Of a DNA stretch of 64,000 nucleotides, positions 1-64,000 are shown piece after piece. The stretch spans positions 1,881 to 65,880 of the forward strand of contig JADYZG010000028.1 in the NCBI GenBank assembly GCA_020853235.1, written 5' to 3'. Numbering within the stretch: the first letter of the stretch is position 1; each line of letters starts with the position of its first letter. This DNA is from a bacterium (lineage in GTDB: Bacteria > Patescibacteriota > Dojkabacteria > GCA-002793355). The notes under the pieces were generated by a model, which did not search any database, was not told the DNA's origin, and saw only the letters and a list, made by a program, of their open reading frames with translations. Made by a program: the position numbers and the translations under genes.

Positions 1-9
1 TATGTAGGT

Positions 10-1008
10 ATGCGTGTGTCTGAGTGGAAAGTTGATCTTGTGAAGCAGGCATCTGAATACTCACCGAGCGAAAAGAAGGAGATTATTAAGAAGTGGAGGG
101 CGCAGGCGTGGAAAGATGTTAATAATCTTCTTAAAACTCAGTCATATCTTGATATGCCAAACTCAAAAGAATTACTGATTGAAATGGCAAAGTGGATGGT
201 GTTTAGAAATATGTACTGTCCTACGGCACAGGTTAAAGAAGAATGCGATTTGGGCTACGAGGAGAATGCTTCCTCAAATCTTATGTACTATACATATTCG
301 GCATTTAATCTTGAAAAGAAGCGATTTGATCGAATTACTGATGCACTGAGAGAGAGGGTTATGCCATTCGTTCTAGAATCAAACCCGGAGCTAGTTCAAT
401 ACTATCTTGATTGCGATACTGCAACAGAGTGTAATTATTATCACAGATTAGAGTTATATGATTATCCCGCATGTCCGATTTTGGAACTTGGGAAAGGTGG
501 ACAATCAGAGATTGCAAAATTGTTTTTAGATTTTCGTTCACCAACACTAGGGGATGAGTATTCGCAGATGGATTTAAGTAAAAGTGGTATTTTGGCAAAA
601 TTTGCCACGATTAAAAATGAATTTGTTTCTAGTAAAAGCTTGCGTCGTCTCTCATATGATAGTGTCCAAAATTTTGACAAATTATGTTATAAAATTCTTA
701 AAGATAATGTTACAGATGCAGAGGTGATAACAACTGCTAAAAACGTATATATACACAATTATCTTGGGCAAGTATTCATTGAAGAATCAAAGTTTGCGAA
801 CGTGGATACAGATACTGCGATTTTCGACTTGGTTTTACAGTCAAGTAAACTGAACCCATATGCGTATACAACTGTTCCCTCACCTGTCTTGTCATACAAA
901 CGATTACTAACAGGAGTTCAAAAACAAGATAATCAAAGGGAAGCAGATGGTTATTGGGCTTCACTTAATTCGACTATGATACTACTTTATCTCACATCAA
1001 ATTATTAA
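10..1008 (+). CDS. hypothetical protein; may extend upstream of the window because no in-frame stop lies before position 10
   Basis: 332-aa ORF with no motif I recognise. Its stop overlaps the next start (TAATG at 1006-1010), suggesting translational coupling with the giant secreted protein. Confidence 0.5.
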   Translation: MRVSEWKVDLVKQASEYSPSEKKEIIKKWRAQAWKDVNNLLKTQSYLDMPNSKELLIEMAKWMVFRNMYCPTAQVKEECDLGYEENASSNLMYYTYSAFNLEKKRFDRITDALRERVMPFVLESNPELVQYYLDCDTATECNYYHRLELYDYPACPILELGKGGQSEIAKLFLDFRSPTLGDEYSQMDLSKSGILAKFATIKNEFVSSKSLRRLSYDSVQNFDKLCYKILKDNVTDAEVITTAKNVYIHNYLGQVFIEESKFANVDTDTAIFDLVLQSSKLNPYAYTTVPSPVLSYKRLLTGVQKQDNQREADGYWASLNSTMILLYLTSNY

Positions 1009-4000
1009 TGGTACGTCTTTATAAGAATATACTTCTTTCTCTTCTAGCAATATTGTCAACGGGATTTTTTTACATAGCGACAACCGATTTTAGTGTAAGT
1101 GCATGGTATTGTGCTGGTAGTAAGGGGCAAGGTTGTGCACCTACATGTATTGAAAGTAAAAACGGGGTATGCGTGAAATGGAGAACAACTGGTAATTGTA
1201 ATGTAAACCTTCAAGGTGATGATGAATGGTGTGATAAAGGTGGAGAAAGAGCTGCATGTGGATGTTTTAGTGGAGATTGTGATGAGGCAGGCGGGTTGAC
1301 CTGTTCTAACGCAGGTCAGGTTTGTTCTTGTTCTTGCGAACCAGTTTCATGCCCTCCGGGTGTTCCTCCAAATAAATTTATGACGAAGCCCGTGACCCAA
1401 GGGTATGGGGTATCGTGCGGTGGAGGAGGTTGTGATGGTTCTTCGTATGCGTGTCCACCCGTTCACAGAAATAACGCACCTACTTGCTCAGTTTTACCAA
1501 ATTCAATTACGATGACTCGCGAAGATAATCCAAAAGATTTTACGTTACGAGTTAATGATAGTGATTATGGCGATAGCGTCGAAGTTACTGGAGTCAAAGT
1601 CGTAGACGGGGCAGGAAATCTTAACTCCTGTGTTAATATTACGGGATTGGAAGGACAAAGTTTGATTAACTCGGTGGTTCGCGTTGGTTCAGACGATGCT
1701 TCAAAACTTATTCAAGATACGGTTTTTAGAGTAGATGCACGTGAAGCTCATGGTATTTATAAAAGACAAGTGGACGGTAGTTCTGTTTGTGCAGGTACAT
1801 TGATGATTGAAATACGAGATTTGGATTCTGACGGTCCTTCTGGCCCTGATAAATCAGACACTGTTAGTTGTAATGTTGCTGTTTCTGTAACAAATCAAGC
1901 ACCTCAGTTGAAATCTGTGAAATTGTTTGATCGAGATGAAAATCAACAACTTCGTTTTTCGGATAACTTGATTAATGGTAGTCGTGCTCAGGTTGCGGTT
2001 GGTTCAACGGCTGCAACAAGTACAAAATCTCGTGCCTCGTTTTGTAAAGAAGCACTTTCGCTTACAAATCCAATTAAATGTCCATCTGGTGGAGAAGAGT
2101 ATTTGTCATCGAGACATAATCCATTGTTACTAGAGTTCACGGTAAGTGATGCAAATAGTGCAGATGATATTATGCAAGCAGGAGTTTGGCTGGAGTTGAA
2201 TAGAACTGGTGTCAACCCCAACATGGCTACATTGCCTTTGACTAATGCAAATTCTGGTGCAACAACAAGGTATAACTTTCAAGCACTATATTCTGAGAAA
2301 GAGTCCCATACAGTTGCGGGTACACCATACTTTATTCAAAGAGCATGTTTAAGCCCTGCTTGCGGTCCTGTGAATCTGTCAACAAGTTCGAAGCAAATAT
2401 TTTCTGGACTTGCGCTGATTTCTCTTACAGATCAAACTGGGAGCTATGTTGGTGCAGGTTCGAAAGTTGGAAACTTGTTAGAAGGAACACAACAAACAGC
2501 AACCTCGAACGAATGGAACCAGGTTGGATTCCCAGACTGTTTACTTACCTCTACTTGTACAGCACAGAGTGTTCCTGTATCCGCAAAAAGCATCGCCACG
2601 AGTGATAATACGAAACCATCTAATTATGCGTGGTCAATCGGTTCTGACTCAAATACAATGCTTTGTTATCCTTCTGATAGGACTGTTCCTAAGGTGGTTG
2701 CAGCTTCTACTCCTACGGTTTGTCCAGCAAATTGTGCAGCATGTATCAAGAAAGAAGGAACAAGTATTGACGCTGCAAATAAAAATGACATGACGTTTAA
2801 GTTTGGCATTTATTTTAATGATAACGAGGCAGGTACTGGTGCTCAAGGTATGCCAGCAGGTGGCTATTCCATATTCGTTAGTGCTTTGGATAAGGTTGGT
2901 GTGAGACTAGGTGGTTACGAAGTCGGTGGCGCAGACGGATGGATGAGATTCAATCGTTCTGGAGTCGTTTGTAACGGTGCTTGTGATTCCAACTTTTCAC
3001 TCCTTTATGATCCAATTGCTCCAACGGTTTCATTTAATAAATGGACATACACAGCAGAACAATTAGACACCATAACCGCTACGGGTAATGTTACGGATAA
3101 TACTGGTGGTTCAGGCGTTTCTGGAATTTCTAATCGTTATATTGCACGAGGGCAGACACTTGATGGTGAACCACTTGGCGAATATGACTGGGCTTTTAAG
3201 ATAGATGGAGTAACACCATTTAATGGCAGTAACGATTTAGATAATGCATTCGTAGGTGGAGCTGTGTTGTTACAGGGTAAAGGGCTACAAGCAGATGAAT
3301 CAATCGTTGTAGGTGCCTGCGCTTTTGACAATGCGGGTAATATGGGTTGTGGTAAGAATAACGATGGGTATACTTTTCTGTCAGCATGGTTGAAGACTTC
3401 TTTTGGAGATGTCTTTAGCGCACGTGGAGGTTCAGCTCCTTATGCAATGACCATACCAAGTAATACGAATATTAACGGTATTGTCAATACTGATAATACG
3501 AGTATAAAAGATGCGGTGAAGTCACCAAATATCAGTGTGTATGCACCATTTAATGAGCAAGTCTTTACCGGTGCAACTGGGGCAATCTTAACTTCTGGTT
3601 CAGGAAATGTTGGATTGGCTGGTGGTTATGTTGCATCAACAAATTCAACTGTAAGCTTACCACTTGGGTTTAAAGGTAATTATCGTGATGGTGGATCATC
3701 GCAGAGATATAATGTCTTTGGTGTTTCCCCACTGACCCTAGGAAACGAATTTGAAAGAACTCGTGCTGCTGCGTTGCTTAATTGTGACTTGATGAATGAA
3801 AGCTCCTCTGGAAAATGCCAGACGAATGGGACTCTCTCAACAGTTGGACAGGCTGAGTACAATATTCTTAACACCGGTACAGCAACAATCGATTCATTGG
3901 TGTGTAACAAAGTAAATGTCATTTTTGTTACAGGAGTGTTAACCGTAAAAGGTGATGTCACGAAAGCTGATAACACAAGTGGTTGTATGTTTGTTCTTGC

Positions 4001-4388
4001 AAATGGGGCTGCAATAACCATTGAAGACGTTCCAAGTAATGTCCGAACAACTACAACAGATGGAAAGGGTATTCCGTATGTTGATAAGTTCCAAGCCGCT
4101 GTTGTAGCAAATTCCGGAGCTCAGATATCTACAAAGAAGGCAGCAACTCAAGCAGCGAATAAGAGCATTGATCGGTTAGAGATTACAGGTTGGATTTACT
4201 CCGCAGATACTGCGCCAAACTTCCTGAGAAGCCTTGCATCAGTTGATAACAGAAGATACCCAGCGGAATGGATTGTCTATGATGCAACGTTACTTGATTT
4301 GTTTAGACCACTCTTGGGTTCAGAAAAGACAGTTGATCTAACTTGTGGTACTTCGGAACACATTCTTTGCTCAACCGTAGGGAAATAA
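1008..4388 (+). CDS. large secreted or surface protein with N-terminal signal/anchor and a Cys-rich module, followed by Ig-like/beta-rich regions
   Basis: 1126-aa uninterrupted ORF. It has a hydrophobic N-terminus (ILLSLLAILSTGFFYIA) and about two dozen Cys between aa 34 and 170. Later segments resemble bacterial Ig-like repeats (DPIAPTVSF..., ...AFDNAGNMG). No enzymatic motif was recognised. Confidence 0.7.
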   Translation: MVRLYKNILLSLLAILSTGFFYIATTDFSVSAWYCAGSKGQGCAPTCIESKNGVCVKWRTTGNCNVNLQGDDEWCDKGGERAACGCFSGDCDEAGGLTCSNAGQVCSCSCEPVSCPPGVPPNKFMTKPVTQGYGVSCGGGGCDGSSYACPPVHRNNAPTCSVLPNSITMTREDNPKDFTLRVNDSDYGDSVEVTGVKVVDGAGNLNSCVNITGLEGQSLINSVVRVGSDDASKLIQDTVFRVDAREAHGIYKRQVDGSSVCAGTLMIEIRDLDSDGPSGPDKSDTVSCNVAVSVTNQAPQLKSVKLFDRDENQQLRFSDNLINGSRAQVAVGSTAATSTKSRASFCKEALSLTNPIKCPSGGEEYLSSRHNPLLLEFTVSDANSADDIMQAGVWLELNRTGVNPNMATLPLTNANSGATTRYNFQALYSEKESHTVAGTPYFIQRACLSPACGPVNLSTSSKQIFSGLALISLTDQTGSYVGAGSKVGNLLEGTQQTATSNEWNQVGFPDCLLTSTCTAQSVPVSAKSIATSDNTKPSNYAWSIGSDSNTMLCYPSDRTVPKVVAASTPTVCPANCAACIKKEGTSIDAANKNDMTFKFGIYFNDNEAGTGAQGMPAGGYSIFVSALDKVGVRLGGYEVGGADGWMRFNRSGVVCNGACDSNFSLLYDPIAPTVSFNKWTYTAEQLDTITATGNVTDNTGGSGVSGISNRYIARGQTLDGEPLGEYDWAFKIDGVTPFNGSNDLDNAFVGGAVLLQGKGLQADESIVVGACAFDNAGNMGCGKNNDGYTFLSAWLKTSFGDVFSARGGSAPYAMTIPSNTNINGIVNTDNTSIKDAVKSPNISVYAPFNEQVFTGATGAILTSGSGNVGLAGGYVASTNSTVSLPLGFKGNYRDGGSSQRYNVFGVSPLTLGNEFERTRAAALLNCDLMNESSSGKCQTNGTLSTVGQAEYNILNTGTATIDSLVCNKVNVIFVTGVLTVKGDVTKADNTSGCMFVLANGAAITIEDVPSNVRTTTTDGKGIPYVDKFQAAVVANSGAQISTKKAATQAANKSIDRLEITGWIYSADTAPNFLRSLASVDNRRYPAEWIVYDATLLDLFRPLLGSEKTVDLTCGTSEHILCSTVGK

Positions 4389-4419
4389 CCATCTTGAGGT
4401 AAATTTGTTATAATCCAGT

Positions 4420-5583
4420 GTGGCAGAAGAAACGACAACCAATGCACCTCAAACGGAAAAAATAACCGTTACACCTGCAATAGAGTCTGAATCGTTACCG
4501 AATCCTGCAGATTCGAACAGATATTCTAGATTTATTACGGGATTTATTCTTATTGTTATAGTCCTCGGAATTCTCGGTGGATTGCTTGCAATAACAGCGC
4601 CGGCAACATTTTCTGCAATTATCAACGCATTTTGGGTTTTCATGTTTGCACTAGTACTGTTATTCCTAATCATGGGAGTTTTGGTCATGGTTGGACTTAA
4701 AGAACAAGTCCGCCAGATTTTGGACATCTTTGTAGAAGGGACGTTGAGTATTGTTGATTTAATGAATTTTTTGAAACTTGCGGCACGGTTCATCATTGAT
4801 ATCTTAAAGCAAGTTGTGTATTTTCTGATACCATTTTTTGCATACTTGCTTGGTGGGGCAGTTTACTATATTTTGATTTATGCCTATAAGTGGGTGGGCA
4901 AAACCTATGACGTTACTCTGTTTACAATTGGGCTATCCGCGCTGTTAATTGTTGCGACAGGCTTTTTAAATAAACGAACTGCAAACGAAAATGCCGCTAA
5001 TCTCAAATGGTTAAAGAAAGTCCAATTACGTTTTAAAGATATTTTCGGAGATGCAGTCGAAGTTGTTCTCTTTGTATTCTTTATTACCATGGATAGTCAA
5101 AATCTTTTCTTTTTGCCAAAAAACTTGAATATTGAGCTACACGCAGTAGTTGGTGACTATAACTTTATGACCAGAGGTTGGACCTTTGACCAGAGTCTAT
5201 ATACCACGTTAAATCTTGTTATGGCGGCTGTAGGGATTGAAGTTATTCGTTTTACGATGCGAATTGTTGCTGCAGGATTCGCGTTTTATAAAGAAATTAA
5301 TACGTATGTAGGTGAAACTAACCAACAAATGACAGGAGCCTCACAAGTAAAATGGGCGTTACGACAAAGTTTTGAAGTTCACAAAGATGATGTTATCCGT
5401 TTTATTACCTACACGACCTTTATTATCTTTGTCTTCTTGGCGTTCCCTCGACTGAAATTGCTTGCAATGGGTGTCGCCAGTTTGACTTCCTTGGTCTTAG
5501 ACTTGGCCATGCGAGACCGCTTAGTTATCAAGAAAGGGAAAGACCTCTTTTCAAAGGTTGTGTCGTCACTTTTTAGAGTGTAG
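4420..5583 (+). CDS. multi-pass integral membrane protein of unknown function
   Basis: 387-aa ORF with a GTG start and several long hydrophobic segments. TGtTATAAT at 4406-4414 lies 5 nt upstream of the start. Confidence 0.6.
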   Translation: MAEETTTNAPQTEKITVTPAIESESLPNPADSNRYSRFITGFILIVIVLGILGGLLAITAPATFSAIINAFWVFMFALVLLFLIMGVLVMVGLKEQVRQILDIFVEGTLSIVDLMNFLKLAARFIIDILKQVVYFLIPFFAYLLGGAVYYILIYAYKWVGKTYDVTLFTIGLSALLIVATGFLNKRTANENAANLKWLKKVQLRFKDIFGDAVEVVLFVFFITMDSQNLFFLPKNLNIELHAVVGDYNFMTRGWTFDQSLYTTLNLVMAAVGIEVIRFTMRIVAAGFAFYKEINTYVGETNQQMTGASQVKWALRQSFEVHKDDVIRFITYTTFIIFVFLAFPRLKLLAMGVASLTSLVLDLAMRDRLVIKKGKDLFSKVVSSLFRV

Positions 5584-5584
5584 T

Positions 5585-5893
5585 ATGTCGCGAGAAGATT
5601 TCCGTAAAATGAACACAGGTTTTCGGTGTCAGCAGTGCGGTAAAGCAGTCCCATCAGCAGAAAAGACCTCTCGAAATCATTGCCCGTATTGTTTGTATTC
5701 GAAACATGTCGATATTATTCCTGGGGATCGTATGGAAGTATGTCAGGGTCTAATGAAGCCAGTAGATTATGACTACAAACATGGTAAGGTAATAATTCAG
5801 TTCAGATGTATAAAATGTGGAAAAACTGGTATCAACAAAGCAGCTCCAGATGACAATTTGGACAGATTATTACAGAAGAGTCAGATGGGTTAG
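5585..5893 (+). CDS. RNHCP domain zinc-ribbon protein
   Basis: Literal SRNHCPYCLYSKH motif plus CQQCG and CIKCG pairs. I prefer the ATG at 5585 (MSREDF...) to the ORF-track start at 5558, which overlaps the upstream gene. Confidence 0.7.
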   Translation: MSREDFRKMNTGFRCQQCGKAVPSAEKTSRNHCPYCLYSKHVDIIPGDRMEVCQGLMKPVDYDYKHGKVIIQFRCIKCGKTGINKAAPDDNLDRLLQKSQMG

Positions 5894-5940
5894 TGTACTA
5901 GGGTATAATAAGCATAGTAAGTTAGCTATAAGAAATATCT

Positions 5941-7005
5941 ATGCCACGAGGAAAAGATAAAAAGACAATTTTAGGAGATGCCCCTGCAGGTGACTTGCCT
6001 GTAGTTTCTGGTGCGACCATGGGTAAAGAAGAACGACAGAAGATTATTGACGCTGCAATGACCTTGATAGATAAAAAATTCGGGGATGGTAGCATTATGC
6101 GGCTTGGCTCTCGAAAAAAACAGAAAGTCGATGTTATTTCAACTGGTGCATTATCACTTGATGCTGCACTTGGTGTTGGTGGAGTTCCGAAAGGCCGAGT
6201 TATAGAAATTTACGGGCCAGAGGCATCAGGAAAAACGACACTTGCTTTAAGCATTCTTGCACAGGCACAAGTTGCAGGTGGGAAAGCGGCTTTCATTGAT
6301 GCAGAGCATGCACTCGATCCGGGGTACGCAAAGAAGATTGGGGTTGATGTTAACGATTTATATGTTTCTCAGCCAGATTTCGGTGAGCAAGCATTAGATA
6401 TTCTTGAAACACTTGTTCGTTCAGGTGCGTTTGATGTTATTGTCGTTGACTCTGTTGCTGCACTTGTACCAAAAGCAGAAGTAGATGGAGAGATGGGTGA
6501 TGTACACATGGGCTTACAGGCGCGTTTAATGTCACAAGCGTTAAGAAAGATTACGCCGTTAGCGTCGAAATCAAACACAACAGTTATTTTCTTAAATCAA
6601 ATTCGTTTAAACCTTGGTGTTAAGTTTGGTAATCCAGAAACAACAACTGGCGGTAATGCTTTGAAATTCTATTGTAGTTTGCGTCTTGACATTCGTCGAC
6701 GAGAAGAGATTACTAAGAATGGAGAACTACTTGGGCATACACGCGAAGTGAAGATCGTCAAGAATAAAGTTGCACCGCCATTTAGAAATGCTTTTTTTGA
6801 TATTCGTTTTGCTTCTGGGATTGATCACGTTAGTAGTATTTTTGAAGCAGGTGTAAAGTACGGGAGTATAGAGCAGGCGGGTGCTTGGTACAGTCTCGAT
6901 GGCGAGAAAATCGGGCAAGGGAAGGAAGCTGTTATCGAATTCCTTAGAGAACATCCAGAAATTCAGGAGAAGATAACGAAATCAGTCTTAGAGAAAGTCC
7001 TTTAA
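5941..7005 (+). CDS. recA: recombinase RecA
   Basis: Walker [10 protein letters not shown], then [10 protein letters not shown], and full-length RecA similarity. The N-terminus is about 26 aa longer than typical, so an alternative start exists at the ATG at 6019 (MGKEERQK...). Confidence 0.97.
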
Positions 7006-8709
7006 ATGCGGCAATACTTGCTTAAAAAACAGTTGAATTCCCCAGAATTTGTCGAGTTAACAAATCAGCTGCAAAGTACTGCACTCGCTGCGGTCTATTT
7101 TGCAAAGGGTATAAAAACGCAAGAACAATTACAGGAATTTTCTTCATATTCAAATTTACTTCCAGTTGATGAGCTTTACGATCTAGACGGTTTTCTCAAG
7201 AGAGTACTTGAACACCAAGAAAAAAATTCAAAGATTGTAGTTTATGGCGATTATGATGCTGATGGAGCTGTTGCTGCGTCGATATTGTGGAGATTTCTTT
7301 CAAAAGTACTTAAGCTTACTGCTACTGTGTATATTCCTGACCGACATGAAGAAGGATATGGATTAAATCGTACCGCACTTGAAACATTAGCAACTCAGGG
7401 GGTGGATTTGCTTATTACTGTTGATTGTGGAGTTCGTGATGCAGTACTTATCAAAGAAATTACAGAAAAAACTCACATGGAGATTATTGTTACCGACCAT
7501 CATCAGGCCGGTGAATCATTTCCTGCTTGTGTTACAGTCCATCCAATGTATCCTGGTCATGAATCTACAAATAAGTATATTTCTGGTGGGGTCGTGGTGT
7601 GGAAAATCTGTCGTTATCTTGAAGAAAAGTTGAAGCTCTCACACGATTTTACAGAGAGTGTTGTTGATTTGGCAGGAACCTCTTTAGTAACCGATATCAT
7701 GCCATTAAAAGATGAAAATCGTGTAATTTTGCGAAAAGCATTACGTAAACTTCGTACACAACCCTCTTTAGGATTGAGGGTGTTAATGGAAAATGCCCAA
7801 GTGAAGCAAGAAGATATTTCTGCATATCATCTGGGGTATGTCATTGGACCTCGGCTGAATGCGAGTGGTCGTATCGGCGATCAGTATGCTAGTACTCGAC
7901 TACTAAGTACAGATAATGAAAGTGTTGCAAGAAAACTTGCTGGTGAGATTGCAAACATCAATAGTAAGCGTCAGGAAATTACAAAAAATATTTATGCTCT
8001 GGCCGATCAAGCAAAAATTATTATTGCAGATAAATTACTTATTACCGCAGGGGAAAATTGGGATGATGGAGTCGTTGGTCTTGTTGCAGGCAAACTAATG
8101 AATCGGTACAATCTTCCCACGATAGTTGTCACAATGGATCCTCATAAAAAACTTGCGAAAGGTTCCGCCCGCAGTTTCGGAGAATTAAATATTACTGAGT
8201 TGTTTGAAAAAATAGCGTATGTCTTTTCACGGTACGGAGGGCATCATAATGCAGCAGGATTTACCCTGAGACAGCCTAATGCTGAACAATTAATCTCTGA
8301 AATTAGTACGATAATAACGAAAGAGTATAACGAGTATATGCCAACACTGATAAGATTTATTGCCGCATATGTTTTACCATCGGAATTGACGGAAAACTTT
8401 TTTGTAAAACTACAGGTTTTAGAGCCCTTTGGTCAAGAAAATCCAGAGCCATTATTTGCAGTAAAAGGTAAGGTTGCTCAATTTAGTACCTTCGGCCAAC
8501 AAGGTAATCATCTAAGAATTTTATTACAGACGGAAGGTGGAGAAATAAAAGCACTTGCGTTTGACCGTGTTGAGCTTCTTACTCGAGTTGAACAAGGTCA
8601 GGAACTAGTGCTCGTAGGACGACCCAGACAGGACGAATACCAAGGAAAAAAACAGATTTCATTTTTTATCGAAGAAATTGTAGAGGGGAATCTCAAGGAA
8701 ATTGATTAG
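7006..8709 (+). CDS. recJ: single-stranded-DNA-specific exonuclease RecJ
   Basis: DHH family motifs are present (DYDADG, VTDHHQ, GGHHNAAGF). The 567-aa length fits RecJ. Confidence 0.9.
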   Translation: MRQYLLKKQLNSPEFVELTNQLQSTALAAVYFAKGIKTQEQLQEFSSYSNLLPVDELYDLDGFLKRVLEHQEKNSKIVVYGDYDADGAVAASILWRFLSKVLKLTATVYIPDRHEEGYGLNRTALETLATQGVDLLITVDCGVRDAVLIKEITEKTHMEIIVTDHHQAGESFPACVTVHPMYPGHESTNKYISGGVVVWKICRYLEEKLKLSHDFTESVVDLAGTSLVTDIMPLKDENRVILRKALRKLRTQPSLGLRVLMENAQVKQEDISAYHLGYVIGPRLNASGRIGDQYASTRLLSTDNESVARKLAGEIANINSKRQEITKNIYALADQAKIIIADKLLITAGENWDDGVVGLVAGKLMNRYNLPTIVVTMDPHKKLAKGSARSFGELNITELFEKIAYVFSRYGGHHNAAGFTLRQPNAEQLISEISTIITKEYNEYMPTLIRFIAAYVLPSELTENFFVKLQVLEPFGQENPEPLFAVKGKVAQFSTFGQQGNHLRILLQTEGGEIKALAFDRVELLTRVEQGQELVLVGRPRQDEYQGKKQISFFIEEIVEGNLKEID

Positions 8710-9956
8710 TTATCCGTAGTATTTGGTTGATTCGTGTAATCAATGGCAGGAACGTAGATTGCAATATCTCCTCTTGCACCATTCTCGTAGACGACTTCAC
8801 CTGTAGCAACATAAATTGGTTGTAAAAATTCTTGAATTTTATTTGCCTCGTAGTAGGCGAGTTCCAGTTTGTAGAGATTAATCTCTTTGAGTGGTGAGCT
8901 CGTTTTTGGTTGCAGCGGGTCGCCACCCTTTTCTATTGCATAGACGATCGTTCCTTCGCCTGCCGCAATTTTACTAATTGCATCTGACGGTCTGGTGATA
9001 AGGTGTGATCCACATGGTCTGTCTTCGACTTTCCAGTTATTATAAAATAACTGCTGCAAACTTTCAGAGGGGTTGCCATTTTGGTTCCTCATATAAACCT
9101 GGAGATTGGCAGTTTCTGGCGTTCTACCGACCCTTCGGGCAAAATATTGGACCCATCTCGGATCTTTTTCTCCGATAGCTTCCATGGAATCTAGGAAGCC
9201 TACAAAGTTAATACCTTGTGATGCATCAAAGGTTGGAGACAGAATATTTCTGTCATAGACAAGAAGTGATTGTACTTTTTGAAAATCAACACGGATTAGT
9301 TGCGCGACATCAATTGATTTTGCAAGAACTGGCTGGTTTAACACCATAGCAACGGGATACGCAAATGCTTCGCCATCGGCGAATTCTTGTGAGTATAACC
9401 CAAGTGATCGCAGGTAATTTGCTGCTAATTCTGGTGCTCGAAAGGTCGTTGCAGGGAGTCCGAGGTTTGGTATTTTTGGTAATACTGCTGCATCACGAAT
9501 ATAAGAAAAATTTAATGTATCGGTGTTAAAAGTTAGTGTAGAACTTTTTTTTGGGTTCCTCCAGGTATAGACAGTCGAACCTGCGGTATGTTCAACTGGT
9601 GTTTCGAAGTTTAAGTCTTCTGCAAGTGCAAATGCCTGGTCACGTGTTTGGAATGTTTCACCTTTAACATCGATTTTGTAGATATAGCTAATTAAGGGAA
9701 CCTTAGAGTTCGGTAGTGATGGGCCTAACGCAACAACCTGGATTTTAGCATCTCCGTAGCTAACACCCTCTTGGGCGATTATTTCAACTGGTGGTAATGC
9801 ACCACATTTATTATCCGCACGAAAAACTTGATCAGGAGTTCGTGTAATGGTTAGGACGTAGAGATATGCATAGTACCCGACAACGATCAGTACAACGAAT
9901 ACACCAGCAAATTTCGATGCAATTTTTGTCCAGAATACAGTTTCGGTTAGTGTCAT
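8706..9956 (-). CDS. hypothetical N-terminally membrane-anchored protein
   Basis: 416-aa ORF with a single N-terminal TM (FAGVFVVLIVVGYYAYLYVL). Its stop codon overlaps the recJ stop by 4 nt. Confidence 0.6.
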   Translation of the reverse strand: MTLTETVFWTKIASKFAGVFVVLIVVGYYAYLYVLTITRTPDQVFRADNKCGALPPVEIIAQEGVSYGDAKIQVVALGPSLPNSKVPLISYIYKIDVKGETFQTRDQAFALAEDLNFETPVEHTAGSTVYTWRNPKKSSTLTFNTDTLNFSYIRDAAVLPKIPNLGLPATTFRAPELAANYLRSLGLYSQEFADGEAFAYPVAMVLNQPVLAKSIDVAQLIRVDFQKVQSLLVYDRNILSPTFDASQGINFVGFLDSMEAIGEKDPRWVQYFARRVGRTPETANLQVYMRNQNGNPSESLQQLFYNNWKVEDRPCGSHLITRPSDAISKIAAGEGTIVYAIEKGGDPLQPKTSSPLKEINLYKLELAYYEANKIQEFLQPIYVATGEVVYENGARGDIAIYVPAIDYTNQPNTTDN

Positions 9957-10000
9957 TTGTTTGATATAATGAAGCTATTGAATTGATTGTATCAGAAGTT

Positions 10001-11539
10001 ATGTCATCTGTCAGAGTAAGAATGGCACCAAGTCCAACAGGGTGGATTCATATCGGAACAGCCCGTACATTTTTGTTTGATTACTTTATGGCTCGGCAAA
10101 ATCCAGAAGGTAAGCTTATCTTACGAATCGAAGATACAGATCAGAAAAGGAGCGTACCAGGTGGGATCGAATCATTAATTGAATCACTTTCACTATTAGG
10201 AATCACCCCAGATGAGGGAGAAGGTTTTGGCGGAGAATATGGACCTTATACACAAACTGATAGAAAAGAGATCTATGCGAAGTACGCGCAAAAACTCTTG
10301 GGTGAGGGTAACGCGTACTACTGCTTTTGTAGTAAAGAACGTTTGGAAAAACTTCGTACAGAGCAGGAATCAATGAAGCAAAAGACACACTACGATGGTC
10401 ATTGCAAGAAACTGTCGAAAGAAGAAGTTAAAACAAGAATTGACAATGGTGAACCATATGTAATTCGGATGAAAGTTCCCGAGAATGAAAATATTGAGTT
10501 CACTGATTTGGTTTTTGGGAAGATTTCATTTAGCACCAATGAAGTTGATGAACAGGTCATTATCAAATCTAGTGGAATTCCGACCTACCACTTTGCTGTA
10601 GTAGTTGATGATGTATTGATGAAAATTACACACATCCTTCGTGGAGTAGAATGGTTGTCGAGTACTCCAAAACATGTGTTGCTTTATAAATATCTTGGTG
10701 AAACTCCTCCAATATTTGTTCATGTTCCGCTGATTCTTAACCCGGATGGAAAAGGCAAGTTGAGCAAGAGGAAAGGTAATGTCGCAGTTCTCGATTTTTT
10801 TAGAGCGGGTTACATTAGAGAGGGGCTTGTAAACTTTCTTTCACTTATTGGTTGGAACCCTGCTCCAGAATTAGCGCATAAAGATGAAATTTACGATATT
10901 GATTTCTTGACCAAAAATTTTGATGCGAAAAGGATTAGACGTGCCTCGGGCCGTTTCCAAATTGAGAAGTTAGATTCAATAAATGCAGTATGGATTGGAC
11001 GCCTTACGAAAGAGGAACTGTATGCTCGTGTTATGCAATGGGTTGATTTAGTCATGACGAATAATGTCGTTGATAGTTTACGTGGGGAGACCGATGAGTT
11101 GAAAGCAATTCGTGGAAAAGTATCAAAATTGAAGTCTTATTTCGAGCAAAACAAAGTCAAAGCAACCGAATTACTAGGCGTGACACAGCAAAGAATCAAA
11201 AAGTTAACAGAAATCTACGATTGGCTCTCTGTTCTGTGGGATGACTCAGGTTTTGATAATGATTCTGTGAATACCGCCTTACCTGATGTTGAGAAAAGGA
11301 CCGAAATCATTTATAATTTGCGTGAAGCTCTTGAAAAATTAACGACTTGGAGTCAAGAGGAGTGGGAGCCAGCAATTCGTGCTTTGGCAGATAAATTCAG
11401 CTTGAAGCACGGCGATTTATTTATGGTTCTTAGAGTAATTGTGACAGGGAAGAAAATTTCTCCACCACTACGAGAATTTATGGAGATTGCAGGTCGTGAA
11501 TTCGTCTCGAAGCGCTTCGACAAATTTAGTAAGATTTAA
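10001..11539 (+). CDS. gltX: glutamate--tRNA ligase, probably non-discriminating
   Basis: HIGH-type motif (PTGWIHIGTART) and KMSKS-type motif (KLSKRKG). The ORF track starts at 9983, but the ATG at 10001 (MSSVRVRMAPSPTG) gives a typical N-terminus. Confidence 0.95.
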   Translation: MSSVRVRMAPSPTGWIHIGTARTFLFDYFMARQNPEGKLILRIEDTDQKRSVPGGIESLIESLSLLGITPDEGEGFGGEYGPYTQTDRKEIYAKYAQKLLGEGNAYYCFCSKERLEKLRTEQESMKQKTHYDGHCKKLSKEEVKTRIDNGEPYVIRMKVPENENIEFTDLVFGKISFSTNEVDEQVIIKSSGIPTYHFAVVVDDVLMKITHILRGVEWLSSTPKHVLLYKYLGETPPIFVHVPLILNPDGKGKLSKRKGNVAVLDFFRAGYIREGLVNFLSLIGWNPAPELAHKDEIYDIDFLTKNFDAKRIRRASGRFQIEKLDSINAVWIGRLTKEELYARVMQWVDLVMTNNVVDSLRGETDELKAIRGKVSKLKSYFEQNKVKATELLGVTQQRIKKLTEIYDWLSVLWDDSGFDNDSVNTALPDVEKRTEIIYNLREALEKLTTWSQEEWEPAIRALADKFSLKHGDLFMVLRVIVTGKKISPPLREFMEIAGREFVSKRFDKFSKI

Positions 11540-11551
11540 TGCAAGACTTGC

Positions 11552-11622
11552 TGCCGGGTCGTCTAATGGTAGGACAACGGACTCTGAATCCGTTTATCTT
11601 GGTTCGAGTCCAAGCCCGGCAA
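11552..11622 (+). tRNA. tRNA-Gln (anticodon CUG), CCA not encoded
   Basis: Manual cloverleaf. Acceptor TGCCGGG/CCCGGCA, D stem GTCT/GGAC, anticodon stem ACGGA/TCCGT with loop CTCTGAA, and T arm CTTGG-TTCGAGT-CCAAG. Confidence 0.9.
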
Positions 11623-11768
11623 AGACTAGGTATCCGTAATGAATTTGGATTTGCAAATAAGAAGTAAGTCAGGACTTTACAATTGTTCAATTATGACTTG
11701 CAATCTCCGGTCATACTCTTTGAGTACTTAGCGGAGTTATTTAGATGGTTGCTAGATGAGAATGCAAT

Positions 11769-11802
11769 GATATATATTCCTAGTGGATATATATTCCTAG
11801 TG
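11769..11802. repeat. perfect tandem direct repeat, 2 x 17 bp (GATATATATTCCTAGTG)
   Basis: Read directly from the sequence. Copies are at 11769-11785 and 11786-11802, just upstream of the marR promoter. Confidence 0.85.
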
Positions 11803-11813
11803 TCCCCCATCAC

Positions 11814-11846
11814 TTGACTTAAACTATTTTAGTTACTAAAATAGTT
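11814..11846 (+). promoter_or_regulatory. putative marR promoter with an overlapping palindromic operator
   Basis: TTGACT (11814-11819), a 17-nt spacer, then TAAAAT (11837-11842). A perfect 12+1+12 palindrome AACTATTTTAGT-T-ACTAAAATAGTT (11822-11846) overlaps the -10 box and ends 2 nt before the GTG at 11849. Confidence 0.55.
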
Positions 11847-11848
11847 CT

Positions 11849-12295
11849 GTGCAGAAAAATAAATCGCGAACTGAATTAATTAAAAATATGATTGAACTTC
11901 TTCATGTACTTGGCCGATATGTTGGTCCAGGTCGTGAACAATTTTTCTTGAAAATCGATTTGAATCATGCACAATTGAAATTCCTCTATTTTGTTGGTAC
12001 AGGGAAAGAATTGACGATTCAAAAGTTGGTTGCCTTAACGAAAACGACTCCGGGTGCTGTCACACAAATAGTTGACGGATTAATCGGAAAAGGTTTTTTG
12101 AAGCGTGAACACGATCAACTAGATAAACGTCGCGTATATATTCAGTTCTCTACTATGGGGAAAGTTAAATTCGAGAAAGTACAAAAACTTCATCTTAAAC
12201 GATTGCAAAAAATTTTTGATGTACTCTCAGACAAAGAACTCAAGCAGATGATTTCGATTGAAAAAAAATTAGTTACTAATTTATCTACAAAATAA
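11849..12295 (+). CDS. MarR family transcriptional regulator
   Basis: 148 aa with a winged-helix region (TTPGAVTQIVDGLIGKGFLKREHDQLDKRRVYI) typical of MarR. The start is either the GTG at 11849 (leaderless geometry) or the ATG at 11888. Confidence 0.85.
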   Translation: MQKNKSRTELIKNMIELLHVLGRYVGPGREQFFLKIDLNHAQLKFLYFVGTGKELTIQKLVALTKTTPGAVTQIVDGLIGKGFLKREHDQLDKRRVYIQFSTMGKVKFEKVQKLHLKRLQKIFDVLSDKELKQMISIEKKLVTNLSTK

Positions 12296-12297
12296 CT

Positions 12298-13923
12298 ATG
12301 ACTCAGGAAAAGAAAAACACTCTGCGGAAATGGCTCGGTCTTGTCGTAACTAGTATGGCTTTGGCAATAATTATTATTGACACTACTGTGTTAAACGTTT
12401 CACTACGAGACATCATGAGAGATTTGGGAACCGATCTGCAGACAATGCAATGGGTTATCACAATATATTCTTTGGTATTAGCTGCGCTAACCATTACGGG
12501 TGGACGTCTAGGTGATTTATTTGGTCGTAAAAGAATGTTTATGTTGGGTGCTCTGTTGTTCGGAATTGGTTCGTTTATCGCATCGATTAGTATTAATGCG
12601 AATATGCTTCTCTTCGGATGGTCAATTGTTGAAGGAATTGGTGCTGCCCTCATGATGCCTGCTACAGCGTCGATGGTAATCTCGACATTTCAAGGTAAAG
12701 AACGAGCAATTGCGTTTGGTGTTTGGGGAGGTGTTGCTGGGGCAGCATCTGCATTCGGTCCATTACTTGGTGGATATCTTACCGCAACAGTGAGTTGGCA
12801 CTGGGCATTTAGGATCAATGTCCTTGTGGTGGCTTTGGTTTTACTCGGTTCTGTCGTCATAACGGAATCAATAGACAAAAAAGAGAGACATACTCTTGAT
12901 ATTGTGGGGTCACTGCTTTCGGCACTTTCTATGGCCATGATTGTATTCGGCATTGTTGAATCTTCAACATATGGCTGGTGGATTGCTAAAAAAGATTGGA
13001 TAATTAGTTTCGGTGAGCTCTCTATTACACCAGTTGCAATTTTCGTTGGTATGGTGTTGTTGGCGCTTTTTATTATTTGGGAGCGACGAATGATGGCAGA
13101 GAGGAAAACGCCATTAGTTTCTCTTGATATATTTAAGAATAAGCAGTTTGTTGCGGGGATTCTAGTAACCTCGATTTTGTCTCTTGGTCAGGCAGGTATA
13201 ATTTTTGCATTACCAGTTTTTTTTCAATCGGTTAGGTCACTCGATGCATTTAAAACCGGTCAAAGTCTACTTCCGATGTCTATTTCAATTCTCGTCATTG
13301 CTCCATTGTCCGGATTATTAAGAAAGAGAGTCGCAACTAGAGATTTAGTTCAAATTGGTCTACTCACTAGTGCATTAGGGGCGTACCTTGTGTATAGTAA
13401 TTTGGACGTTTCGGCAAATCCATCTGATTTTACTTGGGCATTGGTTGCGCTTGGTGCTGGAATGGGATTGACAATGTCACAAATTTCTAATGTAACCCTT
13501 TCAGCAATTGACCCAAATATGGCAGGTGAAGCATCAGGAATAAATAATACAATTCGACAGCTCGGATCTTCGTTGGGGTCAGCACTCATTGGGGCGGTTT
13601 TCTTGGCGACAATTTCAACAACTATGATTACTCGGATTAATAGTTCAGAGATAATTCCTGCTGCAATGAAACCCGTAGTAATTCAGCAAGTCGAGACAAA
13701 CAACGGACAATCTCTTTTTGGAGGAAGCGCAGAGAAAAATCCAGTTTTTACGGCAGTTATTACCGAAGTTGTGTCAATTAAAAATAAGTCAACGGTCGAC
13801 GGCGGAAAAAAGTCATTACTTTATACAGTCGCGTTCACTTTGGGTAGTGTTCTGGTTTCTTTTATTTTGCCACGAGAAATGAAGGAAAAGTCTGGAAGTG
13901 TAACACATGTTGCTACTCACTAA
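12298..13923 (+). CDS. MFS transporter, DHA2 (EmrB/QacA-like) drug:H+ antiporter family
   Basis: 541 aa with about 14 hydrophobic segments. MFS motif A-like GRLGDLFGRKRMF is present, and the gene follows marR directly. Confidence 0.9.
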   Translation: MTQEKKNTLRKWLGLVVTSMALAIIIIDTTVLNVSLRDIMRDLGTDLQTMQWVITIYSLVLAALTITGGRLGDLFGRKRMFMLGALLFGIGSFIASISINANMLLFGWSIVEGIGAALMMPATASMVISTFQGKERAIAFGVWGGVAGAASAFGPLLGGYLTATVSWHWAFRINVLVVALVLLGSVVITESIDKKERHTLDIVGSLLSALSMAMIVFGIVESSTYGWWIAKKDWIISFGELSITPVAIFVGMVLLALFIIWERRMMAERKTPLVSLDIFKNKQFVAGILVTSILSLGQAGIIFALPVFFQSVRSLDAFKTGQSLLPMSISILVIAPLSGLLRKRVATRDLVQIGLLTSALGAYLVYSNLDVSANPSDFTWALVALGAGMGLTMSQISNVTLSAIDPNMAGEASGINNTIRQLGSSLGSALIGAVFLATISTTMITRINSSEIIPAAMKPVVIQQVETNNGQSLFGGSAEKNPVFTAVITEVVSIKNKSTVDGGKKSLLYTVAFTLGSVLVSFILPREMKEKSGSVTHVATH

Positions 13924-13946
13924 AGAGTGGTGTAAACTGTATTTAC

Positions 13947-14414
13947 ATGAAAGAAATCACAATTATAAAGTATTTGTTGAGTGTTCTTGCAGGGTTGTTG
14001 GTTCTGATACTAGTAATTGCGATATATTTGAAAGTTTCAAGTAAAGGAAATATCGAACCAGGCCGACAGGTAGTCACACCTACTGAAACAACAACACCTA
14101 CGGCAACGCCTACTCCGACTATGATAAATGATGCAGTCGAGTTAAGGAAAGCCGTTCTTGCGAAGAGTAACATTCCTGCAGATAAGTTTGAATTTTCTAT
14201 TAGCGTCAATCTGGGATCGTTGGCTAGAGGAACTGTTAGAAATGCCGACGATACGGGTGGGGCAGCATGGTTTGCTGGAAAACAAGGAAATATGTGGATT
14301 GTTACATTCATTGGTCAAGGAGTTCCTTACTGTGACTACATAGCAGATTTTAACTACCCAATAACCTGGTTATCACATTGTATTGAGTCTCTAGGCAAAA
14401 CAGTTGAACGATAG
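13947..14414 (+). CDS. hypothetical membrane-anchored protein with a Thr/Pro-rich linker
   Basis: 155 aa with an N-terminal TM (LLSVLAGLLVLILVIAIYL), followed by TPTETTTPTATPTPT and a small C-terminal domain. Confidence 0.55.
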   Translation: MKEITIIKYLLSVLAGLLVLILVIAIYLKVSSKGNIEPGRQVVTPTETTTPTATPTPTMINDAVELRKAVLAKSNIPADKFEFSISVNLGSLARGTVRNADDTGGAAWFAGKQGNMWIVTFIGQGVPYCDYIADFNYPITWLSHCIESLGKTVER

Positions 14415-14453
14415 GCTCGGTACCATTCACTTTTTGAGTGCCATACTTTGAGA

Positions 14454-15590
14454 ATGAAAGTTTTTCAGTCGATTGCAATCTATTTAATAACAAAACAAGT
14501 TGTCTCGAATCACTCTATGGCGAGGTGGTTTATTCCGATGGTTGACAAATTTAAACATCATGATGGCGATATACTTCGATCTGGAGATTTTCATGAATAT
14601 GTCAGAAAGATTTATGCGCAGAAGCTGTTATCTAACGAAGTCGCCAATTATTTGTTGCAAATAACTTTATGGATTGAAGATGGTTATAGACTCCTAGATG
14701 AGTTACTGCAGCAAGATTTCACTGTGCTTCTCCCGGTGAATGCGAACTACCCGACTGAGTTTCTAGAGATTTCAGATAGACCAAGTATCCTTTTTTGCTC
14801 TGGGGACCTGAGTTTATTGAACAATAAAGAAAAGATAACCCTTGTTGGCACAAGAGAACCCTCTTTGTGGGGAAAGAGCAAGGCGGGACAGTTTGCCCTT
14901 GAGGCGGCATTTTGTGGGATAACAACAGTCTCTGGTTTGGCGCAGGGTATTGACGCGATAATTTTCGAAAAGACAGTAGAGTACAGGGGACAGACAATTG
15001 CAGTCCTGCCACAATTAAACTTCTTGAATACCTCAGTTCCAGACAAGGTACTGTATTTATCTGAATATCCACCGAGTGTTAAACCTGTTTCTAAATGGCA
15101 ATTTATTGCGAGGAATAGATTGTTAGCGGCGCTTTCTCCGATAACTATTATTGTGGAAGCACCAGTAAGAAGCGGGACACTAATTACTGCGGAACTTGCT
15201 CTAGGTTACGGAAGATCAGTCTATGTGGCCCTCCCCGACCCCAACGAAGAATCAGGATACGGAGGACAAGTCTTTGGGATAACACAAACGTCTGGCTGTT
15301 TCGTACAAAGTCTTTACGATGTGTTCTATCTTGAAGGTAAATTAGACAATTTAGAAAAATATAAAAAATTCATAGAAGTGCTCTCGCAACAGAAAATTTC
15401 TATAAAAAGTAAAGATTGCCGACATCTTGCACAGGCCGATTTAAAGCGATATTTATACTCTATTTCTCATGGTGACCTGTCGCAACTTGACTCCATCATG
15501 ATAGAATTACATCGTTTTGGTATTATTAAGGAACGAAAAAACAAAGTGATATTTAATTTTTCTGGGTATAACTCATGGCCAAAAATTTAG
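14454..15590 (+). CDS. dprA: DNA-processing protein DprA
   Basis: Rossmann-like DprA core is present (LVGTREPSLWGK, SGLAQGIDAI, RNRLLAALS, APVRSGTLITAELAL). The ATG at 14454 is preferred to the TTG at 14448. Confidence 0.85.
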   Translation: MKVFQSIAIYLITKQVVSNHSMARWFIPMVDKFKHHDGDILRSGDFHEYVRKIYAQKLLSNEVANYLLQITLWIEDGYRLLDELLQQDFTVLLPVNANYPTEFLEISDRPSILFCSGDLSLLNNKEKITLVGTREPSLWGKSKAGQFALEAAFCGITTVSGLAQGIDAIIFEKTVEYRGQTIAVLPQLNFLNTSVPDKVLYLSEYPPSVKPVSKWQFIARNRLLAALSPITIIVEAPVRSGTLITAELALGYGRSVYVALPDPNEESGYGGQVFGITQTSGCFVQSLYDVFYLEGKLDNLEKYKKFIEVLSQQKISIKSKDCRHLAQADLKRYLYSISHGDLSQLDSIMIELHRFGIIKERKNKVIFNFSGYNSWPKI

Positions 15591-17815
15591 TTATTGTGGA
15601 GTCACCAGCAAAGGCAAAAACAATTCAAGGATATTTAGGAAAAGACTTTTCGGTAATAGCAACAGTGGGTCATTTGATTGACTTACCGACAAACAAAATT
15701 GGCGTCGATATAGAAAATAATTATGAAATGATTTATACGAACATTAAAGGCAAAGATAAGATAATTAGCGATATTAAAAAAGCCGTCAAGGCGACAACGG
15801 GAACGGTTTATCTTGCGCAAGACCCTGATCGTGAAGGTGAATCAATCGCGTGGCAGGTCGAGCAAATTTGTCAGTTTTCTAAAAAAAGTGAGAAAGTCCG
15901 CAGAGCCGTCTTTCATGAGATTACAAAAGATGCAATCAAAGCAGCAATTAACAAAACGAGAGATGTTGATGAAGACCTTGTTGAGGCGCAGCAGTCACGC
16001 CGAGTCTTAGACAGGTTGGTTGGTTATCCCCTTTCGCAATTGCTATGGAAAAAAATTCAATTTGGACTTTCTGCAGGTCGAGTTCAGTCGGCGGCACTTC
16101 GTTTAGTCGTTGAACGTGAAGAAGAAATCCGAGCATTTATCCCCGCTCCATATACGACGTTCGTTGCAAAATATAGAGGTATCGATGTTACTTTTACGTT
16201 GGTGGATGCAAAAGGCAGTATGGTTAAAGCAGCACCAGATGAAGGCGATACCTTTAAGAAGTTCCTTGATAAGGTGAATAAGCACGAAGTTATCGAACAT
16301 AAAACAAAAACTGTCACCTCGTCTCCTCCTCCTCCTCTAGTCACGTCGACAATGCAACAAGCCGCAAACCAAACGTTTGGGTTTACTGCAAAAATGACTA
16401 TGAAAATAGCACAAGAGTTATACCAAGGCGTTGATGTAAAAGATAAAGGTGGACGAATAGGGTTGATTTCATACATGCGTACCGATTCAGTAAGTATGAG
16501 TGAGCAAGCCTTGGTCGCTATCAGAAAACTGATTGAATCAAGATACGGAAAACAATTTGTTAATGAAACTGTTCGCCGCTATAAAACAAAATCACGGGTA
16601 GCTCAGGAAGCTCATGAAGCGATTCGTCCAACCCATGTAGAGTTAGCGCCAGATCAAGTCAAACAGTTTTTAACACCACAACAATATAAACTTTACTCGT
16701 TAATTTGGAGACGTGCTGTTGCGACACAGATGAAACCACAAGTACTCGAAGAAGAAAACGTCAGAACCATTCCTATGTCGGGTGAGGCTCGAACAATGTC
16801 AGAAAAACTAAAGTGGAGCTTCGAAGCGGTTTCTCAAAAAGAAGTTTTCGCTGGCTATCGATTATTAAAGCAAGTAGGAGAAAAGGAAATCAAGCCCCTC
16901 CCAGAAGTTAAGAAGGGAGATGTTTTGGATGTCGCTGAAGTAATAACGGAGAATCTTCTGACTGTCCCACGTAGTCGCTACACAGATGCACCACTCGTTA
17001 AAGAAATGGAAAAACTTGGTATTGGTCGTCCTTCAACTTATGCGACGATTATTGGAACGCTTATTACACGTAACTATATTACACGTGAGATGAAGTTGTT
17101 AACTCCAACCGAGATCGGCATGCTCGTTTGTAACTTTCTTAAAAAACATTTCACGAAGATTGTTGATTACGCTTTTACTGCAGAGATGGAAAAAGAACTC
17201 GACAACATTGCAAATTCAAAATCGACAAAGAAGAAAATGATTGATACTTTTTATCCTGAGTTTGCAAAAGACATTGAGGAAAAAAACAAGACCATCGTTA
17301 AGGAAGAGCTTACGTCGCTAGGCGAAACTGATAAAGAATGCCGTAAATGTAAAACGAAAATGCATTTGAAAATTGGTCCATGGGGTAAATACTATGCCTG
17401 TCCAAACGAAGAATGTAAGAACAAAGAACCATTTATCGATATGACAAAATATTATGTACCCGAAGAAGTTGACAAAGAAGGCTATATCCTTAAAAAGGGA
17501 CGTTTTGGTATTTTTTGGGCACATCCGGATTACCCAGAGGTTAAAAAGACAATGCCAGTTCTCCTTAAAGAAGTTTGTCCAGATTGTGGTGCACATCTTG
17601 TAGAACGGCGAGGCAAAACAGGGAGACCATTCGTTGGTTGTTCTGCGTATCCAAATTGTAAATACATTAAAAGTCGGTATTTTAAGAAAGGTGCAAAGAG
17701 CAGCGATAGAGCAAAAACTTCAATAAAAGGAAAAGGTAAGGCTACCACAAAGAAGACAACTAAAAAAGCTCCCAAAAAGAGTGCTTCAAAGACGAAAGCC
17801 AAGAGAACTAAGTAG
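15575..17815 (+). CDS. topA: DNA topoisomerase I (type IA) with C-terminal zinc ribbons and a Lys-rich tail
   Basis: TOPRIM N-terminus (LVIVESPAKAKTI, DPDREGE), active-site region YMRTDS, and Cys4 ribbons (CRKCKT...CPNEEC, CPDCGA...CSAYPNC). It overlaps dprA by 16 nt. Confidence 0.95.
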   Translation: MAKNLVIVESPAKAKTIQGYLGKDFSVIATVGHLIDLPTNKIGVDIENNYEMIYTNIKGKDKIISDIKKAVKATTGTVYLAQDPDREGESIAWQVEQICQFSKKSEKVRRAVFHEITKDAIKAAINKTRDVDEDLVEAQQSRRVLDRLVGYPLSQLLWKKIQFGLSAGRVQSAALRLVVEREEEIRAFIPAPYTTFVAKYRGIDVTFTLVDAKGSMVKAAPDEGDTFKKFLDKVNKHEVIEHKTKTVTSSPPPPLVTSTMQQAANQTFGFTAKMTMKIAQELYQGVDVKDKGGRIGLISYMRTDSVSMSEQALVAIRKLIESRYGKQFVNETVRRYKTKSRVAQEAHEAIRPTHVELAPDQVKQFLTPQQYKLYSLIWRRAVATQMKPQVLEEENVRTIPMSGEARTMSEKLKWSFEAVSQKEVFAGYRLLKQVGEKEIKPLPEVKKGDVLDVAEVITENLLTVPRSRYTDAPLVKEMEKLGIGRPSTYATIIGTLITRNYITREMKLLTPTEIGMLVCNFLKKHFTKIVDYAFTAEMEKELDNIANSKSTKKKMIDTFYPEFAKDIEEKNKTIVKEELTSLGETDKECRKCKTKMHLKIGPWGKYYACPNEECKNKEPFIDMTKYYVPEEVDKEGYILKKGRFGIFWAHPDYPEVKKTMPVLLKEVCPDCGAHLVERRGKTGRPFVGCSAYPNCKYIKSRYFKKGAKSSDRAKTSIKGKGKATTKKTTKKAPKKSASKTKAKRTK

Positions 17816-18446
17816 CCTATTTGGGTATACGTCGCTTAAAAATAGCGAACTTTGGTCATTGATATTGCGATCTGGAACAAGAAAGCAATCGGTTTTCTCT
17901 ATTTCCAGGAAGGTCAGTCCTTTGGTTATGACTGCTCTAGAGAAGGAGATGCCTTCACATATGTTTGAAAAATTCCTTTCATCAAAACTGCAGATTGGTA
18001 CAGTAAGACGACAGGTTATTATGGGCGTTTATGAATTATTTATGCGCCAAAAATCGGGAAAAATAACAACGAATAATTTCTCAAGTCCCGAACCATTGGT
18101 ATCGTATTTTTGTCGCCTTCAGAGTAAGAAACAGGAGTATGTGTATGGTGTGTATCTTACTGCACGGTTACAACTGATACAAACAGAACTGCTCGCCAAA
18201 GGAACAACAGATTCGGTCATGCTTGATGTAAGAGATCTCCTTTATTACGCGATTAAATATAGGTCAAGGAATTTTATTGTGGTTCATAATCATCCAAGTG
18301 GTGACCCAACACCAAGTTCAGAGGATGTTACACTTACAAAACGGATAAAAATTGCTGCAGAGTTACTCTCTCTACAGTTCGTTGATCATATTATTGTCAG
18401 CAAGCAGGCATATTTTAGTTTCAAAGAATCGAGAAGTGTGCTATAA
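17781..18446 (+). CDS. radC: RadC-like JAB domain protein
   Basis: JAMM-like motif HNHPSGDPTPSSEDV and a RadC N-terminal HhH-like segment (SELWSLILRSGTRKQSV). The GTG start overlaps the topA 3' end, and the start is uncertain. Confidence 0.8.
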   Translation: MLQRRKPRELSSLFGYTSLKNSELWSLILRSGTRKQSVFSISRKVSPLVMTALEKEMPSHMFEKFLSSKLQIGTVRRQVIMGVYELFMRQKSGKITTNNFSSPEPLVSYFCRLQSKKQEYVYGVYLTARLQLIQTELLAKGTTDSVMLDVRDLLYYAIKYRSRNFIVVHNHPSGDPTPSSEDVTLTKRIKIAAELLSLQFVDHIIVSKQAYFSFKESRSVL

Positions 18447-18537
18447 TTTCCGTGTCCTCAAAAGGGAAATATATTAAATAAACATGCTTTCGTACTCCTG
18501 CCAAAAAGGTCGAAAGCTTAGGTAAAAGGAGCAAATT
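18439..18537 (+). promoter_or_regulatory. putative rpsB promoter (TGcTATAAT) and structured 5' leader
   Basis: Extended -10 element TGCTATAAT at 18439-18447. A hairpin forms from GCTTTCG (18486-18492) and CGAAAGC (18511-18517). Its loop carries CTCCT (18495-18499), complementary to the SD AAGGAG (18526-18531). Confidence 0.4.
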
Positions 18538-19584
18538 ATGAATAACGAACATTCTATCACTCTGCCAACAGCAGAAGAATTGTTGAAATCAGGCGCACAA
18601 TTCGGGCATTCGGCACAACGATGGCACCCAGCATTCGCACCATTTATTTTCAAGGAAGCAAAAGGTATTCATGTCATTGACGTAAGAAAAACGGTACCTG
18701 CTTTAGAATCTGCAGTAGACTTTTTAGTAAAGGCGGTTGAAAAAGAAGCGAGAGTTCTTATTGTGGGAACTAAAAAACAGGCATCCGCAATCGTTCAAGA
18801 AATGGGTGAAAAGTTCGGTGCTTATTATATTAATGATAAGTGGCCATCAGGGTTATTAACAAACTTTAAGACAGTTTCTCAGTCGATTCAGAAACTACAA
18901 AGATTACAAGAATTACACTTAAAAAAACGATATGTTCTTCCTAAAAAAGAACTTCTCGCAATCCAAAGGGAAATCGAAAAGTTAAAGAAGCGTTTTAACG
19001 GAGTTATGTTTATGGATCGACTCCCACAAATCATGCTTGTTATTGATACGAGATACGAGAAAATTGCAGTCAAAGAAGCGCGAGCATTAAATATTCCAAT
19101 TATTGGTGTTGTTGATTCGAATTGTGACCCACGACTTATTGACTATCCAATTCCATCGAACGACGATGCAATTAAAGCAATTCGTTTACTGTTCGGAGTA
19201 TTTAGTGAAGTGCTAAATAAATTCAGCTCAAAGCGATTGATTCCAATGAGAGAACAGTTTGCTCGAAGATTGGTTGACCTCGAACGTGCAGTTGAAGAAG
19301 AACACCGAATCAAAGTTGCGAGTGAAACTCCAACTATATCAACTGCGCCAACAGTTACTCCACGCGAGGAGTCAAAGAGTGGTCGTACGGTTCGCGTTAC
19401 TTCATTCCGAGCAATTTCTGAACTCAAACTTCCGGAAGCTGTCATCGAAAAATTAACTCAGGCAGGCATTACTTCCGTTGAGCAGTTAAAGGAGAAAACA
19501 CTTGATGAACTCAAGGGTCTGAAAGGTATCGGCGAGAAAACAGCAGAAAAAATAATTTCAATAGTAAAGAAGAATGGCAAATAA
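18538..19584 (+). CDS. rpsB: 30S ribosomal protein S2 with a roughly 100-aa C-terminal extension ending in a helix-hairpin-helix module
   Basis: Canonical S2 N-terminus (LLKSGAQFGHSAQRWHP, VDSNCDP). The extra C-terminus is ...LPEAVIEKLTQAGITSVEQLKEKTLDELKGLKGIGEKTAEKI. A strong SD is present. Confidence 0.95.
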   Translation: MNNEHSITLPTAEELLKSGAQFGHSAQRWHPAFAPFIFKEAKGIHVIDVRKTVPALESAVDFLVKAVEKEARVLIVGTKKQASAIVQEMGEKFGAYYINDKWPSGLLTNFKTVSQSIQKLQRLQELHLKKRYVLPKKELLAIQREIEKLKKRFNGVMFMDRLPQIMLVIDTRYEKIAVKEARALNIPIIGVVDSNCDPRLIDYPIPSNDDAIKAIRLLFGVFSEVLNKFSSKRLIPMREQFARRLVDLERAVEEEHRIKVASETPTISTAPTVTPREESKSGRTVRVTSFRAISELKLPEAVIEKLTQAGITSVEQLKEKTLDELKGLKGIGEKTAEKIISIVKKNGK

Positions 19585-20158
19585 CGAAATTCTTTTAAAA
19601 CTTCGACAGGAAACCAAGGCAAGTTTTGGCCTTTGTAAAGAAGCTGCTGATAAGTACCCTGATAATTACGAAGAGGCAAAAAAGTATATTATTGAGTTAA
19701 TAAAAGAACGAGCTGGAAAGCGCGAGGGTCGAGTTACTCAAAACGGTATAATTCATGCCTACGTTCACGGAAACAGCACGCTTGCATCATTAGTAGAAGT
19801 TCTCTGTGAGACTGATTTTGTAGCACGTAACGAAGAGTTAACGACATTTGCACATGAAGTTGCCTTACAAATTGTTGCGACAGGGCCGAAATATGTCTCT
19901 GCGGATTCTATTGATGCAAAAGAGATAGAAGATTTGAAAGCTCAGTGGAAAGCCGAATTACTCGAAGAAGGAAAACCAGAGGCTGCGATTGAAAAAATTA
20001 TGGAAGGAAAACTCAAAAAATATCTTGCAGAAAATATACTTCTCGATCAACCATACTTCAAGGATGAAAGCAAAACAATCCGTGATCTTCTAGAAGAAGT
20101 TACCGGAAAACTCGGAGAAACAATTAAAATATCACGCTTCGAAAGATGGCAGATTTAG
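19574..20158 (+). CDS. tsf: translation elongation factor Ts (short form)
   Basis: UBA-like N-terminus (LRQETKASFGLCKEA), a conserved EVLCETDFVARNE motif, and synteny after rpsB. Confidence 0.9.
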   Translation: MANNEILLKLRQETKASFGLCKEAADKYPDNYEEAKKYIIELIKERAGKREGRVTQNGIIHAYVHGNSTLASLVEVLCETDFVARNEELTTFAHEVALQIVATGPKYVSADSIDAKEIEDLKAQWKAELLEEGKPEAAIEKIMEGKLKKYLAENILLDQPYFKDESKTIRDLLEEVTGKLGETIKISRFERWQI

Positions 20159-20709
20159 CCCAGATCTGGTCCGATTTAGATACTGATATGCAGCTCGCCG
20201 TAGAGGCGTTCAAAGATGAGGCGCAAAAAATGCGAGCAGGAGGAGTAAATGTTGACATGTTGAAAAACATTCAGATTACTGCCTACGGTTCTATAATGCC
20301 ACTTTACCAAGTTGCGACAATTAGTACTCCAACGCCCGCGACAGCAATTATTACTCCTTGGGATAAAGGTAATTTGAAAGCAACGGCAGACGCACTTCAA
20401 ACAGAAATGAAAGGCGAAGTTATGCCAACGGTTAAGGACGATGCAATATATTTAAATTTTCCTCCATTGACGCAAGAAAAAAAAGAGGAATACACTAAGA
20501 TTTTAAAAGATAGATCTGAGAATTTTCGACAAGGTTTGCGTGATATTAGACAATCAGCGAAAACAAAGATTGAAGACATGAAGAAAAATGGTGAACTCCC
20601 TGAAGACGCAATGTTCAAATCCCTTGAAGATTTAGACGAAACCACCAAAAACTTTACCGAGAAAATTAACGAAATTTACGAGAAGAAAAGAGAGTTATTG
20701 CTCAAGTAA
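20146..20709 (+). CDS. frr: ribosome recycling factor
   Basis: 187 aa with RRF-like regions (ITPWDK, LNFPPLTQE.R, IRQSAK), located directly after tsf. Confidence 0.92.
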   Translation: MADLAQIWSDLDTDMQLAVEAFKDEAQKMRAGGVNVDMLKNIQITAYGSIMPLYQVATISTPTPATAIITPWDKGNLKATADALQTEMKGEVMPTVKDDAIYLNFPPLTQEKKEEYTKILKDRSENFRQGLRDIRQSAKTKIEDMKKNGELPEDAMFKSLEDLDETTKNFTEKINEIYEKKRELLLK

Positions 20710-20752
20710 CGTGTACAGACAGATACCAGTATATGAGGTACAATAGTGTATT

Positions 20753-21865
20753 ATGATTTTCAACATATTACTCTCTCTTTTGATTCTTAATATCATGGTT
20801 ATCGTCCATGAATTGGGACACTACCTTTTAGCAAAACGCAACGGCATTGAAGTTGATGAGTTCGCTATTGGGTTTGGTCCAGTCCTTTGGAAAAAGAAGT
20901 GGAAGGGAACAAAATGGATGATTAAAGCATTTCCTTTAGGTGGTTATAACGGATTAAAGGGTGAGACGGAATCTGAGGGAGGTGCAGGGAATTTTAGTAC
21001 AGCATCAAAGAAGGCAAAGTTTCAAGTGCTTATTGCAGGTTCTTTGATGAATGTATTTACAGCGGTTTTAGCTTTCTATATTACGTTAGGATTATATGGA
21101 TGGATTGTTCCTGTCCCAGTTGAATTTACCCCTGTAGGTGCAGAAATTAAGGTGGTTGGTCCACGGCACCCAATCGTAGAGGCAGTTGTTGAGAATTCTC
21201 CAGCAAGTAAATTAGATATAAAACCACCATATCAACTGATCTCAATCAACGGGTTAGAAGTCGAAACGCCAGGTGATGTATCACGGATAATTGATACCGC
21301 CCAACATGATGAAATGACCTTAGAGATTCGTTTTCAAGACGACACGAGGAAAACCGTGAATGTAACACGTGATAAAGATAGAAAATTGGGAATTAGTATG
21401 TTCCCACAACAGCTAATCCTTGACTATGGAACATCTTTTACACACAAGATATTTTCTGGCTTTAGCCATACGGTTAATGTAACGATGGTAACGGGCAAAG
21501 TTCTTGGTGATATGATTTCTTTTACTTCCAAAACTGGAAATTTCGAACCTCTTAGTTATGCATTTGCTGGACCTGTCGCGATCGTTGCCGCTGTAGACGG
21601 AGTCGTTTCAAACTCCAACCATGTGGTTGCAGATTTAGCAAATATGACCGGATTAATTGGTGTTAGTTTAGCCGTGTTTAACCTATTACCATTTCCTGGG
21701 TTAGATGGATGGCATATTTTCTTGTTGTTCTATGAGAAAGCCAGAAAGCGAAAACCAAATGAAAAACTAGTGGGGATTATTACTGCAATTGGGCTATTTT
21801 TACTCTTAACACTTGGCGTCCTTATTATGGTAAAAGACGTCTGGTTTTTCTTTCTGAGACCATAG
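20753..21865 (+). CDS. rseP: RIP metalloprotease RseP (site-2 protease, M50 family)
   Basis: HELGHY zinc motif in TM1, a PDZ-like middle region, and a C-terminal NLLPFPGLDGWH motif. Confidence 0.88.
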   Translation: MIFNILLSLLILNIMVIVHELGHYLLAKRNGIEVDEFAIGFGPVLWKKKWKGTKWMIKAFPLGGYNGLKGETESEGGAGNFSTASKKAKFQVLIAGSLMNVFTAVLAFYITLGLYGWIVPVPVEFTPVGAEIKVVGPRHPIVEAVVENSPASKLDIKPPYQLISINGLEVETPGDVSRIIDTAQHDEMTLEIRFQDDTRKTVNVTRDKDRKLGISMFPQQLILDYGTSFTHKIFSGFSHTVNVTMVTGKVLGDMISFTSKTGNFEPLSYAFAGPVAIVAAVDGVVSNSNHVVADLANMTGLIGVSLAVFNLLPFPGLDGWHIFLLFYEKARKRKPNEKLVGIITAIGLFLLLTLGVLIMVKDVWFFFLRP

Positions 21866-22078
21866 TGCTATAATTATTCATCGCACGTCGATCAGGATCA
21901 GTAGCAGAAATGTGAACCTACCCTGTGAGTGCTCGAGGAACCGCAATGCTAACTCGTCTGCTGGAGCAGGAAAATCTCCAACTTGAGCCGAAGTATTTCT
22001 TCGGAAAGGTAGGGTGGTACCACGAGCCTAGCTCGTCCTTGCTAATAGAATTGTATTAATTTTATTATTGTAAGGAAT
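21866..22078 (+). promoter_or_regulatory. T-box leader (proline specifier CCU) with its own TGcTATAAT promoter
   Basis: Extended -10 at 21866-21874. Candidate specifier GAA-CCT-A at 21914-21920. Stem III hairpin CCGAAG/CTTCGG at 21988-22004. T-box sequence AAAGGTAGGGTGGTACCACGAG at 22005-22026 with a TGGTACC bulge. Antiterminator-like helices are ACGAGC/GCTCGT and GTAGGG/CCTTGC. Confidence 0.8.
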
Positions 22079-23824
22079 ATGAGGTACACGCAAATGTTAA
22101 CTAAATCTCAGAAATCCTCGAAAACGTTTGATAGCGTTAATGCAACGTTATTAATTCGTGGTGGATTTGTCGACCAGCTTATGTCTGGTGTTTATACCTT
22201 TTTACCACTGGGATGGAGAGTTCTGAAAAAAATTGAAGATATTGTTCGAGAAGAAATGGACAAAATCGGCGAAGAAGTGTTTATGCCTGCTATTGCACCA
22301 AAAGAAGTATGGGAAACAACAGGAAGATTCAGTACAGTTGACGTGTTATTTAAGGTAGTCCCAGCAAATGAAACCTCCAAAAATAAGAATGGTGCTGAGT
22401 ATGTTCTTAATTGTACACACGAAGAGCTTATAACTCCTTTAGCAAAAAAGTTTGCGACTTCGTACAAAGATTTACCAAAGGCTGTCTATCAAATTCAATC
22501 GAAGTTTCGTAACGAGGCTCGTGCAAAATCAGGTATTATGCGCGGGCGAGAGTTTCGCATGAAAGATCTTTACTCTTTTCATACGAGTGTCGATGATCTT
22601 AAGATGTATTATGAAAAAGCGAAAGCTGCTTATTTTACAACATTCAAACGTCTCGGGTTAGAGAAAGATACAGTATTAGCAGCAGCTTCTGGAGGAGACT
22701 TCACCGAAGACTTTTCGCATGAATTCCAAACAAGATGTGAAGCAGGTGAAGACACAATATTCTTTGTTCAAAGTACTAAAGAGGCGTTCAATAAAGAAAT
22801 CGCTCCATCAAGAAGTGTCTCTTTTGACCAAGATAAAGAGCAAAAAGCATTGGAAAAAGTATTTGGAGAGAATATTATCGGTGTTGCAGAACTTTGTGAA
22901 TTTATGGGTATTAGTGCAGAAAATACTACAAAAACACTTATCTTTGATACAGAAAAAGGTCCTATCATTTGTTCAGTACGAGGTGATTATGAAGTTAATG
23001 TGCTAAAGTTGAAGAAATGTGCTGGTGTCAAACAGCTAGTTCTTGCCTCAGAAGAAACAGTCAAAAAGGTAACAAGCGCCGAAGTTGGGTATGCAGGTAT
23101 CTATAATTTGCCTAGCGATATTCCAGTGTTTATTGATGACTCTATTGCCGATCTTGTTAATTTCGAAACTGGAGCAAACGAGACACATTACCATATGAAG
23201 AATATGAATTGGGGAAGAGATATTCAAAAACCAGAAAAATTCTACGACATCAAAGAAGCAAAATTAGGTGATATGTTTCCTGTCACAGGAGAAGTTTATG
23301 AAGTATTTAAGTCAGCAGAAGTTGGCAACATCTTCCCTCTCTATACGAAATTTACTGATGCAGTTGATTATAAATTTGTCGACGCAAATGGTACATTAAA
23401 GCAGGTTTATATGGGGTCTTATGGTATCGGAACCTCACGCGTTATGGGAGTACTTGTTGAGAAGTTCCATGATGAGAAAGGAATCATTTGGCCAATTCAA
23501 GTCGCACCTTACGTCGTTCATTTGGTAAGTCTCGGCGATACTGTAGAAGTAAAAGAGATGGCAAACAAACTGTACGAAGAGCTGCAGCATAAGAACATTG
23601 AAGTGCTTTGGGATGACAGGGATACAATATCTGCCGGAGAAAAATTTGCTGACGCAGACCTTATCGGATGCCCTATTCGTGCGACAATTAGTACAAGGAG
23701 CATTGAGAAAGGTGGTGTCGAATTAAAGACACGATCTGGTCAAGATGTAGAATATGTAAGTGCTGAAATAGCAATTGATACTATTCAGAAGATGATAAAC
23801 CTGTTGAGAAATGCACTGAAATAA
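22079..23824 (+). CDS. proS: proline--tRNA ligase, bacterial type with INS editing domain
   Basis: 581 aa. The N-terminus aligns with bacterial ProRS (LIRGGFVDQLMSGVYTFLPLGWRVLKKIEDIVREEM). Motif 2 is FRNEARAKSGIMRGREFRMKD and motif 3 is GSYGIGTSRV, and a middle insertion domain is present. Confidence 0.9.
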   Translation: MRYTQMLTKSQKSSKTFDSVNATLLIRGGFVDQLMSGVYTFLPLGWRVLKKIEDIVREEMDKIGEEVFMPAIAPKEVWETTGRFSTVDVLFKVVPANETSKNKNGAEYVLNCTHEELITPLAKKFATSYKDLPKAVYQIQSKFRNEARAKSGIMRGREFRMKDLYSFHTSVDDLKMYYEKAKAAYFTTFKRLGLEKDTVLAAASGGDFTEDFSHEFQTRCEAGEDTIFFVQSTKEAFNKEIAPSRSVSFDQDKEQKALEKVFGENIIGVAELCEFMGISAENTTKTLIFDTEKGPIICSVRGDYEVNVLKLKKCAGVKQLVLASEETVKKVTSAEVGYAGIYNLPSDIPVFIDDSIADLVNFETGANETHYHMKNMNWGRDIQKPEKFYDIKEAKLGDMFPVTGEVYEVFKSAEVGNIFPLYTKFTDAVDYKFVDANGTLKQVYMGSYGIGTSRVMGVLVEKFHDEKGIIWPIQVAPYVVHLVSLGDTVEVKEMANKLYEELQHKNIEVLWDDRDTISAGEKFADADLIGCPIRATISTRSIEKGGVELKTRSGQDVEYVSAEIAIDTIQKMINLLRNALK

Positions 23825-23844
23825 TATCAAGTTATACATAGTAT

Positions 23845-25269
23845 ATGGAAAAAATTCCAAATATTTACGAGGATTTTTCAGAATGGTATCAGTATGTCAC
23901 TTTAAAGGCGGAATTAGCGGATTACGGTCCAGTTAAGGGCACTATGATCCATCGACCATACGGTTTTGCTTTATGGAAACAAGTACAGAAAGTGCTTGGA
24001 AACATGATTGAAGAGGATGAAGTTGAAGATGTTTACTTTCCAATGTTTATTCCGTACTCTTTTCTTGCTGCAGAGAAGGAGCATGTTGAAGGTTTTGCAC
24101 CAGAAGTAGCAATGGTAACTCAGGCAGGAGGAGAGAAACTTGATGAGCCGCTTGTTGTTCGACCAACATCCGAAACCATTATGTATAAGACGTTTCCCAA
24201 CTGGATACATTCTTATCGTGATCTACCTTTGAAAATTAACCAATGGTGTAACATCGTTCGCTGGGAAAAGAGGACCGTAATGTACATGAGAACATCTGAA
24301 TTCTTATGGCAAGAAGGTCATACTGCTCATGCCACGAGAGAAGGAGCTGTTGAGGACGTTATGGAGTCTGCAAAACGATATAACAGATTTTTGCGAGAGT
24401 ACATGGCAGTTCCTGGGTATATGGGTTACAAAACTGAAGGTGAAAAATTTGCTGGAGCAGACTTTACTGTTACAATTGAAGCACTTGTAAGAAATAAAAA
24501 AGCACTCCAAATCGCGACCTCTCACCTACTGGGACAAAATTTTGCAAAAGCGTTTAACATTTCATTCTTAGACGAGAACAATCAAACGCAACATGTTTGG
24601 CAGACAAGTTGGGGGTTTAGTACCCGCGCTTTGGGGGGAATGCTTGGTGCTCATGGTGATGAAAAAGGTCTAGTGTTGCCACCAAGAATGGCACCAATCC
24701 AGATTATTATTGTTCCTATATTCAGGACTGAAGAAGATCGTGTTGTTGTTGCCAACTATCTTGCAGGTGTAGAAGAAATGTTTAAAAACGCTAAAATTCG
24801 ATTCAAAACAGACTGGGGAACAGGAACACCTGGTTGGAAGTTCAATCAGTGGGAGATGAAAGGTGTGCCACTGAGACTAGAAGTTGGTAAACGAGAAGCA
24901 GAAGCTAAGCAGTTAAGCTTTAGCACACGACTTGGTAAAAAGGTTGGTTATGCAATGGAATCACAGGTTTACAAAGAAATTGAATTGCTTCTTGAAGAGA
25001 TCCAAGCAGAAATTTTTAGGAATGCAGAGAATTTCTTACTTGAGAATACTGTTGATATCTCCTCAGAAAAAGAACTCGTTGAGGCAATGGAATCGGGTAA
25101 AGCAATGTATCGTGCATTCTTCAAAGATGATACGAAGCGAGCGAAAGAATTACAGGAAAAATATAAGATTACTCCGCGCGTTATTCCTTTTGACACGATT
25201 GATCAAAGAGGTCCAGATTTCATCACTGGTGAAGAGGGGGTTCCAACTATCTTTGCAAAAGCCTATTAA
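23845..25269 (+). CDS. proS: proline--tRNA ligase, archaeal/eukaryote-like type
   Basis: 474 aa. The N-terminus FSEWYQYVTLKAELADYGPVKGTMIHRPYGFALW and the RPTSET and RTSEFLWQEGHTAH motifs fit this type. The protein ends in Tyr (...FAKAY), characteristic of this ProRS class. Confidence 0.9.
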   Translation: MEKIPNIYEDFSEWYQYVTLKAELADYGPVKGTMIHRPYGFALWKQVQKVLGNMIEEDEVEDVYFPMFIPYSFLAAEKEHVEGFAPEVAMVTQAGGEKLDEPLVVRPTSETIMYKTFPNWIHSYRDLPLKINQWCNIVRWEKRTVMYMRTSEFLWQEGHTAHATREGAVEDVMESAKRYNRFLREYMAVPGYMGYKTEGEKFAGADFTVTIEALVRNKKALQIATSHLLGQNFAKAFNISFLDENNQTQHVWQTSWGFSTRALGGMLGAHGDEKGLVLPPRMAPIQIIIVPIFRTEEDRVVVANYLAGVEEMFKNAKIRFKTDWGTGTPGWKFNQWEMKGVPLRLEVGKREAEAKQLSFSTRLGKKVGYAMESQVYKEIELLLEEIQAEIFRNAENFLLENTVDISSEKELVEAMESGKAMYRAFFKDDTKRAKELQEKYKITPRVIPFDTIDQRGPDFITGEEGVPTIFAKAY

Positions 25270-25286
25270 TTGTGTATAATTCGTTC

Positions 25287-25523
25287 ATGGCAGTTATTGT
25301 TGTACATAAAAATGAACCAATCGACTCTGTTTTGAGACGTTTTCAAAGACAAGTTATTAAAGAAGGTGTTATTTCTGACGTGTTGGATAAGCGTCATTTT
25401 GTCTCAAAGTCAGAAGCGAAGCGAATTAAAGCTCATGAACTTGAACGATCTGCAGGTCGAAAGCGACGACGAGCCAAGAGCAAACCACGAACTACTGTTC
25501 GAGTCAAAAAGAAGATGTTTTAA
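25287..25523 (+). CDS. rpsU: 30S ribosomal protein S21
   Basis: S21-like sequence with a basic tail (VVHKNEPIDSVLRRFQRQVIKEGV...). The ATG at 25287 is preferred, and TATAAT at 25275-25280 lies 6 nt upstream. Confidence 0.88.
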   Translation: MAVIVVHKNEPIDSVLRRFQRQVIKEGVISDVLDKRHFVSKSEAKRIKAHELERSAGRKRRRAKSKPRTTVRVKKKMF

Positions 25524-25529
25524 TGCTTC

Positions 25530-25985
25530 ATGCATATTGACTATTCAATAACGACTATTCAGCAGAAAATGAATGTTCAGAGTGTCCTTGATTTTTTATC
25601 ACAACCACATAGTTTAAGGATTCTCGACAAATGCCCGCAGTTAGCTTTAAAAAGCAGAAATCAGACCATTTTCATTAACATAATTGGTGCTCGGAGAATG
25701 AGTACACTCAATAAGTCGTATCGCAAGAAAGACACTTCAACAGATGTACTTAGTTTTGAGTTATATGAGAATGGTGTAATGGGCGAATTATATATTTGTC
25801 CAGATGATATTGAGAAAAATGCTCGTATGTTGAAACACTCCTTTGAAAATGAATTACTAGAAATTACCATTCACGGCATGCTCCATCTCAGTGGTTACGA
25901 TCACTCTGAGGAAATGTTTAGCTGGCAAAAAAGGCTAACTGATCTTATACTGAAAGAATATGAAAATACTCGTAGGGCTCGGTAA
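25530..25985 (+). CDS. ybeY: rRNA maturation RNase YbeY
   Basis: Zinc motif HGMLHLSGYDH in a 151-aa protein. Confidence 0.9.
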   Translation: MHIDYSITTIQQKMNVQSVLDFLSQPHSLRILDKCPQLALKSRNQTIFINIIGARRMSTLNKSYRKKDTSTDVLSFELYENGVMGELYICPDDIEKNARMLKHSFENELLEITIHGMLHLSGYDHSEEMFSWQKRLTDLILKEYENTRRAR

Positions 25986-26523
25986 TCCGGGTAAAGAATT
26001 TGAAAAGACACCGCACAATGCGGGTTTTATCGCACTAGATCTTCTTGTAAGAAAGTTACAATCAATGGGGTTCTCAGTTGAAAGTTGGCATGAAATTAAG
26101 AAAGAAAAGAGTATGGTATCTGAAGTTTTTTCTGAAGATGGACGAAGGGTGGCAGTTTTAGTGAAACCACAAACCTTTATGAACTTAAGTGGTGGAGCCG
26201 TTCAACAAGTTATGGCTAAGTATGGGGTGAAGTCAGCTGAGGACGTTATGATTATTTATGACGAGCTTGATATTACCTTGGGGGAGTTCAAATACTCACC
26301 TATTAAGAACTCACGTACTCACAAAGGTATTAGTTCAGTTATTTCAACAGTTGGGAAAGCAGTTCATTCCTTACGAATTGGTGTGGAAAATAGAGCTAAC
26401 AAACATATTCCAGGGCAAGATTATGTCGTAAGATCATATTCAGAGAAAGAATTACTGGAGCTATCGTCAGCTGGAGAGCGAGCAATCGAGCAACATGTAC
26501 TCGATTTTTTAGAGTTGGTATAA
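25960..26523 (+). CDS. pth: peptidyl-tRNA hydrolase
   Basis: N-terminus MKILVGLGNPGKEFEKTPHNAGF and the KPQTFMNLSG motif. It overlaps ybeY by 26 nt. Confidence 0.93.
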   Translation: MKILVGLGNPGKEFEKTPHNAGFIALDLLVRKLQSMGFSVESWHEIKKEKSMVSEVFSEDGRRVAVLVKPQTFMNLSGGAVQQVMAKYGVKSAEDVMIIYDELDITLGEFKYSPIKNSRTHKGISSVISTVGKAVHSLRIGVENRANKHIPGQDYVVRSYSEKELLELSSAGERAIEQHVLDFLELV

Positions 26524-26551
26524 TGAGGTAAGCTAATTTAAAGCTCACTAT

Positions 26552-27124
26552 ATGTCTTTACCTATCATTTTCACGGGAAGGGGAGTTGAGGTTACGGAAG
26601 CACTCAAGAATTATATTGAAGATCGGCTTCTAAAAGTTCCACATATCGAAATGGTAACACATGTAGATGTCGAAATCGGTAAAACAGTATTTCATAAAGG
26701 TTCGGATAAAGATTTTTATATTAGGTTACTTTTAACATTGCCGAAGGCAGTTGTTCGAATTAAAAAGGAAGGGGCAGATGTTTATGTTCTTATGGACGAA
26801 ATGGTTCCAAGCTTGCATCACAAGATGCTTCACTATAAGGATAATTTTCGAAAGTGGGAAGGTTCTGAATCATGGCCGGAAACAGCTATAGTTGAGGATG
26901 TCGCTCAGTATAAAGATGATTCCGCGAGTGCCATTTATGCAGGATACACCCCTACCGTTCGAAGAAAAATTATTAGCGAAATGGCTCCGATGTCAGTTAC
27001 AGAGGCAATAGAACGAATGGAACTTCTAGATAGAGAGTTCTTTGTTTTCAAAGACATTCAATCCAACAATATCGCTGTCGTCGCTAAAAAAGGAAACGGA
27101 TACGAAGTAGTCGTAGCTCAATAG
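26552..27124 (+). CDS. hpf: ribosome hibernation promoting factor (long HPF)
   Basis: S30AE-like N-domain (GRGVEVTEALKNYIEDRLLKV) plus a C-terminal dimerisation-type domain (MSVTEAIERMELLDREFFVF). Confidence 0.85.
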   Translation: MSLPIIFTGRGVEVTEALKNYIEDRLLKVPHIEMVTHVDVEIGKTVFHKGSDKDFYIRLLLTLPKAVVRIKKEGADVYVLMDEMVPSLHHKMLHYKDNFRKWEGSESWPETAIVEDVAQYKDDSASAIYAGYTPTVRRKIISEMAPMSVTEAIERMELLDREFFVFKDIQSNNIAVVAKKGNGYEVVVAQ

Positions 27125-27160
27125 TTTGGTTAATTACGGATTCTTTGTCGAAACTTGCGA

Positions 27161-27928
27161 TTATTTCGTTGGATCTTTACTAAAGAGTCGCTGTATCAAG
27201 CTGATACTTTTCATGAATCCGTACTGTCTGCTACTCGCCGAGACAAGGGTGTTTTTATCGTTATAACCCGTAAGCGCTGTACTAATCCATTCTTGTCTTT
27301 TTGTATTTAACATTGAAGCTTTAATCTCTGAGACAATTTGTTCTTTGACATCTGCCAACTTTTTACCCTTGAAGAGCTCTTTGTTTTCAGTAAAATAGTC
27401 GTTAATTTCTTTCTCTGTTGGTTCTGTAAGTGTTCCTTCGAGAAGCTTGTCGAGTGTTACTGTAACGCGAACATAGGCTCGATAATCGTTCGCAGTAATT
27501 CCATTTTGTGCTAATGCAGCTTCGAAGTCCGCATCAGTAGAAATGCCTGCGCGGGTTTTGTCTGCATTTATTGCTGTATTTACTTCATCGTCACTGACTG
27601 TAATTCCCTTATCTTTTGCTGCTTGTGCAATTGCTGCTTTTGCAAGCATTTCGTTAACAACCTGCTCTCCGTATTGTCTTTCGAGCTCTTTTATGTATGC
27701 AGCTCTAGGGACATCGGCATTTTTATAGAATGCGACATATTGCGAAGTAATTGAAGTCTGAATTAGCCAATCAACAGCAGGAATAAGTATCAGCGCTACA
27801 ACAATTCCAACAGCGACTTTGATGAGTGTTCCTTTTTTGAGGCTGAATTTTGTTGGGAGTTTAAATCTCTTCGAAGTTTCCTCCACTACTGGTGTAGAAA
27901 TTGCTTCGGTAACTTTCTTCTCTTTCAT
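27161..27928 (-). CDS. SurA N-terminal-domain / PpiD-like membrane-anchored chaperone without a recognisable PPIase domain
   Basis: 255 aa with one TM (VAVGIVVALILIPAV), followed by a helical chaperone-like region. A TGTTATAAT element on the minus strand sits at 27960-27968. Confidence 0.55.
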   Translation of the reverse strand: MKEKKVTEAISTPVVEETSKRFKLPTKFSLKKGTLIKVAVGIVVALILIPAVDWLIQTSITSQYVAFYKNADVPRAAYIKELERQYGEQVVNEMLAKAAIAQAAKDKGITVSDDEVNTAINADKTRAGISTDADFEAALAQNGITANDYRAYVRVTVTLDKLLEGTLTEPTEKEINDYFTENKELFKGKKLADVKEQIVSEIKASMLNTKRQEWISTALTGYNDKNTLVSASSRQYGFMKSISLIQRLFSKDPTK

Positions 27929-28008
27929 AATATCGTAACGTTTTTATGTTAATACGCTAATTATAACAGATAGATTTCAGCTGACTAGTTGGATATATTA
28001 CTTTTGTA

Positions 28009-29382
28009 CTATAAAACTTGTTTTTTGGAATCTAGTCCATCAAGATGCCAGTAGATACTTAAAAGTCTTTTTCCGTTGTATACATTACCGTGGTTAACCA
28101 AGGCATATCGCCCACCCATACTATCGACCCCATAATATACTCTGCCAGGTAGAGCCGCATATATTGGTGAACGCCAACCGTTGAGAGAAAACACCTGACC
28201 AGGAACTTGCCCATTGCAGGCACGAGAGAGTATCTTGTATTTCTTACTGCTATTTTGGTTGCCTGCCGTAGTAGAAACCATATCAACCGATTGCCAGTCG
28301 TGGAAACCTTGTGTCATGAGTGCACCTGCAAGCGGGGCTTTTGCCCGACCATCTGATATACGCAATCCTGATAAATTAAGCAAACCAGAAGTAAAAGGAT
28401 TCACATTCGTATAGTAACTTGAGCCTGTACCTGATATAAACCCAAAATGAAGGTGTGCGCCAAAAGTACATCCAGTGAAACCTTCAAGTCCGATAACGGT
28501 ACCTCTTTCGACTGGTGTACCGTCCCCTAATTTATTCGCTTCAAACAGCTGGATCGCTACAGAAAGCGCTTGTCTTTCTGCAATGTTTTGTTGAGCTATA
28601 AGTTTCGATTTTTCTGCTGCAAGTTGTTTCTCCTGTTGTGCAAGTGTGTTGAGTAATCCTTGTTGTTTGTTTCTTTGTTCGGCAAGTGTTGTTCTGAGCT
28701 TGATTATCTCGAGATTTGCTGCTTCTATAATGTCTCGCTTTTGAATGATTTCCACTTGTGCAATACCAAGTACTTTTTCCTCTGAAGATAGCTGCGATTG
28801 TAAGTTGGTAAATTGTGCCAAGCGCGTCTTTTCTTGTTGAGACACGTAGTCGAAGTAACGGAGCATTTCTAATGTAGATATAAGATCATTTTGCGCAAGT
28901 AAATACCAGACAGGGACACTGTTTACTTTGTAAGCGAGCATGGCAACATCATTCACTTTCTGAACCGAAGTGTGTGTCTCTTGTTTTAGCGTGTCAATTC
29001 TGTTCTTTGTTTCAGCTATATCCTCTCCTATATTAGAGATTTCTATGCTCGCAATTTCTAGTCCAATCTGTTTTTGCTCAAGTTCGTTCTCATTAGCGGT
29101 AATCTGTGCATTAATCTCGTCAATTTGCGATTGAATATCACCTTCTTGCGCTCGAACATTTCGTAGCGTACTCTCTATTTTTTTTCGTTCATTCTTAAGA
29201 TCATTACTTTTTTTGACAAGGTAGTCGTAACACTGGCTATTTGAGTACCCATCAGGACATCCATTTGCCGCAAAGACGGGTACTGCTCTAATTGCAGATG
29301 TGTTGACAGCTAGTACAATCACCGAAAAAAAACCGAGAATAATCTTTGTAGTTGCACGAATTTTCATAGGTAATATTTGCAT
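28009..29382 (-). CDS. coiled-coil M23 family metallopeptidase (EnvC/PcsB-like FtsEX partner)
   Basis: Signal/anchor, then about 250 aa of heptad-rich coiled coil, then M23 motifs (GFTGCTFGAHLHFGF, FHDWQSVD, PIYAALPGRV, GGRYALVNHG, SIYWHL). It lies immediately downstream of ftsEX. Confidence 0.8.
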   Translation of the reverse strand: MQILPMKIRATTKIILGFFSVIVLAVNTSAIRAVPVFAANGCPDGYSNSQCYDYLVKKSNDLKNERKKIESTLRNVRAQEGDIQSQIDEINAQITANENELEQKQIGLEIASIEISNIGEDIAETKNRIDTLKQETHTSVQKVNDVAMLAYKVNSVPVWYLLAQNDLISTLEMLRYFDYVSQQEKTRLAQFTNLQSQLSSEEKVLGIAQVEIIQKRDIIEAANLEIIKLRTTLAEQRNKQQGLLNTLAQQEKQLAAEKSKLIAQQNIAERQALSVAIQLFEANKLGDGTPVERGTVIGLEGFTGCTFGAHLHFGFISGTGSSYYTNVNPFTSGLLNLSGLRISDGRAKAPLAGALMTQGFHDWQSVDMVSTTAGNQNSSKKYKILSRACNGQVPGQVFSLNGWRSPIYAALPGRVYYGVDSMGGRYALVNHGNVYNGKRLLSIYWHLDGLDSKKQVL

Positions 29383-29391
29383 TTTGCCGTG

Positions 29392-30309
29392 TTATTTTAT
29401 GTACCGTTTCGTTGCTAAATATGCACAACCATAGCCGATTATTGCACCCATACCGACTTCGATAAGACCGAATACAACGAATAATAAAGACGGATAGAAC
29501 AATGCCTGGAGTCCAACACTCGAAACCATATCGTGGATAAATTTGAAAAGTATGTTGTCTTTAAGGACTATGTTCGCACCTATCCATAACAATAGGATCG
29601 ATATATAAGAAATCGAAGAAGCAACGACACCGTAAACCATACCTTGCATGACAAAAGGCATTGCGATTACACGTGGTTCTGCCCCAACGAGATCCATAAT
29701 TTCAATTTCTTGTGAGAATCGATTAATAGTGAATCCAATGGTTAAGTAGACTAATACAATTGAAATTATAAAGAGGAAGGTTGTAATAGCAATACTGCTG
29801 ACCGTAACTGTATTGCTAAATTGTCTAATCTTTTCAACTATATCTTGAAAAAAGACTCGATCAATAATCAATGCTCCTTTGTTTTTTTCATCATCGACCA
29901 TCTTCACAAACGGTTGATATGCAACGTTTGGTTTGAGTTGAACACGAATAATGCGGATTTGATTTGCATCAAACGTATACTGCCCCTGTTGTTCAGGCGA
30001 GATTCCAATACTGGTGAGATATTGCTTCTGTATGTCGGCAGACGTAGAATAGGTCACTTTCAACACTCCTTCTTGTTGTTCTAGATATGATTTGAAGGTG
30101 ATGATGTTTTCTTCTTTTTCTTTTGGGTCATAAAATACTGAAAGAGTTGGTTGACTTTGTAAATAGATGACAGATTTTGTTGCAAATTGATTGATGACAA
30201 AAAAAAGCGTTCCGAGGGAGAAGGTTACAGTAATAATAACAATGCTCGCCAAGGAAAGGCCAGGGTTTCTGCGTATATATTTCCAGGTTGTTGCCCAAAC
30301 TAAGTTCAT
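29392..30309 (-). CDS. ftsX: cell division permease-like protein FtsX
   Basis: 305 aa with TM1, a large extracytoplasmic loop and three C-terminal TMs. It follows ftsE. Confidence 0.85.
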   Translation of the reverse strand: MNLVWATTWKYIRRNPGLSLASIVIITVTFSLGTLFFVINQFATKSVIYLQSQPTLSVFYDPKEKEENIITFKSYLEQQEGVLKVTYSTSADIQKQYLTSIGISPEQQGQYTFDANQIRIIRVQLKPNVAYQPFVKMVDDEKNKGALIIDRVFFQDIVEKIRQFSNTVTVSSIAITTFLFIISIVLVYLTIGFTINRFSQEIEIMDLVGAEPRVIAMPFVMQGMVYGVVASSISYISILLLWIGANIVLKDNILFKFIHDMVSSVGLQALFYPSLLFVVFGLIEVGMGAIIGYGCAYLATKRYIK

Positions 30310-30311
30310 AA

Positions 30312-31190
30312 TTATGAAATTTTCTTTAGGTTATCTGCTAACTGTGTAATCTCTTCGTCGGTAAATTTGAGTTCTTCTTTGAGGAAGCTCGGCGTTAAGT
30401 TTAATAAATCTTCTTTCTCATCAGGGTTAAGTGGCGCAAGTTTCTCAACAACTGAAGCAGGCATGACGGAGAGGAGTTTTGTTTTAAAGGCTTTTGCTGA
30501 CTTAGGTGCGATACCACTTTGATTGCCATGAACAAGTTCGCCACCTTCCAAATGCCAATGAGTGTGCGTGTCGTGACGTTTTAACAAATCGAGATTGTGT
30601 GTTGTCATAATAATACTTGTTCCAGCTTTATTGATTTTGTTTAAAAGTTCCATAATTTTATCGCTATTATCTTGGTCTAGGTCACCGGTGGGTTCGTCAG
30701 CGATTAATAATTTTGGATTATTCGCGATCGCTCTTGCGATAACAACTCGGCGTTTTTCTCCTCCTGACAGTTGCTTTGGGAAGAGACTCTTTTTGTCAGA
30801 AAGTCCTACATAGTCGAGGAGGGACTCAACTGTCTTTTGGATATCTTTAGGTGAACGGTTTAGAATCTCGAGGACGAATGCGACATTTTCATAAACATTC
30901 TTATGCTCAAGAAGTTTATAATCTTGAAAAACAACGCCGATTGCCCTTCTATATGGCGGAATAAGTTTTCTAGGTAATTCGTTAATGGGGACTGTTTCAA
31001 AAACGATACTTCCTTTGGTTGGTGATTCTTGTCGAATCAGTAGCTTGATTAATGTCGTTTTCCCTGAACCAGATGGCCCAGTCAAAAAAACGAATTCACC
31101 GCGTTCAAGGCCGAAAGAAACATTTTTTAAAACGGGAATAACGGTATTTCCTTGCGTATATAATTTTGACAGTTTTGAAACTCGGAGCAT
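30312..31190 (-). CDS. ftsE: cell division ATP-binding protein FtsE with a roughly 70-aa C-terminal extension
   Basis: Walker A GPSGSGKTT, ABC signature LSGGEKRR, and Walker B LLIADEPTGDLD. Confidence 0.92.
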   Translation of the reverse strand: MLRVSKLSKLYTQGNTVIPVLKNVSFGLERGEFVFLTGPSGSGKTTLIKLLIRQESPTKGSIVFETVPINELPRKLIPPYRRAIGVVFQDYKLLEHKNVYENVAFVLEILNRSPKDIQKTVESLLDYVGLSDKKSLFPKQLSGGEKRRVVIARAIANNPKLLIADEPTGDLDQDNSDKIMELLNKINKAGTSIIMTTHNLDLLKRHDTHTHWHLEGGELVHGNQSGIAPKSAKAFKTKLLSVMPASVVEKLAPLNPDEKEDLLNLTPSFLKEELKFTDEEITQLADNLKKIS

Positions 31191-31246
31191 AAGAAGATTG
31201 TAACATAATTAAAATCTTTCGATACATTGGCTGTATACAAAGTATT

Positions 31247-32170
31247 TTATACTGACAATATTCCCCGCCAGATAAAAGGAAACAGGTCTCCTTTTAAAAC
31301 CTTTTCAACTTGTGATGTTTTATAGCCAATTCTTGAATCCTTCACATAGTTTAATGCGAAATCATAGGTGCGAATTACTGATTCAAGAGAAGTGGCTTTG
31401 TAACTTGCTAACTCTTTCTGTTGTCTTTCTTCTTCTTTTTTCAGTAACGCTGCCTTGAGCATGATTAACGCATTTTGCTTGTTCTGTAATTGACTACGGG
31501 TTTGACTACTTTTAATAGTAATTCCAGTTGGAATATGTTTGATGATGACCGCTGTTTCTACTTTATTCACATTTTGTCCACCTGGGCCACTTGACCGCCC
31601 AGTTTTAATTTCTAAATCACTTACTTTGATAACTGTTGCGTCTTTCGAACCTGCTGTAGGATAAATTTGTACTAAGCAATTTGAAGTTTGTAGCTTCCCT
31701 TTTGTGTTGAAAGGAGACTTTCGTTCCAATCTATGTGATCCTTCCTCCATCTTCAGAGCAAGGTAAGAAAATGAATCTAATAATTCGATACTTGCGTGGG
31801 TAATTCCTGCGGATTGATCTGGTTCATATTCTAGTAGTTCATATGTCGTCCCCAGTTTCTTGAAGTATTCTAGGTACGCCGTTGTTAATATACTCGTCCA
31901 ATCTTGGGCATCTAAACCACCTTGACCGACGCGAATGTCGAGAATACATCCACGTGATGCAAAGGAATCTGCGGAGTTTTGTAAAATATCTGGAAGAACC
32001 TGCTTAGTTTCTGCGAGTACTTCAGGAACTAATGTTCCATCCTGTTTCGCCATGTTCCATAATTCTTGCAAAGACTTTCCTGCTTGGCTTTCCCAAACTT
32101 CACTTGAATACTCAAAAATATCGGGTAATTCTTTCTCACTAAGTTGTGTAAATATGTTGTGCAATATCAT
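31247..32170 (-). CDS. prfB: peptide chain release factor 2 (N-terminally short, no frameshift site)
   Basis: SPF tripeptide (RKSPFNTKG) and GGQ motif ([15 protein letters not shown]). At 307 aa it is shorter than the usual roughly 365 aa. Confidence 0.9.
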
Positions 32171-32193
32171 AGGTAGAGTATAATGGTTTCTGT

Positions 32194-33780
32194 ATGAAGC
32201 CCGTACTACTAATTATAATGGATGGACTCGGAGTTGGCAAAGACTATGCTGGTAACGCTGTTCTTCATGCTAAAACTCCGACTCTCGACAGATTGTGGAC
32301 ACGTGCTGATAGAAAGCTTCTTCTTGGTGCTTCGGGTCCTGATGTTGGCCTTCCTGCCGGCGTTCCCGGTAATAGTGAAGTAGGGCATTTGAACTTAGGA
32401 GCAGGTACCGTTGTGTATCAGATGATTTCAACAATTAATGATTCGATTGTTGACGGGTCATTTTTTACTAGCGAAGTTCTTCTTAGAATGGCAAGAGATG
32501 TTACGCAAAATCGTCGCAGTCTTCATATTATAGGACTGCTCACTGCGTCTGGTGTTCATGCAGATGTTCGCCACCTATTTGCCTTGATGGAGTTTTGTAA
32601 AAAAAATGCAATTGATCCTGTTTTCCATATCTTTACTGATGGTCGTGATACGCCACGTTTCGAAGCACGATTTTATCTCAAGAAACTTCGAGAAAAGATG
32701 TCTCAACTTGGGATGAAGCGAATTGGGAGTGTTATCGGTCGGTTCTATGCGATGGATAGAAATAATGCCTGGGATCGTATTAAACTTGCGTATGATGCAT
32801 TAATTGGGAAAGACGGACTCAAGGAAACTGAGCCAGAGGCTGCATTAGAGCATGCCTATGCACGACAAGAGGATGATGAGACGGTCACACCGACCATCAT
32901 TGTTGACAGTAACGGAATCCCAATAGCACCAATTACGCAAAATGATTCCGTACTTTTCTTTAATTTCCGTGAGGATCGTGCCAGACAAATAACAAAAGCT
33001 TTTGTCCTTCCAAATGAAAAATTCACTGAATTCGAAAGACCATTTGTTATGGAACGTTTTTTAACTATGTCAGGATACGAAGAGGGCCTTCCTGTAGATG
33101 TTCTATTCGAATCGAAGGAAGATTATGAACCTATTTCTGATACACTTTCAAATGCCGGCAAGAGGCAATTTCACATTGCGGAAACGGAGAAATATGCTCA
33201 TGTAACCTATTTTTTTAATGGTGGGCGAGAGGCGACTACAATAGGAGAAGAGTTTCATATCATTCAATCGCCAAAAGTAAAAGATTATTCAACAGTTCCG
33301 GAAATGTCTGCATACCAAGTAACAGACGTGCTTCTTGAACGGATGAGTAAGCGACAAGATGATTTCTATCTGTTAAATCTCGCAAACCCTGACATGGTTG
33401 GACATAGTGGAAAAATTATGCAAACTGCCCGTGCAGTTGAAGTTACCGATAGGTGTATTTACTTTTTAGTAAAACAGATGCTGGAGCAAGGTGGTCGTAT
33501 TTTACTAACCGCAGATCATGGTAATGCGGAACAGAAAATTAACCCGGTAACAGGTGAACCAGATAAAAACCACACACTGAATCTGGTCCCGTTCATGTAC
33601 ATCGAGAATCCAGATATTTTTGCTGATGGAAAGTGGAATGATTCAGTGAATATGAAACGTCTTGCTTATGATGCCAACGGAATGGATAAAAACGGGATAT
33701 TATCTGACATTCCTGCGACGGTACTTTCGTTACTCGATGTTAAAGGTGCCCAAAGTATGACAGGACAAACATTGGTATGA
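32194..33780 (+). CDS. gpmI: 2,3-bisphosphoglycerate-independent phosphoglycerate mutase
   Basis: N-terminus [10 protein letters not shown], then [19 protein letters not shown] and ADHGNAE motifs. Confidence 0.93.
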
Positions 33781-33977
33781 TTGGCTAATAAAGGGTGTCA
33801 GGTAAAGAGAATCCGTATAGATTACATATGGGAACCTCAAATCAGAATTGACGAAAACACTTTTTTGATTGTATGTAGCCGTATTCCTAATAGGGTGGTT
33901 TGTGTTACTCATTGATATGTATACTGGTAATTGGGAGGATTCACTTTATTTCGCAGAAAGGTGTTACAATGATTTCG

Positions 33978-35222
33978 ATGGACAGAATGTTCCCGTTTTT
34001 GAAAAAATACTGGCCGCCAATTATGTTGGTTTCAATTGCCATTACTACAAAACTTATCGGTTTTCTTCGTAATGCGTTTATTGCATATTATTTTGGGACA
34101 TCTGCTGCATCCGATTCGCTTGGAATTTTACTCTTTCCAACCGATTTCGTGACTGCATACTTGATAAACCAAACGATCATCACTGCATTAACCATTTACT
34201 TTTCACGTGATCAATCAGAGAAACGTGAAATATTCTTGCGAACATTTCACTTCTACCGTGTTATTTTAATTATCACTTCTGTTGCACTCGCAGTAATTAT
34301 GGTGTTTTTTTACCCGCATCTTCCTTGGCAATATACAGTCTTGGCATCTCTTCCCGGTATTTTTTATGGCATGGCGGGGATTATTCAGAGTTATTTGAAT
34401 TACAACCGTATTTTCTTATGGCCGGCAGCTCAAGAGTTAGTTGCCAACTCTGTGTTGCTTCTTGGAATTGTCATTGCCGCAAAATTTGGGATATATTTGT
34501 ATATCGTAGTCATGATGATTACGGGGATGCTCCGCATTCTTGTTATGATTCCTGACCTACGAAGGTTATTGAGGGGGAAGCCTTGGGTTCGAGAGTTGTT
34601 TGGCATTCAGAAAGTACATTTTGAAAAAAAATTGTTATTCTATATTGGACCGATTCTGTTTACGTTTATATTATCTGGGACACCTGGTTTTTTAATTTTG
34701 AACAAGCTTCACGCCTCAGGTGAAGGCTACATTGCCGCATATAATTACTCGAACAAACTTATCGGATTGTTTAATCCAATTTTTGTTATTCCCTTGACGA
34801 CATACTTAATTCCGACGATGCAGAAATGGCTTGAGGAGAATAAATCAGTATCAAAAATAAATCTTGCAGCGTTTATACTCCTTGGTGGTGGCTCATTTGC
34901 GTTTTCCTTGGGATTGGTATTTTGGCCCGAATTATTGATTAATGCTATTTACGCCCGAGGAAGCTTCGACCATCAGGCCTTGTGGTTGACAAGTAGATTT
35001 TTAAAGTATCAAGCTTTTGCAGTCGTCGGGTATGCCTTGATGTATTACTTGTTACAACTAACCCTATTGCGAAATAAAGCGAAACGACTGATGGCGTCAT
35101 ATATTGTAGGAACTCTCGTCATTATTGCTTTATTATATTTGTTACCATTTGCCCCATATATGACCGTTGGCTTTTCCTTAACAATAGGAGTTTTAACCAG
35201 TATTATTATTCTGATTTTGTAA
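33978..35222 (+). CDS. murJ: MurJ/MviN-like lipid II flippase (MOP superfamily)
   Basis: Multi-TM protein with a MurJ-like N-terminus (KLIGFLRNAFIAYYFGTSAASDSL...FPTDF). The ORF track starts at 33900. TACAAT at 33965-33970 favours the ATG at 33978, with the ATG at 33969 as an alternative. Confidence 0.65.
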   Translation: MDRMFPFLKKYWPPIMLVSIAITTKLIGFLRNAFIAYYFGTSAASDSLGILLFPTDFVTAYLINQTIITALTIYFSRDQSEKREIFLRTFHFYRVILIITSVALAVIMVFFYPHLPWQYTVLASLPGIFYGMAGIIQSYLNYNRIFLWPAAQELVANSVLLLGIVIAAKFGIYLYIVVMMITGMLRILVMIPDLRRLLRGKPWVRELFGIQKVHFEKKLLFYIGPILFTFILSGTPGFLILNKLHASGEGYIAAYNYSNKLIGLFNPIFVIPLTTYLIPTMQKWLEENKSVSKINLAAFILLGGGSFAFSLGLVFWPELLINAIYARGSFDHQALWLTSRFLKYQAFAVVGYALMYYLLQLTLLRNKAKRLMASYIVGTLVIIALLYLLPFAPYMTVGFSLTIGVLTSIIILIL

Positions 35223-35818
35223 TGAATGGTGGTATTGTCGAGGATGATGAAAAGCTTAGGGAAGCGATTTCTGTGTATCTTGCAAATAGGGGGATTGTTG
35301 TTTCTCAATATACTGGCTACCAGGATATTGTGAAAAATTACAAAAAGGAAACGCAAATACTTATTATTGATATAAAACTTGGTGATGGAGATGGCCTCAA
35401 TCTCTTAAGCTGGCTAAAGGAGAAAGATATAGCAGTAAAGACAGTCGTGATAACTGGTTATGATTCTTTACCAAAACGATTAGAGAGTTTTACCGAAGGT
35501 GCAGATGATTATATGAGAAAGCCAGTATTTCCATCAGAACTATACTTACGTTTACAACGTTTATGTAAAAGTGAAGTCGTTGAAAATTTTCAAATAGATC
35601 TTGCTAAATTTACGAAACAAGAAGAATCGCTATTAAGGCTTTTGCTATTAGCCAAAGGTAGTTTTGTTGGTAAAGAATATCTTATTGAGCAACTCAAAAT
35701 TACTCCAATATCTTTGTATACATTAATTTCTCGGGTAAAGAGCAAGTCGAGAAACGGTTATATAATAAAGTCAGGGTATGGGAGAGGTTGGTCAATTACT
35801 GTGTTGCGGTCAAATTGA
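35222..35818 (+). CDS. OmpR/PhoB-type response regulator (no adjacent histidine kinase)
   Basis: Receiver-domain features are present (VEDDEKL, IIDIKLGDGDG, YMRKP) with a C-terminal winged-helix (LISRVKSK...GYGRGWSI). Confidence 0.8.
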   Translation: MNGGIVEDDEKLREAISVYLANRGIVVSQYTGYQDIVKNYKKETQILIIDIKLGDGDGLNLLSWLKEKDIAVKTVVITGYDSLPKRLESFTEGADDYMRKPVFPSELYLRLQRLCKSEVVENFQIDLAKFTKQEESLLRLLLLAKGSFVGKEYLIEQLKITPISLYTLISRVKSKSRNGYIIKSGYGRGWSITVLRSN

Positions 35819-35833
35819 ATGCTATAATTCCTT

Positions 35834-36121
35834 ATGCAAATTCATGTTACTGACCAAGACACAAAAAAGATTGCCGAACTTATTAGAATTCATATTGAAG
35901 ATGATAAAATTGGTGACTATACCTCTCAATTAAATACTGCTCTGGATGCAACTGAAGTTCTGAAAGAACTAAATACCGAAAACATTACTGAGACTTCTCA
36001 GACTCATGGTTTAACCAATATACTTGCTGAAGACGTGCCACAGCAAGGGCTAGAGATTACCGAATATCCAAACAGAGCAAACCTTGATAAATCATACTTT
36101 GTAGTAGAAAAAGTGCTGTAA
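35834..36121 (+). CDS. gatC: Asp/Glu-tRNA amidotransferase subunit C
   Basis: 95-aa GatC-like protein placed directly before gatA and gatB. Confidence 0.85.
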   Translation: MQIHVTDQDTKKIAELIRIHIEDDKIGDYTSQLNTALDATEVLKELNTENITETSQTHGLTNILAEDVPQQGLEITEYPNRANLDKSYFVVEKVL

Positions 36122-36122
36122 C

Positions 36123-37565
36123 ATGAACACTGAAAAACAGACGATAGAATCGCTTCGAAAAGGGTTTCTAGTTAGAGAATTCTCATCTGTTGAACTGACA
36201 CAAGAATACTTAAAGACAATTGATGCAAAAGAGCCCAAATTAAACGTTTTTGTTTCTCAAACGAGAGAACAAGCAATCGAGGCAGCAGCCGTAGTCGACA
36301 GAAAGATTGTAGAAGGGCAAGGCACCTCTTTAATTGCTGGTATTCCCTCTGTGGTTAAGGATAATTTTAACTGGAAAGGAACACGTACTACTGCTAGTTC
36401 AAAGATTCTTACTGATTACGTGTCGCCTTACAATGCAACAGTAATTCAGCATTTGCTGGATAACGATGCAGTTATTCTTGGTAAATCTAACATGGATGCC
36501 TTTGCGCATGGTTCTTCAACAGAGACGAGTGACTTCGGTGTGACTAGAAACCCGTATGATCTTGCAAGAGTCTCTGGTGGTTCCTCAGGTGGAAGTGCTG
36601 TTGCCGTAGCGGCAAACATGGCAGTTTACGGTATTGGTAGTGAAACGGCTGGATCAGTTCGAGGACCTGCAGCATGGTGTGGTATTTATGGCTTTGTTCC
36701 AACATATGGACGGAATAGTCGATATGGTGTAGTTGCAATGGGATCTTCGCTAGATCGACCAGGTGTTCTTGCCAATAGTGTTATGGATTGTGCAATTGTG
36801 AATGATGCAATCTCCGGCCAGGATTCTTACGATGCAACAACGATTCAAGAACCACATGCAGAATATGCAAAGAACCTTTCAGCAGAACATACAAATTTGA
36901 CAATTGGCATCCCAAGACAATTTCTGGATGACCGAATAGATAAAGAAGTTGCAGAGACAGTAATAACCGCAGTAAAGGAGTATGAGAGACTTGGAATAAA
37001 GGTTGTCGAAATTGATCTCTTGGATCCTAAATACTCAATTGCGGTTTATACTATTGTGATGCGTAGTGAAGTTTCGTCGAATCTTGGGAGGATTGATGGC
37101 ATTCGCTATGGGCACGTCTCAGATAAAAAAGCTGAATCTGTGTTGGATCAGATTGCGTATAATCGCGGAGAAGGATTTGGTAACGAGGCGAAGCAAAGAA
37201 GTATGACAGGTGCCTATACGCTTTCGGCTGGTTATTACGATGCATACTACAAGAAAGCTCAGCGAGTTAGAACGTTAATTATCCAAGATTTTGCGAACGC
37301 ATTTAAGAAGGTCGACTTAATTCTTGGGCCAACGATGCCTACTGTTGCCCCAAAAATCGGTGTTACAGAAAATAACCCATTATTCGGAGAACTAACTGAT
37401 ATGTTAACCGAGCCAAGTGCCCTTGCTGGCTTGCCGTGTATCTCGATTCCGGTTGGTATTGATAGTTCTGGAATGCCTATCGGGATGCAAATTATTGGTC
37501 CACAATTCAAGGAACAAGCCGTATTAAATCTTGCCTACTTATATGAGCAACGAGTTACAAAATAG
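36123..37565 (+). CDS. gatA: Asp/Glu-tRNA amidotransferase subunit A
   Basis: Amidase signature (GGSSGGSAVAVAA, GSETAGSVRGPAA). Confidence 0.95.
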   Translation: MNTEKQTIESLRKGFLVREFSSVELTQEYLKTIDAKEPKLNVFVSQTREQAIEAAAVVDRKIVEGQGTSLIAGIPSVVKDNFNWKGTRTTASSKILTDYVSPYNATVIQHLLDNDAVILGKSNMDAFAHGSSTETSDFGVTRNPYDLARVSGGSSGGSAVAVAANMAVYGIGSETAGSVRGPAAWCGIYGFVPTYGRNSRYGVVAMGSSLDRPGVLANSVMDCAIVNDAISGQDSYDATTIQEPHAEYAKNLSAEHTNLTIGIPRQFLDDRIDKEVAETVITAVKEYERLGIKVVEIDLLDPKYSIAVYTIVMRSEVSSNLGRIDGIRYGHVSDKKAESVLDQIAYNRGEGFGNEAKQRSMTGAYTLSAGYYDAYYKKAQRVRTLIIQDFANAFKKVDLILGPTMPTVAPKIGVTENNPLFGELTDMLTEPSALAGLPCISIPVGIDSSGMPIGMQIIGPQFKEQAVLNLAYLYEQRVTK

Positions 37566-37566
37566 C

Positions 37567-38988
37567 ATGAATTACGAATTAATCATCGGCCTCGAAATCC
37601 ACATTCAGGCGAAAACAAAGTCAAAAATGTTCTGCCGATGTGACGCGAAATACTTTGGAGCTTCCCCTAATAGCCATGTTTGCCCAGTTTGTCTTGGACT
37701 TCCTGGTGCACTTCCTGTACCAAATAAAAAAGCGATTGAACTGTGTCTCAAACTCGCACTAGCGCTGAATTGTAAGGTCAACAAGTTTTCAAAATTCGAT
37801 CGCAAGAACTACTTTTATCCAGATTTGCCAAAAGCGTACCAGATTTCTCAGTACGATTTGCCTTTTGGGTATGAAGGGGCTGTTTCAATTGAATCAAAGG
37901 ATATTAGAATTACTCGAGTTCACATGGAAGAAGATACCGGCAAATCAATACATTCATCGACAAAAACGTTGTTAGATTTCAACAAATCTGGTGTGTCACT
38001 TATCGAAGTAGTTACAGAACCAGATTTTCGTGAGATAAAGGATGTCTTGTTTTTCGCAAAACGACTAAAACAAATTGTGAAATATTCTGGCGTTAGTGAT
38101 GCTGACATGGAAAAAGGGCAGATGCGTTTCGAACTAAATATGTCGCTCAGAAAACCAGGTGAACCGTCGTTGCCAAAATACAAAGTCGAAGTAAAAAATA
38201 TTGGATCAATCTCAGTCCTTGAAAAAGTAATCGCATACGAAATTAAAAGGCAGAGTGATTTACTTGACAAAGGAGAAACGCCAATTCAAGAAACTCGTGG
38301 ACTGAGAGATCTTACGGGAGTTACTCATTCTCAACGTGTTAAAGAAGAAGCAAATGATTATCGCTACTTCCCTGAACCAGACATTCCACCAATTTTGTTT
38401 ACAGATGAGCAACTAGCAGCAATTAAAAATACAATAGGCGAGTTACCAAGCGAGAAAAAGTCTCGTTATATCGAATCGTTTGGATTAGATGCAACACTTG
38501 CAGAGACCTTAATTTCTACTAAACCAAGAACAGAGTGGTTTGAAAAAGCTATTGAAGGTGCAGATAATTCACTGGTAGCGTTAATTGCAAAGTGGTTTGT
38601 TGGAGATGTTATTGCATTGATGAAAGCAAATAAAGTAAAACTGTCACAGCTGAAAATTATGCCAGAAAATCTGCGTGAACTGGTTGAATTATTAAATAAT
38701 GGTAAGATATCGTCTCCAATCGCAAAACAAGTTCTATCTGAAATGTTTGAGACTGGAAATAAAGCATCTATCATTGTTGCAGAAAAAGGACTTGAGGTTG
38801 TTACTGACTTAGGTGCAATTAGAGAGATTGTTAAAAGGATTATTGCCGCGAATCCAAAGGTAATTGAAGATATGAAAAAGAATCCAAATGCCTACAAATT
38901 TCTGATTGGTCAAGTAATGAAAGAATTGCAAGGAAAGGCGAATCCACCTGACGTAGAGAAAGCAATTCTTGACGAGCTGAACGCTTAA
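37567..38988 (+). CDS. gatB: Asp/Glu-tRNA amidotransferase subunit B
   Basis: N-terminus YELIIGLEIHIQ, then CPVCLGLPGALP and DRKNYFYPDLPK motifs. The ATG at 37567 is preferred to the ORF-track start at 37531. Confidence 0.95.
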   Translation: MNYELIIGLEIHIQAKTKSKMFCRCDAKYFGASPNSHVCPVCLGLPGALPVPNKKAIELCLKLALALNCKVNKFSKFDRKNYFYPDLPKAYQISQYDLPFGYEGAVSIESKDIRITRVHMEEDTGKSIHSSTKTLLDFNKSGVSLIEVVTEPDFREIKDVLFFAKRLKQIVKYSGVSDADMEKGQMRFELNMSLRKPGEPSLPKYKVEVKNIGSISVLEKVIAYEIKRQSDLLDKGETPIQETRGLRDLTGVTHSQRVKEEANDYRYFPEPDIPPILFTDEQLAAIKNTIGELPSEKKSRYIESFGLDATLAETLISTKPRTEWFEKAIEGADNSLVALIAKWFVGDVIALMKANKVKLSQLKIMPENLRELVELLNNGKISSPIAKQVLSEMFETGNKASIIVAEKGLEVVTDLGAIREIVKRIIAANPKVIEDMKKNPNAYKFLIGQVMKELQGKANPPDVEKAILDELNA

Positions 38989-40013
38989 TCCTCGCTCTTT
39001 TCCGAGTCTTCTGGTGATGGCAGTTGTTCAATGACGTAGCTTGTGCCCCGGCCTTTTCCAACAGATTTTATTAGACATTTTTGGGTTAGGTCATTTAAAT
39101 CACGAAAAGCTGTTGCTATTCCAATACTCATCATACTCGCATATTTTTTTCGTGTTAATTTTTTGTGTTGTTTGAAGTAGGTGAGAATCTTCAACTGTCT
39201 ATCGTTTAATGAGGCTCTAATACGAGGAGCAATCGATGATCGATGCACCAGTGCATCATGAATAGTCTCGATTTGTGTTTTGTATTCTTTGGTCATTTTT
39301 TCCACAAAAGCTGTAAAATGTTGTGGTGAGGGATCGAAAGTAAAATCGGTCCGTTGTAATGTTTTCCATAATGCTGCCATGACTGAAGTTGTTCCTAAAG
39401 CCCAGTAGCGGCTCTGGCGTGTAATCGTAAAAGCATTAAGTAGTGCTGTTTGCAGATTGAACTGAAGAAAGGGATAGCTTGAAATAAGATGATACGACGT
39501 TATACCAGCTAGGAGTAATGGATTTATTTTGTCGTTTGTATAGGAAAGCAGTTGCCTAATGTCTATCCACAGCTGGAATTCTGGTTGTGTCGGTCTATTT
39601 CTGAGGCCATCGTGAGTTAAAGTAGTTGATTCGTGTGCAGAACGTACTTTTCCTTCTTCCCAGAAATCGCTAAATCCATCTGTAAGAAGTTTATTCTCTT
39701 GCTGTAATACGGCAGAAGTAAAGGTATTTTCTCTTACCGTTTTTGCATATTTCATTACTGAAATGCAATTTCTTAATAGCCGAAGTTGTGGTTGTGTTGT
39801 GCGTTGATTATGGGAATCAAGGATTTCTCTTGCATCATCTGGAGAAATGCTTAACTCCATCGATTCAGCTAAAGTGAGGACATCTGTTATTTGTATATCA
39901 CGAGCTTGTTTTTTATAGAACGCTGCGTAATCGGCACTTTTTGGGAGCGTTGCTAATGTTTTTTCAATCGAAATTAGATGAGAAACAAGTTCATGAGAAA
40001 TCAATAATTCCAT
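38985..40013 (-). CDS. Fic-family-like protein with a degenerate active-site motif and C-terminal winged helix
   Basis: SYPFLQFNLQTAL occupies the position of HPFx(D/E)GNGRxxR. The C-terminus ATAFRDLNDLTQKCLIKSVGKGRGTSYV resembles the wHTH of Fic proteins. Confidence 0.55.
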   Translation of the reverse strand: MELLISHELVSHLISIEKTLATLPKSADYAAFYKKQARDIQITDVLTLAESMELSISPDDAREILDSHNQRTTQPQLRLLRNCISVMKYAKTVRENTFTSAVLQQENKLLTDGFSDFWEEGKVRSAHESTTLTHDGLRNRPTQPEFQLWIDIRQLLSYTNDKINPLLLAGITSYHLISSYPFLQFNLQTALLNAFTITRQSRYWALGTTSVMAALWKTLQRTDFTFDPSPQHFTAFVEKMTKEYKTQIETIHDALVHRSSIAPRIRASLNDRQLKILTYFKQHKKLTRKKYASMMSIGIATAFRDLNDLTQKCLIKSVGKGRGTSYVIEQLPSPEDSEKSED

Positions 40014-40147
40014 ATCGTTATCGTATCATAAAATTTTAGTTGAAAATTCTATTTGACTAATTTTTTTGTGGTAAGATTAAGCGTATGAAAGTCCCAAAGA
40101 TAGGATTAAGTACCAATTCAGATGAGTATAAGGACAGAGAATAGAAC

Positions 40148-40744
40148 TTAGAGTAGTAACTTATCTGAAATTCCCTGCATTGCAGTTAATGAAATCTCAA
40201 CGAATTTTTCAATTGGAATATTCAATGCATCTTCATTGGCACACATAGCAACTTCGTCTCTTCTTGTTCCAGCAGCGAATTTTGGCTCTTTCAAAAATCT
40301 CTTAAGAACGGAAGAAACTTTTACATCCGCAATTTTTCGTGAAGGATAAACATAGGCAACTGCGGTGATAAGACCGGTCAGGCTATCAACACAGAAAATC
40401 GACCATTCCGCAAGATTTTGCGCTTTATAACCAGTTAGTTCAGGTGCATGAGCTTTCACGATGTTTAATACAGTATCTGAGATTTCAAGACAATATTTAG
40501 CTAACATATCACGGGTATGCTGTGGATGTTCTGCTTTATATTCCCCACCAAAATCACAATCGTGAATAAGACCTGCAAGCATCCAATCTTCTTTACTTGG
40601 TTCAGTATCTGTGATGCGACCTTGTGATTGTAAATAATCGTAAAGCCCGCCCATACATGCTTCTACTGCAAATGAGTGGCGCACAATATTTGGTTCAAGT
40701 TGCTTTTCTAAAGCTGCTACAAAATCTTTTCTTTCCATATGCAA
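40148..40744 (-). CDS. HD domain metal-dependent phosphohydrolase
   Basis: HSFAVEA ... AGLIHDCDFG pattern (an H...HD...D metal site) in a 198-aa protein. Confidence 0.75.
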   Translation of the reverse strand: MHMERKDFVAALEKQLEPNIVRHSFAVEACMGGLYDYLQSQGRITDTEPSKEDWMLAGLIHDCDFGGEYKAEHPQHTRDMLAKYCLEISDTVLNIVKAHAPELTGYKAQNLAEWSIFCVDSLTGLITAVAYVYPSRKIADVKVSSVLKRFLKEPKFAAGTRRDEVAMCANEDALNIPIEKFVEISLTAMQGISDKLLL

Positions 40745-40779
40745 TTATACTCGCCAATTTGGGTAGTGTAAAATAATGC

Positions 40780-41625
40780 ATGATTAGAAATAAACGTGCG
40801 TTGATAACTGGTTGTACATCTGGAATTGGTCACGAAATTGCACGAGGTTTAGCAAAGCAAGGTTTTGACTTAATTCTCTTAGGACGATCTGAGACGAAGC
40901 TGCAGAAATTAGATATCGAACTGACTAATCTTTCTAGAAAGAAGATCGATGTGGAGTACTTTATTTGTGATTTCGAAGATTTGGATCAAGTTGCTTCTGT
41001 TAGTAAGCTAATTAGCAACGCATATCGAGAAATAGACGTGTTAATTAATAACGCGGGAATTTGGGATTTGAAGTATAAGAAAACAGAAAATGGTTGGGAA
41101 AACACGTGGGTAGTGAATTATTTTGCTTCGTTTATTTTGACGAATAATCTACTACTTAACTTGAGATTAACCGCCGAGGAAACTCACAACGTGCGGATCA
41201 TAAACATGACCTCTGAAGCTCATCGATATGGCAAAATTACGTTTCCTTTAGCGCAATATTTCCATTTTTTTAGAACATATGGTTCTACAAAGTTAGCTAA
41301 TGTTTTACATGCATTTTATCTTGCTAGTAGCCTTGAACAAGAAGGAATATATGTTAATGCGGTACATCCTGGAGTGGTTGCGACAGATTTATGGAAAGGA
41401 CTTCCAAAATTTATTGCAGATGCAAGTAAGAAATGGATGGTAACAGTAGAAGAGGGTGCAAAAACCCCATTATCCTTAGTTTTGTCTGAAGACTTGATGG
41501 TAACGGGTAGATACTTCAAGAATATGAAATCCTCGGTTCCAAGTAAAACGGCACAGAATCGAGAACTTATGGTGCAACTTTATGAAACGACACATGAATT
41601 ACTCAACAAGTATTTAACAGCATGA
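40780..41625 (+). CDS. SDR family oxidoreductase
   Basis: TGCTSGIGHEIA cofactor motif, NNAG, and catalytic YGSTK. Confidence 0.88.
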   Translation: MIRNKRALITGCTSGIGHEIARGLAKQGFDLILLGRSETKLQKLDIELTNLSRKKIDVEYFICDFEDLDQVASVSKLISNAYREIDVLINNAGIWDLKYKKTENGWENTWVVNYFASFILTNNLLLNLRLTAEETHNVRIINMTSEAHRYGKITFPLAQYFHFFRTYGSTKLANVLHAFYLASSLEQEGIYVNAVHPGVVATDLWKGLPKFIADASKKWMVTVEEGAKTPLSLVLSEDLMVTGRYFKNMKSSVPSKTAQNRELMVQLYETTHELLNKYLTA

Positions 41626-42194
41626 TTTACGGTATTCAAGGCGGTCCGGCCAGCTTTAACGAACTTGCATTACAGGAGTATGTGACTCAACGTTCAATTG
41701 CGGGTCACACAGTTTCATACCTCTATACTACCGAGAAAGTATTGGCCGCAGTAGAAGCAGGCGCTGTAGATTTCGGACTCTTCGCAATTCACAATTCAGC
41801 GGGTGGTATGGTCGCAGAAACGCTAGAAGCCGTATCAAGGCATAATTTTCAGATTGTTGAAGAATTTGCTATTAAGATTCGACATAATCTAATGAAACTT
41901 TCTGGCGTGTCACTTGATGAGATAAAGACGGTTATGGCACACGATCAAGTTCTAAAGCAGTGTAAACAACATCTTGCTGAAAAGTATCCCTATCTTAAGC
42001 AGGTGAGTGGAGAAGGTGACTTACTCGACACTGCAACTGCGGCAAAAGCTCTTGCAGAGCACCAACTTCCCAAGGAACTATTTATTCTTGGTAACCCTTT
42101 AATAGCTGATCTTTACGGACTCGAAACTGTCGATACAAACTTACAGGATTTAGAAAACAATCTCACAACCTTCTTGCTGGTCAAGAAACGGTAG
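41622..42194 (+). CDS. prephenate dehydratase catalytic (PDT) domain protein lacking an ACT domain
   Basis: 190 aa that is PDT-like throughout (YGIQGGPASFNE..., FGLFAIHNSAGG, ...NLTTFLLVKK). There is no C-terminal regulatory domain. Confidence 0.65.
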   Translation: MIYGIQGGPASFNELALQEYVTQRSIAGHTVSYLYTTEKVLAAVEAGAVDFGLFAIHNSAGGMVAETLEAVSRHNFQIVEEFAIKIRHNLMKLSGVSLDEIKTVMAHDQVLKQCKQHLAEKYPYLKQVSGEGDLLDTATAAKALAEHQLPKELFILGNPLIADLYGLETVDTNLQDLENNLTTFLLVKKR

Positions 42195-42235
42195 CGTGGA
42201 CTCTTGTATCGGGGCATACTATAATACGGAATCAC

Positions 42236-42323
42236 GGAGAGGTGGCTGAGCTGGTTGAAGGCACTACTCTCGAAAAGTAGCATACGGTTTTCCGTATCGA
42301 GGGTTCGAATCCCTCCTTCTCCG
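42236..42323 (+). tRNA. tRNA-Ser (anticodon CGA), long variable arm, CCA not encoded
   Basis: Manual fold. Acceptor GGAGAGG/CTTCTCC with one GU pair, anticodon stem CTACT/AGTAG with loop CTCGAAA, variable stem ATACGG/CCGTAT, and T arm GAGGG-TTCGAAT-CCCTC. TATAAT lies at 42220-42225. Confidence 0.9.
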
Positions 42324-42352
42324 ATTGGTACCCAAAGGGTGGCAATCGGAGA
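42317..42352 (+). other. long hairpin formed by the tRNA-Ser 3' end and its trailer
   Basis: TTCTCCGATTGGTACCC-AAA-GGGTGGCAATCGGAGAA forms about 17 bp with one mismatch and one GU pair. No U-tract follows. Confidence 0.5.
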
Positions 42353-42530
42353 AGATAGTGGGTGAGTTAGTAAGCACTAAAATAATGATGTTTGCACTTC
42401 GCTCTATGAACAAAATGAATAGATGTGGAGCATAATCCTCCCTTGGTGCTATAGACACATGTCCTGGTTACCAAGACGTAGTCTTAGTATATGGAGATGG
42501 TACAGGATGATTAAGTAATTTGCCGAACCT

Positions 42531-43064
42531 CTATATCCCCATCTGTTTTTCTAACTGCCCTTTCTTTTCCTGCAACTCTACCCAAACGCCTGTATCTTTT
42601 AGCAAACCTTCTGCCATCTCTAGAAACTTAACATACTTACCATAGAGCTTTGACCATGATTCGGGGGCGCCGAGTGCGTAATAATCAGCATTGTCTAGCA
42701 AATCTACTGCCTTAATAATAGCTGCATCTCTTCCGTAAGCAATATTACGCTCGAAAGTTTCAATATATTTTTGAACGTAGTCTGCAATTTCGCTTTTGAA
42801 ACTGTTTGCCTCAACAAGTTTTGCCACTTCTTCGCCAAATGAAGCCGTAATATCAGCCAAAGTAACCTGTGTATCTTCTAGCAAATCATGAAGCAGTGCA
42901 CCTACAACTACAGATGCTTTTTCACTTTTATCATAAAGGCGCATCGCAAGTCGAATGCTATGAAGAATGACAGGCTTGCTGTTATTGCCTGATTTGTTGA
43001 AATTATCAACTAAGTAACTAATTGCTTTTTGGATCAATTCCTGATCTTCTTTTGAATATATCAT
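42531..43064 (-). CDS. HD domain protein of the RelA/SpoT hydrolase type (small alarmone hydrolase-like)
   Basis: HSIRLAMRL ... GALLHDLLEDT pattern in a 177-aa protein with no synthetase domain. Confidence 0.7.
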   Translation of the reverse strand: MIYSKEDQELIQKAISYLVDNFNKSGNNSKPVILHSIRLAMRLYDKSEKASVVVGALLHDLLEDTQVTLADITASFGEEVAKLVEANSFKSEIADYVQKYIETFERNIAYGRDAAIIKAVDLLDNADYYALGAPESWSKLYGKYVKFLEMAEGLLKDTGVWVELQEKKGQLEKQMGI

Positions 43065-43135
43065 AGTGTAAATTGTATAGCAATGTGGGTATATTTCAAT
43101 ATGTTAATTAATTACTGTATGCTATAATCAGTGCT

Positions 43136-43582
43136 ATGGAACCTCCAAAATTTATAGTAAATGTTGAAGCAGCTATTTTTCAAAATAACAAATGGCTCAT
43201 GATTTTACGATCAAAAAAAGAAGATCATGCAGGTGGTACTCTTTCTATGGTCGGCGGGAAAATTGATTATTCAGACGCACTTACTGATACACTAGAATTT
43301 GGTGTAAAACGAGAAATCTTGGAAGAAGTTAACGTACAAGTTCAAGAAAAGTTCGAATATGTAGAAAGCAAGATGTTTGTAAGTGCTAAAGGCAACCATG
43401 TCATTGATATTGTCTTTATTGCAGAATACAAATCAGGTGATCCATCGGCAATGATAGAGGATGAAGTTGATGAAGTATCTTGGATGACAATGGAAGAAAT
43501 CAAATCGAATCCAAATACTCCACCTTGGATTCTTGCAAGTATGGAAAAAGCAGAGGCAATCAGGTTAAAAATTACAAAGTAA
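43136..43582 (+). CDS. NUDIX hydrolase
   Basis: Nudix box GGKIDYSD...GVKREILEEVNV. TGcTATAAT at 43120-43128 lies 7 nt upstream of the ATG. Confidence 0.85.
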   Translation: MEPPKFIVNVEAAIFQNNKWLMILRSKKEDHAGGTLSMVGGKIDYSDALTDTLEFGVKREILEEVNVQVQEKFEYVESKMFVSAKGNHVIDIVFIAEYKSGDPSAMIEDEVDEVSWMTMEEIKSNPNTPPWILASMEKAEAIRLKITK

Positions 43583-43645
43583 TGCGAAAGAGTCTTTTTT
43601 TCGGTTGATAGCCCCGATTTAAATCACTAATAATCTGGTACAAGT

Positions 43646-44152
43646 TCAACCTTCAGCTGAGTTATCGGCCGAAGTATTATCCTTTGCCGAAATAGTCCTT
43701 TCCTTGCGAAACTTCGAGTACATTTGCTGAAAACTCGTATCTGTAGTACTTGCAAAAGTCGCAATAACAACGAGTGCTGCGGCATAGATGATATGCTCGT
43801 CAACAACAAAAGAATAGGAGTTAGGGTATGGGAACCCGAGTGGGAGGTAGTAGAGTATCATAAGTAATGCGCCAGAAAGGCTTGATAATTGCAATGCAAT
43901 ACCGGAAACGAGAGAAAGCCCAATGAGTGTTTGTCCCCACGCGTTAAGTCCGTTACTAAATGGCATGAGGGCAGGTGTCATTAAAAAGTCATAAAATGCT
44001 GTAAAGTTTTTCGCGCCAGCCAAATATGATTCTGCGGACCAGTTAGGGTCTAGGAGTTTGGATACTCCTGAATACAGGAATAACCATCCGAAAACTAATC
44101 TAAGAATGAATAATGCTACTGTTTGTGTTTTTGTCATAAGAATATTGTACAA
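43646..44152 (-). CDS. DoxX family membrane protein
   Basis: LFILRLVFGWLFLYSGVSKL N-terminus and four hydrophobic segments. Confidence 0.78.
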   Translation of the reverse strand: MYNILMTKTQTVALFILRLVFGWLFLYSGVSKLLDPNWSAESYLAGAKNFTAFYDFLMTPALMPFSNGLNAWGQTLIGLSLVSGIALQLSSLSGALLMILYYLPLGFPYPNSYSFVVDEHIIYAAALVVIATFASTTDTSFQQMYSKFRKERTISAKDNTSADNSAEG

Positions 44153-44201
44153 TAGATAGGGATAGAAAAAAGGTGCTGATTATCAATTGTGTAGCATAGT
44201 T

Positions 44202-44693
44202 ATGGAATTACTAACCACGAGATTAGAGCAGGATTTGAAAAAATTACGTGAAATTTCACGCGCGTTGACACCGGAGGAGATTACATCATCAAGGGTTCAG
44301 CAGTTGATTGCTAACCTAGTGCAGTTTGCACAAAATTATAGTAGTCCAGATGGTCACTATAAATGTGCTGGATTATCTGCAGTACAGGTTGGGTTTCCAC
44401 TTAGAATTTACGTTGTTCGAGATCGTAAAACAGAAGTTTTTACTCCTTATATCAATCCTGGGCTAACACCACTAGGAGATGCAACAAATAGTCATGTCGA
44501 ATCTTGTCTGAGTATTCCAAATGTGTCAGGTATAGTAGAAAGGTACACTCGGGTAAGACTGTCATACCTAGATCCAACCGGACAACGACAAATGTTAAAA
44601 GAAGTTGTCGGCTTTACTGCAAGAGTATTGCAACACGAACAGGACCATCTTGATGGAATCCTCTTCACAGATAGAATGAGTAAACCTAAATAA
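44202..44693 (+). CDS. def: peptide deformylase
   Basis: Motifs GLSAVQVG, ESCLSIP (an EGCLS variant) and HEQDHLDG. The ATG at 44202 is preferred to the ORF-track start at 44187. Confidence 0.88.
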   Translation: MELLTTRLEQDLKKLREISRALTPEEITSSRVQQLIANLVQFAQNYSSPDGHYKCAGLSAVQVGFPLRIYVVRDRKTEVFTPYINPGLTPLGDATNSHVESCLSIPNVSGIVERYTRVRLSYLDPTGQRQMLKEVVGFTARVLQHEQDHLDGILFTDRMSKPK

Positions 44694-44696
44694 CAG

Positions 44697-45371
44697 TTAT
44701 AGGGTACGTTGAGTTGTGTGAATGAGACGATTTTTTTTTGTCACAATTAACCCGATAAGAACTCCAAACAACAAACCTCCAATATGTGCAAACCATGCGG
44801 TTCCACCCTCTTGTGTACTAAGGAGAGACCCAAATCCACTGAGAAACTGAGTTCCTGCCCAATAAACTAAAAAGAGTTGCGCAGGTAGTTCTTGTGTAAA
44901 AATCCCGCCAGCAAAGAAGATGAGGCTTCTTATACGGTGACGAGGGAAGACTATTAGATAGTAGCCAAGTATTCCTGCGATCGCGCCACTCGCCCCGAGC
45001 ATCGGAATAGTGGAATCTGCATCAACAATGTACTGAAGTAAGGCCGCACAGACTGTCGCCCCAAGATAAAACAAAACATACCCGATACTTCCCAAAGATT
45101 CTTCGACGTTATCGCCGAATACCCAGAGAAAAAGCATGTTAAATAAGATGTGTGTAATTCCACCATGTAAAAAGGCAGAGGTTAATATCGGCCACCAGGT
45201 GCTACTATCCGCAATCGAAAACAGTGCAGGGGTGAATGCATATTTTGCAATAAATCCATTTAAATCAGCAACACTTATCTCGACGAGAAAAATAAGAATA
45301 TTTGTGATAAGTAAGAGTAAGGTGATAATTGGAAATCTATATGTTTTATGACTATCTGAGAGTGGAATCAT
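44697..45371 (-). CDS. rhomboid family intramembrane serine protease
   Basis: HGGITHILFNMLFLW, catalytic GASGAIAG, and a distal AHIGGLLFG. Confidence 0.88.
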   Translation of the reverse strand: MIPLSDSHKTYRFPIITLLLLITNILIFLVEISVADLNGFIAKYAFTPALFSIADSSTWWPILTSAFLHGGITHILFNMLFLWVFGDNVEESLGSIGYVLFYLGATVCAALLQYIVDADSTIPMLGASGAIAGILGYYLIVFPRHRIRSLIFFAGGIFTQELPAQLFLVYWAGTQFLSGFGSLLSTQEGGTAWFAHIGGLLFGVLIGLIVTKKNRLIHTTQRTL

Positions 45372-45433
45372 GCTTTATATTGTACAGCAGTGGTGAGAAG
45401 ACATAAACAATTATTTCCGTTACAATCCGGATA

Positions 45434-46051
45434 ATGAAATCACAGGTCATTTACTTCGACTTCGATAGAACACTGCTTGATACCGATAGCCTGAAACAAG
45501 AACAGGCGAGGCGTATTGCAAAAATCGCACAACTTTCTGAAGAACAAGTTTATCAAGGTATGCAGCAGTATATTGAATCTATACCTAATCACTTGTATTT
45601 TGACGTTGGTGGCTACGCCCTGTTTTTGGGCAACCTTTACGATATCAATCCGAGTGATGTTACAAAAATTTATTTAACCGATTGCAATTATATTGCTGAT
45701 TTTCTTTTTCCTGAAACATTAGAAGTTTTGAAAAAATTATCTCGGGAGGGGTATTCACTGGGAATTTTCTCTAGTGCGGTACCAGGCCATCAAAAGATAA
45801 AAATTGAGAATACCGGTGTATTAGAGTATATTCCATGGAGTTCTGTAATTATTTCTCCGAACAAATTAGATACTGATATTGTTGCCAAAATCCCTAATAA
45901 TACAATCGTTATTGATGATGATCGAACAATTATCGTAGAATTGCTGGAGAAACATCCTCATCTCACCCCAGTCTGGTGTAACAGAAAAACAGACGAAAAA
46001 ATTTATGGTATTCGAACTATAAAAAATCTGTCAGAACTCCTAGAAGCATAA
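45434..46051 (+). CDS. HAD family hydrolase
   Basis: DFDRTLLDTD (DxDxT motif I), SSAVPG, and a distal DDD. TACAAT lies 7 nt upstream of the ATG. Confidence 0.72.
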   Translation: MKSQVIYFDFDRTLLDTDSLKQEQARRIAKIAQLSEEQVYQGMQQYIESIPNHLYFDVGGYALFLGNLYDINPSDVTKIYLTDCNYIADFLFPETLEVLKKLSREGYSLGIFSSAVPGHQKIKIENTGVLEYIPWSSVIISPNKLDTDIVAKIPNNTIVIDDDRTIIVELLEKHPHLTPVWCNRKTDEKIYGIRTIKNLSELLEA

Positions 46052-46068
46052 ATAGGTTATAATAGATT

Positions 46069-46614
46069 ATGAAGTATCTTCTGAAACGAAAATTTTTCAC
46101 TTTACTTGGTAAAGAGTTTACCATTTTTGACGATAAGAACAACATCGTCGCGTACGCTAAACAAAAGGCTTTTAAATTGAAAGAAGAAATCTTGGTGTAT
46201 ACCGACAGCACAAAAGAACAAGTACTGGTTTCAATTAAAGCAAGAAATGTTTGGGATTTTGGGGCTACGTATGATATCCGTGATGAAAATAATGAACTGC
46301 TTGGAGCATTCAGACGAATGGGGGTTCGTTCAATGTTTCGAGATGAATGGAGAATTCTTACTCCGGGTGATAACGAAATCGGCGTTATTCAAGAAGAATC
46401 AAGCATATTAGCCTTAGTGAGAAGATTATTAACAAATCTTGTTCCGCAGAAATTTGATTTAAGAATAGGAGAGAGTGATGTTGGTGGTTTTCAGCAGCAA
46501 TTCAATTTATTCCGTTACCAATTAGAAATTGAAATCGACGAAACATTTTTAGATAAAAGGATGGCCTTTGCAGCAGCGATATTGCTTGGGGCTATTGAAG
46601 GAAGACAAGGGTAA
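46069..46614 (+). CDS. LURP-one/scramblase-like (tubby C-terminal-like fold) protein; tentative
   Basis: 181 aa. The N-terminus MKYLLKRKFFTLLGKEFTIFDDKNNIV resembles the YxjI/LURP-one-related family. Recognised from memory only. Confidence 0.45.
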   Translation: MKYLLKRKFFTLLGKEFTIFDDKNNIVAYAKQKAFKLKEEILVYTDSTKEQVLVSIKARNVWDFGATYDIRDENNELLGAFRRMGVRSMFRDEWRILTPGDNEIGVIQEESSILALVRRLLTNLVPQKFDLRIGESDVGGFQQQFNLFRYQLEIEIDETFLDKRMAFAAAILLGAIEGRQG

Positions 46615-46615
46615 T

Positions 46616-47005
46616 ATGGAGATAAAGATACCAAAGAAATTGATTAGTGGGTTGCTTGTTTTAGTTGTTGGAATTGGTATTGTGGTGTATTTTGGTCAAT
46701 CGGCACCTACTCATACAGGACAACAGGCGTACGACTCAACTGAAACAGTCGTTGTTACTGCAAAAGGTGGCTATTTCCCGCGAGAAGTTGTTTTACCTGC
46801 AAATAGAAATGATGTTGTTTTAAGAATGGTTACCAAGAATACCTACGATTGTAGTGCATCACTTCTGATTGTAAAACTACGTATTGAGAAGTTTCTCCCT
46901 CCTACTGGCAGCACTGATATTCTGCTCCCTGCACAACAACCTGGTACCGAGATAATTGCTGGCTGTGCAATGGGAATGTATAGTTTTAAATTGAAATTTC
47001 TCTAG
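46616..47005 (+). CDS. small membrane-anchored cupredoxin-like protein; tentative
   Basis: N-terminal TM followed by a beta-rich domain with DCS and GCAMGMY motifs, like the small cupredoxin-type partners of HMA/TauE membrane proteins. The ATG at 46616 is preferred. Confidence 0.5.
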   Translation: MEIKIPKKLISGLLVLVVGIGIVVYFGQSAPTHTGQQAYDSTETVVVTAKGGYFPREVVLPANRNDVVLRMVTKNTYDCSASLLIVKLRIEKFLPPTGSTDILLPAQQPGTEIIAGCAMGMYSFKLKFL

Positions 47006-47986
47006 ATGAAGACAATGACCTGTGAATTTTCTGTTGACGGAATGCACTGCGATGCATGCGAACTTTATCTTGAAGAAACACTTAAGAAGCAGGAGGGTGT
47101 TGTCGGTGTTAACGCTTCATCTGACTTGCAAAAGGTTGAGGTAACGATTAACAGTCAAACCAATATTGAGTTATTGCGAAAAAACGTTAATAAAAAAATA
47201 GCATTACAAGGGTATCGTATTGTCTCAACGGTGGAACAAGATAAGAATCTCGTTAAGAAATTTCTTGTTTCAGGTGTGTTGGCGAGCATTATCTTTCTTG
47301 GTTATTTGTTACTCCAACGAGCAGGATTCGCCACATGGTTTGAAGTTGGTAAATTAACGTACTCTAGTATATTCCTGCTCGGTGTTCTTGCGTCATTATC
47401 GACATGTATGGCCGTTGTAGGAGGAATCTCTATGACATTGTCGTCTAAATTCGCAGCCGAAAAGAAATCTCAATCAATTGTTACTTTTCATGTCGCTCGC
47501 ATAGTAGGATTCATTATTTTAGGCGGTGTTATTGCACTGTTGGGACGGGCAGTAATGGTTAACGCAACAATTTCAGCAATTTTGCGGATTATTGTCGCCA
47601 TAGCAATGATTGGTGTTGGCGCAGAGTTGTTGGGCTTTCATCTACCAAAGATAACGTTCCCTAAATTTGTTGCAAGGGCATTTGGGCTCTTCGACGATAA
47701 GGAAGGGTGGTCAGGCGCTGTTTTACTCGGAGTTGGAACCTTTTTTATGCCTTGTGCATTTACCCAATCCATGGAACTTTATGCAATGAGCACAGGTTCA
47801 TTTATTATTGGGGCGTTAGTAATGGGGACATTCGCATTAGGGACACTTCCCGTATTGGGGTTAGTCAGTTTTGGTGCAGCAAAAGGCGTTATGACACTTA
47901 ATAAGACAGTGTTTGGATATACAATGGGCTATCTGATTGCTCTTTTTGCATTATTAAATATAGTGACGGCTGTTGGAGTTTTCTAG
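47006..47986 (+). CDS. HMA (heavy-metal-associated) domain fused to a TauE/SafE / DsbD_2-like membrane protein
   Basis: N-terminal GMHCDAC ferredoxin-like HMA motif. Multiple TMs follow, with single Cys residues in LSTCMAVVGG and FFMPCAF. Confidence 0.75.
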   Translation: MKTMTCEFSVDGMHCDACELYLEETLKKQEGVVGVNASSDLQKVEVTINSQTNIELLRKNVNKKIALQGYRIVSTVEQDKNLVKKFLVSGVLASIIFLGYLLLQRAGFATWFEVGKLTYSSIFLLGVLASLSTCMAVVGGISMTLSSKFAAEKKSQSIVTFHVARIVGFIILGGVIALLGRAVMVNATISAILRIIVAIAMIGVGAELLGFHLPKITFPKFVARAFGLFDDKEGWSGAVLLGVGTFFMPCAFTQSMELYAMSTGSFIIGALVMGTFALGTLPVLGLVSFGAAKGVMTLNKTVFGYTMGYLIALFALLNIVTAVGVF

Positions 47987-49647
47987 TCTTTTCCCGATTT
48001 AGTGGTCAGACGAGTTACTACAATACGTGGTGATTCGTGTGAGTTTTCGTAGGAGATTTGCGTTGAGATAGTATTGTACCCATATTTTTGAATAACAAGC
48101 GTCATCGGTTCTCGTGGTTTACGACCATGTAATCTACCTGTAAACCCGCCAAATAATCTCTTTTTAGTACCGTTGTGATCAACGATATACCCTCGTGGAA
48201 AACGAATTGGTTTTTTGTTGCTATCAACGATATACGCAATTGTAGGTCCAGTTGATAATACTCCATACGCTAGAAGGTATGCTCCAACAATACCTGGCAA
48301 TACGTAGAAAACTGCTATTTTTCCAATAGCTTCTGGCCATGTCGATTGGTTTTTTGTTGTTCCTCCAATATTTGGCAATTTACCAGTAGTTTGGAGTATA
48401 AGTTGTTCAATTCTTGTATTACCTTCAAGATCAGAAATCTTGATTGAACCGACAAGTTTTCCTTCTTCATTAACAGTTAATTCTTCAGGTATTAGTGAAA
48501 TGGTGAATGTATAATTATTTTTATTGCCATCAACTTTGATTTGATCAGGTGTTCCTGCTATTGAATAGGTTTGTTTCCCAAGGGTGAGTATAAAGGATTC
48601 TGGTGCAAGTCCATTTTCATCTGTTGTAGTAATGACAAGCGCATAGTCTTTTGTGAGATTAATGGTTGTTGTAGATTTCACAATAACAACAGGACTTACT
48701 CGATCTGGAGCTTTTGTCGGTGTGATTGCAGGGCAAGATCCTGGAACAACTACCGTTGTAACTGGGCATGAATAACCACTGTTAATACTAATACTCGAGG
48801 TCTTTTCGTTTCCTGCCGCATCTTCTGAGATAACAGAAATAACACTCACTGAATTTGTTGGAAATGGTGTTACTGGCGTAATGGTAAACGTATAATTTGC
48901 AGGTGATCCAGAGATTGTTACTTCCGGACTTGTTGCTGTGTATGTAATTCCATTAATAACAAATTGAACCGTAGGGAGTGCAACTCCAGAACCAGAATCA
49001 GCAATTTTTATTGTGACTGGTGCATTTGGCTGAACGTTATTTTGTAAGTTAGTTGGAGATTCAAATGTTATAGACGGTGGAGTAGCATCAGTCGCACAGG
49101 TTCCACTAGAGAATGTATATGAGCTGTTTGTTACACCAGATAACATATCAAAGGATGTTGTTGAGTCGGCAATATTCGAATCAAGAGTATTGTAAGGATT
49201 TGCTCCTGTAAAGGTTATGGTAAAACCTCCATTGATGGCCAATGGTTTTGACTTAAATAAAATTGATGCAAATGTGGCATCGGCTGTGAGGTCGTTACTT
49301 GACGAATACCCGACAAGTTTAATTTCTCCGGTTAAGGTGTTTACACTGTTACCCGCGTATGTTTCGAATGCGTTGCCAGGAAGAATTTGAGTACCAGGAA
49401 CGCCAGGTAATGCATCTATAATGTCAATTTTTGTTGTGTCGTAGGTAACAATGATATCTGCAGCATTACTTTGGCCACTCGTAACGTCAATATTGATATC
49501 TACGGATTGATTACAGCTTCTTAAATAGTTTCCAGATGAGGGGAATATATCGAAAGTACCTGCTGCGCTAACCTTTTGTGTAGTAATTATCGAAAAAGAA
49601 AAGAACAAGAATCCAGGTAGTAGTAATTTTAGTACTAAGTTTTTCAT
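47983..49647 (-). CDS. cohesin-domain surface protein with two Ig-like repeats, a TM segment and a C-terminal cytoplasmic domain
   Basis: Signal peptide MKNLVLKLLLPGFLFFSF...SAAG, with the longest ORF starting at 49668. The cohesin-like module is GTFDIFPSSG...VDINIDV...IIVTYDTTKIDII...FASILFKSK. Repeated ...NYTFTI... modules follow. Confidence 0.6.
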   Translation of the reverse strand: MKNLVLKLLLPGFLFFSFSIITTQKVSAAGTFDIFPSSGNYLRSCNQSVDINIDVTSGQSNAADIIVTYDTTKIDIIDALPGVPGTQILPGNAFETYAGNSVNTLTGEIKLVGYSSSNDLTADATFASILFKSKPLAINGGFTITFTGANPYNTLDSNIADSTTSFDMLSGVTNSSYTFSSGTCATDATPPSITFESPTNLQNNVQPNAPVTIKIADSGSGVALPTVQFVINGITYTATSPEVTISGSPANYTFTITPVTPFPTNSVSVISVISEDAAGNEKTSSISINSGYSCPVTTVVVPGSCPAITPTKAPDRVSPVVIVKSTTTINLTKDYALVITTTDENGLAPESFILTLGKQTYSIAGTPDQIKVDGNKNNYTFTISLIPEELTVNEEGKLVGSIKISDLEGNTRIEQLILQTTGKLPNIGGTTKNQSTWPEAIGKIAVFYVLPGIVGAYLLAYGVLSTGPTIAYIVDSNKKPIRFPRGYIVDHNGTKKRLFGGFTGRLHGRKPREPMTLVIQKYGYNTISTQISYENSHESPRIVVTRLTTKSGKD

Positions 49648-49654
49648 ACTTTCT

Positions 49655-50281
49655 TTAATTGTCTCCATAGCTACTCAAATTACGAAGAAGCGCAGCGTAG
49701 TCTAACGAATTAATAATACCATCTCTTGTGAGATCTGCCCTTATATCATTTCCATAAACATGAAGTGTTATGTACGAAATATCTAGTGAATTAACATAAT
49801 TATCTTCTGTGGGATTTGCATCGCCTGCAGGCAGTTGTGGTAATGAAAGTGTATAATTTTTAATTACAGGTCCATCAAAATTCTCGTTCGGATAAACTTT
49901 ACGAAGGTGAGACAAACCTTTTATGGCGACATCGTAAATTCCAGGGGGAAGAGCACTCGCGGGGATAGTTCCGAGACTAGCATCACCGGTAGCATTTGCT
50001 ATTGTATTGATTGAGGTGATTGGAATAACTGAGCCAGGTGAACGAATTTCGACGACAAGAGAAAGTTGGTCATTCCCAGTTGGTGGAATTCTACTCTCGG
50101 GTTTAATGTTAATAGAGATTATATGGGGGACGTCTCCTGTGACTGTTACGGTACCTTGATCAGTAAGTGATAGTACGTCGCCATGGGTATACTCGTAAAA
50201 GGCTAAAAGTATAATACTCAGTAAAGTCAATAGAACCGTAAACCAAATAACTAATTTGTGACTTCTTCCAAGCAGCTCCAT
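49655..50281 (-). CDS. membrane-anchored protein with a C-terminal dockerin-like module
   Basis: N-terminal TM. The C-terminus has two Ca-loop/helix repeats: GDANPTEDNYVNSLDISYITLHVYG and ADLTRDGIINSLDYAALLRNL. Confidence 0.65.
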   Translation of the reverse strand: MELLGRSHKLVIWFTVLLTLLSIILLAFYEYTHGDVLSLTDQGTVTVTGDVPHIISINIKPESRIPPTGNDQLSLVVEIRSPGSVIPITSINTIANATGDASLGTIPASALPPGIYDVAIKGLSHLRKVYPNENFDGPVIKNYTLSLPQLPAGDANPTEDNYVNSLDISYITLHVYGNDIRADLTRDGIINSLDYAALLRNLSSYGDN

Positions 50282-50332
50282 ACAACCTCATCATAGCAGT
50301 TTTTTTAGCAAGAATTCAATGAAAACCGCTCT

Positions 50333-51238
50333 CTATAGTTCCTTTTTGGCAAATCTGTACAACCAAACAACACTACTCGAAGCCATGAACCCAAGTATGC
50401 CCATCACAATTGCTACCGTCGCTACCATTCGTCCGAAGACAGTTGAGAGGGCAGTGGCAAGCTCTCCTGATGAATTTGGAAGATTTTTGCCTCCTGCATC
50501 TCCTGTTAGATAAACCGAACCAGTCGCATATGTCGTATTTAATGCTGCACTTGTTGTTTCATTGCCGGCTGCATCTTTAACGGTGACTCTAATAAAATTC
50601 AAGCCTTTGACGAGTTTGAGCTTAAGTGAAAATCTGTTGTTTTTATCGGTATCGACAATATGTTCTGTTTGATTTACTTTAACGACAACTTTTCCTGGTT
50701 CTGATGCATTACCTTTTAATATGAATTCTGATTTGGTAACTACTTTTGGAATTGCGACAAGTTTAATATTCGGCGCTGACTTGTCAACAACAGTAGATAC
50801 TTCATTACTTCTTTCACTCACAAAGGAAAAAAATAGAATTTTTTTCCTCGCGATTGCTGTATAAGTGGCTTTTTGATCACCTTGTGTTTCGGCAATGACA
50901 CTGAATTTACCCTCTTTGTCGCTGTTTGTGGTATATGACTTATTGTCAGCAGAAATTTCAATAACTGCTTTTTTGGGCCCTTGCCCGTCGATGGTAAGTG
51001 TATTCTTATTCGTAATTGCTGGTAAAGCTGAGAGAATCGGGGTATCTAACCGAAAAGTTTCTGTAGATTTTCCAATGAATATGCCAACTAAACTGCAAAG
51101 CACTAGTAGTGCGATAATAAAAAGAACTGCAGAAATGACGGTATCTTGGTTTCGAGCTGACTGCTTCAATGAAGCAGTGTCAGAGTATGATGTTTGTGTT
51201 GAATTTTGAGGAGTTATTGATGGAATTGATGATGACAT
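50333..51238 (-). CDS. surface protein with Ig-like domains, an N-terminal TM and a C-terminal LPNSSG + hydrophobic + basic tail
   Basis: The ORF track starts at a TTG at 51298; the ATG at 51238 (MSSSIPS...) is preferred. The Ig-like segment is ...FIRVTVKDAAGNETTS. The C-terminus is NLPNSSGELATALSTVFGRMVATVAIVMGILGFMASSSVVWLYRFAKKEL. Confidence 0.55.
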   Translation of the reverse strand: MSSSIPSITPQNSTQTSYSDTASLKQSARNQDTVISAVLFIIALLVLCSLVGIFIGKSTETFRLDTPILSALPAITNKNTLTIDGQGPKKAVIEISADNKSYTTNSDKEGKFSVIAETQGDQKATYTAIARKKILFFSFVSERSNEVSTVVDKSAPNIKLVAIPKVVTKSEFILKGNASEPGKVVVKVNQTEHIVDTDKNNRFSLKLKLVKGLNFIRVTVKDAAGNETTSAALNTTYATGSVYLTGDAGGKNLPNSSGELATALSTVFGRMVATVAIVMGILGFMASSSVVWLYRFAKKEL

Positions 51239-51297
51239 GCAATTTTGAGTTAAATTACCTTCTTGTTTGATAGTATAATAAAAAAGGATACTCTGCA

Positions 51298-51966
51298 ATG
51301 AAACAAATCATGCGTGTAAATAAGGCAAAAAAACTTTTTCTAGCATTGACGGTCATACTCCTTGTGAGTATCCTTTCTGTGTTTTTTCAAACAGATTTGC
51401 GTGTCGTAAGTAATCAAGTAACGACTGAAATCGGTGTAGCAAGCGAAGTCATTTCACCAGTTTTTGCAATCAAGGAGGGGTATGTCCAGTATGTCCCTGA
51501 AGAATCAGCAGATGAATTGCAATACCCACTATTGTCGGAGGTTCATGCGAGACTGCATATCCCGAGATTGGGCATAGAAGGGGCAATTGTCGAGGGTAAA
51601 GACGAGAAAATGTTAGACCAGGGATTCTGGCACTATCCCTCTGCGTCACCTTTCTCGGCAAAAGGGAATGTAGTAATTATAGGCCATAGATTTCTTAAAT
51701 TGCCACCGCATCGAGATACGTTTTACCACCTTAATTGGGTCAAATCCGGGGATGAGATTACTATTAAAACTTCTCGAGGAATGATACGATATCGGGTACG
51801 TGAGCAGCGAATTGTTTCTGTAAACGACACCTATGTGTTACAACAAACGCTTAACGCCCAAATAACGCTTATCACCTGTCATCCCTTATGGACGTCGAAA
51901 GAAAGACTCGTTATAATTGGAGATAGAATCGAGGAGAGCAATGACACAGAACAAATTAGCAACTAA
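51298..51966 (+). CDS. sortase family transpeptidase
   Basis: N-terminal TM, His in VVIIGHRF, catalytic TLITCHP, and a distal Arg (RLVIIGDR). It is divergent from the LPNSSG protein. TATAAT lies at 51274-51279 and an AAGGA SD is present. Confidence 0.85.
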   Translation: MKQIMRVNKAKKLFLALTVILLVSILSVFFQTDLRVVSNQVTTEIGVASEVISPVFAIKEGYVQYVPEESADELQYPLLSEVHARLHIPRLGIEGAIVEGKDEKMLDQGFWHYPSASPFSAKGNVVIIGHRFLKLPPHRDTFYHLNWVKSGDEITIKTSRGMIRYRVREQRIVSVNDTYVLQQTLNAQITLITCHPLWTSKERLVIIGDRIEESNDTEQISN

Positions 51967-53047
51967 TCGAATTACGTACAATTACGCAGGTATAGAAAAA
52001 AGAACAAGAAATTCTGCATTACGCTTTCTCTTTGCGAAACTGGGAGTTCAATTCTTGAAAAGTCTTTTTAAGTTTCTCCCTGGAATTGATAACTCTATCT
52101 ACCAAAAAGGTGATAATAAAGAGTTCTATGTTGAGATTGTTCCTTCATTTTTGGGCATGTTTTCGAAACACTGGGAAATTAAGGAAAAATCTGTAGAGAG
52201 ATTTGTAGAACTTGGAGTAGCTGTACGGTCGATGCATGCACCTTGGATTGATGATGGAAAAGTTTTCCAAACAGCTCGTAAATCATTCTTAGAAAATGTT
52301 TTGGATGTAACTGATTACTCTTCAACAACATTGCTTTGTTTATATTCTCACTTACATCTGTATGATCTTATTGCACCAAAGGAACAGGATAAAGTTTTAA
52401 TTGTTCACCCAATTCCATCTAGTCCATATAAAACTGAAAAGGAAATTATTAAATCGATTACCAAAGTCGTTAAGAAAATTCTTCCAATGCTTCGTGATCA
52501 AAATGTAAAACTTGTTATTGAAAATATGCCTTGGATGAAGAAAAAACATGAACGATATACGACATCACTAGGCGATGCGCTATTTTTCGACAAACTGATG
52601 AATGAGGTGCCAGATCCATATTATGGCGTTCTTTTTGATTGGGGACACGCAAATACCTATGCTCGTTTTATGTATACACACGGAATTACTCACAGGGAGC
52701 ATGAATTTACCTCGGAATCCCTCGCTCGTTTTGAATATCAGAATTATTTCATTCATAGATTACACGATAAAATCATGTATGGGCATCTTAACTTTAATGA
52801 AGCTCATGATTTGTTAGCGAAACCGCCGTTCTACGCAAGAAATTTTGATGCACATGCAGACTTAACTCATATGAATGAGCAGGAGTACGAATATTACAAG
52901 AAAAATATGCAGGCGCTGGGTAATGTGCCGCACTTAGTAGGTATGACCATTGAATCAATTCCATCGTATACAAGCAGGATAAAGCGAATTCAACGGTACA
53001 AAGATAGTGTCGAAATCCTCAATTCTATGCTACAATCCCACAGTTAA
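51941..53047 (+). CDS. xylose-isomerase-like TIM barrel protein (sugar phosphate isomerase/epimerase family); tentative
   Basis: VIENMPW and FDWGHAN motifs are typical of this fold. GAGGAG lies 4 nt upstream of the ATG at 51941, whereas the ORF track starts at a TTG at 51917. Confidence 0.55.
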   Translation: MTQNKLATNRITYNYAGIEKRTRNSALRFLFAKLGVQFLKSLFKFLPGIDNSIYQKGDNKEFYVEIVPSFLGMFSKHWEIKEKSVERFVELGVAVRSMHAPWIDDGKVFQTARKSFLENVLDVTDYSSTTLLCLYSHLHLYDLIAPKEQDKVLIVHPIPSSPYKTEKEIIKSITKVVKKILPMLRDQNVKLVIENMPWMKKKHERYTTSLGDALFFDKLMNEVPDPYYGVLFDWGHANTYARFMYTHGITHREHEFTSESLARFEYQNYFIHRLHDKIMYGHLNFNEAHDLLAKPPFYARNFDAHADLTHMNEQEYEYYKKNMQALGNVPHLVGMTIESIPSYTSRIKRIQRYKDSVEILNSMLQSHS

Positions 53048-53062
53048 GTTATCCAATTTATC

Positions 53063-54169
53063 ATGGCACAATTGTTAGAACCAGGAGCACAAAAGTTAAT
53101 TGGCTCAAAGAAAGTTATTTCACAAGAAGGCTCTGTTTATACCTACGAGATTACGATTAATGGTGCAGTACAAAAAGATTCGTACGAAAAATTGTTTGCC
53201 GCACGAAGTAAAGAAATTGAAATCAAAGGATTTCGTAAGGGTGAAGCACCACGTAATTTAGTCGAACAGCAAGTCTACTCAGATGTTGTTAAAGACCTTA
53301 CGAATTTGATGGTCAACTATTCAGTAGAAGAACTTTTAGCGGATGAGGGAATTATCGCAACAACATCACCAGAAGTTGAAAAGGTAAACTTCACTATGGT
53401 CGAGAGCCCACTTTCATTCACCATCAAAATCGACAGACTTCCAGATTACAAACTTCCAGATGTTAAAAAATTCCAAGTACCAGCACCATCAACAGAAGTT
53501 AAACCTGAAGATGTTGAAACAGCACGAAAGAATCTTTGGGAAGAATGGGTAAGCAAAGCAAAAGAGGAAGACAAAGTAAAATTCCCAGAGTTGAATGATG
53601 CATGGGTCGAAGAGCAAATGAAAATTCCAAATGTCAAAACTGTCGCAGATTTGGAGAAACTTCTTGTTGAAGAATTACAGCACGCAAAACTCCACCAAGA
53701 AGAAGACAAGTTGGTAAACGAATCCCTTGCAAAAGCAATTGCAGAGATGAATATCGAAGTCCCTGGCGCGGTTGTTGAGAGAAGCTTAAAAAGCAACATG
53801 GAGACCCAAGAAGCGCAATTTAAACAGTATGGAATTACTTTCCAAGAATATCTGAAGCACTATAATAAAACAGAGGAGGATTATAAAAAAGAAGCAACCG
53901 AAGCGGCAGAAAAACGATTCCGAGAGGATGTTTTCTGGACGCTTTTCATTAAAGATCGTGGAATCAAAATTAACCCACAAGATTCTAAGGACGTTGTCTT
54001 TGTAAATTACGCAGCGTCAGTACTTCGCGTTAAATCAGACGAAAAGCTTTCGCAAAGACAGGTTGATGTGATTCTTCAAACCGCAGCAATGTATAAGGCC
54101 GTCCAAATCTTCCGTGAGGAGATTGGTCTGACGCCACATGAAGAACCAGACATGGAAATTAAGGCATGA
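53063..54169 (+). CDS. tig: trigger factor lacking the FKBP-type PPIase domain
   Basis: Ribosome-binding signature GFRKGEAP in the N-domain and a C-terminal chaperone-arm region. At 368 aa, only about 15 aa sit where the roughly 100-aa PPIase domain normally lies. Confidence 0.82.
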   Translation: MAQLLEPGAQKLIGSKKVISQEGSVYTYEITINGAVQKDSYEKLFAARSKEIEIKGFRKGEAPRNLVEQQVYSDVVKDLTNLMVNYSVEELLADEGIIATTSPEVEKVNFTMVESPLSFTIKIDRLPDYKLPDVKKFQVPAPSTEVKPEDVETARKNLWEEWVSKAKEEDKVKFPELNDAWVEEQMKIPNVKTVADLEKLLVEELQHAKLHQEEDKLVNESLAKAIAEMNIEVPGAVVERSLKSNMETQEAQFKQYGITFQEYLKHYNKTEEDYKKEATEAAEKRFREDVFWTLFIKDRGIKINPQDSKDVVFVNYAASVLRVKSDEKLSQRQVDVILQTAAMYKAVQIFREEIGLTPHEEPDMEIKA

Positions 54170-54177
54170 TTCCTGAT

Positions 54178-54250
54178 GTCCTAGTAGCTCAATGGATAGA
54201 GCAGTCCCGTCCTAAGGGAAAGGTTGTGAGTTCGACTCTCGCCTGGGACA
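54178..54250 (+). tRNA. tRNA-Arg (anticodon CCU), CCA not encoded
   Basis: Manual fold. Acceptor GTCCTAG/CTGGGAC, D arm GCTC-AATGGATA-GAGC, anticodon loop GTCCTAA, and T arm GTGAG-TTCGACT-CTCGC. Confidence 0.9.
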
Positions 54251-54289
54251 GTTATCATCGAATTTTCACTTTTTATGTTATAATTAGCA

Positions 54290-54892
54290 ATGAAGAATTC
54301 GACTGCAAATCTATACGTTCCTACAGTATTTGAAGAGGATCGAAGGGGGAATCGTTCTTATTACGACATCTTCTCACGACTACTAAAAGATAGAATTGTC
54401 TTTATTAATGGCCCTATTAATGACCAGATGGCAAATATTATTATTGCAGAGATGGTTTTCCTTGAAAAAGAAAATTCTAAAGAAGATATTCAGGTCTATA
54501 TTCAAAGTCCAGGTGGTTCGGTCGCAGCAGGGCTCGCAATTTATGACGCAATGCAATATTTGAAACCAAACATTGTTACTATCGGAATGGGAATGATCGC
54601 CTCAATGGCATCAGTTCTTCTTTCGGCAGGTACCAAAGAAAAGCGCTTTATGCTTCCACACGCACGAATTATGATTCATCAAGTTCGATTAACAGGTTTA
54701 CCACGAATGACCGCCACAGAACTTATGATCGAAAATGAAGAAATGCAGAAAAATAAAGAAGTATTAAATCAGATTCTTGCAAAACATACTGGAAAATCAA
54801 TCAAAGATATTACGCACGATACTGAGCTAGACAAATGGATGTCAGCTGAAGAAGCAGTGAAATATGGTCTAGTTGATAAGGTTTTAGAGTAG
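54290..54892 (+). CDS. clpP: ATP-dependent Clp protease proteolytic subunit
   Basis: ClpP core including GMIASMASVLL (catalytic Ser), IMIHQ (His) and the LDKWMSAEEA region. TGtTATAAT lies 5 nt upstream of the ATG. Confidence 0.95.
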   Translation: MKNSTANLYVPTVFEEDRRGNRSYYDIFSRLLKDRIVFINGPINDQMANIIIAEMVFLEKENSKEDIQVYIQSPGGSVAAGLAIYDAMQYLKPNIVTIGMGMIASMASVLLSAGTKEKRFMLPHARIMIHQVRLTGLPRMTATELMIENEEMQKNKEVLNQILAKHTGKSIKDITHDTELDKWMSAEEAVKYGLVDKVLE

Positions 54893-54914
54893 GGCTATAA
54901 TACAAGACCTCACT

Positions 54915-56663
54915 ATGAGTAATACTGAACTTTCAAAACTACGATTATCTGCTGCGTATCTACTGGGAATGGCAGTTTTAGATTTGCATAAAGATGCAAA
55001 ATTAGGTACATGTGGAGTTACTGATTCTGGGTTCTACTACGATATCGAGTTCAGCGAGTCGATGAGTTCCGAGGGACTACCTGCTATCCAACAAAAGATA
55101 CAAGAATTCGTGAAATCAAATTTGAAATTTACTCTATCACAAAAAAATAAAGAAGAGGTAATTTCATATTTTACAGAAAAAGAACAACCATATAAACGAG
55201 AGGTTCTTGACGAGTCATCAGCAAAACGAGTTGGTGTCGTTTCAATCGGAGACGGTGCGTTTATGGATTTATCCGATGGTGATGTTGTTGCTGGAGCCTC
55301 GGTTTTAAAACATACAATATTGCTTGATGTTTCTGGTGCATACTGGAAAGGAGACGACAAACGAGCAATGCTTACTCGTATTTCTGGAACTTGTTTTGAA
55401 ACTGCAGAGGCACTCGATGATTTTGTCGAATTCACCGCTGAGGTGCTTCGCCGTGACCATCGAATTATGGGAAAAAAATTAGGGTATTTCTCTGTGGATC
55501 CGGGGATTGGCACAGGGTTAATTTTTTGGACACCACGAGGAAGGTTTGTTCGCGATTCACTGGCAGATTACCTTAAGGGTCATATGATACAACTAGGTGC
55601 CGAGTTGGTCGAAACGCCACTACTTGCAAGTACAGATCGAACAACGCTAATGATGCAACCCCAGTCGGAACAGTTAATTGCAAGACAGATAGGTGAGGAT
55701 TCGGAACGTTCGTATGCGGTTCGACAACAAGTTGTTGGCGCACATCTTACGATGTTTGGCTGGCAAGAGCGGAGTTATCGTGAGCTTCCTTGGAAAGTTG
55801 GCGAGATTGGAAAGTTAATACGATATGAGAAAATTAGCGAACTCGAGGGGCTACATAGGGCAAGAGAGTTTACACAGGATACCATCACAACGGTTTGTTC
55901 ACGAGAACAAATCGAGAAAGAGATTGAGTCGTTACTGTTACGGATGGTTCAGTTTTCTCGTGATTTAGGTTTTTGGGATTTTGAGATTCAATATCGTTTG
56001 CCAAAGCAAGAAACGAAAACTCAGAAAACGGATTATCAATTATTGGCGGCAGTTTTAAAGGGTATTTCTCGTAAACATTCAATTACAATTACTGAGGAAG
56101 TAACTGAAAGGAAAGTTACAGAAGCGGAAATAGTTCTTTCGGTTAAAGACTCATTGAAACAGAAAAGACGATGGTCAAAAATCCAAATTTTGTTTACATT
56201 GCCAATGGAGTATGAGGTTACTTATGTCGGTAGTGATGGTGAAAATCATGCTCCAGTTGTTATCAGATCCACAACAAGCGGTTCTTTAGAACGCGTTATT
56301 GCAACTTTGATTGAACACTACGCTGGAGTTCTACCTTTATGGCTTACCTATGAGCCTGTTCGTGTACTCCCTGTAACTAGTAAGCAGGAACTCTATGCTG
56401 AGAAAGTTGTAAAAATATTGAAAGATCGTGGTTTGCGAGCAACAATCGACATGGATCCAGAGCCACTAGAAGGCAAAATTAAGCAAGCAGAAGAAGATAA
56501 AGTTCCGTATATGATTGTTGTCGGAGAAAACGAGCAAACAACAAACACGATCTCGGTGCGAGTTCAAGGTCACGGCGTTATTGGACTTCTTGACATAGAA
56601 ACATTTATAAAGGATATTCAAGGTGAAATGCAAAGTAAATCATTTAAATCAGCTTTAGTGTAA
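54915..56663 (+). CDS. thrS: threonyl-tRNA synthetase homolog lacking the TGS domain, with substituted Zn-site and editing-site residues
   Basis: ThrRS architecture of SAD/editing-like domain, class II core and anticodon-binding domain. Flanking motifs are conserved (GFYYDIEF, RRDHRIMG, SYRELP, REFTQD, GSLERVIATLIEHYAG). It occupies the canonical position before infC-rpmI-rplT-pheST. Confidence 0.85.
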   Translation: MSNTELSKLRLSAAYLLGMAVLDLHKDAKLGTCGVTDSGFYYDIEFSESMSSEGLPAIQQKIQEFVKSNLKFTLSQKNKEEVISYFTEKEQPYKREVLDESSAKRVGVVSIGDGAFMDLSDGDVVAGASVLKHTILLDVSGAYWKGDDKRAMLTRISGTCFETAEALDDFVEFTAEVLRRDHRIMGKKLGYFSVDPGIGTGLIFWTPRGRFVRDSLADYLKGHMIQLGAELVETPLLASTDRTTLMMQPQSEQLIARQIGEDSERSYAVRQQVVGAHLTMFGWQERSYRELPWKVGEIGKLIRYEKISELEGLHRAREFTQDTITTVCSREQIEKEIESLLLRMVQFSRDLGFWDFEIQYRLPKQETKTQKTDYQLLAAVLKGISRKHSITITEEVTERKVTEAEIVLSVKDSLKQKRRWSKIQILFTLPMEYEVTYVGSDGENHAPVVIRSTTSGSLERVIATLIEHYAGVLPLWLTYEPVRVLPVTSKQELYAEKVVKILKDRGLRATIDMDPEPLEGKIKQAEEDKVPYMIVVGENEQTTNTISVRVQGHGVIGLLDIETFIKDIQGEMQSKSFKSALV

Positions 56664-57304
56664 TGGGAGATAAAAAATTTTCTTCATTTAGGTCGCGCGG
56701 AAATAGTGGTTCATATAACCGTTTTGGTGGGGGTAATAGTAATAGTGGTTATACTCGTTCAGGTGGTTACACGCCACGTCCAAGAATGCAGGTATTTGAT
56801 CCGCTTGAAAAAGAGTTTCCGAGGAACCAAGCTATTACTGTATCTGAAGTACGTGTTGTGGATGCACTCGGTGAAAACCTTGGTGTTATGTCGACAAATG
56901 ATGCAATTGCAAGAGCAGAAGCCAATGAAATGGATTTAGTTATGATTGCACCTCAAGCAAAACCACCAGTTTGCAAAATTATTACCTGGGAATCATTTAG
57001 ATATCAACACAAAAAGAAAGAAAAGGAAATCCGAAAACATCAGAAAACCGTCCAAGTTAAAGAAATCAAAATTAGTCCAAAAATTGCTGGTGGCGATCTA
57101 GACAGAAAAGTCGAGAAAATTATTGAGACAGTAACTAAAGGCGATCAAGCAAAAATTACCATCATGAGACGCTGGCCTGTAACTGAGGAAGCAGCCCGAA
57201 AATTCAAGGATGTTTTGTTGACAAAACTCGATGAATCCTGTACTATCATCAGCATTCAGGAAAAAGGTAAGAATATCTTCATCTTGGTTAAATCGAAAAA
57301 ATAA
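56663..57304 (+). CDS. infC: translation initiation factor IF-3 with a Gly/Ser/Arg/Asn-rich N-terminal extension
   Basis: IF-3 N-domain (ITVSEVRVVDALGENLGVMSTNDAIARAEANEMDLVMIAPQAKPPVCKI) and a C-domain. The ATG overlaps the thrS stop (TAATG). An internal ATG (MQVFDP...) is an alternative start. Confidence 0.9.
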   Translation: MGDKKFSSFRSRGNSGSYNRFGGGNSNSGYTRSGGYTPRPRMQVFDPLEKEFPRNQAITVSEVRVVDALGENLGVMSTNDAIARAEANEMDLVMIAPQAKPPVCKIITWESFRYQHKKKEKEIRKHQKTVQVKEIKISPKIAGGDLDRKVEKIIETVTKGDQAKITIMRRWPVTEEAARKFKDVLLTKLDESCTIISIQEKGKNIFILVKSKK

Positions 57305-57311
57305 ATAAGAG

Positions 57312-57503
57312 ATGCCAAAGCTCAAAACAAATAAAACATTAATGTCCCGAGTCAAAGTGACTCCAAATGGCAAATTGGTTAGGAAGCGAGCTTTTTCGGC
57401 ACACTTGCGTAGCAAGAAGACTTCGGCTGCACGTGCGAGGACAGGTGCAAAAAAAGTTGACTCGATTCGTAAGCATCCATGGGTTAAGTTACTACAAGGG
57501 TAA
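57312..57503 (+). CDS. rpmI: 50S ribosomal protein L35
   Basis: MPKLKTNK... in a 63-aa basic protein, in infC-rpmI-rplT order. Confidence 0.93.
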   Translation: MPKLKTNKTLMSRVKVTPNGKLVRKRAFSAHLRSKKTSAARARTGAKKVDSIRKHPWVKLLQG

Positions 57504-57505
57504 AT

Positions 57506-57844
57506 ATGAGAGTAAAAAGTGGTATTGTCACGGCACGTAGACATAGAAAAATATTAGATAGAGCAAAAGGATACAGATTGTCACACAGCTCCAATGTCCG
57601 TAAGGCGATTGAAACTCTTTTGCATGCAAAACAATATTCTTACGTTGACCGTAAAAAAAGAGCTGGCCAATTTAAAAAACTTTGGATTCAGCGTATCGGC
57701 ATTGCTTTAGAGAGCCTCGGAATTAGTTACTCAAAGTTTATGGCGAACCTAAAAACCGCGAAGGTTGCACTTAACAGAAAAATGTTAGCAGAATTAGCTG
57801 TTAAGCAACCAGAGATCTTTGCAAAGATCGCGAAATTAGGTTAG
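57506..57844 (+). CDS. rplT: 50S ribosomal protein L20
   Basis: MRVKSGIVTARRHRKIL...GY...YVDRKKR pattern in a 112-aa protein. Confidence 0.95.
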   Translation: MRVKSGIVTARRHRKILDRAKGYRLSHSSNVRKAIETLLHAKQYSYVDRKKRAGQFKKLWIQRIGIALESLGISYSKFMANLKTAKVALNRKMLAELAVKQPEIFAKIAKLG

Positions 57845-57854
57845 TCATAAAACA

Positions 57855-58919
57855 ATGACCATAAAAACAATCGATCGTTCGCTTGCTGCTATTACAAAGC
57901 AAGTTGCAACAAAACTTTCTCAGGTAAAAACTCTCGAAGATATATACGCTGTTCGTTCTGAGTTTACTGGTAAAACTAGTGTACTTACCCAATTATTGCA
58001 ATCATTAAAAGACGTTCCCACAGAAGATAGACCGACAATTGGAGCAAAAGTTAATCAGGCGAAAAAGGAAATAGAATCAATTATTGAGCGAGCCTTGTCG
58101 CTTATGATGAATAGAGAATCACTTCTAAAAGACGAAGTTCGTGACATTGACGTATCTGCACCATTTCACACAAACAATTCAAAAATTCCTGATTTTACAG
58201 GTATTGGTAGTATGCACCCGTTACAGTATGAGATTAACCGCATGCTAGATATCTTCACAACGATGGGGTTTACACCTTTTGAGGGGAGAGAATTGGAAAC
58301 AGATTATTACGTTTTCGACTCATTAAATATGCCAAAAGAGCATCCAGCTCGACAAAACTGGGATACATTTCGTACTGAAGACAATCTTATTCCTACACCA
58401 CATACCTCAAATATGCAGGTTCGTGTTATGCGACACTTAAAAGCTGCACCATTACGAGCGGTCATTTATGGACGTTGTTCTAGGAATGAAGCCGTTGATG
58501 CTGTCCATGGTCACACGTTCTATCAAATTGAAGGGTTATATATTGACAAGGGAGTAAGTATAAGTAACATGATTGGGACAATTAGTGCATTTGTAAATGC
58601 TTTTTTTGATAAAAATGTAACAAGTAAAATTCAACCAGGATATTTTCCATTCGTAGAGCCAGGAATTGAATATTTAGGGCAATGCCCGTTTTGTGATGGT
58701 AAAGGATGTAGTTCTTGTAAACATACGGGTTGGTTAGAATTGGTTGGTGCAGGCATGATTCATCCAAATGTACTGAGAGAGGGTGGATTTGATCCAGCTG
58801 TGTATAGTGGGTTCGCATGGGGGCTAGGACTTGATCGTATGGTTATGCAGCGAAATGGAATCCAAGATATACGATCCTTGTTCGCAAGTGACATAAGATT
58901 TCTTCAATCATCACTATGA
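57855..58919 (+). CDS. pheS: phenylalanine--tRNA ligase alpha subunit
   Basis: Motifs PTPHTSNMQVR, FYQIEG and GAGMIHPNVL, plus the CPFCDGKGCSSCKHTGWLE insert seen in some bacterial PheS proteins. Confidence 0.95.
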   Translation: MTIKTIDRSLAAITKQVATKLSQVKTLEDIYAVRSEFTGKTSVLTQLLQSLKDVPTEDRPTIGAKVNQAKKEIESIIERALSLMMNRESLLKDEVRDIDVSAPFHTNNSKIPDFTGIGSMHPLQYEINRMLDIFTTMGFTPFEGRELETDYYVFDSLNMPKEHPARQNWDTFRTEDNLIPTPHTSNMQVRVMRHLKAAPLRAVIYGRCSRNEAVDAVHGHTFYQIEGLYIDKGVSISNMIGTISAFVNAFFDKNVTSKIQPGYFPFVEPGIEYLGQCPFCDGKGCSSCKHTGWLELVGAGMIHPNVLREGGFDPAVYSGFAWGLGLDRMVMQRNGIQDIRSLFASDIRFLQSSL

Positions 58920-61492
58920 AATACTCGTTAAATCAAGTCAAGAAGTATGTTCCTGAGATTTCATCAATTCCCGTCGAGGAGTTAATCGCAAGAATTTGGG
59001 CTTCCATTGCAGAAGTTGAAAACGTCGAATATCTGTCCAAGAAATACGAAGGAGTGATAGTTGCTCGTGTCGAAAAAATAGAAAAGCATCCAAGATCTGA
59101 AAAATTAGTTGTTGCAACTGTAGATATTGGCAAAAAAACTCCGGTCACTGTCGTTACTGCAGCACATAATTTAGATGCTGGAGATTTTGTACCTTACATT
59201 CCGGTTGGTGGTCGTGTACTTGATGTTCATGCTAACACTAGTAAACAGATTGAAATCACCGTACGTGTGATGGCTGGCATCGATTCTATCGGAATGCTTG
59301 CGAGTGAAAAGGAGCTAGAACTCAGTGAGGACCACGAAGGCATTATGATTCTAAGACAAAACGAATTAAAGCATGAACTTGTTGCGGGTGAACCTATAGT
59401 AGACGCACTTGATTTAGACGACGTTATTTTCGAAATTGAGAATAAGTCACTAACACACAGAGGAGATTGTTTGTCTATAGCCGGAATTTCGAGAGAAATC
59501 GCCACACTATATAGTTTCGACTTAGTCCTTCCAGTGTGGCAGACTCCATCTGTAAATATCGCCGATATGGTTGGAGATGCTTTCCAAAAAGAACCTTCGG
59601 CCATTGTTACTGTTGAGGTGGCGGCTAAACCGGCTGTCGAGCGATATTCTACTATTGTACTGGATAATGTCCAAGTAACACCCTCGCCTCTGTGGCTACG
59701 AATATACCTTGGAAAGCACGGATTCAATTCAGTAAACAATATAGTTGATATTACCAACTATGTCATGATTGAGTACGGACAACCGATGCACGCGTTTGAT
59801 GCCTCGACAGTAATTCACAAAACGAGAAATGAAAAAATTACTTATCCACTTATTGTTCGCTATGCGCAGGCAGGAGAAACGATACTAACCTTAGATGGTA
59901 AAGAAAAAAAATTACCACAAATGGCAACCGTGATTGCAGACGAGAAAAAAGCATTAGCAATTGCAGGGATTATTGGTGGGCAAGAATCAGCCATCTCAGA
60001 AACTTCGACAAGAATTATACTCGAATCAGCCGTGTTCAATAAATATGCCATTAGGAATACAAGTATGAGTATTGGAACTACAACTGATGCATCCGTAATT
60101 TTTTCAAGAAAACAAGATCCAGAGAAAACAGTTAGAGCATTACTTCGCGCGGTACACTTATTAACAGAACTAGCTGGTGCGAAAGTAGTGTCAGACATTA
60201 CCGACATTTATTCCAAAACAAAAATAACGAATACACTCATCGTATCTCATGAGAAGGTTGAAGCATTTTTAGGGATTGCAGTATCTCCGACAAAAATTGT
60301 GCAAATTTTAGAAGGATTAGGGTGTCAGGTCGTTAAGAAAAACAATCTTTATAGGATGGAAACTCCAACATGGAGACCAGATATCGCAATCGATGAAGAT
60401 GTTTATGAAGAAATCGCACGAATGGTAGGATATGGAAATATAATCCCTGAATTGCCCAAACGAGGAATTTTCGGAGTTAGTCTTTCGCCATACGAAAAAG
60501 GTAAGCAAGCAACCCTAAGAGCGTTTACTGCACTTGGTATAAACCAAGGTATGAACTTTAGTTTTGTCAGCAAACAATTATACGAAAGGTGCTTATTGTC
60601 TATGAATGATGCCCGATCGGTTATCAATGCAATTTCCCCGGATGTGCAATACATGCGCAAACATTTAATTCCAGGTTTATTAGAGCAGTTTTCTAAGAAT
60701 CAGTATAATAGCGAGAAATTCGGTCTTTTTGAGCTTGGAAAGGTTTCGAGAAAAGGATTACATTACACGGGTATTTCTGTCGAAGATCTGCATATGCCAG
60801 AGTCGAGGTTCGGAATTGATGATCTTGGTCTACCAATTGAAGATGAACATGTTGCAATCGGAATTATTGATGACAGTCAGCAACCCGGATATTTTACCTT
60901 AAAGGAGGTCATTACGAGGTATGCTGAGTCAATGCACATATTACTTGAATTTATTCATCCAGACGAACTTACTGCAAAAGAAGTGAAGCAGTTACCTACT
61001 TGGGCGACAGAACTATTTCCTCTTTATAAAAAGGGGAGAATGGCAGTTGTTAGGAATGCTGGGACAAAAGATTTCTATGGTGTTATTGGCGAACCTGGAA
61101 CACTGGTCTTGAAAGAATTTGGTTTTACAAAGCAGGTTGCAATAGCCGAATTATCTCTATACAAGATTATTAGTACTGCTTCTTTTGAACCATTGTATAA
61201 AGAGCCGCCAAAGTTTCCTATTGTCACGGAAGATCTCTGTTTTGAAGTACCATTAGACGTGCAATATGCTGCAATTTTGAAGGTATTGACCGAAGTTTCT
61301 GATAATTTCGTTCAAGATGTTGTCATACGAATTTATCCGATAGACATATACCAGAAGAAAGAAGACAAGAAACAAGTGACAAATCGTGTGGTTTTTGCAC
61401 CTATAAAAGCATCATTATCTGATAGTCAGATTAAGAAATACCGAGAGCAATTTATTACAGGTATGCTTACCCTAAAAGGGAAATTAGTATAA
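58916..61492 (+). CDS. pheT: phenylalanine--tRNA ligase beta subunit
   Basis: 858 aa with an N-terminal tRNA-binding (EMAP-like) domain (KIEKHPRSEKLVVATVDIG). B3/4, B5 and FDX-ACB-like regions appear in order. It overlaps the pheS stop. Confidence 0.93.
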   Translation: MKYSLNQVKKYVPEISSIPVEELIARIWASIAEVENVEYLSKKYEGVIVARVEKIEKHPRSEKLVVATVDIGKKTPVTVVTAAHNLDAGDFVPYIPVGGRVLDVHANTSKQIEITVRVMAGIDSIGMLASEKELELSEDHEGIMILRQNELKHELVAGEPIVDALDLDDVIFEIENKSLTHRGDCLSIAGISREIATLYSFDLVLPVWQTPSVNIADMVGDAFQKEPSAIVTVEVAAKPAVERYSTIVLDNVQVTPSPLWLRIYLGKHGFNSVNNIVDITNYVMIEYGQPMHAFDASTVIHKTRNEKITYPLIVRYAQAGETILTLDGKEKKLPQMATVIADEKKALAIAGIIGGQESAISETSTRIILESAVFNKYAIRNTSMSIGTTTDASVIFSRKQDPEKTVRALLRAVHLLTELAGAKVVSDITDIYSKTKITNTLIVSHEKVEAFLGIAVSPTKIVQILEGLGCQVVKKNNLYRMETPTWRPDIAIDEDVYEEIARMVGYGNIIPELPKRGIFGVSLSPYEKGKQATLRAFTALGINQGMNFSFVSKQLYERCLLSMNDARSVINAISPDVQYMRKHLIPGLLEQFSKNQYNSEKFGLFELGKVSRKGLHYTGISVEDLHMPESRFGIDDLGLPIEDEHVAIGIIDDSQQPGYFTLKEVITRYAESMHILLEFIHPDELTAKEVKQLPTWATELFPLYKKGRMAVVRNAGTKDFYGVIGEPGTLVLKEFGFTKQVAIAELSLYKIISTASFEPLYKEPPKFPIVTEDLCFEVPLDVQYAAILKVLTEVSDNFVQDVVIRIYPIDIYQKKEDKKQVTNRVVFAPIKASLSDSQIKKYREQFITGMLTLKGKLV

Positions 61493-61509
61493 TCGTTTCC
61501 GATTTTCAA

Positions 61510-64000
61510 TTACGGCGTTGCTGTTGGAGTTGGTGTGGCTGTTGGAGTTGGTGATGGCAGTGTTACTACGATATTTCTAATGGCAGTAGCAGTTTTTGCT
61601 AAAGAATCTGTAGCTTTAGAAGTAATCAGAAGTGGCCCGGCAACGGCACTATTGGGAACTTTACAACCGATACAATTCCATTGCCCAGCGAGAAAGAGCG
61701 CACCATACGTGTTTCCGTCGATAGTAAACTCGACGCTGGAGATTCCATTACCAGAACTTGCAGTCACACTAGCAGAGATAAGGTCACCCGGTCCATAACT
61801 AGCGTTTTCAGCGGGGGTAATATATGAAATTGTTACATCAGGGATACATGGCTCTTCGGTAGGTTTATCTTCCCAAAGTTTGTATTTAAGTTTTTCTGTG
61901 ACATATTTCTCGTAGGCAGCTTGCTGGGCACTATTTGGTAGTTTGAAGTCTAGATATAGGGTATCTTTAATTAATCCTGCTGCACGAGCTTCGGTCTCGT
62001 TGCTAGCGATCTTCCCATTTTTTGTACAGATAGGCAGCTTTTTGTGTGCTGTGTCTGGTGCTGGCCCTTTTCCTTTAATGATAGGAGTGGTGAATTTGGA
62101 ACACTCGACACCGTTTGTTGCCGCAAGTCCAGTGTCTCGACAGACTGTCGTAAATGAAACTCCTGCAGGTTGTGTATAAAATTCTTTTCCATATTTTGGA
62201 ATTAGTCGCTTCATAATATTATTTGCAACTATGATAGGAACATTTTCAGACCACCCTGAAGTTCTGTCTCCGTTGTTATTTCCGTTCCATACACCGACAG
62301 TTAATCGAGGATAGTAGAGAAGCGTTACCAAGTCTTTCTGATCATTCGTGGTCCCAGTTTTACCACAGAGTTGCTGCCCGGAAGCCGTATAATACTGAGG
62401 TACGTGCTTGTCTTTATCTCCTCCAATCATGCACAACATCCAATTTAAAAGATAGACTTCTTCTTCTGAGAATACTCGCTTTGCAGTTTTCTCAGTCTGC
62501 GATTTAAAGACCTCTGTTCCTTTCGAATCAGTTACTCGAATGATTGTAGAGATGTCATGGCGAACCCCTTTGTTCGCAAATACTGCAAACGCGTTGGTAT
62601 GTTCAATTAATTTCATGTCTCCAGCACCGAGGGTTAGTGAGAGTCCATAGCGATCTCGCTGTGTTAGTGTTGTAATACCAAGTGCTTTTGCTGTATCAAG
62701 GAATACATCGGTTCCTCCAATCATTTGCAAGGTATACACTGCAGGTAAGTTCCTTGATTGGTTGAGTGCTCGACGCATGGTCAGCAATCCGTCGTATTTG
62801 AAATTCCAATTTTCTGGTTTATATGCTCCAAAAGTCATCTTAATATCCGGTGCAAGAGTTCCTGGATTGTACCCTTTATGAATTGCCGCCAAGTAGGTAT
62901 AAGGTTTGACAGAAGAACCCATTTGTCTCGGCATCACTGCAACATTAACTTTTCCATCAACGCGCTTATCTTTATTATTGTTATAGTCAACCGACCCAAC
63001 CATTGCTAGGATTTCACCGTTTTTTGGATTATTAATAACAACGGACCCATTGTAAACTTTATAAGCATTTTTGACATTATTAATGTGTTTCTTTAATTCT
63101 TCTTCTGCAATTTTTTGTGTATCCAAATCAAGAGTTGTATAAACTCGAAGACCACCTGCTCGTACTGCATCAGCACCGAACTGTGCTTCGAGTTGTTGAA
63201 TTACGTAGAAAACAAAATGAGGAGCAGTAATATTTACCTTTCCTGGAGTAATTGCTATCTCCTCGGCTTTGGCTGCAGTAATTTCTTCTTCTGTTACACC
63301 CGTTCTGTCTTTATATTTAAGCATAAGATCAAGTACGATATCTCGGTACTTTTTTACATTTTCAAAGTCTCCGTTATAGAGTGCATTGCTGTAAGCACCA
63401 GGAGCTCTGACGACTACAGAAAGTAATGCACTTTCTGCCAGTGTCATTTTGTCAATATCCTTATTAAAATATGCACGTGATGCAGTTTGAAATCCATATA
63501 CTGCGCCACCAAGGGGAACTTCATTCATGTAGAGTTCCAAAATTTGATCTTTGCTTAGCTTACTTTCTAATTGGAACGCCACCAAAATTTCTTTTAGTTT
63601 TCGACTAACATCTCGAGTATATGCATCATCGCCAAGTACTTTATAAAGAACAGTATTACGTGCTAGTTGTTGCGTAATTGTACTTGCACCGCGAGAACTT
63701 CTAGCACCTGTACGAATATAGTCAAATCCGGCGGAGAATAAACCGACCACGTCAATACCTTTATGTTCGTAAAATTCAATATCTTCCGCTGCGAGAAGTG
63801 CCCATCGTGTTTTTTCGGGAATCTTATCTAGTGCAACGAACTCTCGGTTAATATCCCCATATACCGTGTAAAGCAATTTTCCATTCCGATCAAAAATTTT
63901 GGTGCTTTGCTCCAGATCTTGTGTTGCGAGTTTTCCAGCATCTGGAAGTGAGGCATTGATTGTTCCGATGTACCCAGTTACAAGTATTGCGCTAATAATG
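61510..64000 (-). CDS. class A penicillin-binding protein (glycosyltransferase + transpeptidase), with the N-terminus beyond the window edge
   Basis: GT51 motifs (EDIEFYEHKGID, GASTITQQLARN), transpeptidase SSVKP, and KTGTT. A C-terminal Ig-like domain and a TPTPTATPTPTATP tail follow. The reading frame stays open upstream of the ORF-track Met at 63876 to position 64000. Confidence 0.9.
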   Translation of the reverse strand, partial: IISAILVTGYIGTINASLPDAGKLATQDLEQSTKIFDRNGKLLYTVYGDINREFVALDKIPEKTRWALLAAEDIEFYEHKGIDVVGLFSAGFDYIRTGARSSRGASTITQQLARNTVLYKVLGDDAYTRDVSRKLKEILVAFQLESKLSKDQILELYMNEVPLGGAVYGFQTASRAYFNKDIDKMTLAESALLSVVVRAPGAYSNALYNGDFENVKKYRDIVLDLMLKYKDRTGVTEEEITAAKAEEIAITPGKVNITAPHFVFYVIQQLEAQFGADAVRAGGLRVYTTLDLDTQKIAEEELKKHINNVKNAYKVYNGSVVINNPKNGEILAMVGSVDYNNNKDKRVDGKVNVAVMPRQMGSSVKPYTYLAAIHKGYNPGTLAPDIKMTFGAYKPENWNFKYDGLLTMRRALNQSRNLPAVYTLQMIGGTDVFLDTAKALGITTLTQRDRYGLSLTLGAGDMKLIEHTNAFAVFANKGVRHDISTIIRVTDSKGTEVFKSQTEKTAKRVFSEEEVYLLNWMLCMIGGDKDKHVPQYYTASGQQLCGKTGTTNDQKDLVTLLYYPRLTVGVWNGNNNGDRTSGWSENVPIIVANNIMKRLIPKYGKEFYTQPAGVSFTTVCRDTGLAATNGVECSKFTTPIIKGKGPAPDTAHKKLPICTKNGKIASNETEARAAGLIKDTLYLDFKLPNSAQQAAYEKYVTEKLKYKLWEDKPTEEPCIPDVTISYITPAENASYGPGDLISASVTASSGNGISSVEFTIDGNTYGALFLAGQWNCIGCKVPNSAVAGPLLITSKATDSLAKTATAIRNIVVTLPSPTPTATPTPTATP
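61519..61554. repeat. 2 x 18-nt tandem repeat encoding the (TPTPTA)n tail of the PBP
   Basis: GCTGTTGGAGTTGGTGTG / GCTGTTGGAGTTGGTGAT read directly from the sequence. This is a coding low-complexity linker. Confidence 0.8.

Follow-up and report, generated by a model that had tools for sequence, protein, structure and literature searches.

The leader of the prolyl-tRNA synthetase gene proS is probably a proline-specific T-box riboswitch with a truncated Stem I that controls the initiation of proS translation. As judged from its primary sequence, its fold and its relatives, the leader is a real but miniaturised tRNA-sensing T-box RNA, and we infer that it binds tRNA, that the response has the direction described below and that the step blocked is translation initiation. 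The nearest known counterparts are the truncated T-boxes of actinobacterial ileS, and the leader is accompanied in sister Dojkabacteria by T-boxes in which the homologous hairpin acts as a terminator.

Analysis of the window, by which we mean the whole 64-kb stretch of DNA, showed by direct reading that 213 nt separate a gene for an rseP-like M50 protease (20753-21865) from proS (22079-23824, plus strand), and that rpsB, tsf, frr and rseP lie 5' of the leader. The regulated gene encodes a bacterial-type prolyl-tRNA synthetase (ProRS) with a class II core, an INS editing domain and an anticodon-binding domain, identified by Pfam and NCBIfam (TIGR00409), and the product corresponds to the NCBIfam proS family II equivalog. 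Since its closest named relatives are ProRS of Candidatus Dojkabacteria / candidate division WS6, and after them those of other CPR of the Microgenomates type, the CPR-like host guessed in a preliminary description of this DNA was the right one. The start given by NCBI (P0001, 576 aa), at the in-frame ATG 22094, was rejected, because homologues keep the N-terminus M-[KR]-[YF]-[ST]-[KQ], which is fitted by the MRYTQ that begins at ATG 22079. A second, complete ProRS of the archaeal type (family I) lies 20 nt downstream of proS; it is found in the window only.

A search with the Rfam T-box model RF00230 under permissive filters revealed a sole T-box match in the 64-kb window, at 21879-22043, which covers model positions 1-219 of 219 with 49.7 bits (E 5.5e-10 when 501 nt were searched, and 7e-8 for both strands of the whole window). 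The match, obtained by the covariance-model search that the preliminary description had suggested, is thus significant by E-value and of full length at a score below the Rfam gathering score of 93 bits, which is an operational cut-off and not a biological feature. The shortfall is due to distal Stem I, of which about 55 model positions are missing and give way to 4 nt in the alignment; the remainder was aligned at high posterior probability, especially AAAggUAGGGUGGUACCACGAGCCUAGCUCGUCCUUGCU, and the Rfam consensus UaGGGUGGUACCGCGag...cuCGUCCC was matched at a posterior probability near 1. A scan of the window at gathering thresholds returned no T-box and only the tRNAs Gln-CUG, Ser-CGA and Arg-CCU; this miss was rejected as proof of absence, the T-box being recovered by the permissive scan. 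RF00230 scores of Dojkabacteria proS leaders range from 33 to 61 bits, and since all are below 93 the lineage is missed by standard Rfam annotation. The positions first given for the T-box, helices A1 and A2, GAA-CCT-A, TCCTTGC/GTAAGGA and ATG 22079 all proved exact.

ProRS relatives were drawn from genomes, metagenomes and assemblies, and a T-box leader was found independently 5' of proS in seven of them. Three independent relatives, whose ProRS are 68-72% identical, carry the same leader architecture as the window, namely L001 (a Dojkabacteria MAG, of which L005 and L006 are near-identical copies), L009 and L010, with RF00230 matches 5' of proS of 48, 60.9 and 55.3 bits, respectively. Four more, L011 (WS6 GW2011_GWF2_39_15), L012, L014 and L019, have ProRS 63-64% identical to that of the window and leaders of a terminator type. 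A subclass covariance model built from the four-way alignment of the window with L001, L009 and L010 found a single copy in the window and also matched the proS leaders of L014, L012 and L015, with no match before other genes.

An extended -10 promoter box, TGCTATAAT (21866..21874, plus strand), was read from the sequence directly 3' of the rseP stop codon, and TGnTATAAT or TATAAT occurs at an equal distance from Stem I in L001, L009 and L010. The promoter call is based on the extended -10 and on its conserved position; a sigma-70 scan did not report the TGCTATAAT promoter because its -35 is weak. The predicted transcription start is at about 21881, at the foot of Stem I.

The truncated Stem I (21883..21932, plus strand; 50 nt) was delimited by the Rfam alignment and covariation. 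Its base helix GCAC/GUGC (21883-86 / 21929-32) shows two compensatory pairs and is followed by a putative K-turn read from the sequence (21887-21892 / 21926-21928), in which the bulge GUC (21887-89) and the tandem pairs G90.A28 and A91.G27 supply the residues that mark a K-turn (GA motif) in this position. The helix CAGG/CCUG (21893-96 / 21922-25) lies under the specifier loop, which is formed by AUCAGUA on the 5' side and GAACCUAC (GAA-CCU-A-C) on the 3' side and carries the AGUA/GAA S-turn elements. Distal Stem I is reduced to a 3-bp stem with a GAAA cap (21904-21913; one compensatory pair), and the elbow-binding distal module (AG bulge and distal loop, interdigitated T-loops) is absent from the window leader. 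The absence of this module defines the truncated class described for Actinobacteria (PMC7583486). Stem I is 47-49 nt in L009 and L010 and 80 nt in L001. The very short Stem I claimed at the outset is upheld by its 50 nt and by the roughly 55 missing distal model positions.

The specifier codon is CCU (Pro) at 21917..21919 on the plus strand, preceded by GAA and followed by the purine A21920. The corresponding sequences are GAA-CCC-G in L009 and L010 and CAA-CCC-G in L001, while the terminator-type leaders L011, L012, L014 and L019 carry U-CCY-A in the terminal loop of Stem I. CCY is the sole triplet conserved in all eight leaders (the window and seven relatives), and the gene is that of a ProRS; the other codons that can be read in the specifier loop, AAC, ACC and CUA, were rejected as they are not conserved across the eight. 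A Pro (CCU) specifier followed by a purine had been proposed from the window, and a Pro codon and purine are present in every clearly alignable relative.

The middle domains are retained. Stem II (21934..21956, plus strand) consists of CGAG/CUCG closing the conserved GAAACC...GCUAAC loop, and its four pairs are 100% paired with one compensatory change (A-U to G-C in L010). The Stem IIA/B pseudoknot (21958..21980) is formed by IIA, CUG/CAG (21958-60 / 21967-69), and by IIB, UGGAG (21962-66) with CUCCA (21976-80), in which all cells of the alignment are paired and 3 of the 5 pairs covary among the four sequences (U-A/U-G/G-U/C-G; G-C/A-U; G-C/A-U). A short Stem I makes Stem II and the IIA/B pseudoknot indispensable (PMC7583486). 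Stem III, CCGAAG-UAUUU-CUUCGG (21988..22004, plus strand), has six pairs, two of them compensatory.

The T-box and antisequestrator, which form the predicted ON-state fold (22005..22042, plus strand), begin with the T-box sequence AAAGGTAGGGTGGTACCACGAG (22005-22026). Helix A1 (GUAGGG / CCUUGC, 22009-14 / 22037-42) shows one compensatory pair and two one-sided changes, and helix A2 (ACGAGC / GCUCGU, 22022-27 / 22031-36) is closed by the loop cta. Between the 5' strands lies the 7-nt bulge UGGUACC (22015-21), whose UGGU (22015-18) could pair with the tRNA 3' ACCA and which is invariant in the four leaders of the window, L001, L009 and L010. At 22010-22042, UAGGGUGGUACCACGAG...CUCGUCCUUGC is the conserved T-box sequence that forms A1/A2 around the UGGN bulge. 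The antisequestrator alone folds at -12.5 kcal/mol.

The 3' part of the leader is predicted to form in the OFF state a sequestrator hairpin of 18 bp with a 2-nt bulge (22036..22076, plus strand), in which UCCUUGC+UAAUAGAAUUG pairs with UAAUUUUAUUA+(UU)+GUAAGGA. The complementarity of TCCTTGC and GTAAGGA noticed earlier is real, but the 7 bp assigned to it fall short of the actual 18 bp. The hairpin folds at -13.7 kcal/mol, compared with -3.1 +/- 1.6 for 200 dinucleotide shuffles (z -6.8; no shuffle equal), and is present in the MFE of the leader and in that of the 3' domain; the pair of competing folds put forward at first was recovered. Nucleotides 22036-22042 are common to both, and the two folds are mutually exclusive. 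For the 3' domain, the free MFE (OFF) was -28.4 and the ON-constrained value, with A1/A2 enforced, -17.6. The ON fold retains only an inner AU hairpin and leaves 22066-22093 unpaired, and the mean accessibility of positions -15 to +3 rose under the ON constraint from 0.43 to 0.57 in the window and from 0.48 to 0.50 in L009, a modest gain.

The sequestrator hairpin is AU-rich with only 3 G-C pairs, located at its base, and it ends 2 nt before the proS AUG with no U-tract after it. A pattern scan of the plus strand detected no terminator-like site between 21600 and 22300, in agreement with the early remark that no GC hairpin and U-tract follow the T-box, and a U-tract after the hairpin is absent in the window, L009, L010 and L001. 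A U-tract is required for intrinsic termination in characterised bacteria. Terminator-like sites between 12001 and 32000 numbered 17 as compared with 13.5 +/- 3.6 in shuffles, and because they are not enriched in the window the missing U-tract is weaker evidence here than it would be in Firmicutes. In all four leaders, 6-7 nt of the T-box 3' strand remain complementary to a segment that ends 1-3 nt before the AUG; the pairing reads CCUUGCU/AGUAAGG in L009 and CCUUAC/GUAAGG in L010 (each 1 nt from the AUG) and CUCGUC/GGCGAG in L001 (3 nt), where both strands differ and still pair.

The platforms of the terminator-type leaders L011, L012, L014 and L019 read AAGUGGUAC(C/A)GCG...ACGCCUUUGCAAUAG...UUGUAAGGGCG, then UUUAUUUUUUU, and then 25-40 nt to the AUG. 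The pattern scan identified terminators with a 20-bp stem and U-tract in L012 and L014 and none in the leader of L010. Alignment of the platforms placed UUAUUGUAAGGA of the window on UGUUGUAAGGGCG of the terminator-type leaders, and the window sequestrator on the terminator hairpin of L011, L012 and L014; the window and L010 lack the U-tract and the spacer of 25-40 nt, so that the AUG abuts the hairpin. With its U-tract and its distance of 25-40 nt from the AUG, the hairpin of the sister lineages is a classical terminator. By this alignment, sequestrator and terminator are one homologous hairpin, the difference being what comes after it.

The sister Dojkabacteria leaders resemble that of the window in the gene, the Pro specifier, the T-box bulge and the homologous platform hairpin (CCUUUGCAAUAG...UUGUAAGGG). 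They differ in that Stem I measures 29-32 nt and carries the codon in its terminal loop, in that a plain hairpin replaces IIA/B, and in the U-tract and 25-40 nt spacer after the platform hairpin. Such a Stem I is built of the K-turn, a 4-bp helix and the terminal loop with the codon, and the 4-bp helix differs in all four leaders (GGAG/CUCC, UAGG/CCUA, CCAU/AUGG and UGGU/ACCA). The small size of Stem I in terminator-type leaders was unexpected. No description of these sister proS leaders was found in the searchable literature.

Other proS loci were also compared. L015 gave a T-box match of 32 bits and a terminator; its specifier is ambiguous, since a U comes after the CCU and the triplet might be read in another frame. 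The Saccharibacteria and Falkowbacteria proS loci (L002-L004, L007 and L008) showed no leader and no T-box, and a Dojkabacteria sub-clade (P0016, P0017, P0019, P0021 and L013) has only 30-90 nt 5' of proS. The proS T-box is confined to certain lineages and is not a general feature of CPR.

A T-box that still acts on transcription, with 22036-22076 stopping RNA polymerase without a U-tract or through Rho- or other factor-dependent termination or pausing, would accord with the homology of the hairpin to the bona fide terminators of L011, L012, L014 and L019, and termination signals in CPR are uncharacterised, with terminator-like sites not enriched in the window. We regard this explanation as improbable, since the hairpins of the window, L009, L010 and L001 lack a U-tract, the window hairpin is AU-rich with its 3 G-C pairs, and the hairpin end is held at 1-3 nt from the AUG in four leaders, a position that is meaningful for initiation and not for termination. 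Translational action, as claimed in the preliminary description, is well supported: we infer it from the lack of a terminator, from a hairpin that reaches to 2 nt before the AUG, with pre-AUG pairing kept in four leaders, and from a sister homologue that has a U-tract and stands far from the AUG. Our confidence in a translational T-box is capped by the modest gain in accessibility and by the uninformative terminator control.

The nature of the occluded segment was considered separately. GUAAGGA (22070-76) lies 2 nt from the AUG in the window, the motif lies 1 nt from it in L009 and L010, and in L001 GGCGAG stands in place of the SD-like AAGGA. By the spacing optima of E. coli, 2 nt is far too close, especially for an SD of the UAAGG type. 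In a crude survey of the window, which took in 54 ORFs of 150 aa or more, only about 8 had an SD-like core within 22 nt, and many carry a TATAAT or TACAAT box at 4-10 nt from the ATG, suggestive of leaderless mRNAs in this genome. The 3' end of 16S rRNA lies outside the window. UAAGG(G) occurs also in the 3' arm of the terminators of the sister lineages, 25-40 nt from the AUG, where an SD role is impossible; the purine-rich 3' arm is set by complementarity to the A1 3' strand, itself the complement of the T-box AGGG. Because of its 2-nt distance from the AUG, the SD-poor genome and the same motif in the sister terminator arms, GUAAGGA is probably not a canonical SD. GTAAGGA had been described as covering the ribosome-binding site, with SD sequestration as the off state; occlusion of the pre-AUG segment stands, but the RBS/SD label is doubtful given that spacing and the scarcity of SD sequences. 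Start-site occlusion is the safer description, the conserved feature being the burial of the start region. An SD pairing may nevertheless exist in this organism and contribute at proS, since rpsB has AAGGAG 6 nt before its start.

These leaders could represent a natural series within Dojkabacteria, a proposal that we make tentatively, with a single T-box hairpin put to use as an intrinsic terminator by one lineage and as a start-site sequestrator by its sister, the two forms differing essentially by a U-tract and a spacer of about 25-40 nt. The smallest Stem I domains are those of the terminator-type members, and the translational member would occlude a start region that has no canonical SD in an SD-poor, leaderless-rich genome. 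If the series is true, the 29-32 nt Stem I of the terminator-type leaders would contradict the view that transcriptional T-boxes need a long, elbow-gripping Stem I.

In the proposed mechanism of translational control, transcription would start about 7 nt after the TGCTATAAT box, and the short Stem I, Stem II, the IIA/B pseudoknot and Stem III would together dock tRNA-Pro through its anticodon on CCU. With uncharged tRNA-Pro, the 3' ACCA would pair with UGGU (22015-18) and stabilise the antisequestrator A1 + A2, which would hold CCUUGC (22037-42) and leave about 14 nt before the AUG single-stranded, so that proS is translated. With tRNA-Pro charged or absent, 22036-42 would pair instead with GUAAGGA (22070-76), and the 18-bp hairpin would close against the start codon and block 30S binding.

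To analyse covariation, an explicit structure of 41 pairs in nine helices (Stem I base, under-specifier helix, distal mini-stem, Stem II, IIA, IIB, Stem III, A1 and A2) was imposed on the trimmed four-way alignment, and 96.3% of 162 cells were paired. Compensatory changes were found at 11 of the 41 pairs, spread over seven of the nine helices, as compared with 0-3 in slid controls and with none of 500 shuffles reaching 11; these counts come from four related sequences, and the shuffle control takes no account of phylogeny. Judged by the slid controls and by the distribution of the changes over seven helices, the T-box architecture, as read from the alignment, is secure despite the few sequences. 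The comparison of relatives called for in the preliminary description was thus borne out, three of them keeping the architecture with its 11 compensatory pairs.

The same data bear on whether the leader may be a decaying T-box relic that no longer regulates, with proS constitutive or its role taken over by the adjacent second ProRS. The complete family I enzyme 20 nt downstream, present in the window only, the truncated Stem I and the low Rfam score would fit such decay. This is less probable still than action on transcription, for compensatory changes in seven of nine helices, the invariant UGGUACC, the Pro codon and the pre-AUG pairing have been kept, conservation which at 68-72% ProRS identity means purifying selection on structure, and in L009 and L010 no second ProRS accompanies the leader, which is of the same kind. 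A chance resemblance to a T-box in what is no more than a promoter with an AU-rich 5' UTR, to which the score below the Rfam gathering value and the ease with which AU-rich sequence folds into hairpins might be ascribed, is effectively refuted by E 7e-8 over the full model, the element 5' of proS in seven other relatives, covariation that includes the pseudoknot and a codon that fits the gene.

No tRNA-Pro was found in the 64-kb window. The tRNA-Pro(CGG) genes of the Dojkabacteria L011, L012 and L013 have the discriminator A73 and the acceptor stem CGGGGUG/CACCCCG, with CCA not encoded, and are located 5' of proS, at a distance of about 2 kb in L011 and L012 and of about 350 nt in L013. The UGGU bulge would be compatible with A73 of this relatives' tRNA-Pro(CGG), which is not the CCU-reading isoacceptor. 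A GGG anticodon reads CCC by Watson-Crick pairing and CCU by G.U wobble. Proline codons in twelve genes of the window were CCA 137, CCU 72, CCG 20 and CCC 20.

By analogy of function and architecture, the window leader appears to belong with the truncated-Stem-I translational T-boxes of actinobacterial ileS (M. tuberculosis / M. smegmatis; Sherwood, Grundy & Henkin 2015, as cited in PMC7583486 and PMC7778990). In each, Stem I is truncated and lacks the elbow-binding double-T-loop module; both keep Stem II, the IIA/B pseudoknot and a canonical discriminator with a UGGN bulge, and neither has a terminator; in both the A1 3' strand can pair alternatively with the region before the start, which in the window is the prediction of modelled folds and would give a bistable ON/OFF switch for 30S access. 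The window leader differs in its Pro (CCU) specificity, in the gene proS and in its Dojkabacteria host, as against Ile, ileS and an actinobacterium; in a Stem I that keeps its specifier loop internal, under a cap formed by a 3-bp stem with a GNRA loop; in a sequestered GUAAGGA which, at 2 nt from the AUG in an SD-poor genome, is unlikely to be a canonical SD; and in a sequestrator that is recognisable as a former (or future) terminator hairpin.

T-boxes are regarded as a feature of Firmicutes and of a few other Terrabacteria phyla, and Pro-specific transcriptional T-box leaders of Bacillus subtilis proBA/proI were reportedly described by Brill et al. in 2011. The window leader shares with the transcriptional T-boxes of Firmicutes (the RF00230 seed type) the T-box sequence, A1/A2 with the 7-nt bulge, the K-turn, the specifier loop AGUA...GAA-codon-purine, Stem II, IIA/B and Stem III, and with the Pro-specific ones also the specifier codon. 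It differs from them by lacking about 55 nt of distal Stem I, a GC-rich terminator and a U-tract, and by 49.7 as against 93 bits.

To our knowledge, nearly all known translational T-boxes whose Stem I is truncated belong to actinobacterial ileS. No report that combined a T-box with the candidate phyla radiation or Patescibacteria was found in the searchable literature, and the translational T-box search of TBDB covered only Actinobacteria and class I matches with a truncated Stem I. What is new is the CPR/Dojkabacteria host, the Pro specificity on proS, a start-region context that is probably not a canonical SD, and the related terminator and sequestrator forms. The range of the T-box family is thereby extended to ultra-small, streamlined CPR genomes with little known regulation, and the relatives allow a comparison, seldom to be had, of one platform hairpin in its two uses as terminator or sequestrator. 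As compact tRNA-sensing RNAs of about 165-200 nt, these leaders may be of use in structural and synthetic-biology work. The archaeal-type ProRS of the tandem is apparently unregulated, and its pairing with a T-box-controlled bacterial-type ProRS raises the testable question of why a minimal genome has two.

The proS leaders of four sister Dojkabacteria (L011, from WS6 GW2011_GWF2_39_15, together with L012, L014 and L019) carry an extremely short Stem I of 29-32 nt, located at positions 2750-2778, 2768-2799, 2805-2836 and 2812-2843 of the respective loci and composed of a K-turn, a covarying 4-bp helix and a terminal loop bearing U-CCY-A. In the same leaders this tiny Stem I is combined with a 20-bp intrinsic terminator and a U-tract, the terminators lying shortly 5' of position 3001 of each locus; this runs counter to the published generalisation by which a long Stem I is required in transcriptional T-boxes. 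The bulge UGGUACC is replaced by UGGUACA in L011 and L019, and the leaders of these two loci were undetected by the Rfam T-box model.

In three Dojkabacteria lineages, a tRNA-Pro(CGG) gene with A73 and no encoded CCA was identified upstream of proS (L011, 759-834; L012, 960-1033; and a further proS locus, L013, 2582-2655). In L011 and L012 the gene adjoins argS at a distance of about 2 kb from proS; in L013 it precedes proS by about 350 nt. The tRNA-Pro/proS linkage is recurrent.

In the minimum free energy structure of the 3' domain of the window leader, the T-box bulge GUGGUACC (22014-22021) is paired with GGUACAC (22083-22089) in proS codons 2-4. This segment overlaps a GAGGU that would be a well-spaced Shine-Dalgarno (SD) sequence if translation began at the second in-frame AUG (22094), the start annotated by NCBI. 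A comparable bulge-to-coding pairing was predicted in the related locus L010 and was absent from the predictions for L009 and L001, two other loci with the window-type leader. The predicted pairing may be a coincidence because GGUACC is a palindrome.

A whole-window survey of 54 large ORFs, whose starts were set crudely at the first ATG, revealed an SD-like core of any kind in only about eight, and from these sequences the genome looks SD-poor. In many of the 54 ORFs a TATAAT or TACAAT box ends 4-10 nt before the ATG (survey examples are at 32194, 46069, 54290, 25272 and, on the reverse strand, 44137 and 45371), and such boxes suggest that leaderless or near-leaderless mRNAs are widespread.

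The bacterial-type proS under T-box control is followed, after 20 nt, by a second complete prolyl-tRNA synthetase gene (23845-25269, forward strand) of the archaeal/eukaryote-like family I, whose NCBIfam TIGR00408 score of 515.7 bits exceeds the family cut-off. Its GC content is similar to that of the window (0.404 versus 0.393). A second synthetase gene adjoining proS was not found in any related locus fetched, and the gene order in L009 and L010 is proS-rpsU-ybeY-pth.

Weak, sub-threshold Rfam matches to Plastid-psbl-rps4 3'UTR and sX4 (42225-42367) are almost certainly artefacts of the tRNA-Ser(CGA) gene that they overlap (42235-42324). The ribosomal protein S2 gene (18538-19584, forward strand) encodes a protein that is lengthened at its C-terminus by about 100 aa, and this extension matches Pfam helix-hairpin-helix and RNA polymerase alpha-CTD-like domains.

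Follow-up and report, generated by a model that had tools for sequence, protein, structure and literature searches.

The window, the whole 64,000-nucleotide stretch of DNA that was analysed, belongs to the approximately 0.84 Mb MAG of a Candidatus Dojkabacteria (WS6, CPR) member, here G000. It includes two complete, adjacent genes for prolyl-tRNA synthetase (ProRS), which lie at the proS position in the gene order rseP - T-box - proS - rpsU - ybeY - pth - hpf (Table 1). The first gene encodes a bacterial-type enzyme with an insertion/editing (INS) domain and the second an archaeal/eukaryote-type enzyme. The coordinates, lengths and 20 nt spacing given for them in an earlier interpretation made from the letters alone, here called the sequence-only reading, were exact. 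The neighbours of this slot are housekeeping genes only, and PF01165 is annotated on the homologous 78 aa rpsU genes of three related loci (L039, L040 and L042).

Table 1. Features of the proS region; positions are those of the window
Feature	Position	Strand	Details
Extended -10 element TGCTATAAT of the proS leader	21866-21874	+	Read from the sequence; putative promoter
Proline T-box leader, short Stem I	21879-22043	+	RF00230 full-length model
Specifier CCU	21917-21919	+	Preceded by GAA at 21914-21916
T-box motif AGGGUGGUACCACGAG	22010-22026	+	UGGU bulge at 22015-22018
Putative sequestrator hairpin	22036-22076	+	MFE and centroid folds of 21879-22085
Bacterial-type proS	22079-23824	+	581 aa; family, domain and structure matches
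INS editing domain of bacterial-type ProRS	about 22880-23215	+	Pfam; catalytic Lys285
Spacer between the proS genes TATCAAGTTATACATAGTAT	23825-23844	+	20 nt; read from the sequence
Archaeal/eukaryote-type proS	23845-25269	+	474 aa, C-terminal Tyr; resident, vertically inherited copy
rpsU promoter TTGCAA-16-TATAAT	25253-25280	+	10/12 positions; best promoter-like site in the region
rpsU (ribosomal protein S21)	25287-25523	+	ORF; conserved downstream flank

Codon usage in both proS genes is typical of the genome, as are the GC content and GC3 of the bacterial-type gene. The possibility that the bacterial-type gene is compositionally foreign was therefore rejected, and its composition does not inform the time of its arrival. 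The spacer was also considered as a duplicate of the 3′ end of the leader, given a likeness, noted by eye, to the last approximately 24 nt of the L041 leader. The match is too short and AT-rich to support this origin.

The proline T-box leader

The first proS had been described in the sequence-only reading as lying behind a T-box, and a proline-specific leader with both a specifier and a UGGU motif is indeed found upstream of it. The leader matched the full Rfam RF00230 model with a score of 49.7 bits (E = 5.5e-10 in a 501 nt search). The gathering threshold is 93, so that the T-box is missed in a default Rfam scan. Homologous T-boxes scoring 48-57.5 bits are present at the same slot in G003-G006. 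The specifier region reads GAA-CCU-A here, with CCU a Pro codon, and GAA-CCC-G in the congeners, and the UGGU bulge matches A73 of both tRNA-Pro genes. Stem I is truncated, with 4 nt in place of 55 model positions, and a full Stem I with a distal platform is not present. The putative extended -10 element upstream of the leader is part of a TGnTATAAT block that is nearly invariant in the leaders of the genus, with G or T at position two (in L040 it reads TTGTATAAT).

No U-tract terminator was found in the leader. The predicted sequestrator hairpin is formed by UCCUUGC..., whose bases double as the 3′ strand of the T-box helix, and by ...GUAAGGA, located just 5′ of the start codon, and it covers the AAGGA/start region. 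Because the hairpin and the T-box helix have these bases in common, they would be mutually exclusive. The leader resembles the translational subclass with a short Stem I, and control of the first gene may be exerted on translation. Neither a terminator nor a promoter better than chance was found between the two proS genes, which are probably carried on one T-box-controlled transcript.

Short-Stem-I, translationally controlled T-boxes of aaRS genes have been described for the ileS type of Actinobacteria (PMC11297988, PMC7583486). The leader shares with these a specifier loop, pairing of the bulge with the tRNA 3′ end and a truncated Stem I, and its platform likewise seems to act by masking the ribosome-binding region and not by terminating transcription. 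Unlike the ileS T-boxes, it is proline-specific, is found in Dojkabacteria, falls below the Rfam gathering threshold and has an expression platform that varies among congeners. The leaders of this genome and L041 share 92.4% identity as far as the T-box helix, and the nucleotide identities of the neighbouring genes are 64-77%. The T-box is evidently a resident element of the slot.

Two intact ProRS of different types

That the first gene specifies a bacterial-type ProRS with an INS domain, as had been proposed, was confirmed by a match to TIGR00409 (proS_fam_II) of 461 bits, where the cut-off is 306.7, and by the tRNA_edit match; the score against NF006625 is slightly under the cut-off (554 versus 558 bits). 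Its Pfam domains are tRNA-synt_2b, tRNA_edit (the INS domain, PF04073; 80.8 bits, residues 268-379) and HGTP_anticodon. The segment GNIFPLYTKFT, at residues 416-426, had been taken for a deviation near the active site. The motif is present, but GNIFPL is the CPR consensus, and N417, P420 and F425 are found in 139, 129 and 123 of 141 CPR homologues, respectively. Hence, this segment is typical of bacterial-type ProRS in CPR and does not mark a deviant active site. The arginines of motifs 2 and 3 and the INS lysine, which it had been suggested should be checked, are invariant in the CPR homologues. R144, E146, R148, R155 and F159 are conserved in 141/141 and R157 in 140/141, and no variation is seen in the motif 3 segment G446-Y448-G449-G451-R454 or at K285 (141/141), within TTKTLIF. 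The GXXXP loop is GYAGI, the same as the CPR consensus. Compared with relatives, dN for this gene is 0.19-0.24 and dS is saturated. As all of the catalytic motifs are intact and dN is low, a synthetase-dead, editing-only role was rejected. Moreover, G003, L039 and L040 have no ProRS other than an orthologue of this protein. With the motifs retained, this leads us to conclude that the bacterial-type copy is probably a working synthetase.

The second gene product matched TIGR00408 (proS_fam_I) with 515.7 bits (cut-off 437), and only core, anticodon-binding and C-terminal domains, with no INS domain, were found in a Pfam scan. The ProRS-C_1 match, at 24.6 bits, is under its cut-off of 31.5. Of the solved structures, the best match is Thermus thermophilus ProRS (1H4Q, E = 2.5e-137), which aligns through the last residue, the C-terminal ...TIFAKAY being paired with the terminal ...VVFAKAY of 1H4Q. 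The bacterial-type protein is closest to Enterococcus faecalis ProRS (2J3L, E = 8e-111), and both proteins align end to end with the solved structures. The assignment of the second gene to the archaeal/eukaryote type, without INS and with the C-terminal Tyr, was thus also correct. The four Cys of 1H4Q that bind Zn in the C-terminal domain are replaced by other residues. Not all members of the TIGR00408 family have this Zn site, and its absence is compatible with membership. The dN between this gene and its L041 homologue is 0.070, and dS is again saturated. As nearly all pairs have saturated dS (pS about 0.8), the comparison was limited to dN and an upper bound on omega. Strong purifying selection acts on both genes, each of which is intact, and neither appears to be a truncated or inactive pseudogene.

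The genome has two tRNA-Pro genes (UGG and GGG) that form one identity set, C1:G72/A73. Among its 43 tRNAs only these two resemble tRNA-Pro, and the next best similarity score is 0.43. Streptomyces genomes with both ProRS types have been reported (42 bacterial-type and 34 archaeal/eukaryotic-type sequences from 46 organisms), together with a third isoform, ProRSx, that is paired with tRNA-Pro-like tRNAs with Ala, Thr or Asn anticodons (PMC10404621). As in Streptomyces, both types coexist here in a single genome; unlike in Streptomyces, the two genes lie side by side downstream of one T-box, and the genome is of 0.84 Mb. A mistranslation pair of ProRSx and tRNA-ProX was rejected, as no tRNA-Pro-like tRNA with a non-Pro anticodon is found among the 43.

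Three states of the slot and a deletion scar

Within the genus, three states of the slot were found, with homologous T-box leaders in each. The archaeal-type gene is present alone in G004, G005, G006, L041 and L042, the bacterial-type gene is present alone in G003 and in four metagenome contigs (L039, L040, L089 and L090), and only the present genome has both. The archaeal type is the norm for the order (10/11 genomes), and the bacterial type is otherwise absent from it, save for one INS-less gene located elsewhere in G007. One scan of metagenome contigs for further tandems returned the G003 species again (L089 and L090) and two distant matches, with no further relative in the tandem state. 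The contig encoding P0121, the closest homologue of the archaeal-type protein (90% identity), is an archaeal-only locus.

In 5/5 bacterial-only loci, from independent assemblies, a relic of 21-22 nt is found directly 3′ of the bacterial-type stop codon. It is identical to the 3′ end of the archaeal-type gene at 19-20 positions and translates as (S/I)FAKAY*. The replaced gene was therefore once present in these loci, and the bacterial-only state descends from a tandem such as the one seen here. In the present genome, the final codons of the archaeal-type proS overlap the rpsU promoter, whose -35 box they contain. The relic includes the bases that serve as this -35 box, and it is apparently retained for its role as the promoter of the next gene. 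No relics of the bacterial-type gene were found in the archaeal-only loci, where tblastn gave only weak matches that reflect class II core paralogy.

The two copies belong to different ProRS families and occupy different tree positions, as expected from the two evolutionary types first recognised. The archaeal-type copies of the order form one clade with 100% support that broadly follows taxonomy, and in it the present copy adjoins that of L041 (90% identity). The bacterial-type copies of the genus, including the sole ProRS of G003, L039 and L040, also form a clade with 100% support, placed among CPR sequences. The bacterial-type copy is thus, on this tree, of single, CPR-derived origin. As far as a tree with a weakly supported backbone shows, the donor was another CPR lineage, nearest to Dojkabacteria f20/WWE3 sequences. 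In a tree of the flanking genes, the carriers of the bacterial type are not monophyletic (p-AU 0.010; a minimum of three state changes). This counts against a simple history of displacement, and repeated losses or allele exchange by recombination are needed to account for it.

Across the class, both types occur together in 7/221 genomes and are adjacent in three, so the tandem is not universal in the lineage. The other adjacent pairs are in G043, where the order is reversed and the pair is also T-box-led, and in G107. Overall, 111 of the 221 Dojkabacteria genomes have the archaeal type and 101 the bacterial type, and the types are mixed within families.

Probable in situ displacement and its alternatives

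A slot with conserved flanks therefore holds occupants from different ProRS families. A captured intermediate of gene replacement was among the explanations offered in the sequence-only reading, and the presence of both end states in the same genus, together with the deletion scar, supports it strongly. We consider it probable that the tandem preserves an intermediate stage of gene displacement in situ.

We infer how many gains and losses took place, and in what sequence, as follows. The ancestral arrangement in this order of Dojkabacteria would have been rseP - Pro T-box leader - archaeal-type proS - rpsU. A bacterial-type, INS-containing proS from another CPR bacterium would then have entered downstream of the resident T-box and upstream of the resident gene and would have taken over the leader, creating the tandem. 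In some congeners, the archaeal-type gene would later have been deleted save for the last approximately 21 nt with the rpsU -35 box, and the remaining congeners would have the archaeal-type gene alone. Both intact enzymes would be expected to charge the same two tRNA-Pro species and may be redundant. Binding of uncharged tRNA-Pro to the CCU specifier and the UGGU bulge would make the T-box helix more stable and the start region of the first gene accessible.

This corresponds to the concept of in situ xenologous, or non-orthologous, gene displacement, which was reportedly set out by Omelchenko, Makarova, Wolf, Rogozin and Koonin in Genome Biology in 2003. As in that process, a homologue of foreign origin replaces the resident gene while slot, flanks and regulation are kept. 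What sets the present case apart is that the intermediate and both end states are found in one genus, that a 21-22 nt scar remains, and that the gene encodes an essential aaRS, is led by a T-box and belongs to a CPR genome.

Were the tandem of the age that the saturated dS suggests, the intactness of both copies would put simple neutral transience under strain. The tandem could instead be long-lived and selected, the slot being a three-allele cassette that is swapped between species by homologous recombination under balancing or fluctuating selection. The selection could come, for example, from an inhibitor specific to one ProRS type or from proline/alanine conditions under which INS editing is favoured. 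We regard this as doubtful; if true, it would explain the frequent flips of ProRS type across Dojkabacteria.

A stable partnership, in which both enzymes are selectively kept for different uses, is unlikely. The bacterial-type enzyme, editing and T-box-gated, might for example be a starvation or accuracy copy and the archaeal-type enzyme, which lacks any editing domain, a basal supply; alternatively, INS might clear Ala-tRNA-Pro produced by the archaeal-type enzyme. Such a division is favoured by strong purifying selection on both copies despite dS that is saturated against all relatives, by a sequestrator hairpin that would gate the start region of the first gene only, and by the recurrence of tandem pairs in the class. 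However, congeners survive with either gene alone, and the shared C1:G72/A73 of the two tRNA-Pro genes leaves no second substrate class. The archaeal-type copy has 30 lineage-specific changes against 11 in its sister (p = 0.004, nearest outgroup), which is nearer to mild relaxation than to new constraint. The only other tRNA_edit domain in the genome is in an AspRS-YbaK-like fusion that is present whatever the ProRS state; as it does not co-vary with that state, complementation of editing by this domain was rejected. With one tRNA-Pro identity set, no odd tRNA and no co-varying trans-editing domain, the functional split that had been suggested found no support.

It is highly improbable that the second type is kept because a natural inhibitor in the habitat hits one ProRS type and spares the other. 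Acquisition of a resistant aaRS paralogue by horizontal transfer is a known pattern (PMC5388404), and the patchy distribution of ProRS types would fit recurrent selection for switching. However, no biosynthetic or resistance genes are nearby, replacements appear in different gene orders in different lineages, the habitat has no known inhibitor and neither copy has a sequence mark of a resistance variant. With housekeeping genes as the only neighbours, the proposed self-resistance or inhibitor backup was not supported. A chimeric join of co-occurring archaeal-only and bacterial-only strains is scarcely credible even though the tandem was seen in one assembly only, a MAG with 6.2% estimated contamination, as joining the known alleles would put the bacterial-type stop codon beside the 3′ relic rather than a 20 nt spacer and a full-length gene, the scar in relatives independently requires a former bacterial-then-archaeal tandem, and the contig is 80 kb long, with collinear flanks and uniform composition and codon usage.

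CPR members including WS6/Dojkabacteria have archaeal/eukaryal-type TyrRS and TrpRS, and some genomes have both types (PMC5370408). The archaeal-type ProRS is likewise a non-bacterial-type aaRS in CPR. Unlike for those class Ic enzymes, for which tRNA identity was co-transferred, here tRNA-Pro identity is unchanged and the archaeal-type enzyme is the resident. The tandem is best read as a new example of a known process and not as a new kind of system.

Replacement of an essential translation gene by a foreign homologue is usually inferred from trees long afterwards. Here, one genus provides the start, intermediate and end states, and a physical scar marks the last of these. The case shows how an essential aaRS can be exchanged while its function is kept throughout: the incoming gene enters the resident regulatory unit, downstream of the riboswitch and upstream of the old gene, and comes under the existing regulation, and the old gene is subsequently lost except for the bases that the next promoter needs. 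In addition, T-boxes that are specific for Pro, have a short Stem I and score below the Rfam threshold are documented in CPR. ProRS type is very fluid in Dojkabacteria, which matters for the use of aaRS as markers and for the annotation of CPR genomes.

Two proS genes and the T-box leader

The tandem reading frames proposed in the sequence-only reading are present as described, including the 20 nt spacer between them (TATCAAGTTATACATAGTAT), and both type assignments hold. The first gene scored 461 bits against the bacterial-type ProRS model TIGR00409 (cut-off 306.7 bits), and Pfam found the class II core, the tRNA_edit/INS domain (residues 268–379) and the anticodon-binding domain. The closest solved structure is E. 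faecalis 2J3L (E 8e-111). The second scored 515.7 bits against TIGR00408 (cut-off 437 bits), includes no INS domain in the Pfam domain search and ends in ...FAKAY, with alignment to T. thermophilus 1H4Q reaching the final Tyr (E 2.5e-137). The whole genome, here G000, was assembled as a MAG (840,625 bp, 33 contigs, ~95% complete) and contains exactly one ProRS of each type. Protein names in near-identical relatives assign it to Candidatus Dojkabacteria (WS6, CPR).

Features of the proS region (window coordinates)
Feature	Position	Strand	Length or sequence	Basis
T-box leader	21879–22043	+		full-length RF00230 match, 49.7 bits
Bacterial-type proS	22079–23824	+	581 aa	TIGR00409, Pfam, 2J3L alignment
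Archaeal/eukaryote-type proS	23845–25269	+	474 aa	TIGR00408, Pfam, 1H4Q alignment
rpsU promoter-like site	25253–25280		TTGCAA-16-TATAAT	best promoter-like site in region

At the Rfam default threshold, no T-box was detected upstream of the bacterial-type gene, and the leader was found in a permissive scan of the 213 nt gap (RF00230 gathering score 93). It includes the T-box motif AGGGUGGUACCACGAG, a specifier loop GAA-CCU-A, in which CCU is a proline codon, and a UGGU bulge, the final U of which fits A73 in both tRNA-Pro genes. Stem I is drastically shortened. As no U-tract terminator was found downstream of the T-box, and UCCUUGC..., which also serves as the T-box helix 3′ strand, pairs with ...GUAAGGA immediately before the start codon in both the minimum-energy and centroid folds, the leader fold suggests control of translation initiation. 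In this it would resemble the short-Stem-I T-boxes of Actinobacteria (PMC11297988).

The leader shares 92% nucleotide identity with that of the closest relative, compared with 64–77% for the adjacent genes, which argues that it is functional. A homologous Pro T-box precedes the proS position between rseP and rpsU (the slot) in 4/4 congeners scanned (G003–G006), and the remaining leaders in the genus align throughout with it. As homologous leaders precede the slot across the genus, the T-box is a property of the slot and was not brought in with the incoming gene. Up to the T-box helix the G000 leader resembles that of metagenome contig L041, and thereafter, into the bacterial-type gene, that of locus L040, a change compatible with insertion or allele exchange via recombination inside the leader.

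Expression platforms vary among congeners (alignment A2: window 22037–22078; L041 1700–1817; L042 4940–5000). G000 and L040 share a short, AU-rich hairpin of ~40 nt, L041, L039 and G003 have a ~110 nt version with one hairpin more, and in G004/L042 a hairpin is followed by UUUUUG, which is terminator-like by eye. Control may possibly have switched between translational and transcriptional within one genus. The G003 T-box also contains a ~40 nt Stem I insertion and a second of ~15 nt (L025 ~5790–5835 and ~5870–5885), both missing from every other leader in the genus.

Three states at the slot and an archaeal-type relic

Archaeal-type ProRS is found in 10/11 species genomes of the order, and the bacterial type in only three. 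Gene order in the genus is collinear (topA-radC-rpsB-tsf-frr-rseP-[leader]-proS-rpsU-ybeY-pth-hpf), and the slot occurs in three states: archaeal-type only (G004, G005, G006 and metagenome contigs L041 and L042), bacterial-type only (G003, L039, L040, L089 and L090), and both in tandem (G000 only). The archaeal-type gene of L041 is 90% identical to that of G000, and L041 has no bacterial-type copy.

Directly 3′ of the bacterial-type stop, all five bacterial-only loci carry (A/T)TC(C/T)TTGCAAAAGC(A/T)TATTAA. This scar is 21–22 nt long, matches the 3′ end of the archaeal-type gene at 19–20 positions and translates as (S/I)FAKAY-stop. It is followed by the shared TGTGTATAAT and then the rpsU start. 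Homology to archaeal-type loci thus extends from downstream into the last seven archaeal-type codons and ends abruptly at the bacterial-type stop. The scar bases include TTGCAA, the −35 box of the promoter-like site, which would explain why exactly this piece survived. As bacterial-only loci retain an archaeal-type 3′ relic, we conclude from these alignments that they most probably descended from a bacterial-then-archaeal tandem like that of G000, via a ~1.4 kb deletion.

Assembly could in principle have created the tandem by a chimeric join of both alleles. However, such a join would leave the relic after the bacterial-type stop, and G000 has a 20 nt spacer and a full-length gene there instead, making an artefact unlikely. 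With both end states in the genus and the archaeal-type relic in bacterial-only loci, there is good support for the suggestion that the pair is a captured intermediate of gene replacement.

Beside the slot there are inserted, poorly conserved ORFs for which no Pfam match is on record (L025 5108–5722, L039 5124–5712, L040 5237–5776, L042 6493–7230). One of 132–204 aa, between rseP and the leader, is exclusive to bacterial-only genomes, and the 245 aa ORF of L042 separates proS from rpsU. The sole ProRS gene of G006 (L028, G006:C12), which is archaeal-type, has an in-frame TAA 13 codons before the usual end, where congeners have GAA. This would cost the protein its conserved C-terminal Tyr, and could be a sequencing error, true truncation or read-through.

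Origins, selection and alternative explanations

In trees, the archaeal-type copy of G000 falls inside the order clade (100% support) beside L041 (98%), as would be expected under vertical inheritance. For the bacterial type, the copies in G000, G003, L039 and L040 group in a single clade (100% support), which indicates one acquisition. Their closest kin are other CPR sequences sharing 60–64% identity, from WS6 GW2011_GWF2_39_15 (G120), WWE3 and Roizmanbacteria, with a tree backbone too weakly supported for a donor to be named. The tree of 11 flanking proteins resolves the genus poorly, as a radiation with bacterial-type carriers interspersed among archaeal-only genomes. Monophyly of the carriers was rejected (p-AU 0.010), and no fewer than three state changes are required. 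Either an old tandem was sorted by repeated, reciprocal loss, or the three alleles may have moved between species by homologous recombination through conserved flanks; both histories fit.

Although pS was ~0.8 (saturated) in essentially all pairwise comparisons, dN was low, at 0.070 for the archaeal-type copy versus L041 (rseP, 0.27) and 0.19–0.24 for the bacterial-type copy versus relatives, which indicates strong purifying selection on both genes. GNIFPLYTKFT, previously taken for an active-site deviation, is the consensus of 141 CPR bacterial-type ProRS sequences (N417 in 139, P420 in 129, F425 in 123), in which there is no variation at the motif 2/3 arginines or at INS Lys285. When G006, the nearest outgroup, is used, the archaeal-type copy has 30 lineage-specific substitutions in G000 and 11 in L041 (p=0.004), an excess that loses significance if the outgroup is more distant. 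Substitutions at otherwise genus-invariant sites are mostly conservative, and any relaxation appears mild at most. Codon usage and GC3 are genome-typical for both genes. The absence of an SD-like motif before the second gene is unremarkable, as ~81% of long ORFs in G000 (≥150 aa; −18 to −4) also lack one. No canonical 16S anti-SD tail string turned up in the assembly, which could mean that its rRNA operon is missing or divergent.

A functional split by tRNA substrate or editing, also proposed earlier, is not supported. The tRNA-Pro genes (UGG and GGG) share C1:G72/A73 and no other G000 tRNA resembles tRNA-Pro; this single identity set argues against a substrate split, and a ProRSx-type mistranslation system (PMC10404621) is ruled out. 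The sole other editing domain in G000 forms the C-terminal part of a fusion with a non-discriminating-type AspRS; every member of the genus has this fusion, irrespective of ProRS state. It lies at C31:21–1166 (L083; PF00152 plus PF04073, YbaK/ProX-like tRNA_edit, with a weak TIGR00011 match), with ~601 aa homologues in G003–G006 and in G001; in G002 and G010 the domain is free-standing (~167 aa). Inhibitor self-resistance or backup, the remaining proposal, is not supported either, as the genes flanking the locus include none for biosynthesis or resistance.

Distribution across the class

Among 221 species genomes of the class, 111 have archaeal-type and 101 bacterial-type ProRS, often mixed inside families, and bacterial forms include INS-less proteins of ~410–435 aa and longer forms of ~735–754 aa. 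Frames of 733–754 aa in G102 (C7:20482–22644), G103 (C3:309784–311949) and G105 (C9:3818–5992) each match TIGR00409 twice with overlapping model ranges (1–389 and 215–560/566), which suggests a duplicated INS region.

The pair is not universal: intersecting the two tables, both types occur in 7/221 genomes and are adjacent in three (G000, G043 and G107). In G043, from another Dojkabacteria family, an archaeal-type gene precedes an INS-less bacterial-type gene behind a T-box, the opposite order to G000 (L031, G043:C1, 2672–6024; 507 and 420 aa, 22 nt apart). As the literature also includes Streptomyces genomes that encode both canonical types (PMC10404621), co-occurrence is already known; the novelty lies in the complete series, with its scar, inside one genus. 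The G000 tandem represents a clean, well-documented case of in situ displacement of an essential aaRS under a resident T-box.

Follow-up and report, generated by a model that had tools for sequence, protein, structure and literature searches.

The window, by which we mean the whole stretch of DNA that was analysed, comprises 64 kb from a member of Candidatus Dojkabacteria. Its genes include the series tig-tRNAArg-clpP-thrS-infC-rpmI-rplT-pheS-pheT. The gene in the thrS position, written thrS* below, lies directly 5' of infC-rpmI-rplT, and the thrS-infC-rpmI-rplT-pheST slot named in the initial annotation is real. The open reading frame is uninterrupted, with zero internal stops, and begins after a gap of only 22 nt from clpP. 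The relevant features are listed below, with canonical E. coli positions in brackets.

53063..54892 (+): conserved upstream neighbours, namely tig (53063-54169), tRNA-Arg(CCU) (54177-54251) and clpP (54290-54892)
54915..56663 (+): thrS*, encoding a full-length ThrRS-family protein of 582 aa (NCBI MCC7304378.1) without the catalytic zinc ligands
54915..55409 (+): N2 (editing-type) domain, residues ~1-165; the HxxxH...CxxxH motif has become L11, Y15, S120 and V124, with K94 (K156) and D118 (D180) kept
55452..56324 (+): class II catalytic domain, residues ~180-470, with a rebuilt amino-acid pocket
55722..55736 (+): R270-Q271-Q272-V273-V274, replacing K330-P331-M332-N333-C334; first zinc ligand gone
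55821..55829 (+): motif 2, R303-Y304-E305 (R363/E365), kept and invariant
55875..55889 (+): Q321-D322-T323-I324-T325, replacing Q381-D382-D383-A384-H385; threonine-hydroxyl contact and second zinc ligand gone
56118..56129 (+): T402-E403-A404-E405, replacing Y462-G463-P464-K465; E403 and E405 invariant in the clade
56178..56186 (+): K422-I423-Q424, replacing T482-V483-Q484; K422 a new invariant, Q424 kept
56265..56267 (+): R451, a clade-invariant arginine replacing H511, the third zinc ligand
56280..56294 (+): motif 3, G456-S457-L-E-R460 (G516/S517/R520), kept
56337..56660 (+): HGTP-type anticodon-binding domain, residues ~475-582, the best conserved domain of the clade; E540 (E600) and R549 (R609) invariant
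56663..57304 (+): infC (IF3), whose ATG overlaps the thrS* stop as TAATG
57312..57503 (+): rpmI (L35)
57506..57844 (+): rplT (L20)
57855..61492 (+): pheS (57855-58919) and pheT (58916-61492)

The protein is recognisably a threonyl-tRNA synthetase (ThrRS). A phmmer comparison with 1nyq gives E = 1.6e-80, and the score against TIGR00418 (the thrS equivalog) is 404.5 bits, only just above the curated cutoff of 383.65. Since thrS* clears this cutoff, if barely, pipelines annotate it as 'threonine--tRNA ligase', and surveys of completeness or of the aminoacyl-tRNA synthetase complement would miss the problem. Pfam matches are found to tRNA-synt_2b (PF00587) and HGTP_anticodon (PF03129), with no Pfam match to tRNA_SAD (PF07973); the N2 region aligns to 1tje (E = 2.2e-17). 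The architecture, an N2 editing-type domain followed by a class II catalytic core and an HGTP anticodon-binding domain, is that of bacterial-type ThrRS. The TGS domain is absent, as had been noted, which is ordinary: it is also missing from many canonical bacterial ThrRS that are 570-600 aa long. Identity to any canonical ThrRS is only 27-35%; canonical ThrRS across phyla share 45-60%.

The fold is retained. The structure prediction that had been suggested, an AF2 model built with a 71-sequence alignment, reaches a pLDDT of 89 and a TM score of 0.90 to full-length S. aureus ThrRS. TM scores against canonical bacterial ThrRS (E. coli, S. aureus) are 0.86-0.91, and structures of yeast mitochondrial MST1 are also among the fold matches.

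Replacements in the synthetic and editing sites

ThrRS is the textbook example of metal-mediated discrimination: the zinc guards against isosteric valine, and the editing domain against serine. Columns of thrS* were mapped by seven alignments, comprising three pairwise phmmer (HMMER) alignments to S. aureus 1nyq, E. coli 1qf6 and S. maltophilia 6vu9, three MAFFT alignments of 33, 50 and 71 sequences, and one hhalign profile-profile alignment of the clade against canonical ThrRS (probability 100%). The last of these is the profile check that had been proposed for the initial annotation, and it agrees with the hand alignment made there.

The active-site zinc triad Cys334/His385/His511 is missing. 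All seven alignments reproduce the replacements first claimed, C334 by V274, H385 by T325 and H511 by R451, and the codons were checked directly. Every method likewise assigns D383, the contact to the threonine hydroxyl, to T323, and the editing residues H73, H77, C182 and H186 to L11, Y15, S120 and V124. D383, Y462 and K465, the threonine-contact residues of ThrRS, are replaced by T323, T402 and E405. The changes extend beyond those listed initially: KPMNCP(330-335) has become RQQV[VIL]x, YGPK(462-465) has become xExE, and R476Q, W478R and T482K have been added. The SGH loop carrying H309 has been rewritten so far as to be unrecognisable, and the alignments disagree there. Motif 2, motif 3 and the anticodon-binding domain are intact, as described before: R363/E365 correspond to R303/E305, R520 corresponds to R460, and E600/R609, the anticodon contacts in the 1QF6 complex, are kept.

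Conservation across the clade and its relatives

The zinc-ligand loss is common to ~16 sequence clusters of Candidatus Dojkabacteria, drawn from independent NCBI, ENA, JGI and Logan assemblies and sharing the same gene order; this survey of orthologs had been among the checks proposed. The clusters are 52-73% identical. In the window, in five clade loci (L002, L003, L006, L008 and L009) and in the sister lineage P0121 (L028/L029), the order tig-tRNAArg-clpP-thrS-infC-rpmI-rplT-pheS-pheT-PBP-recG-spoU is identical. P0121 has a canonical zinc and synthetic site with thrS in this same slot, and it shares with the clade derived features of the anticodon-binding domain, EPxEGKIKQAEEDK and a C-terminal KSIKS. 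The gene is thus the positional ortholog of thrS and not a stray paralog, and the loss happened in place.

Within the clade, the zinc columns hold V, I or L at 334, T at 385 (V in one member) and R at 511. In segment 330-334, R and Q are invariant, the next position is near-invariantly Q or E, and 334 is always V, I or L. The editing motif HxxxH...CxxxH, which has been called invariant across life (PMC12003907), has been lost more unevenly. H186 is gone from every clade member and is the only editing residue lost clade-wide. H73, H77 and C182 are kept in the deeper-branching members P0004 and P0011-P0015, and only the window protein and those of a few relatives have lost all four residues. P0121 reads A/F/G/G at the editing motif, with its synthetic site intact.

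The ATP-site framework has remained fixed. R363, E365, R375, Q381, Q484, G516 and R520 show no variation among the 14 clade members; at S517, 13 members have S and one has T. With 16 canonical homologs and E. coli added (the 33-sequence alignment), R363, E365, R375, Q381, Q484 and R520 stay invariant. In the 71-sequence alignment all seven do, with R303, E305, R315 and R460 of the window protein among these columns.

Positions lining the amino-acid/A76 pocket behave differently from the surrounding domain. Eight of the 13 do not vary among clade members, compared with 23% of columns in the catalytic domain (binomial P = 0.003), and at 10 of the 13 the canonical residue has been replaced. New residues have become fixed at four of them (G463E, K465E, T482K and H511R), with a fifth, H309Q, where the alignments disagree; other variation is conservative, such as V/I/L at 334 and T/S/N/A at 383. 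The rewritten segments QPQxEQ and RQQ are also clade-invariant. This pattern points to purifying selection on the rebuilt pocket. That K465E and T482K form a compensating swap is a guess. Not all columns fit such constraint. Seven different residues occur at Y462 and four at Q479, which looks like relaxed constraint and counts against an active enzyme. Former invariants that now vary include W304, S307, G308, P335, Y462, D467, Q479, D486 and F493.

Evolutionary rates were compared through identity relative to PheS/PheT in place of dN/dS, because synonymous sites are saturated: the closest pair with DNA is 66% identical. Canonical ThrRS is more conserved than PheS by 10-16 identity points; in the clade the relation is reversed, with ThrRS trailing PheS by 14-18 points. 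Relative to PheS, the catalytic domain of the clade has evolved ~3-fold faster and N2 ~2.4-fold faster than in canonical ThrRS. These identity gaps imply that, long after the pocket was remodelled, the catalytic domain still runs at about three times the relative rate seen in canonical ThrRS. The anticodon-binding domain has kept a normal rate, and neither E600 nor R609 varies in the clade or in the canonical set. Domain conservation runs anticodon-binding > catalytic >= N2 in the clade and catalytic > N2 > anticodon-binding in canonical ThrRS. Judged from these identities, constraint has shifted from the catalytic to the anticodon-binding domain.

Degenerate ThrRS copies also occur elsewhere in the Dojkabacteria. 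At L030, a canonical thrS (P0270) lies 2.7 kb upstream of a degenerate copy (P0133) in the infC slot, and at L037/L038 the canonical thrS is found apart from infC. In P0133, P0136, P0137, P0155, P0124 and P0148, an intact editing site is combined with a degenerate synthetic site, a pattern that the window protein does not have. Their pocket positions change erratically, and their class II invariants decay too (R363Q, R375N/S, R520S). They are closest to mainstream Dojkabacteria ThrRS, with which they share the MQSKIR motif; other derived motifs mark the window clade and P0121. A neighbour-joining tree groups the clade with these copies, probably through long-branch attraction, and a common origin was rejected given the differing derived motifs. 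By their motifs, the degenerate copies appear to be independent events, an analogy to the clade loss and not the same event.

A second thrS was sought in several ways. In the 64-kb window and in six clade loci, up to 10 kb from the gene, tblastn with E. coli ThrRS and the canonical P0017 revealed no further copy: apart from the known gene it returned one weak cross-match to ProRS. Among 240 listed CPR matches to the queries P0270 and P0377 (the best 120 of thousands for each query), no canonical ThrRS from a clade genome was recognised, which is weak evidence. One of two adjacent ProRS genes in the window was considered as a stand-in for ThrRS and rejected; both look like ordinary ProRS (461 bits to TIGR00409 and 516 bits to TIGR00408) with motifs conserved relative to 1h4q and 2j3l.

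Regulation and zinc supply were considered as well. The idea of a regulatory function within the operon, in the manner of E. coli ThrRS, found no support. Neither an E. coli-type translational operator nor a T-box is indicated, given the 22-nt gap after clpP, the TAATG overlap with infC, the lack of any Rfam match and hairpins at chance level; a single anticodon-arm-like hairpin lies in the 54-58 kb operon region, within coding sequence, and eight occur per 64 kb on the strand. General zinc economy is likewise rejected on a single test, since TopA of the same genome keeps two C4 zinc ribbons. Nor does thrS* resemble a zinc-sparing paralog, a second copy induced when zinc is limiting: in Anabaena T2 and the other Zur-regulated ThrRS paralogs known, the zinc ligands are retained (PMC2770081), and here they are absent.

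Interpretation and comparison with known systems

The explanation we favour is that thrS* is a vertically inherited thrS ortholog in which, on the stem of a subclade of Candidatus Dojkabacteria (CPR/Patescibacteria), the zinc-based threonine site gave way to a metal-free polar pocket. This pocket would combine an arginine (511), a lysine (482) and two glutamates (463 and 465) with glutamines at 331 and 332, an aliphatic side chain at 334, and threonine or some other small polar side chain at 383 and 385. With the class II ATP/adenylate residues and the tRNA(Thr) anticodon-binding domain kept, the protein would still bind ATP and tRNA(Thr) and activate a small amino acid with a hydroxyl group, threonine being the likeliest. 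The part played by zinc may have passed to Glu and Thr side chains, just as serine is bound zinc-free in bacterial-type SerRS. Proofreading would be weakened or lost, with H186 gone clade-wide and the entire motif gone in the window. That the protein is still an active, metal-free enzyme is held tentatively, as a reading that may well prove wrong. More tentative still is the fuller proposal, in which we infer catalytic activity, threonine as the substrate and sole-ThrRS status: a zinc-independent ThrRS, the only one of its clade, whose Arg/Glu/Lys/Thr/Gln pocket selects threonine without proofreading. Counting against activity, every ThrRS characterised so far uses zinc (PMC4787780), and here the ligands, D383, Y462, K465 and the SGH loop are all replaced. 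Literature searches on zinc-less ThrRS, on ThrRS of CPR/Patescibacteria/Dojkabacteria and on ThrRS pseudo-paralogs yielded no account of such a protein and nothing pertinent other than the papers cited here.

The initial annotation had offered either a new recognition mode or a pseudo-synthetase. Its premise holds and this interpretation is partly supported; both options are compatible with all computed data. A non-catalytic protein, somewhat less likely in our view, would have arisen if a canonical thrS was gained by duplication or transfer and the slot copy then lost aminoacylation and editing. It would be retained for a task that depends on the anticodon-binding domain and the dimeric scaffold: it might bind or sequester tRNA(Thr), form a heterodimer with an active ThrRS (as with Anabaena T1/T2) or simply sustain translation of the coupled infC. 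Both known catalytic centres of the window protein do lack their defining residues, former invariants are free to vary, and the accelerated catalytic and N2 domains stand beside an anticodon-binding domain that has kept its rate. The L030 tandem, with the degenerate copy adjoining infC, and the L037/L038 canonical genes outside the operon offer a same-phylum precedent by analogy, which counts against activity; heterodimers of duplicated ThrRS subunits are also documented (PMC4787780). A dead site would, however, be expected to drift, as it has in P0133, P0136, P0137 and P0148, whereas here all ATP-site residues are kept and conservation is significantly higher in the rebuilt pocket than in the remaining catalytic domain. 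The degenerate copies derive from mainstream Dojkabacteria ThrRS and serve as analogy only, and P0121 shows that the gene in this slot still encoded a working synthetase not long before the loss. In clade genomes of ~0.7-1 Mb the three-domain protein has been kept full-length down to 52% identity, and a dead gene of 1.7 kb is unlikely to last in so streamlined a genome. The required second thrS was not found in the window, in the six clade loci or among the matches listed.

That same missing gene weighs on a further alternative, in which thrS* has become an adenylate-forming enzyme that docks on tRNA(Thr), or on an RNA with a similar anticodon loop, and uses another substrate for a non-decoding purpose while another ThrRS serves translation. 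This is less probable still, even though it would account for the kept ATP-site and anticodon residues, for the fixation of R451, E403, E405, K422, Q271 and Q272, and for the invariance of the rewritten QPQxEQ and RQQ segments; synthetase paralogs with new substrates are also a known theme (reviewed in PMC9437257). The gene nevertheless occupies a housekeeping slot as an ortholog of thrS, its neighbourhood holds no hint of a new pathway, and mischarged tRNA(Thr) would be toxic unless the product were channelled away from the ribosome. Virtually no weight attaches to sequencing or assembly error, a decaying gene or wrong columns. An AF2 model from a shallow alignment, with pLDDT of 26-47 over residues 231-320, might have suggested one of these, but the deeper-alignment model does not share this weakness, the reading frame is intact, the same substitutions recur in the ~16 clusters, the seven alignments are concordant, and mean column identity in the clade is 72% with many invariant columns. 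On these grounds the zinc-ligand loss is judged not to be an artefact.

If thrS* is indeed a zinc-independent sole ThrRS, it would overturn the view of active-site zinc as universal and required for threonine selection, and a lack of proofreading would imply tolerated Ser/Val-for-Thr mistranslation in these symbionts. Without both devices, the protein represents either a second, metal-free mode of threonine recognition, recent enough that the intermediate P0121 survives, or a clear natural case of a housekeeping synthetase becoming a pseudo-enzyme inside a core translation operon. Either outcome bears on how translational fidelity is kept or relaxed in minimal-genome CPR bacteria.

Compared with canonical bacterial ThrRS (E. 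coli 1QF6/1EVL; S. aureus 1NYQ), thrS* shares the family, the three-domain architecture, the operon slot, the motif 2 and 3 arginines and E600/R609. It differs in lacking the Cys/His/His triad, D383, Y462 and K465, in its rewritten KPMNCP and SGH segments and in its degenerate editing motif. A partial parallel is provided by editing-deficient enzymes. Mycoplasma ThrRS have mutated editing sites and yeast mitochondrial MST1 has no editing domain, and these enzymes resemble the window clade in having lost or decayed proofreading in a reduced genome. P0121 looks to be exactly of this type. Such enzymes keep the catalytic zinc site, whereas the window clade has lost that too. Editing-deficient Mycoplasma ThrRS are mentioned in PMC4787780, which also describes the T1/T2 heterodimers.

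Crenarchaeal ThrRS-cat/ThrRS-ed and Anabaena T1/T2 illustrate that a ThrRS with a non-functional synthetic site can persist beside an active one. The degenerate Dojkabacteria copies, such as P0133 beside P0270 at L030, fit this divided labour because their editing motif H/H/C/H is intact. The window protein has lost that motif as well and so cannot be a simple editing-only subunit; unlike those systems, no partner ThrRS was found in the window and six clade loci.

Seryl-tRNA synthetases offer a precedent for two recognition modes. In bacterial-type SerRS, serine is selected by Glu/Thr hydrogen bonds with no metal. The methanogen type selects serine through an active-site zinc, according to a reference cited in PMC11580382. 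The same hydroxy amino acid can thus be recognised with or without zinc, and the clade pocket has gained comparable Glu and Thr residues. SerRS is, however, a different family whose two modes belong to anciently separate lineages, whereas the switch in the window clade would be recent and would have taken place inside one orthologous lineage.

Residue replacements in the window gene and its operon

The gene under study is an intact open reading frame:

54915-56663, + strand, ThrRS-family gene, 582 aa

Its product is identical to NCBI MCC7304378.1, annotated there as 'threonine--tRNA ligase [bacterium]', and narrowly passes the curated thrS model TIGR00418 (404.5 bits, cutoff 383.65). Pfam matched the class II core and the HGTP anticodon domain, with no match for tRNA_SAD. 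The protein was placed in seven alignments: three by phmmer, against the S. aureus, E. coli and S. maltophilia ThrRS structures; three by MAFFT, with sets of 33, 50 and 71 sequences; and one by hhalign, matching a profile of its clade of zinc-less relatives to a canonical profile (probability 100%). All seven map the E. coli residues C334, D383, H385 and H511 to V274, T323, T325 and R451, and the editing residues H73, H77, C182 and H186 to L11, Y15, S120 and V124; the codons of the mapped residues were verified. Retained are R303, E305 and R315 of motif 2; Q321 and Q424; G456, S457 and R460 of motif 3; and the anticodon-domain residues E540 and R549 (E600 and R609 in E. coli).

The initial annotation, which described replaced zinc ligands and editing residues beside intact motifs 2 and 3 and an intact anticodon-binding domain, is thus borne out. 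The residue changes it listed are all correct, but the remodelling is much wider: among 163 columns invariant in 17 canonical ThrRS, the clade keeps 83 and has changed approximately 60. These wider changes include KPMNCP to RQQV[VIL]x, YGPK to xExE, R476Q, W478R, T482K, G378E, and the SGH loop, where the alignments conflict over the counterparts, if any, of H309 and Y313. The TGS domain is indeed absent, but this is nothing unusual, as ThrRS of 570-600 aa are often found without it.

The claimed thrS-infC-rpmI-rplT-pheS-pheT gene order is present, with tig and tRNA-Arg(CCU) on the 5' side. Rfam returned three tRNAs only across the window, and no leader element; the gap between clpP and thrS is 22 nt, and the thrS stop overlaps the infC start (TAATG). 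A regulatory role within the operon, through an E. coli-like operator, is therefore unsupported. General zinc sparing is likewise unsupported. According to the literature, Zur-regulated ThrRS paralogs keep their zinc ligands (PMC2770081).

Several other features of the window deserve mention in their own right. The tRNA-Arg(CCU) gene (54177-54251, +), between tig and clpP, is kept throughout the clade and its sister lineage, and occupies the same position in loci L002, L003, L006, L008, L009 and L028, making it a useful synteny marker. If ATG 56663 is the real start, IF3 (infC, 56663-57304, +) carries approximately 45 extra N-terminal residues, with many Gly, Ser, Arg and Asn among them (GNSGSYNRFGGGNSNSGYTRSGGY); this long form, at 213-221 aa, is also called in the clade loci. 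Two ProRS genes of different evolutionary types, both kept in a roughly 1-Mb genome, lie back to back at 22079-23824 (+) and 23845-25269 (+). The first type, bacterial and carrying an insertion domain, scores 461 bits with TIGR00409 and 375 bits against E. faecalis 2j3l; the other, archaeal/Thermus-type, scores 516 bits with TIGR00408 and 462 bits against T. thermophilus 1h4q. Both look catalytically canonical. A class A penicillin-binding protein (61510-63876, -) ends in a Pro/Thr/Ala repeat (PSPTPTATPTPTATP), which, with the nearby sortase (51298-51966) and Ig-like surface proteins, suggests a Gram-positive-like envelope. No NCBIfam model matches the 1126-aa ORF at 1008-4388 (+) with E <= 1e-5.

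Distribution and history of the zinc loss

An ortholog survey, proposed in the initial annotation, found the same ligand loss in a tight group of approximately 16 clusters from NCBI, ENA, JGI and Logan, sharing 52-100% identity, below which identity falls sharply to approximately 35% with ordinary ThrRS. The zinc triad is absent in every member: V, I or L stands at position 334, T at 385 except for a single V, and R without exception at 511. When 1.84 billion cluster representatives were searched with a profile, nothing further of this kind came up beyond the clade representative and a fragment, together with one intermediate, P0121. Genome records of the clade are labelled Candidatus Dojkabacteria/WS6 or Patescibacteria and include a complete genome (CP129470.1, 888,748 bp) and a 1.05-Mb scaffold (BOKM01000001.1); gene order around thrS is identical in every locus examined. 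The loss as an artefact is excluded. In one member, P0010 (L007 135-1814, CAZCKT010000050.1), an unrelated peptide of approximately 38 residues replaces the first 20 or so; faulty assembly or gene calling on a 6.7-kb contig labelled Saccharibacteria is the probable cause.

The intermediate represents the sister lineage of the clade:

L028/L029 10001-11770, P0121 ThrRS, 589 aa

The protein has a canonical synthetic site (KPMNCP, QDDCH, YGPK, IHR) and a completely destroyed editing motif (A, F, G, G). Sharing only approximately 36% identity with other canonical ThrRS, it is a rapidly evolving enzyme of the Mycoplasma type, deficient in editing. Its neighbourhood is that of the clade (sortase, AP-endonuclease-2 family, tig, tRNA-Arg, clpP, thrS, infC, rpmI, rplT, pheS, pheT, PBP, recG, spoU), as are derived features of its anticodon-binding domain (EPxEGKIKQAEEDK, VGEKEQ and a C-terminal KSIKS). 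Because P0121 combines all of this with a canonical synthetic site, the comparison identifies the window gene as the ortholog of a working thrS; its zinc site disappeared in situ, on the stem of the clade. Editing-motif loss, complete in the window protein, is not clade-wide: H73, H77, K156, D180 and C182 are still present in deeper members. The motif therefore decayed twice: once in P0121 and once, after the zinc loss, in the sub-branch that holds the window protein.

Predicted structure and selection

With 14 clade sequences only, AlphaFold2 gave low confidence over residues 231-320; with 71 sequences (pLDDT 89, pTM 0.85), only the motif 2 loop and residues 241-270, a rewritten segment, still scored low. 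Superposing this model on known ThrRS structures gave TM 0.90 for S. aureus and 0.86 for E. coli. The predicted ThrRS scaffold is therefore intact.

Selection signals read from the alignments are opposed. On the side of function, R363, E365, R375, Q381, Q484, G516 and R520 of the ATP site are invariant in 14 of 14 aligned clade members (position 517 is S in 13, T in one). Of the 13 positions that line the amino-acid/A76 pocket in ThrRS structures, eight are invariant within the clade, compared with 23% of columns in the catalytic domain as a whole (binomial P = 0.003), and ten differ from the canonical residue. Fixed changes are G463E, K465E, T482K and H511R, and M332Q and H385T come close; an aliphatic residue occupies 334 in every member, and T, S, N or A occupies 383. 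Such a pattern is the signature of a rebuilt rather than a drifting site. On the side of relaxation, several former invariants near the site vary freely, Y462 having become seven residues and Q479 four. When the identities of ThrRS and PheS are compared within genome pairs, canonical ThrRS exceeds PheS by 10-16 points (77 vs 67; 59 vs 43), and clade ThrRS falls 14-18 points below it (66 vs 80; 55 vs 73). Canonical pairs rank catalytic above N2 above anticodon-binding domain (83/73/69; 71/51/43); clade pairs rank anticodon-binding above catalytic, the latter at least equal to N2 (82/73/66; 65/54/54). Relative to PheS, the clade's anticodon domain evolves at the usual rate, its catalytic domain approximately 3 times and N2 approximately 2.4 times faster.

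Degenerate homologs and the nature of the protein without zinc ligands

In mainstream Dojkabacteria/WS6 the slot before infC is occupied by a canonical ThrRS that is very conserved: more than 120 clusters reach >=75% identity. Other Dojkabacteria have degenerate homologs (P0133, P0136, P0137 in L032, P0155 in L036, P0124 and P0148), in which the editing motif H/H/C/H is intact and the synthetic site variously eroded, class II invariants included. L032 also encodes, at 12970-14739, a 589-aa PheRS alpha subunit whose extra N-terminal region matches an AlaRS-type class II core (PF01411) beside normal PheS domains. One locus holds a tandem:

L030 (GCA_014729085.1, WJKM01000013.1) 7279-9117 and 10001-11755, two ThrRS genes

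Here the degenerate P0133 directly precedes infC, and the fully canonical P0270 lies 2.7 kb upstream. In a relative (JGI Ga0212092_1001018; L037 7047-16166 and L038), canonical thrS adjoins a cas12a-cas4-cas1-cas2 locus, away from infC. A degenerate slot copy with a working copy elsewhere thus does occur in this phylum. Since the degenerate copies are closest to mainstream Dojkabacteria ThrRS, with its MxxKIR instead of the clade's EGKIK in the anticodon-binding domain, their decay and the clade's zinc loss are independent events.

We tentatively favour reading the window protein as a still-active, metal-free enzyme, most likely activating threonine, because the ATP site is retained, the new pocket conserved, the anticodon domain unchanged, and a full-length gene long kept in a streamlined genome. 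The role of the metal would pass to Glu and Thr side chains, along with the Arg that now stands where the zinc was bound, and the enzyme would proofread poorly or not at all. Published work treats active-site zinc as a universal feature of ThrRS (PMC4787780); the editing motif is described as invariant across life, and mistranslation of Thr codons is said to be well tolerated (PMC12003907). Zinc-less ThrRS are absent from reviews of aaRS duplication (PMC9437257), and literature searches pairing ThrRS with zinc independence, or with CPR, Patescibacteria or Dojkabacteria, turned up nothing. Weighed against continued activity are the persistent rate acceleration and the phylum's precedent of degenerate slot copies. 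It is somewhat less probable that the protein is a pseudo-synthetase without catalytic activity, retained to bind tRNA, to form heterodimers or to sustain the coupled translation of infC. No second ThrRS occurs in the 64-kb window or the 20-kb clade loci, and none assignable to clade genomes was recognised among the 240 ThrRS proteins listed. That the protein is an enzyme with a new substrate is less probable still.

The degenerate Dojkabacteria copies with an intact editing motif, undescribed in the literature searched, appear to be a bacterial equivalent of ThrRS-ed, the archaeal ThrRS that only edits. Functionally, they resemble both the crenarchaeal split into ThrRS-ed and ThrRS-cat and the T1/T2 heterodimers of Anabaena (PMC4787780).
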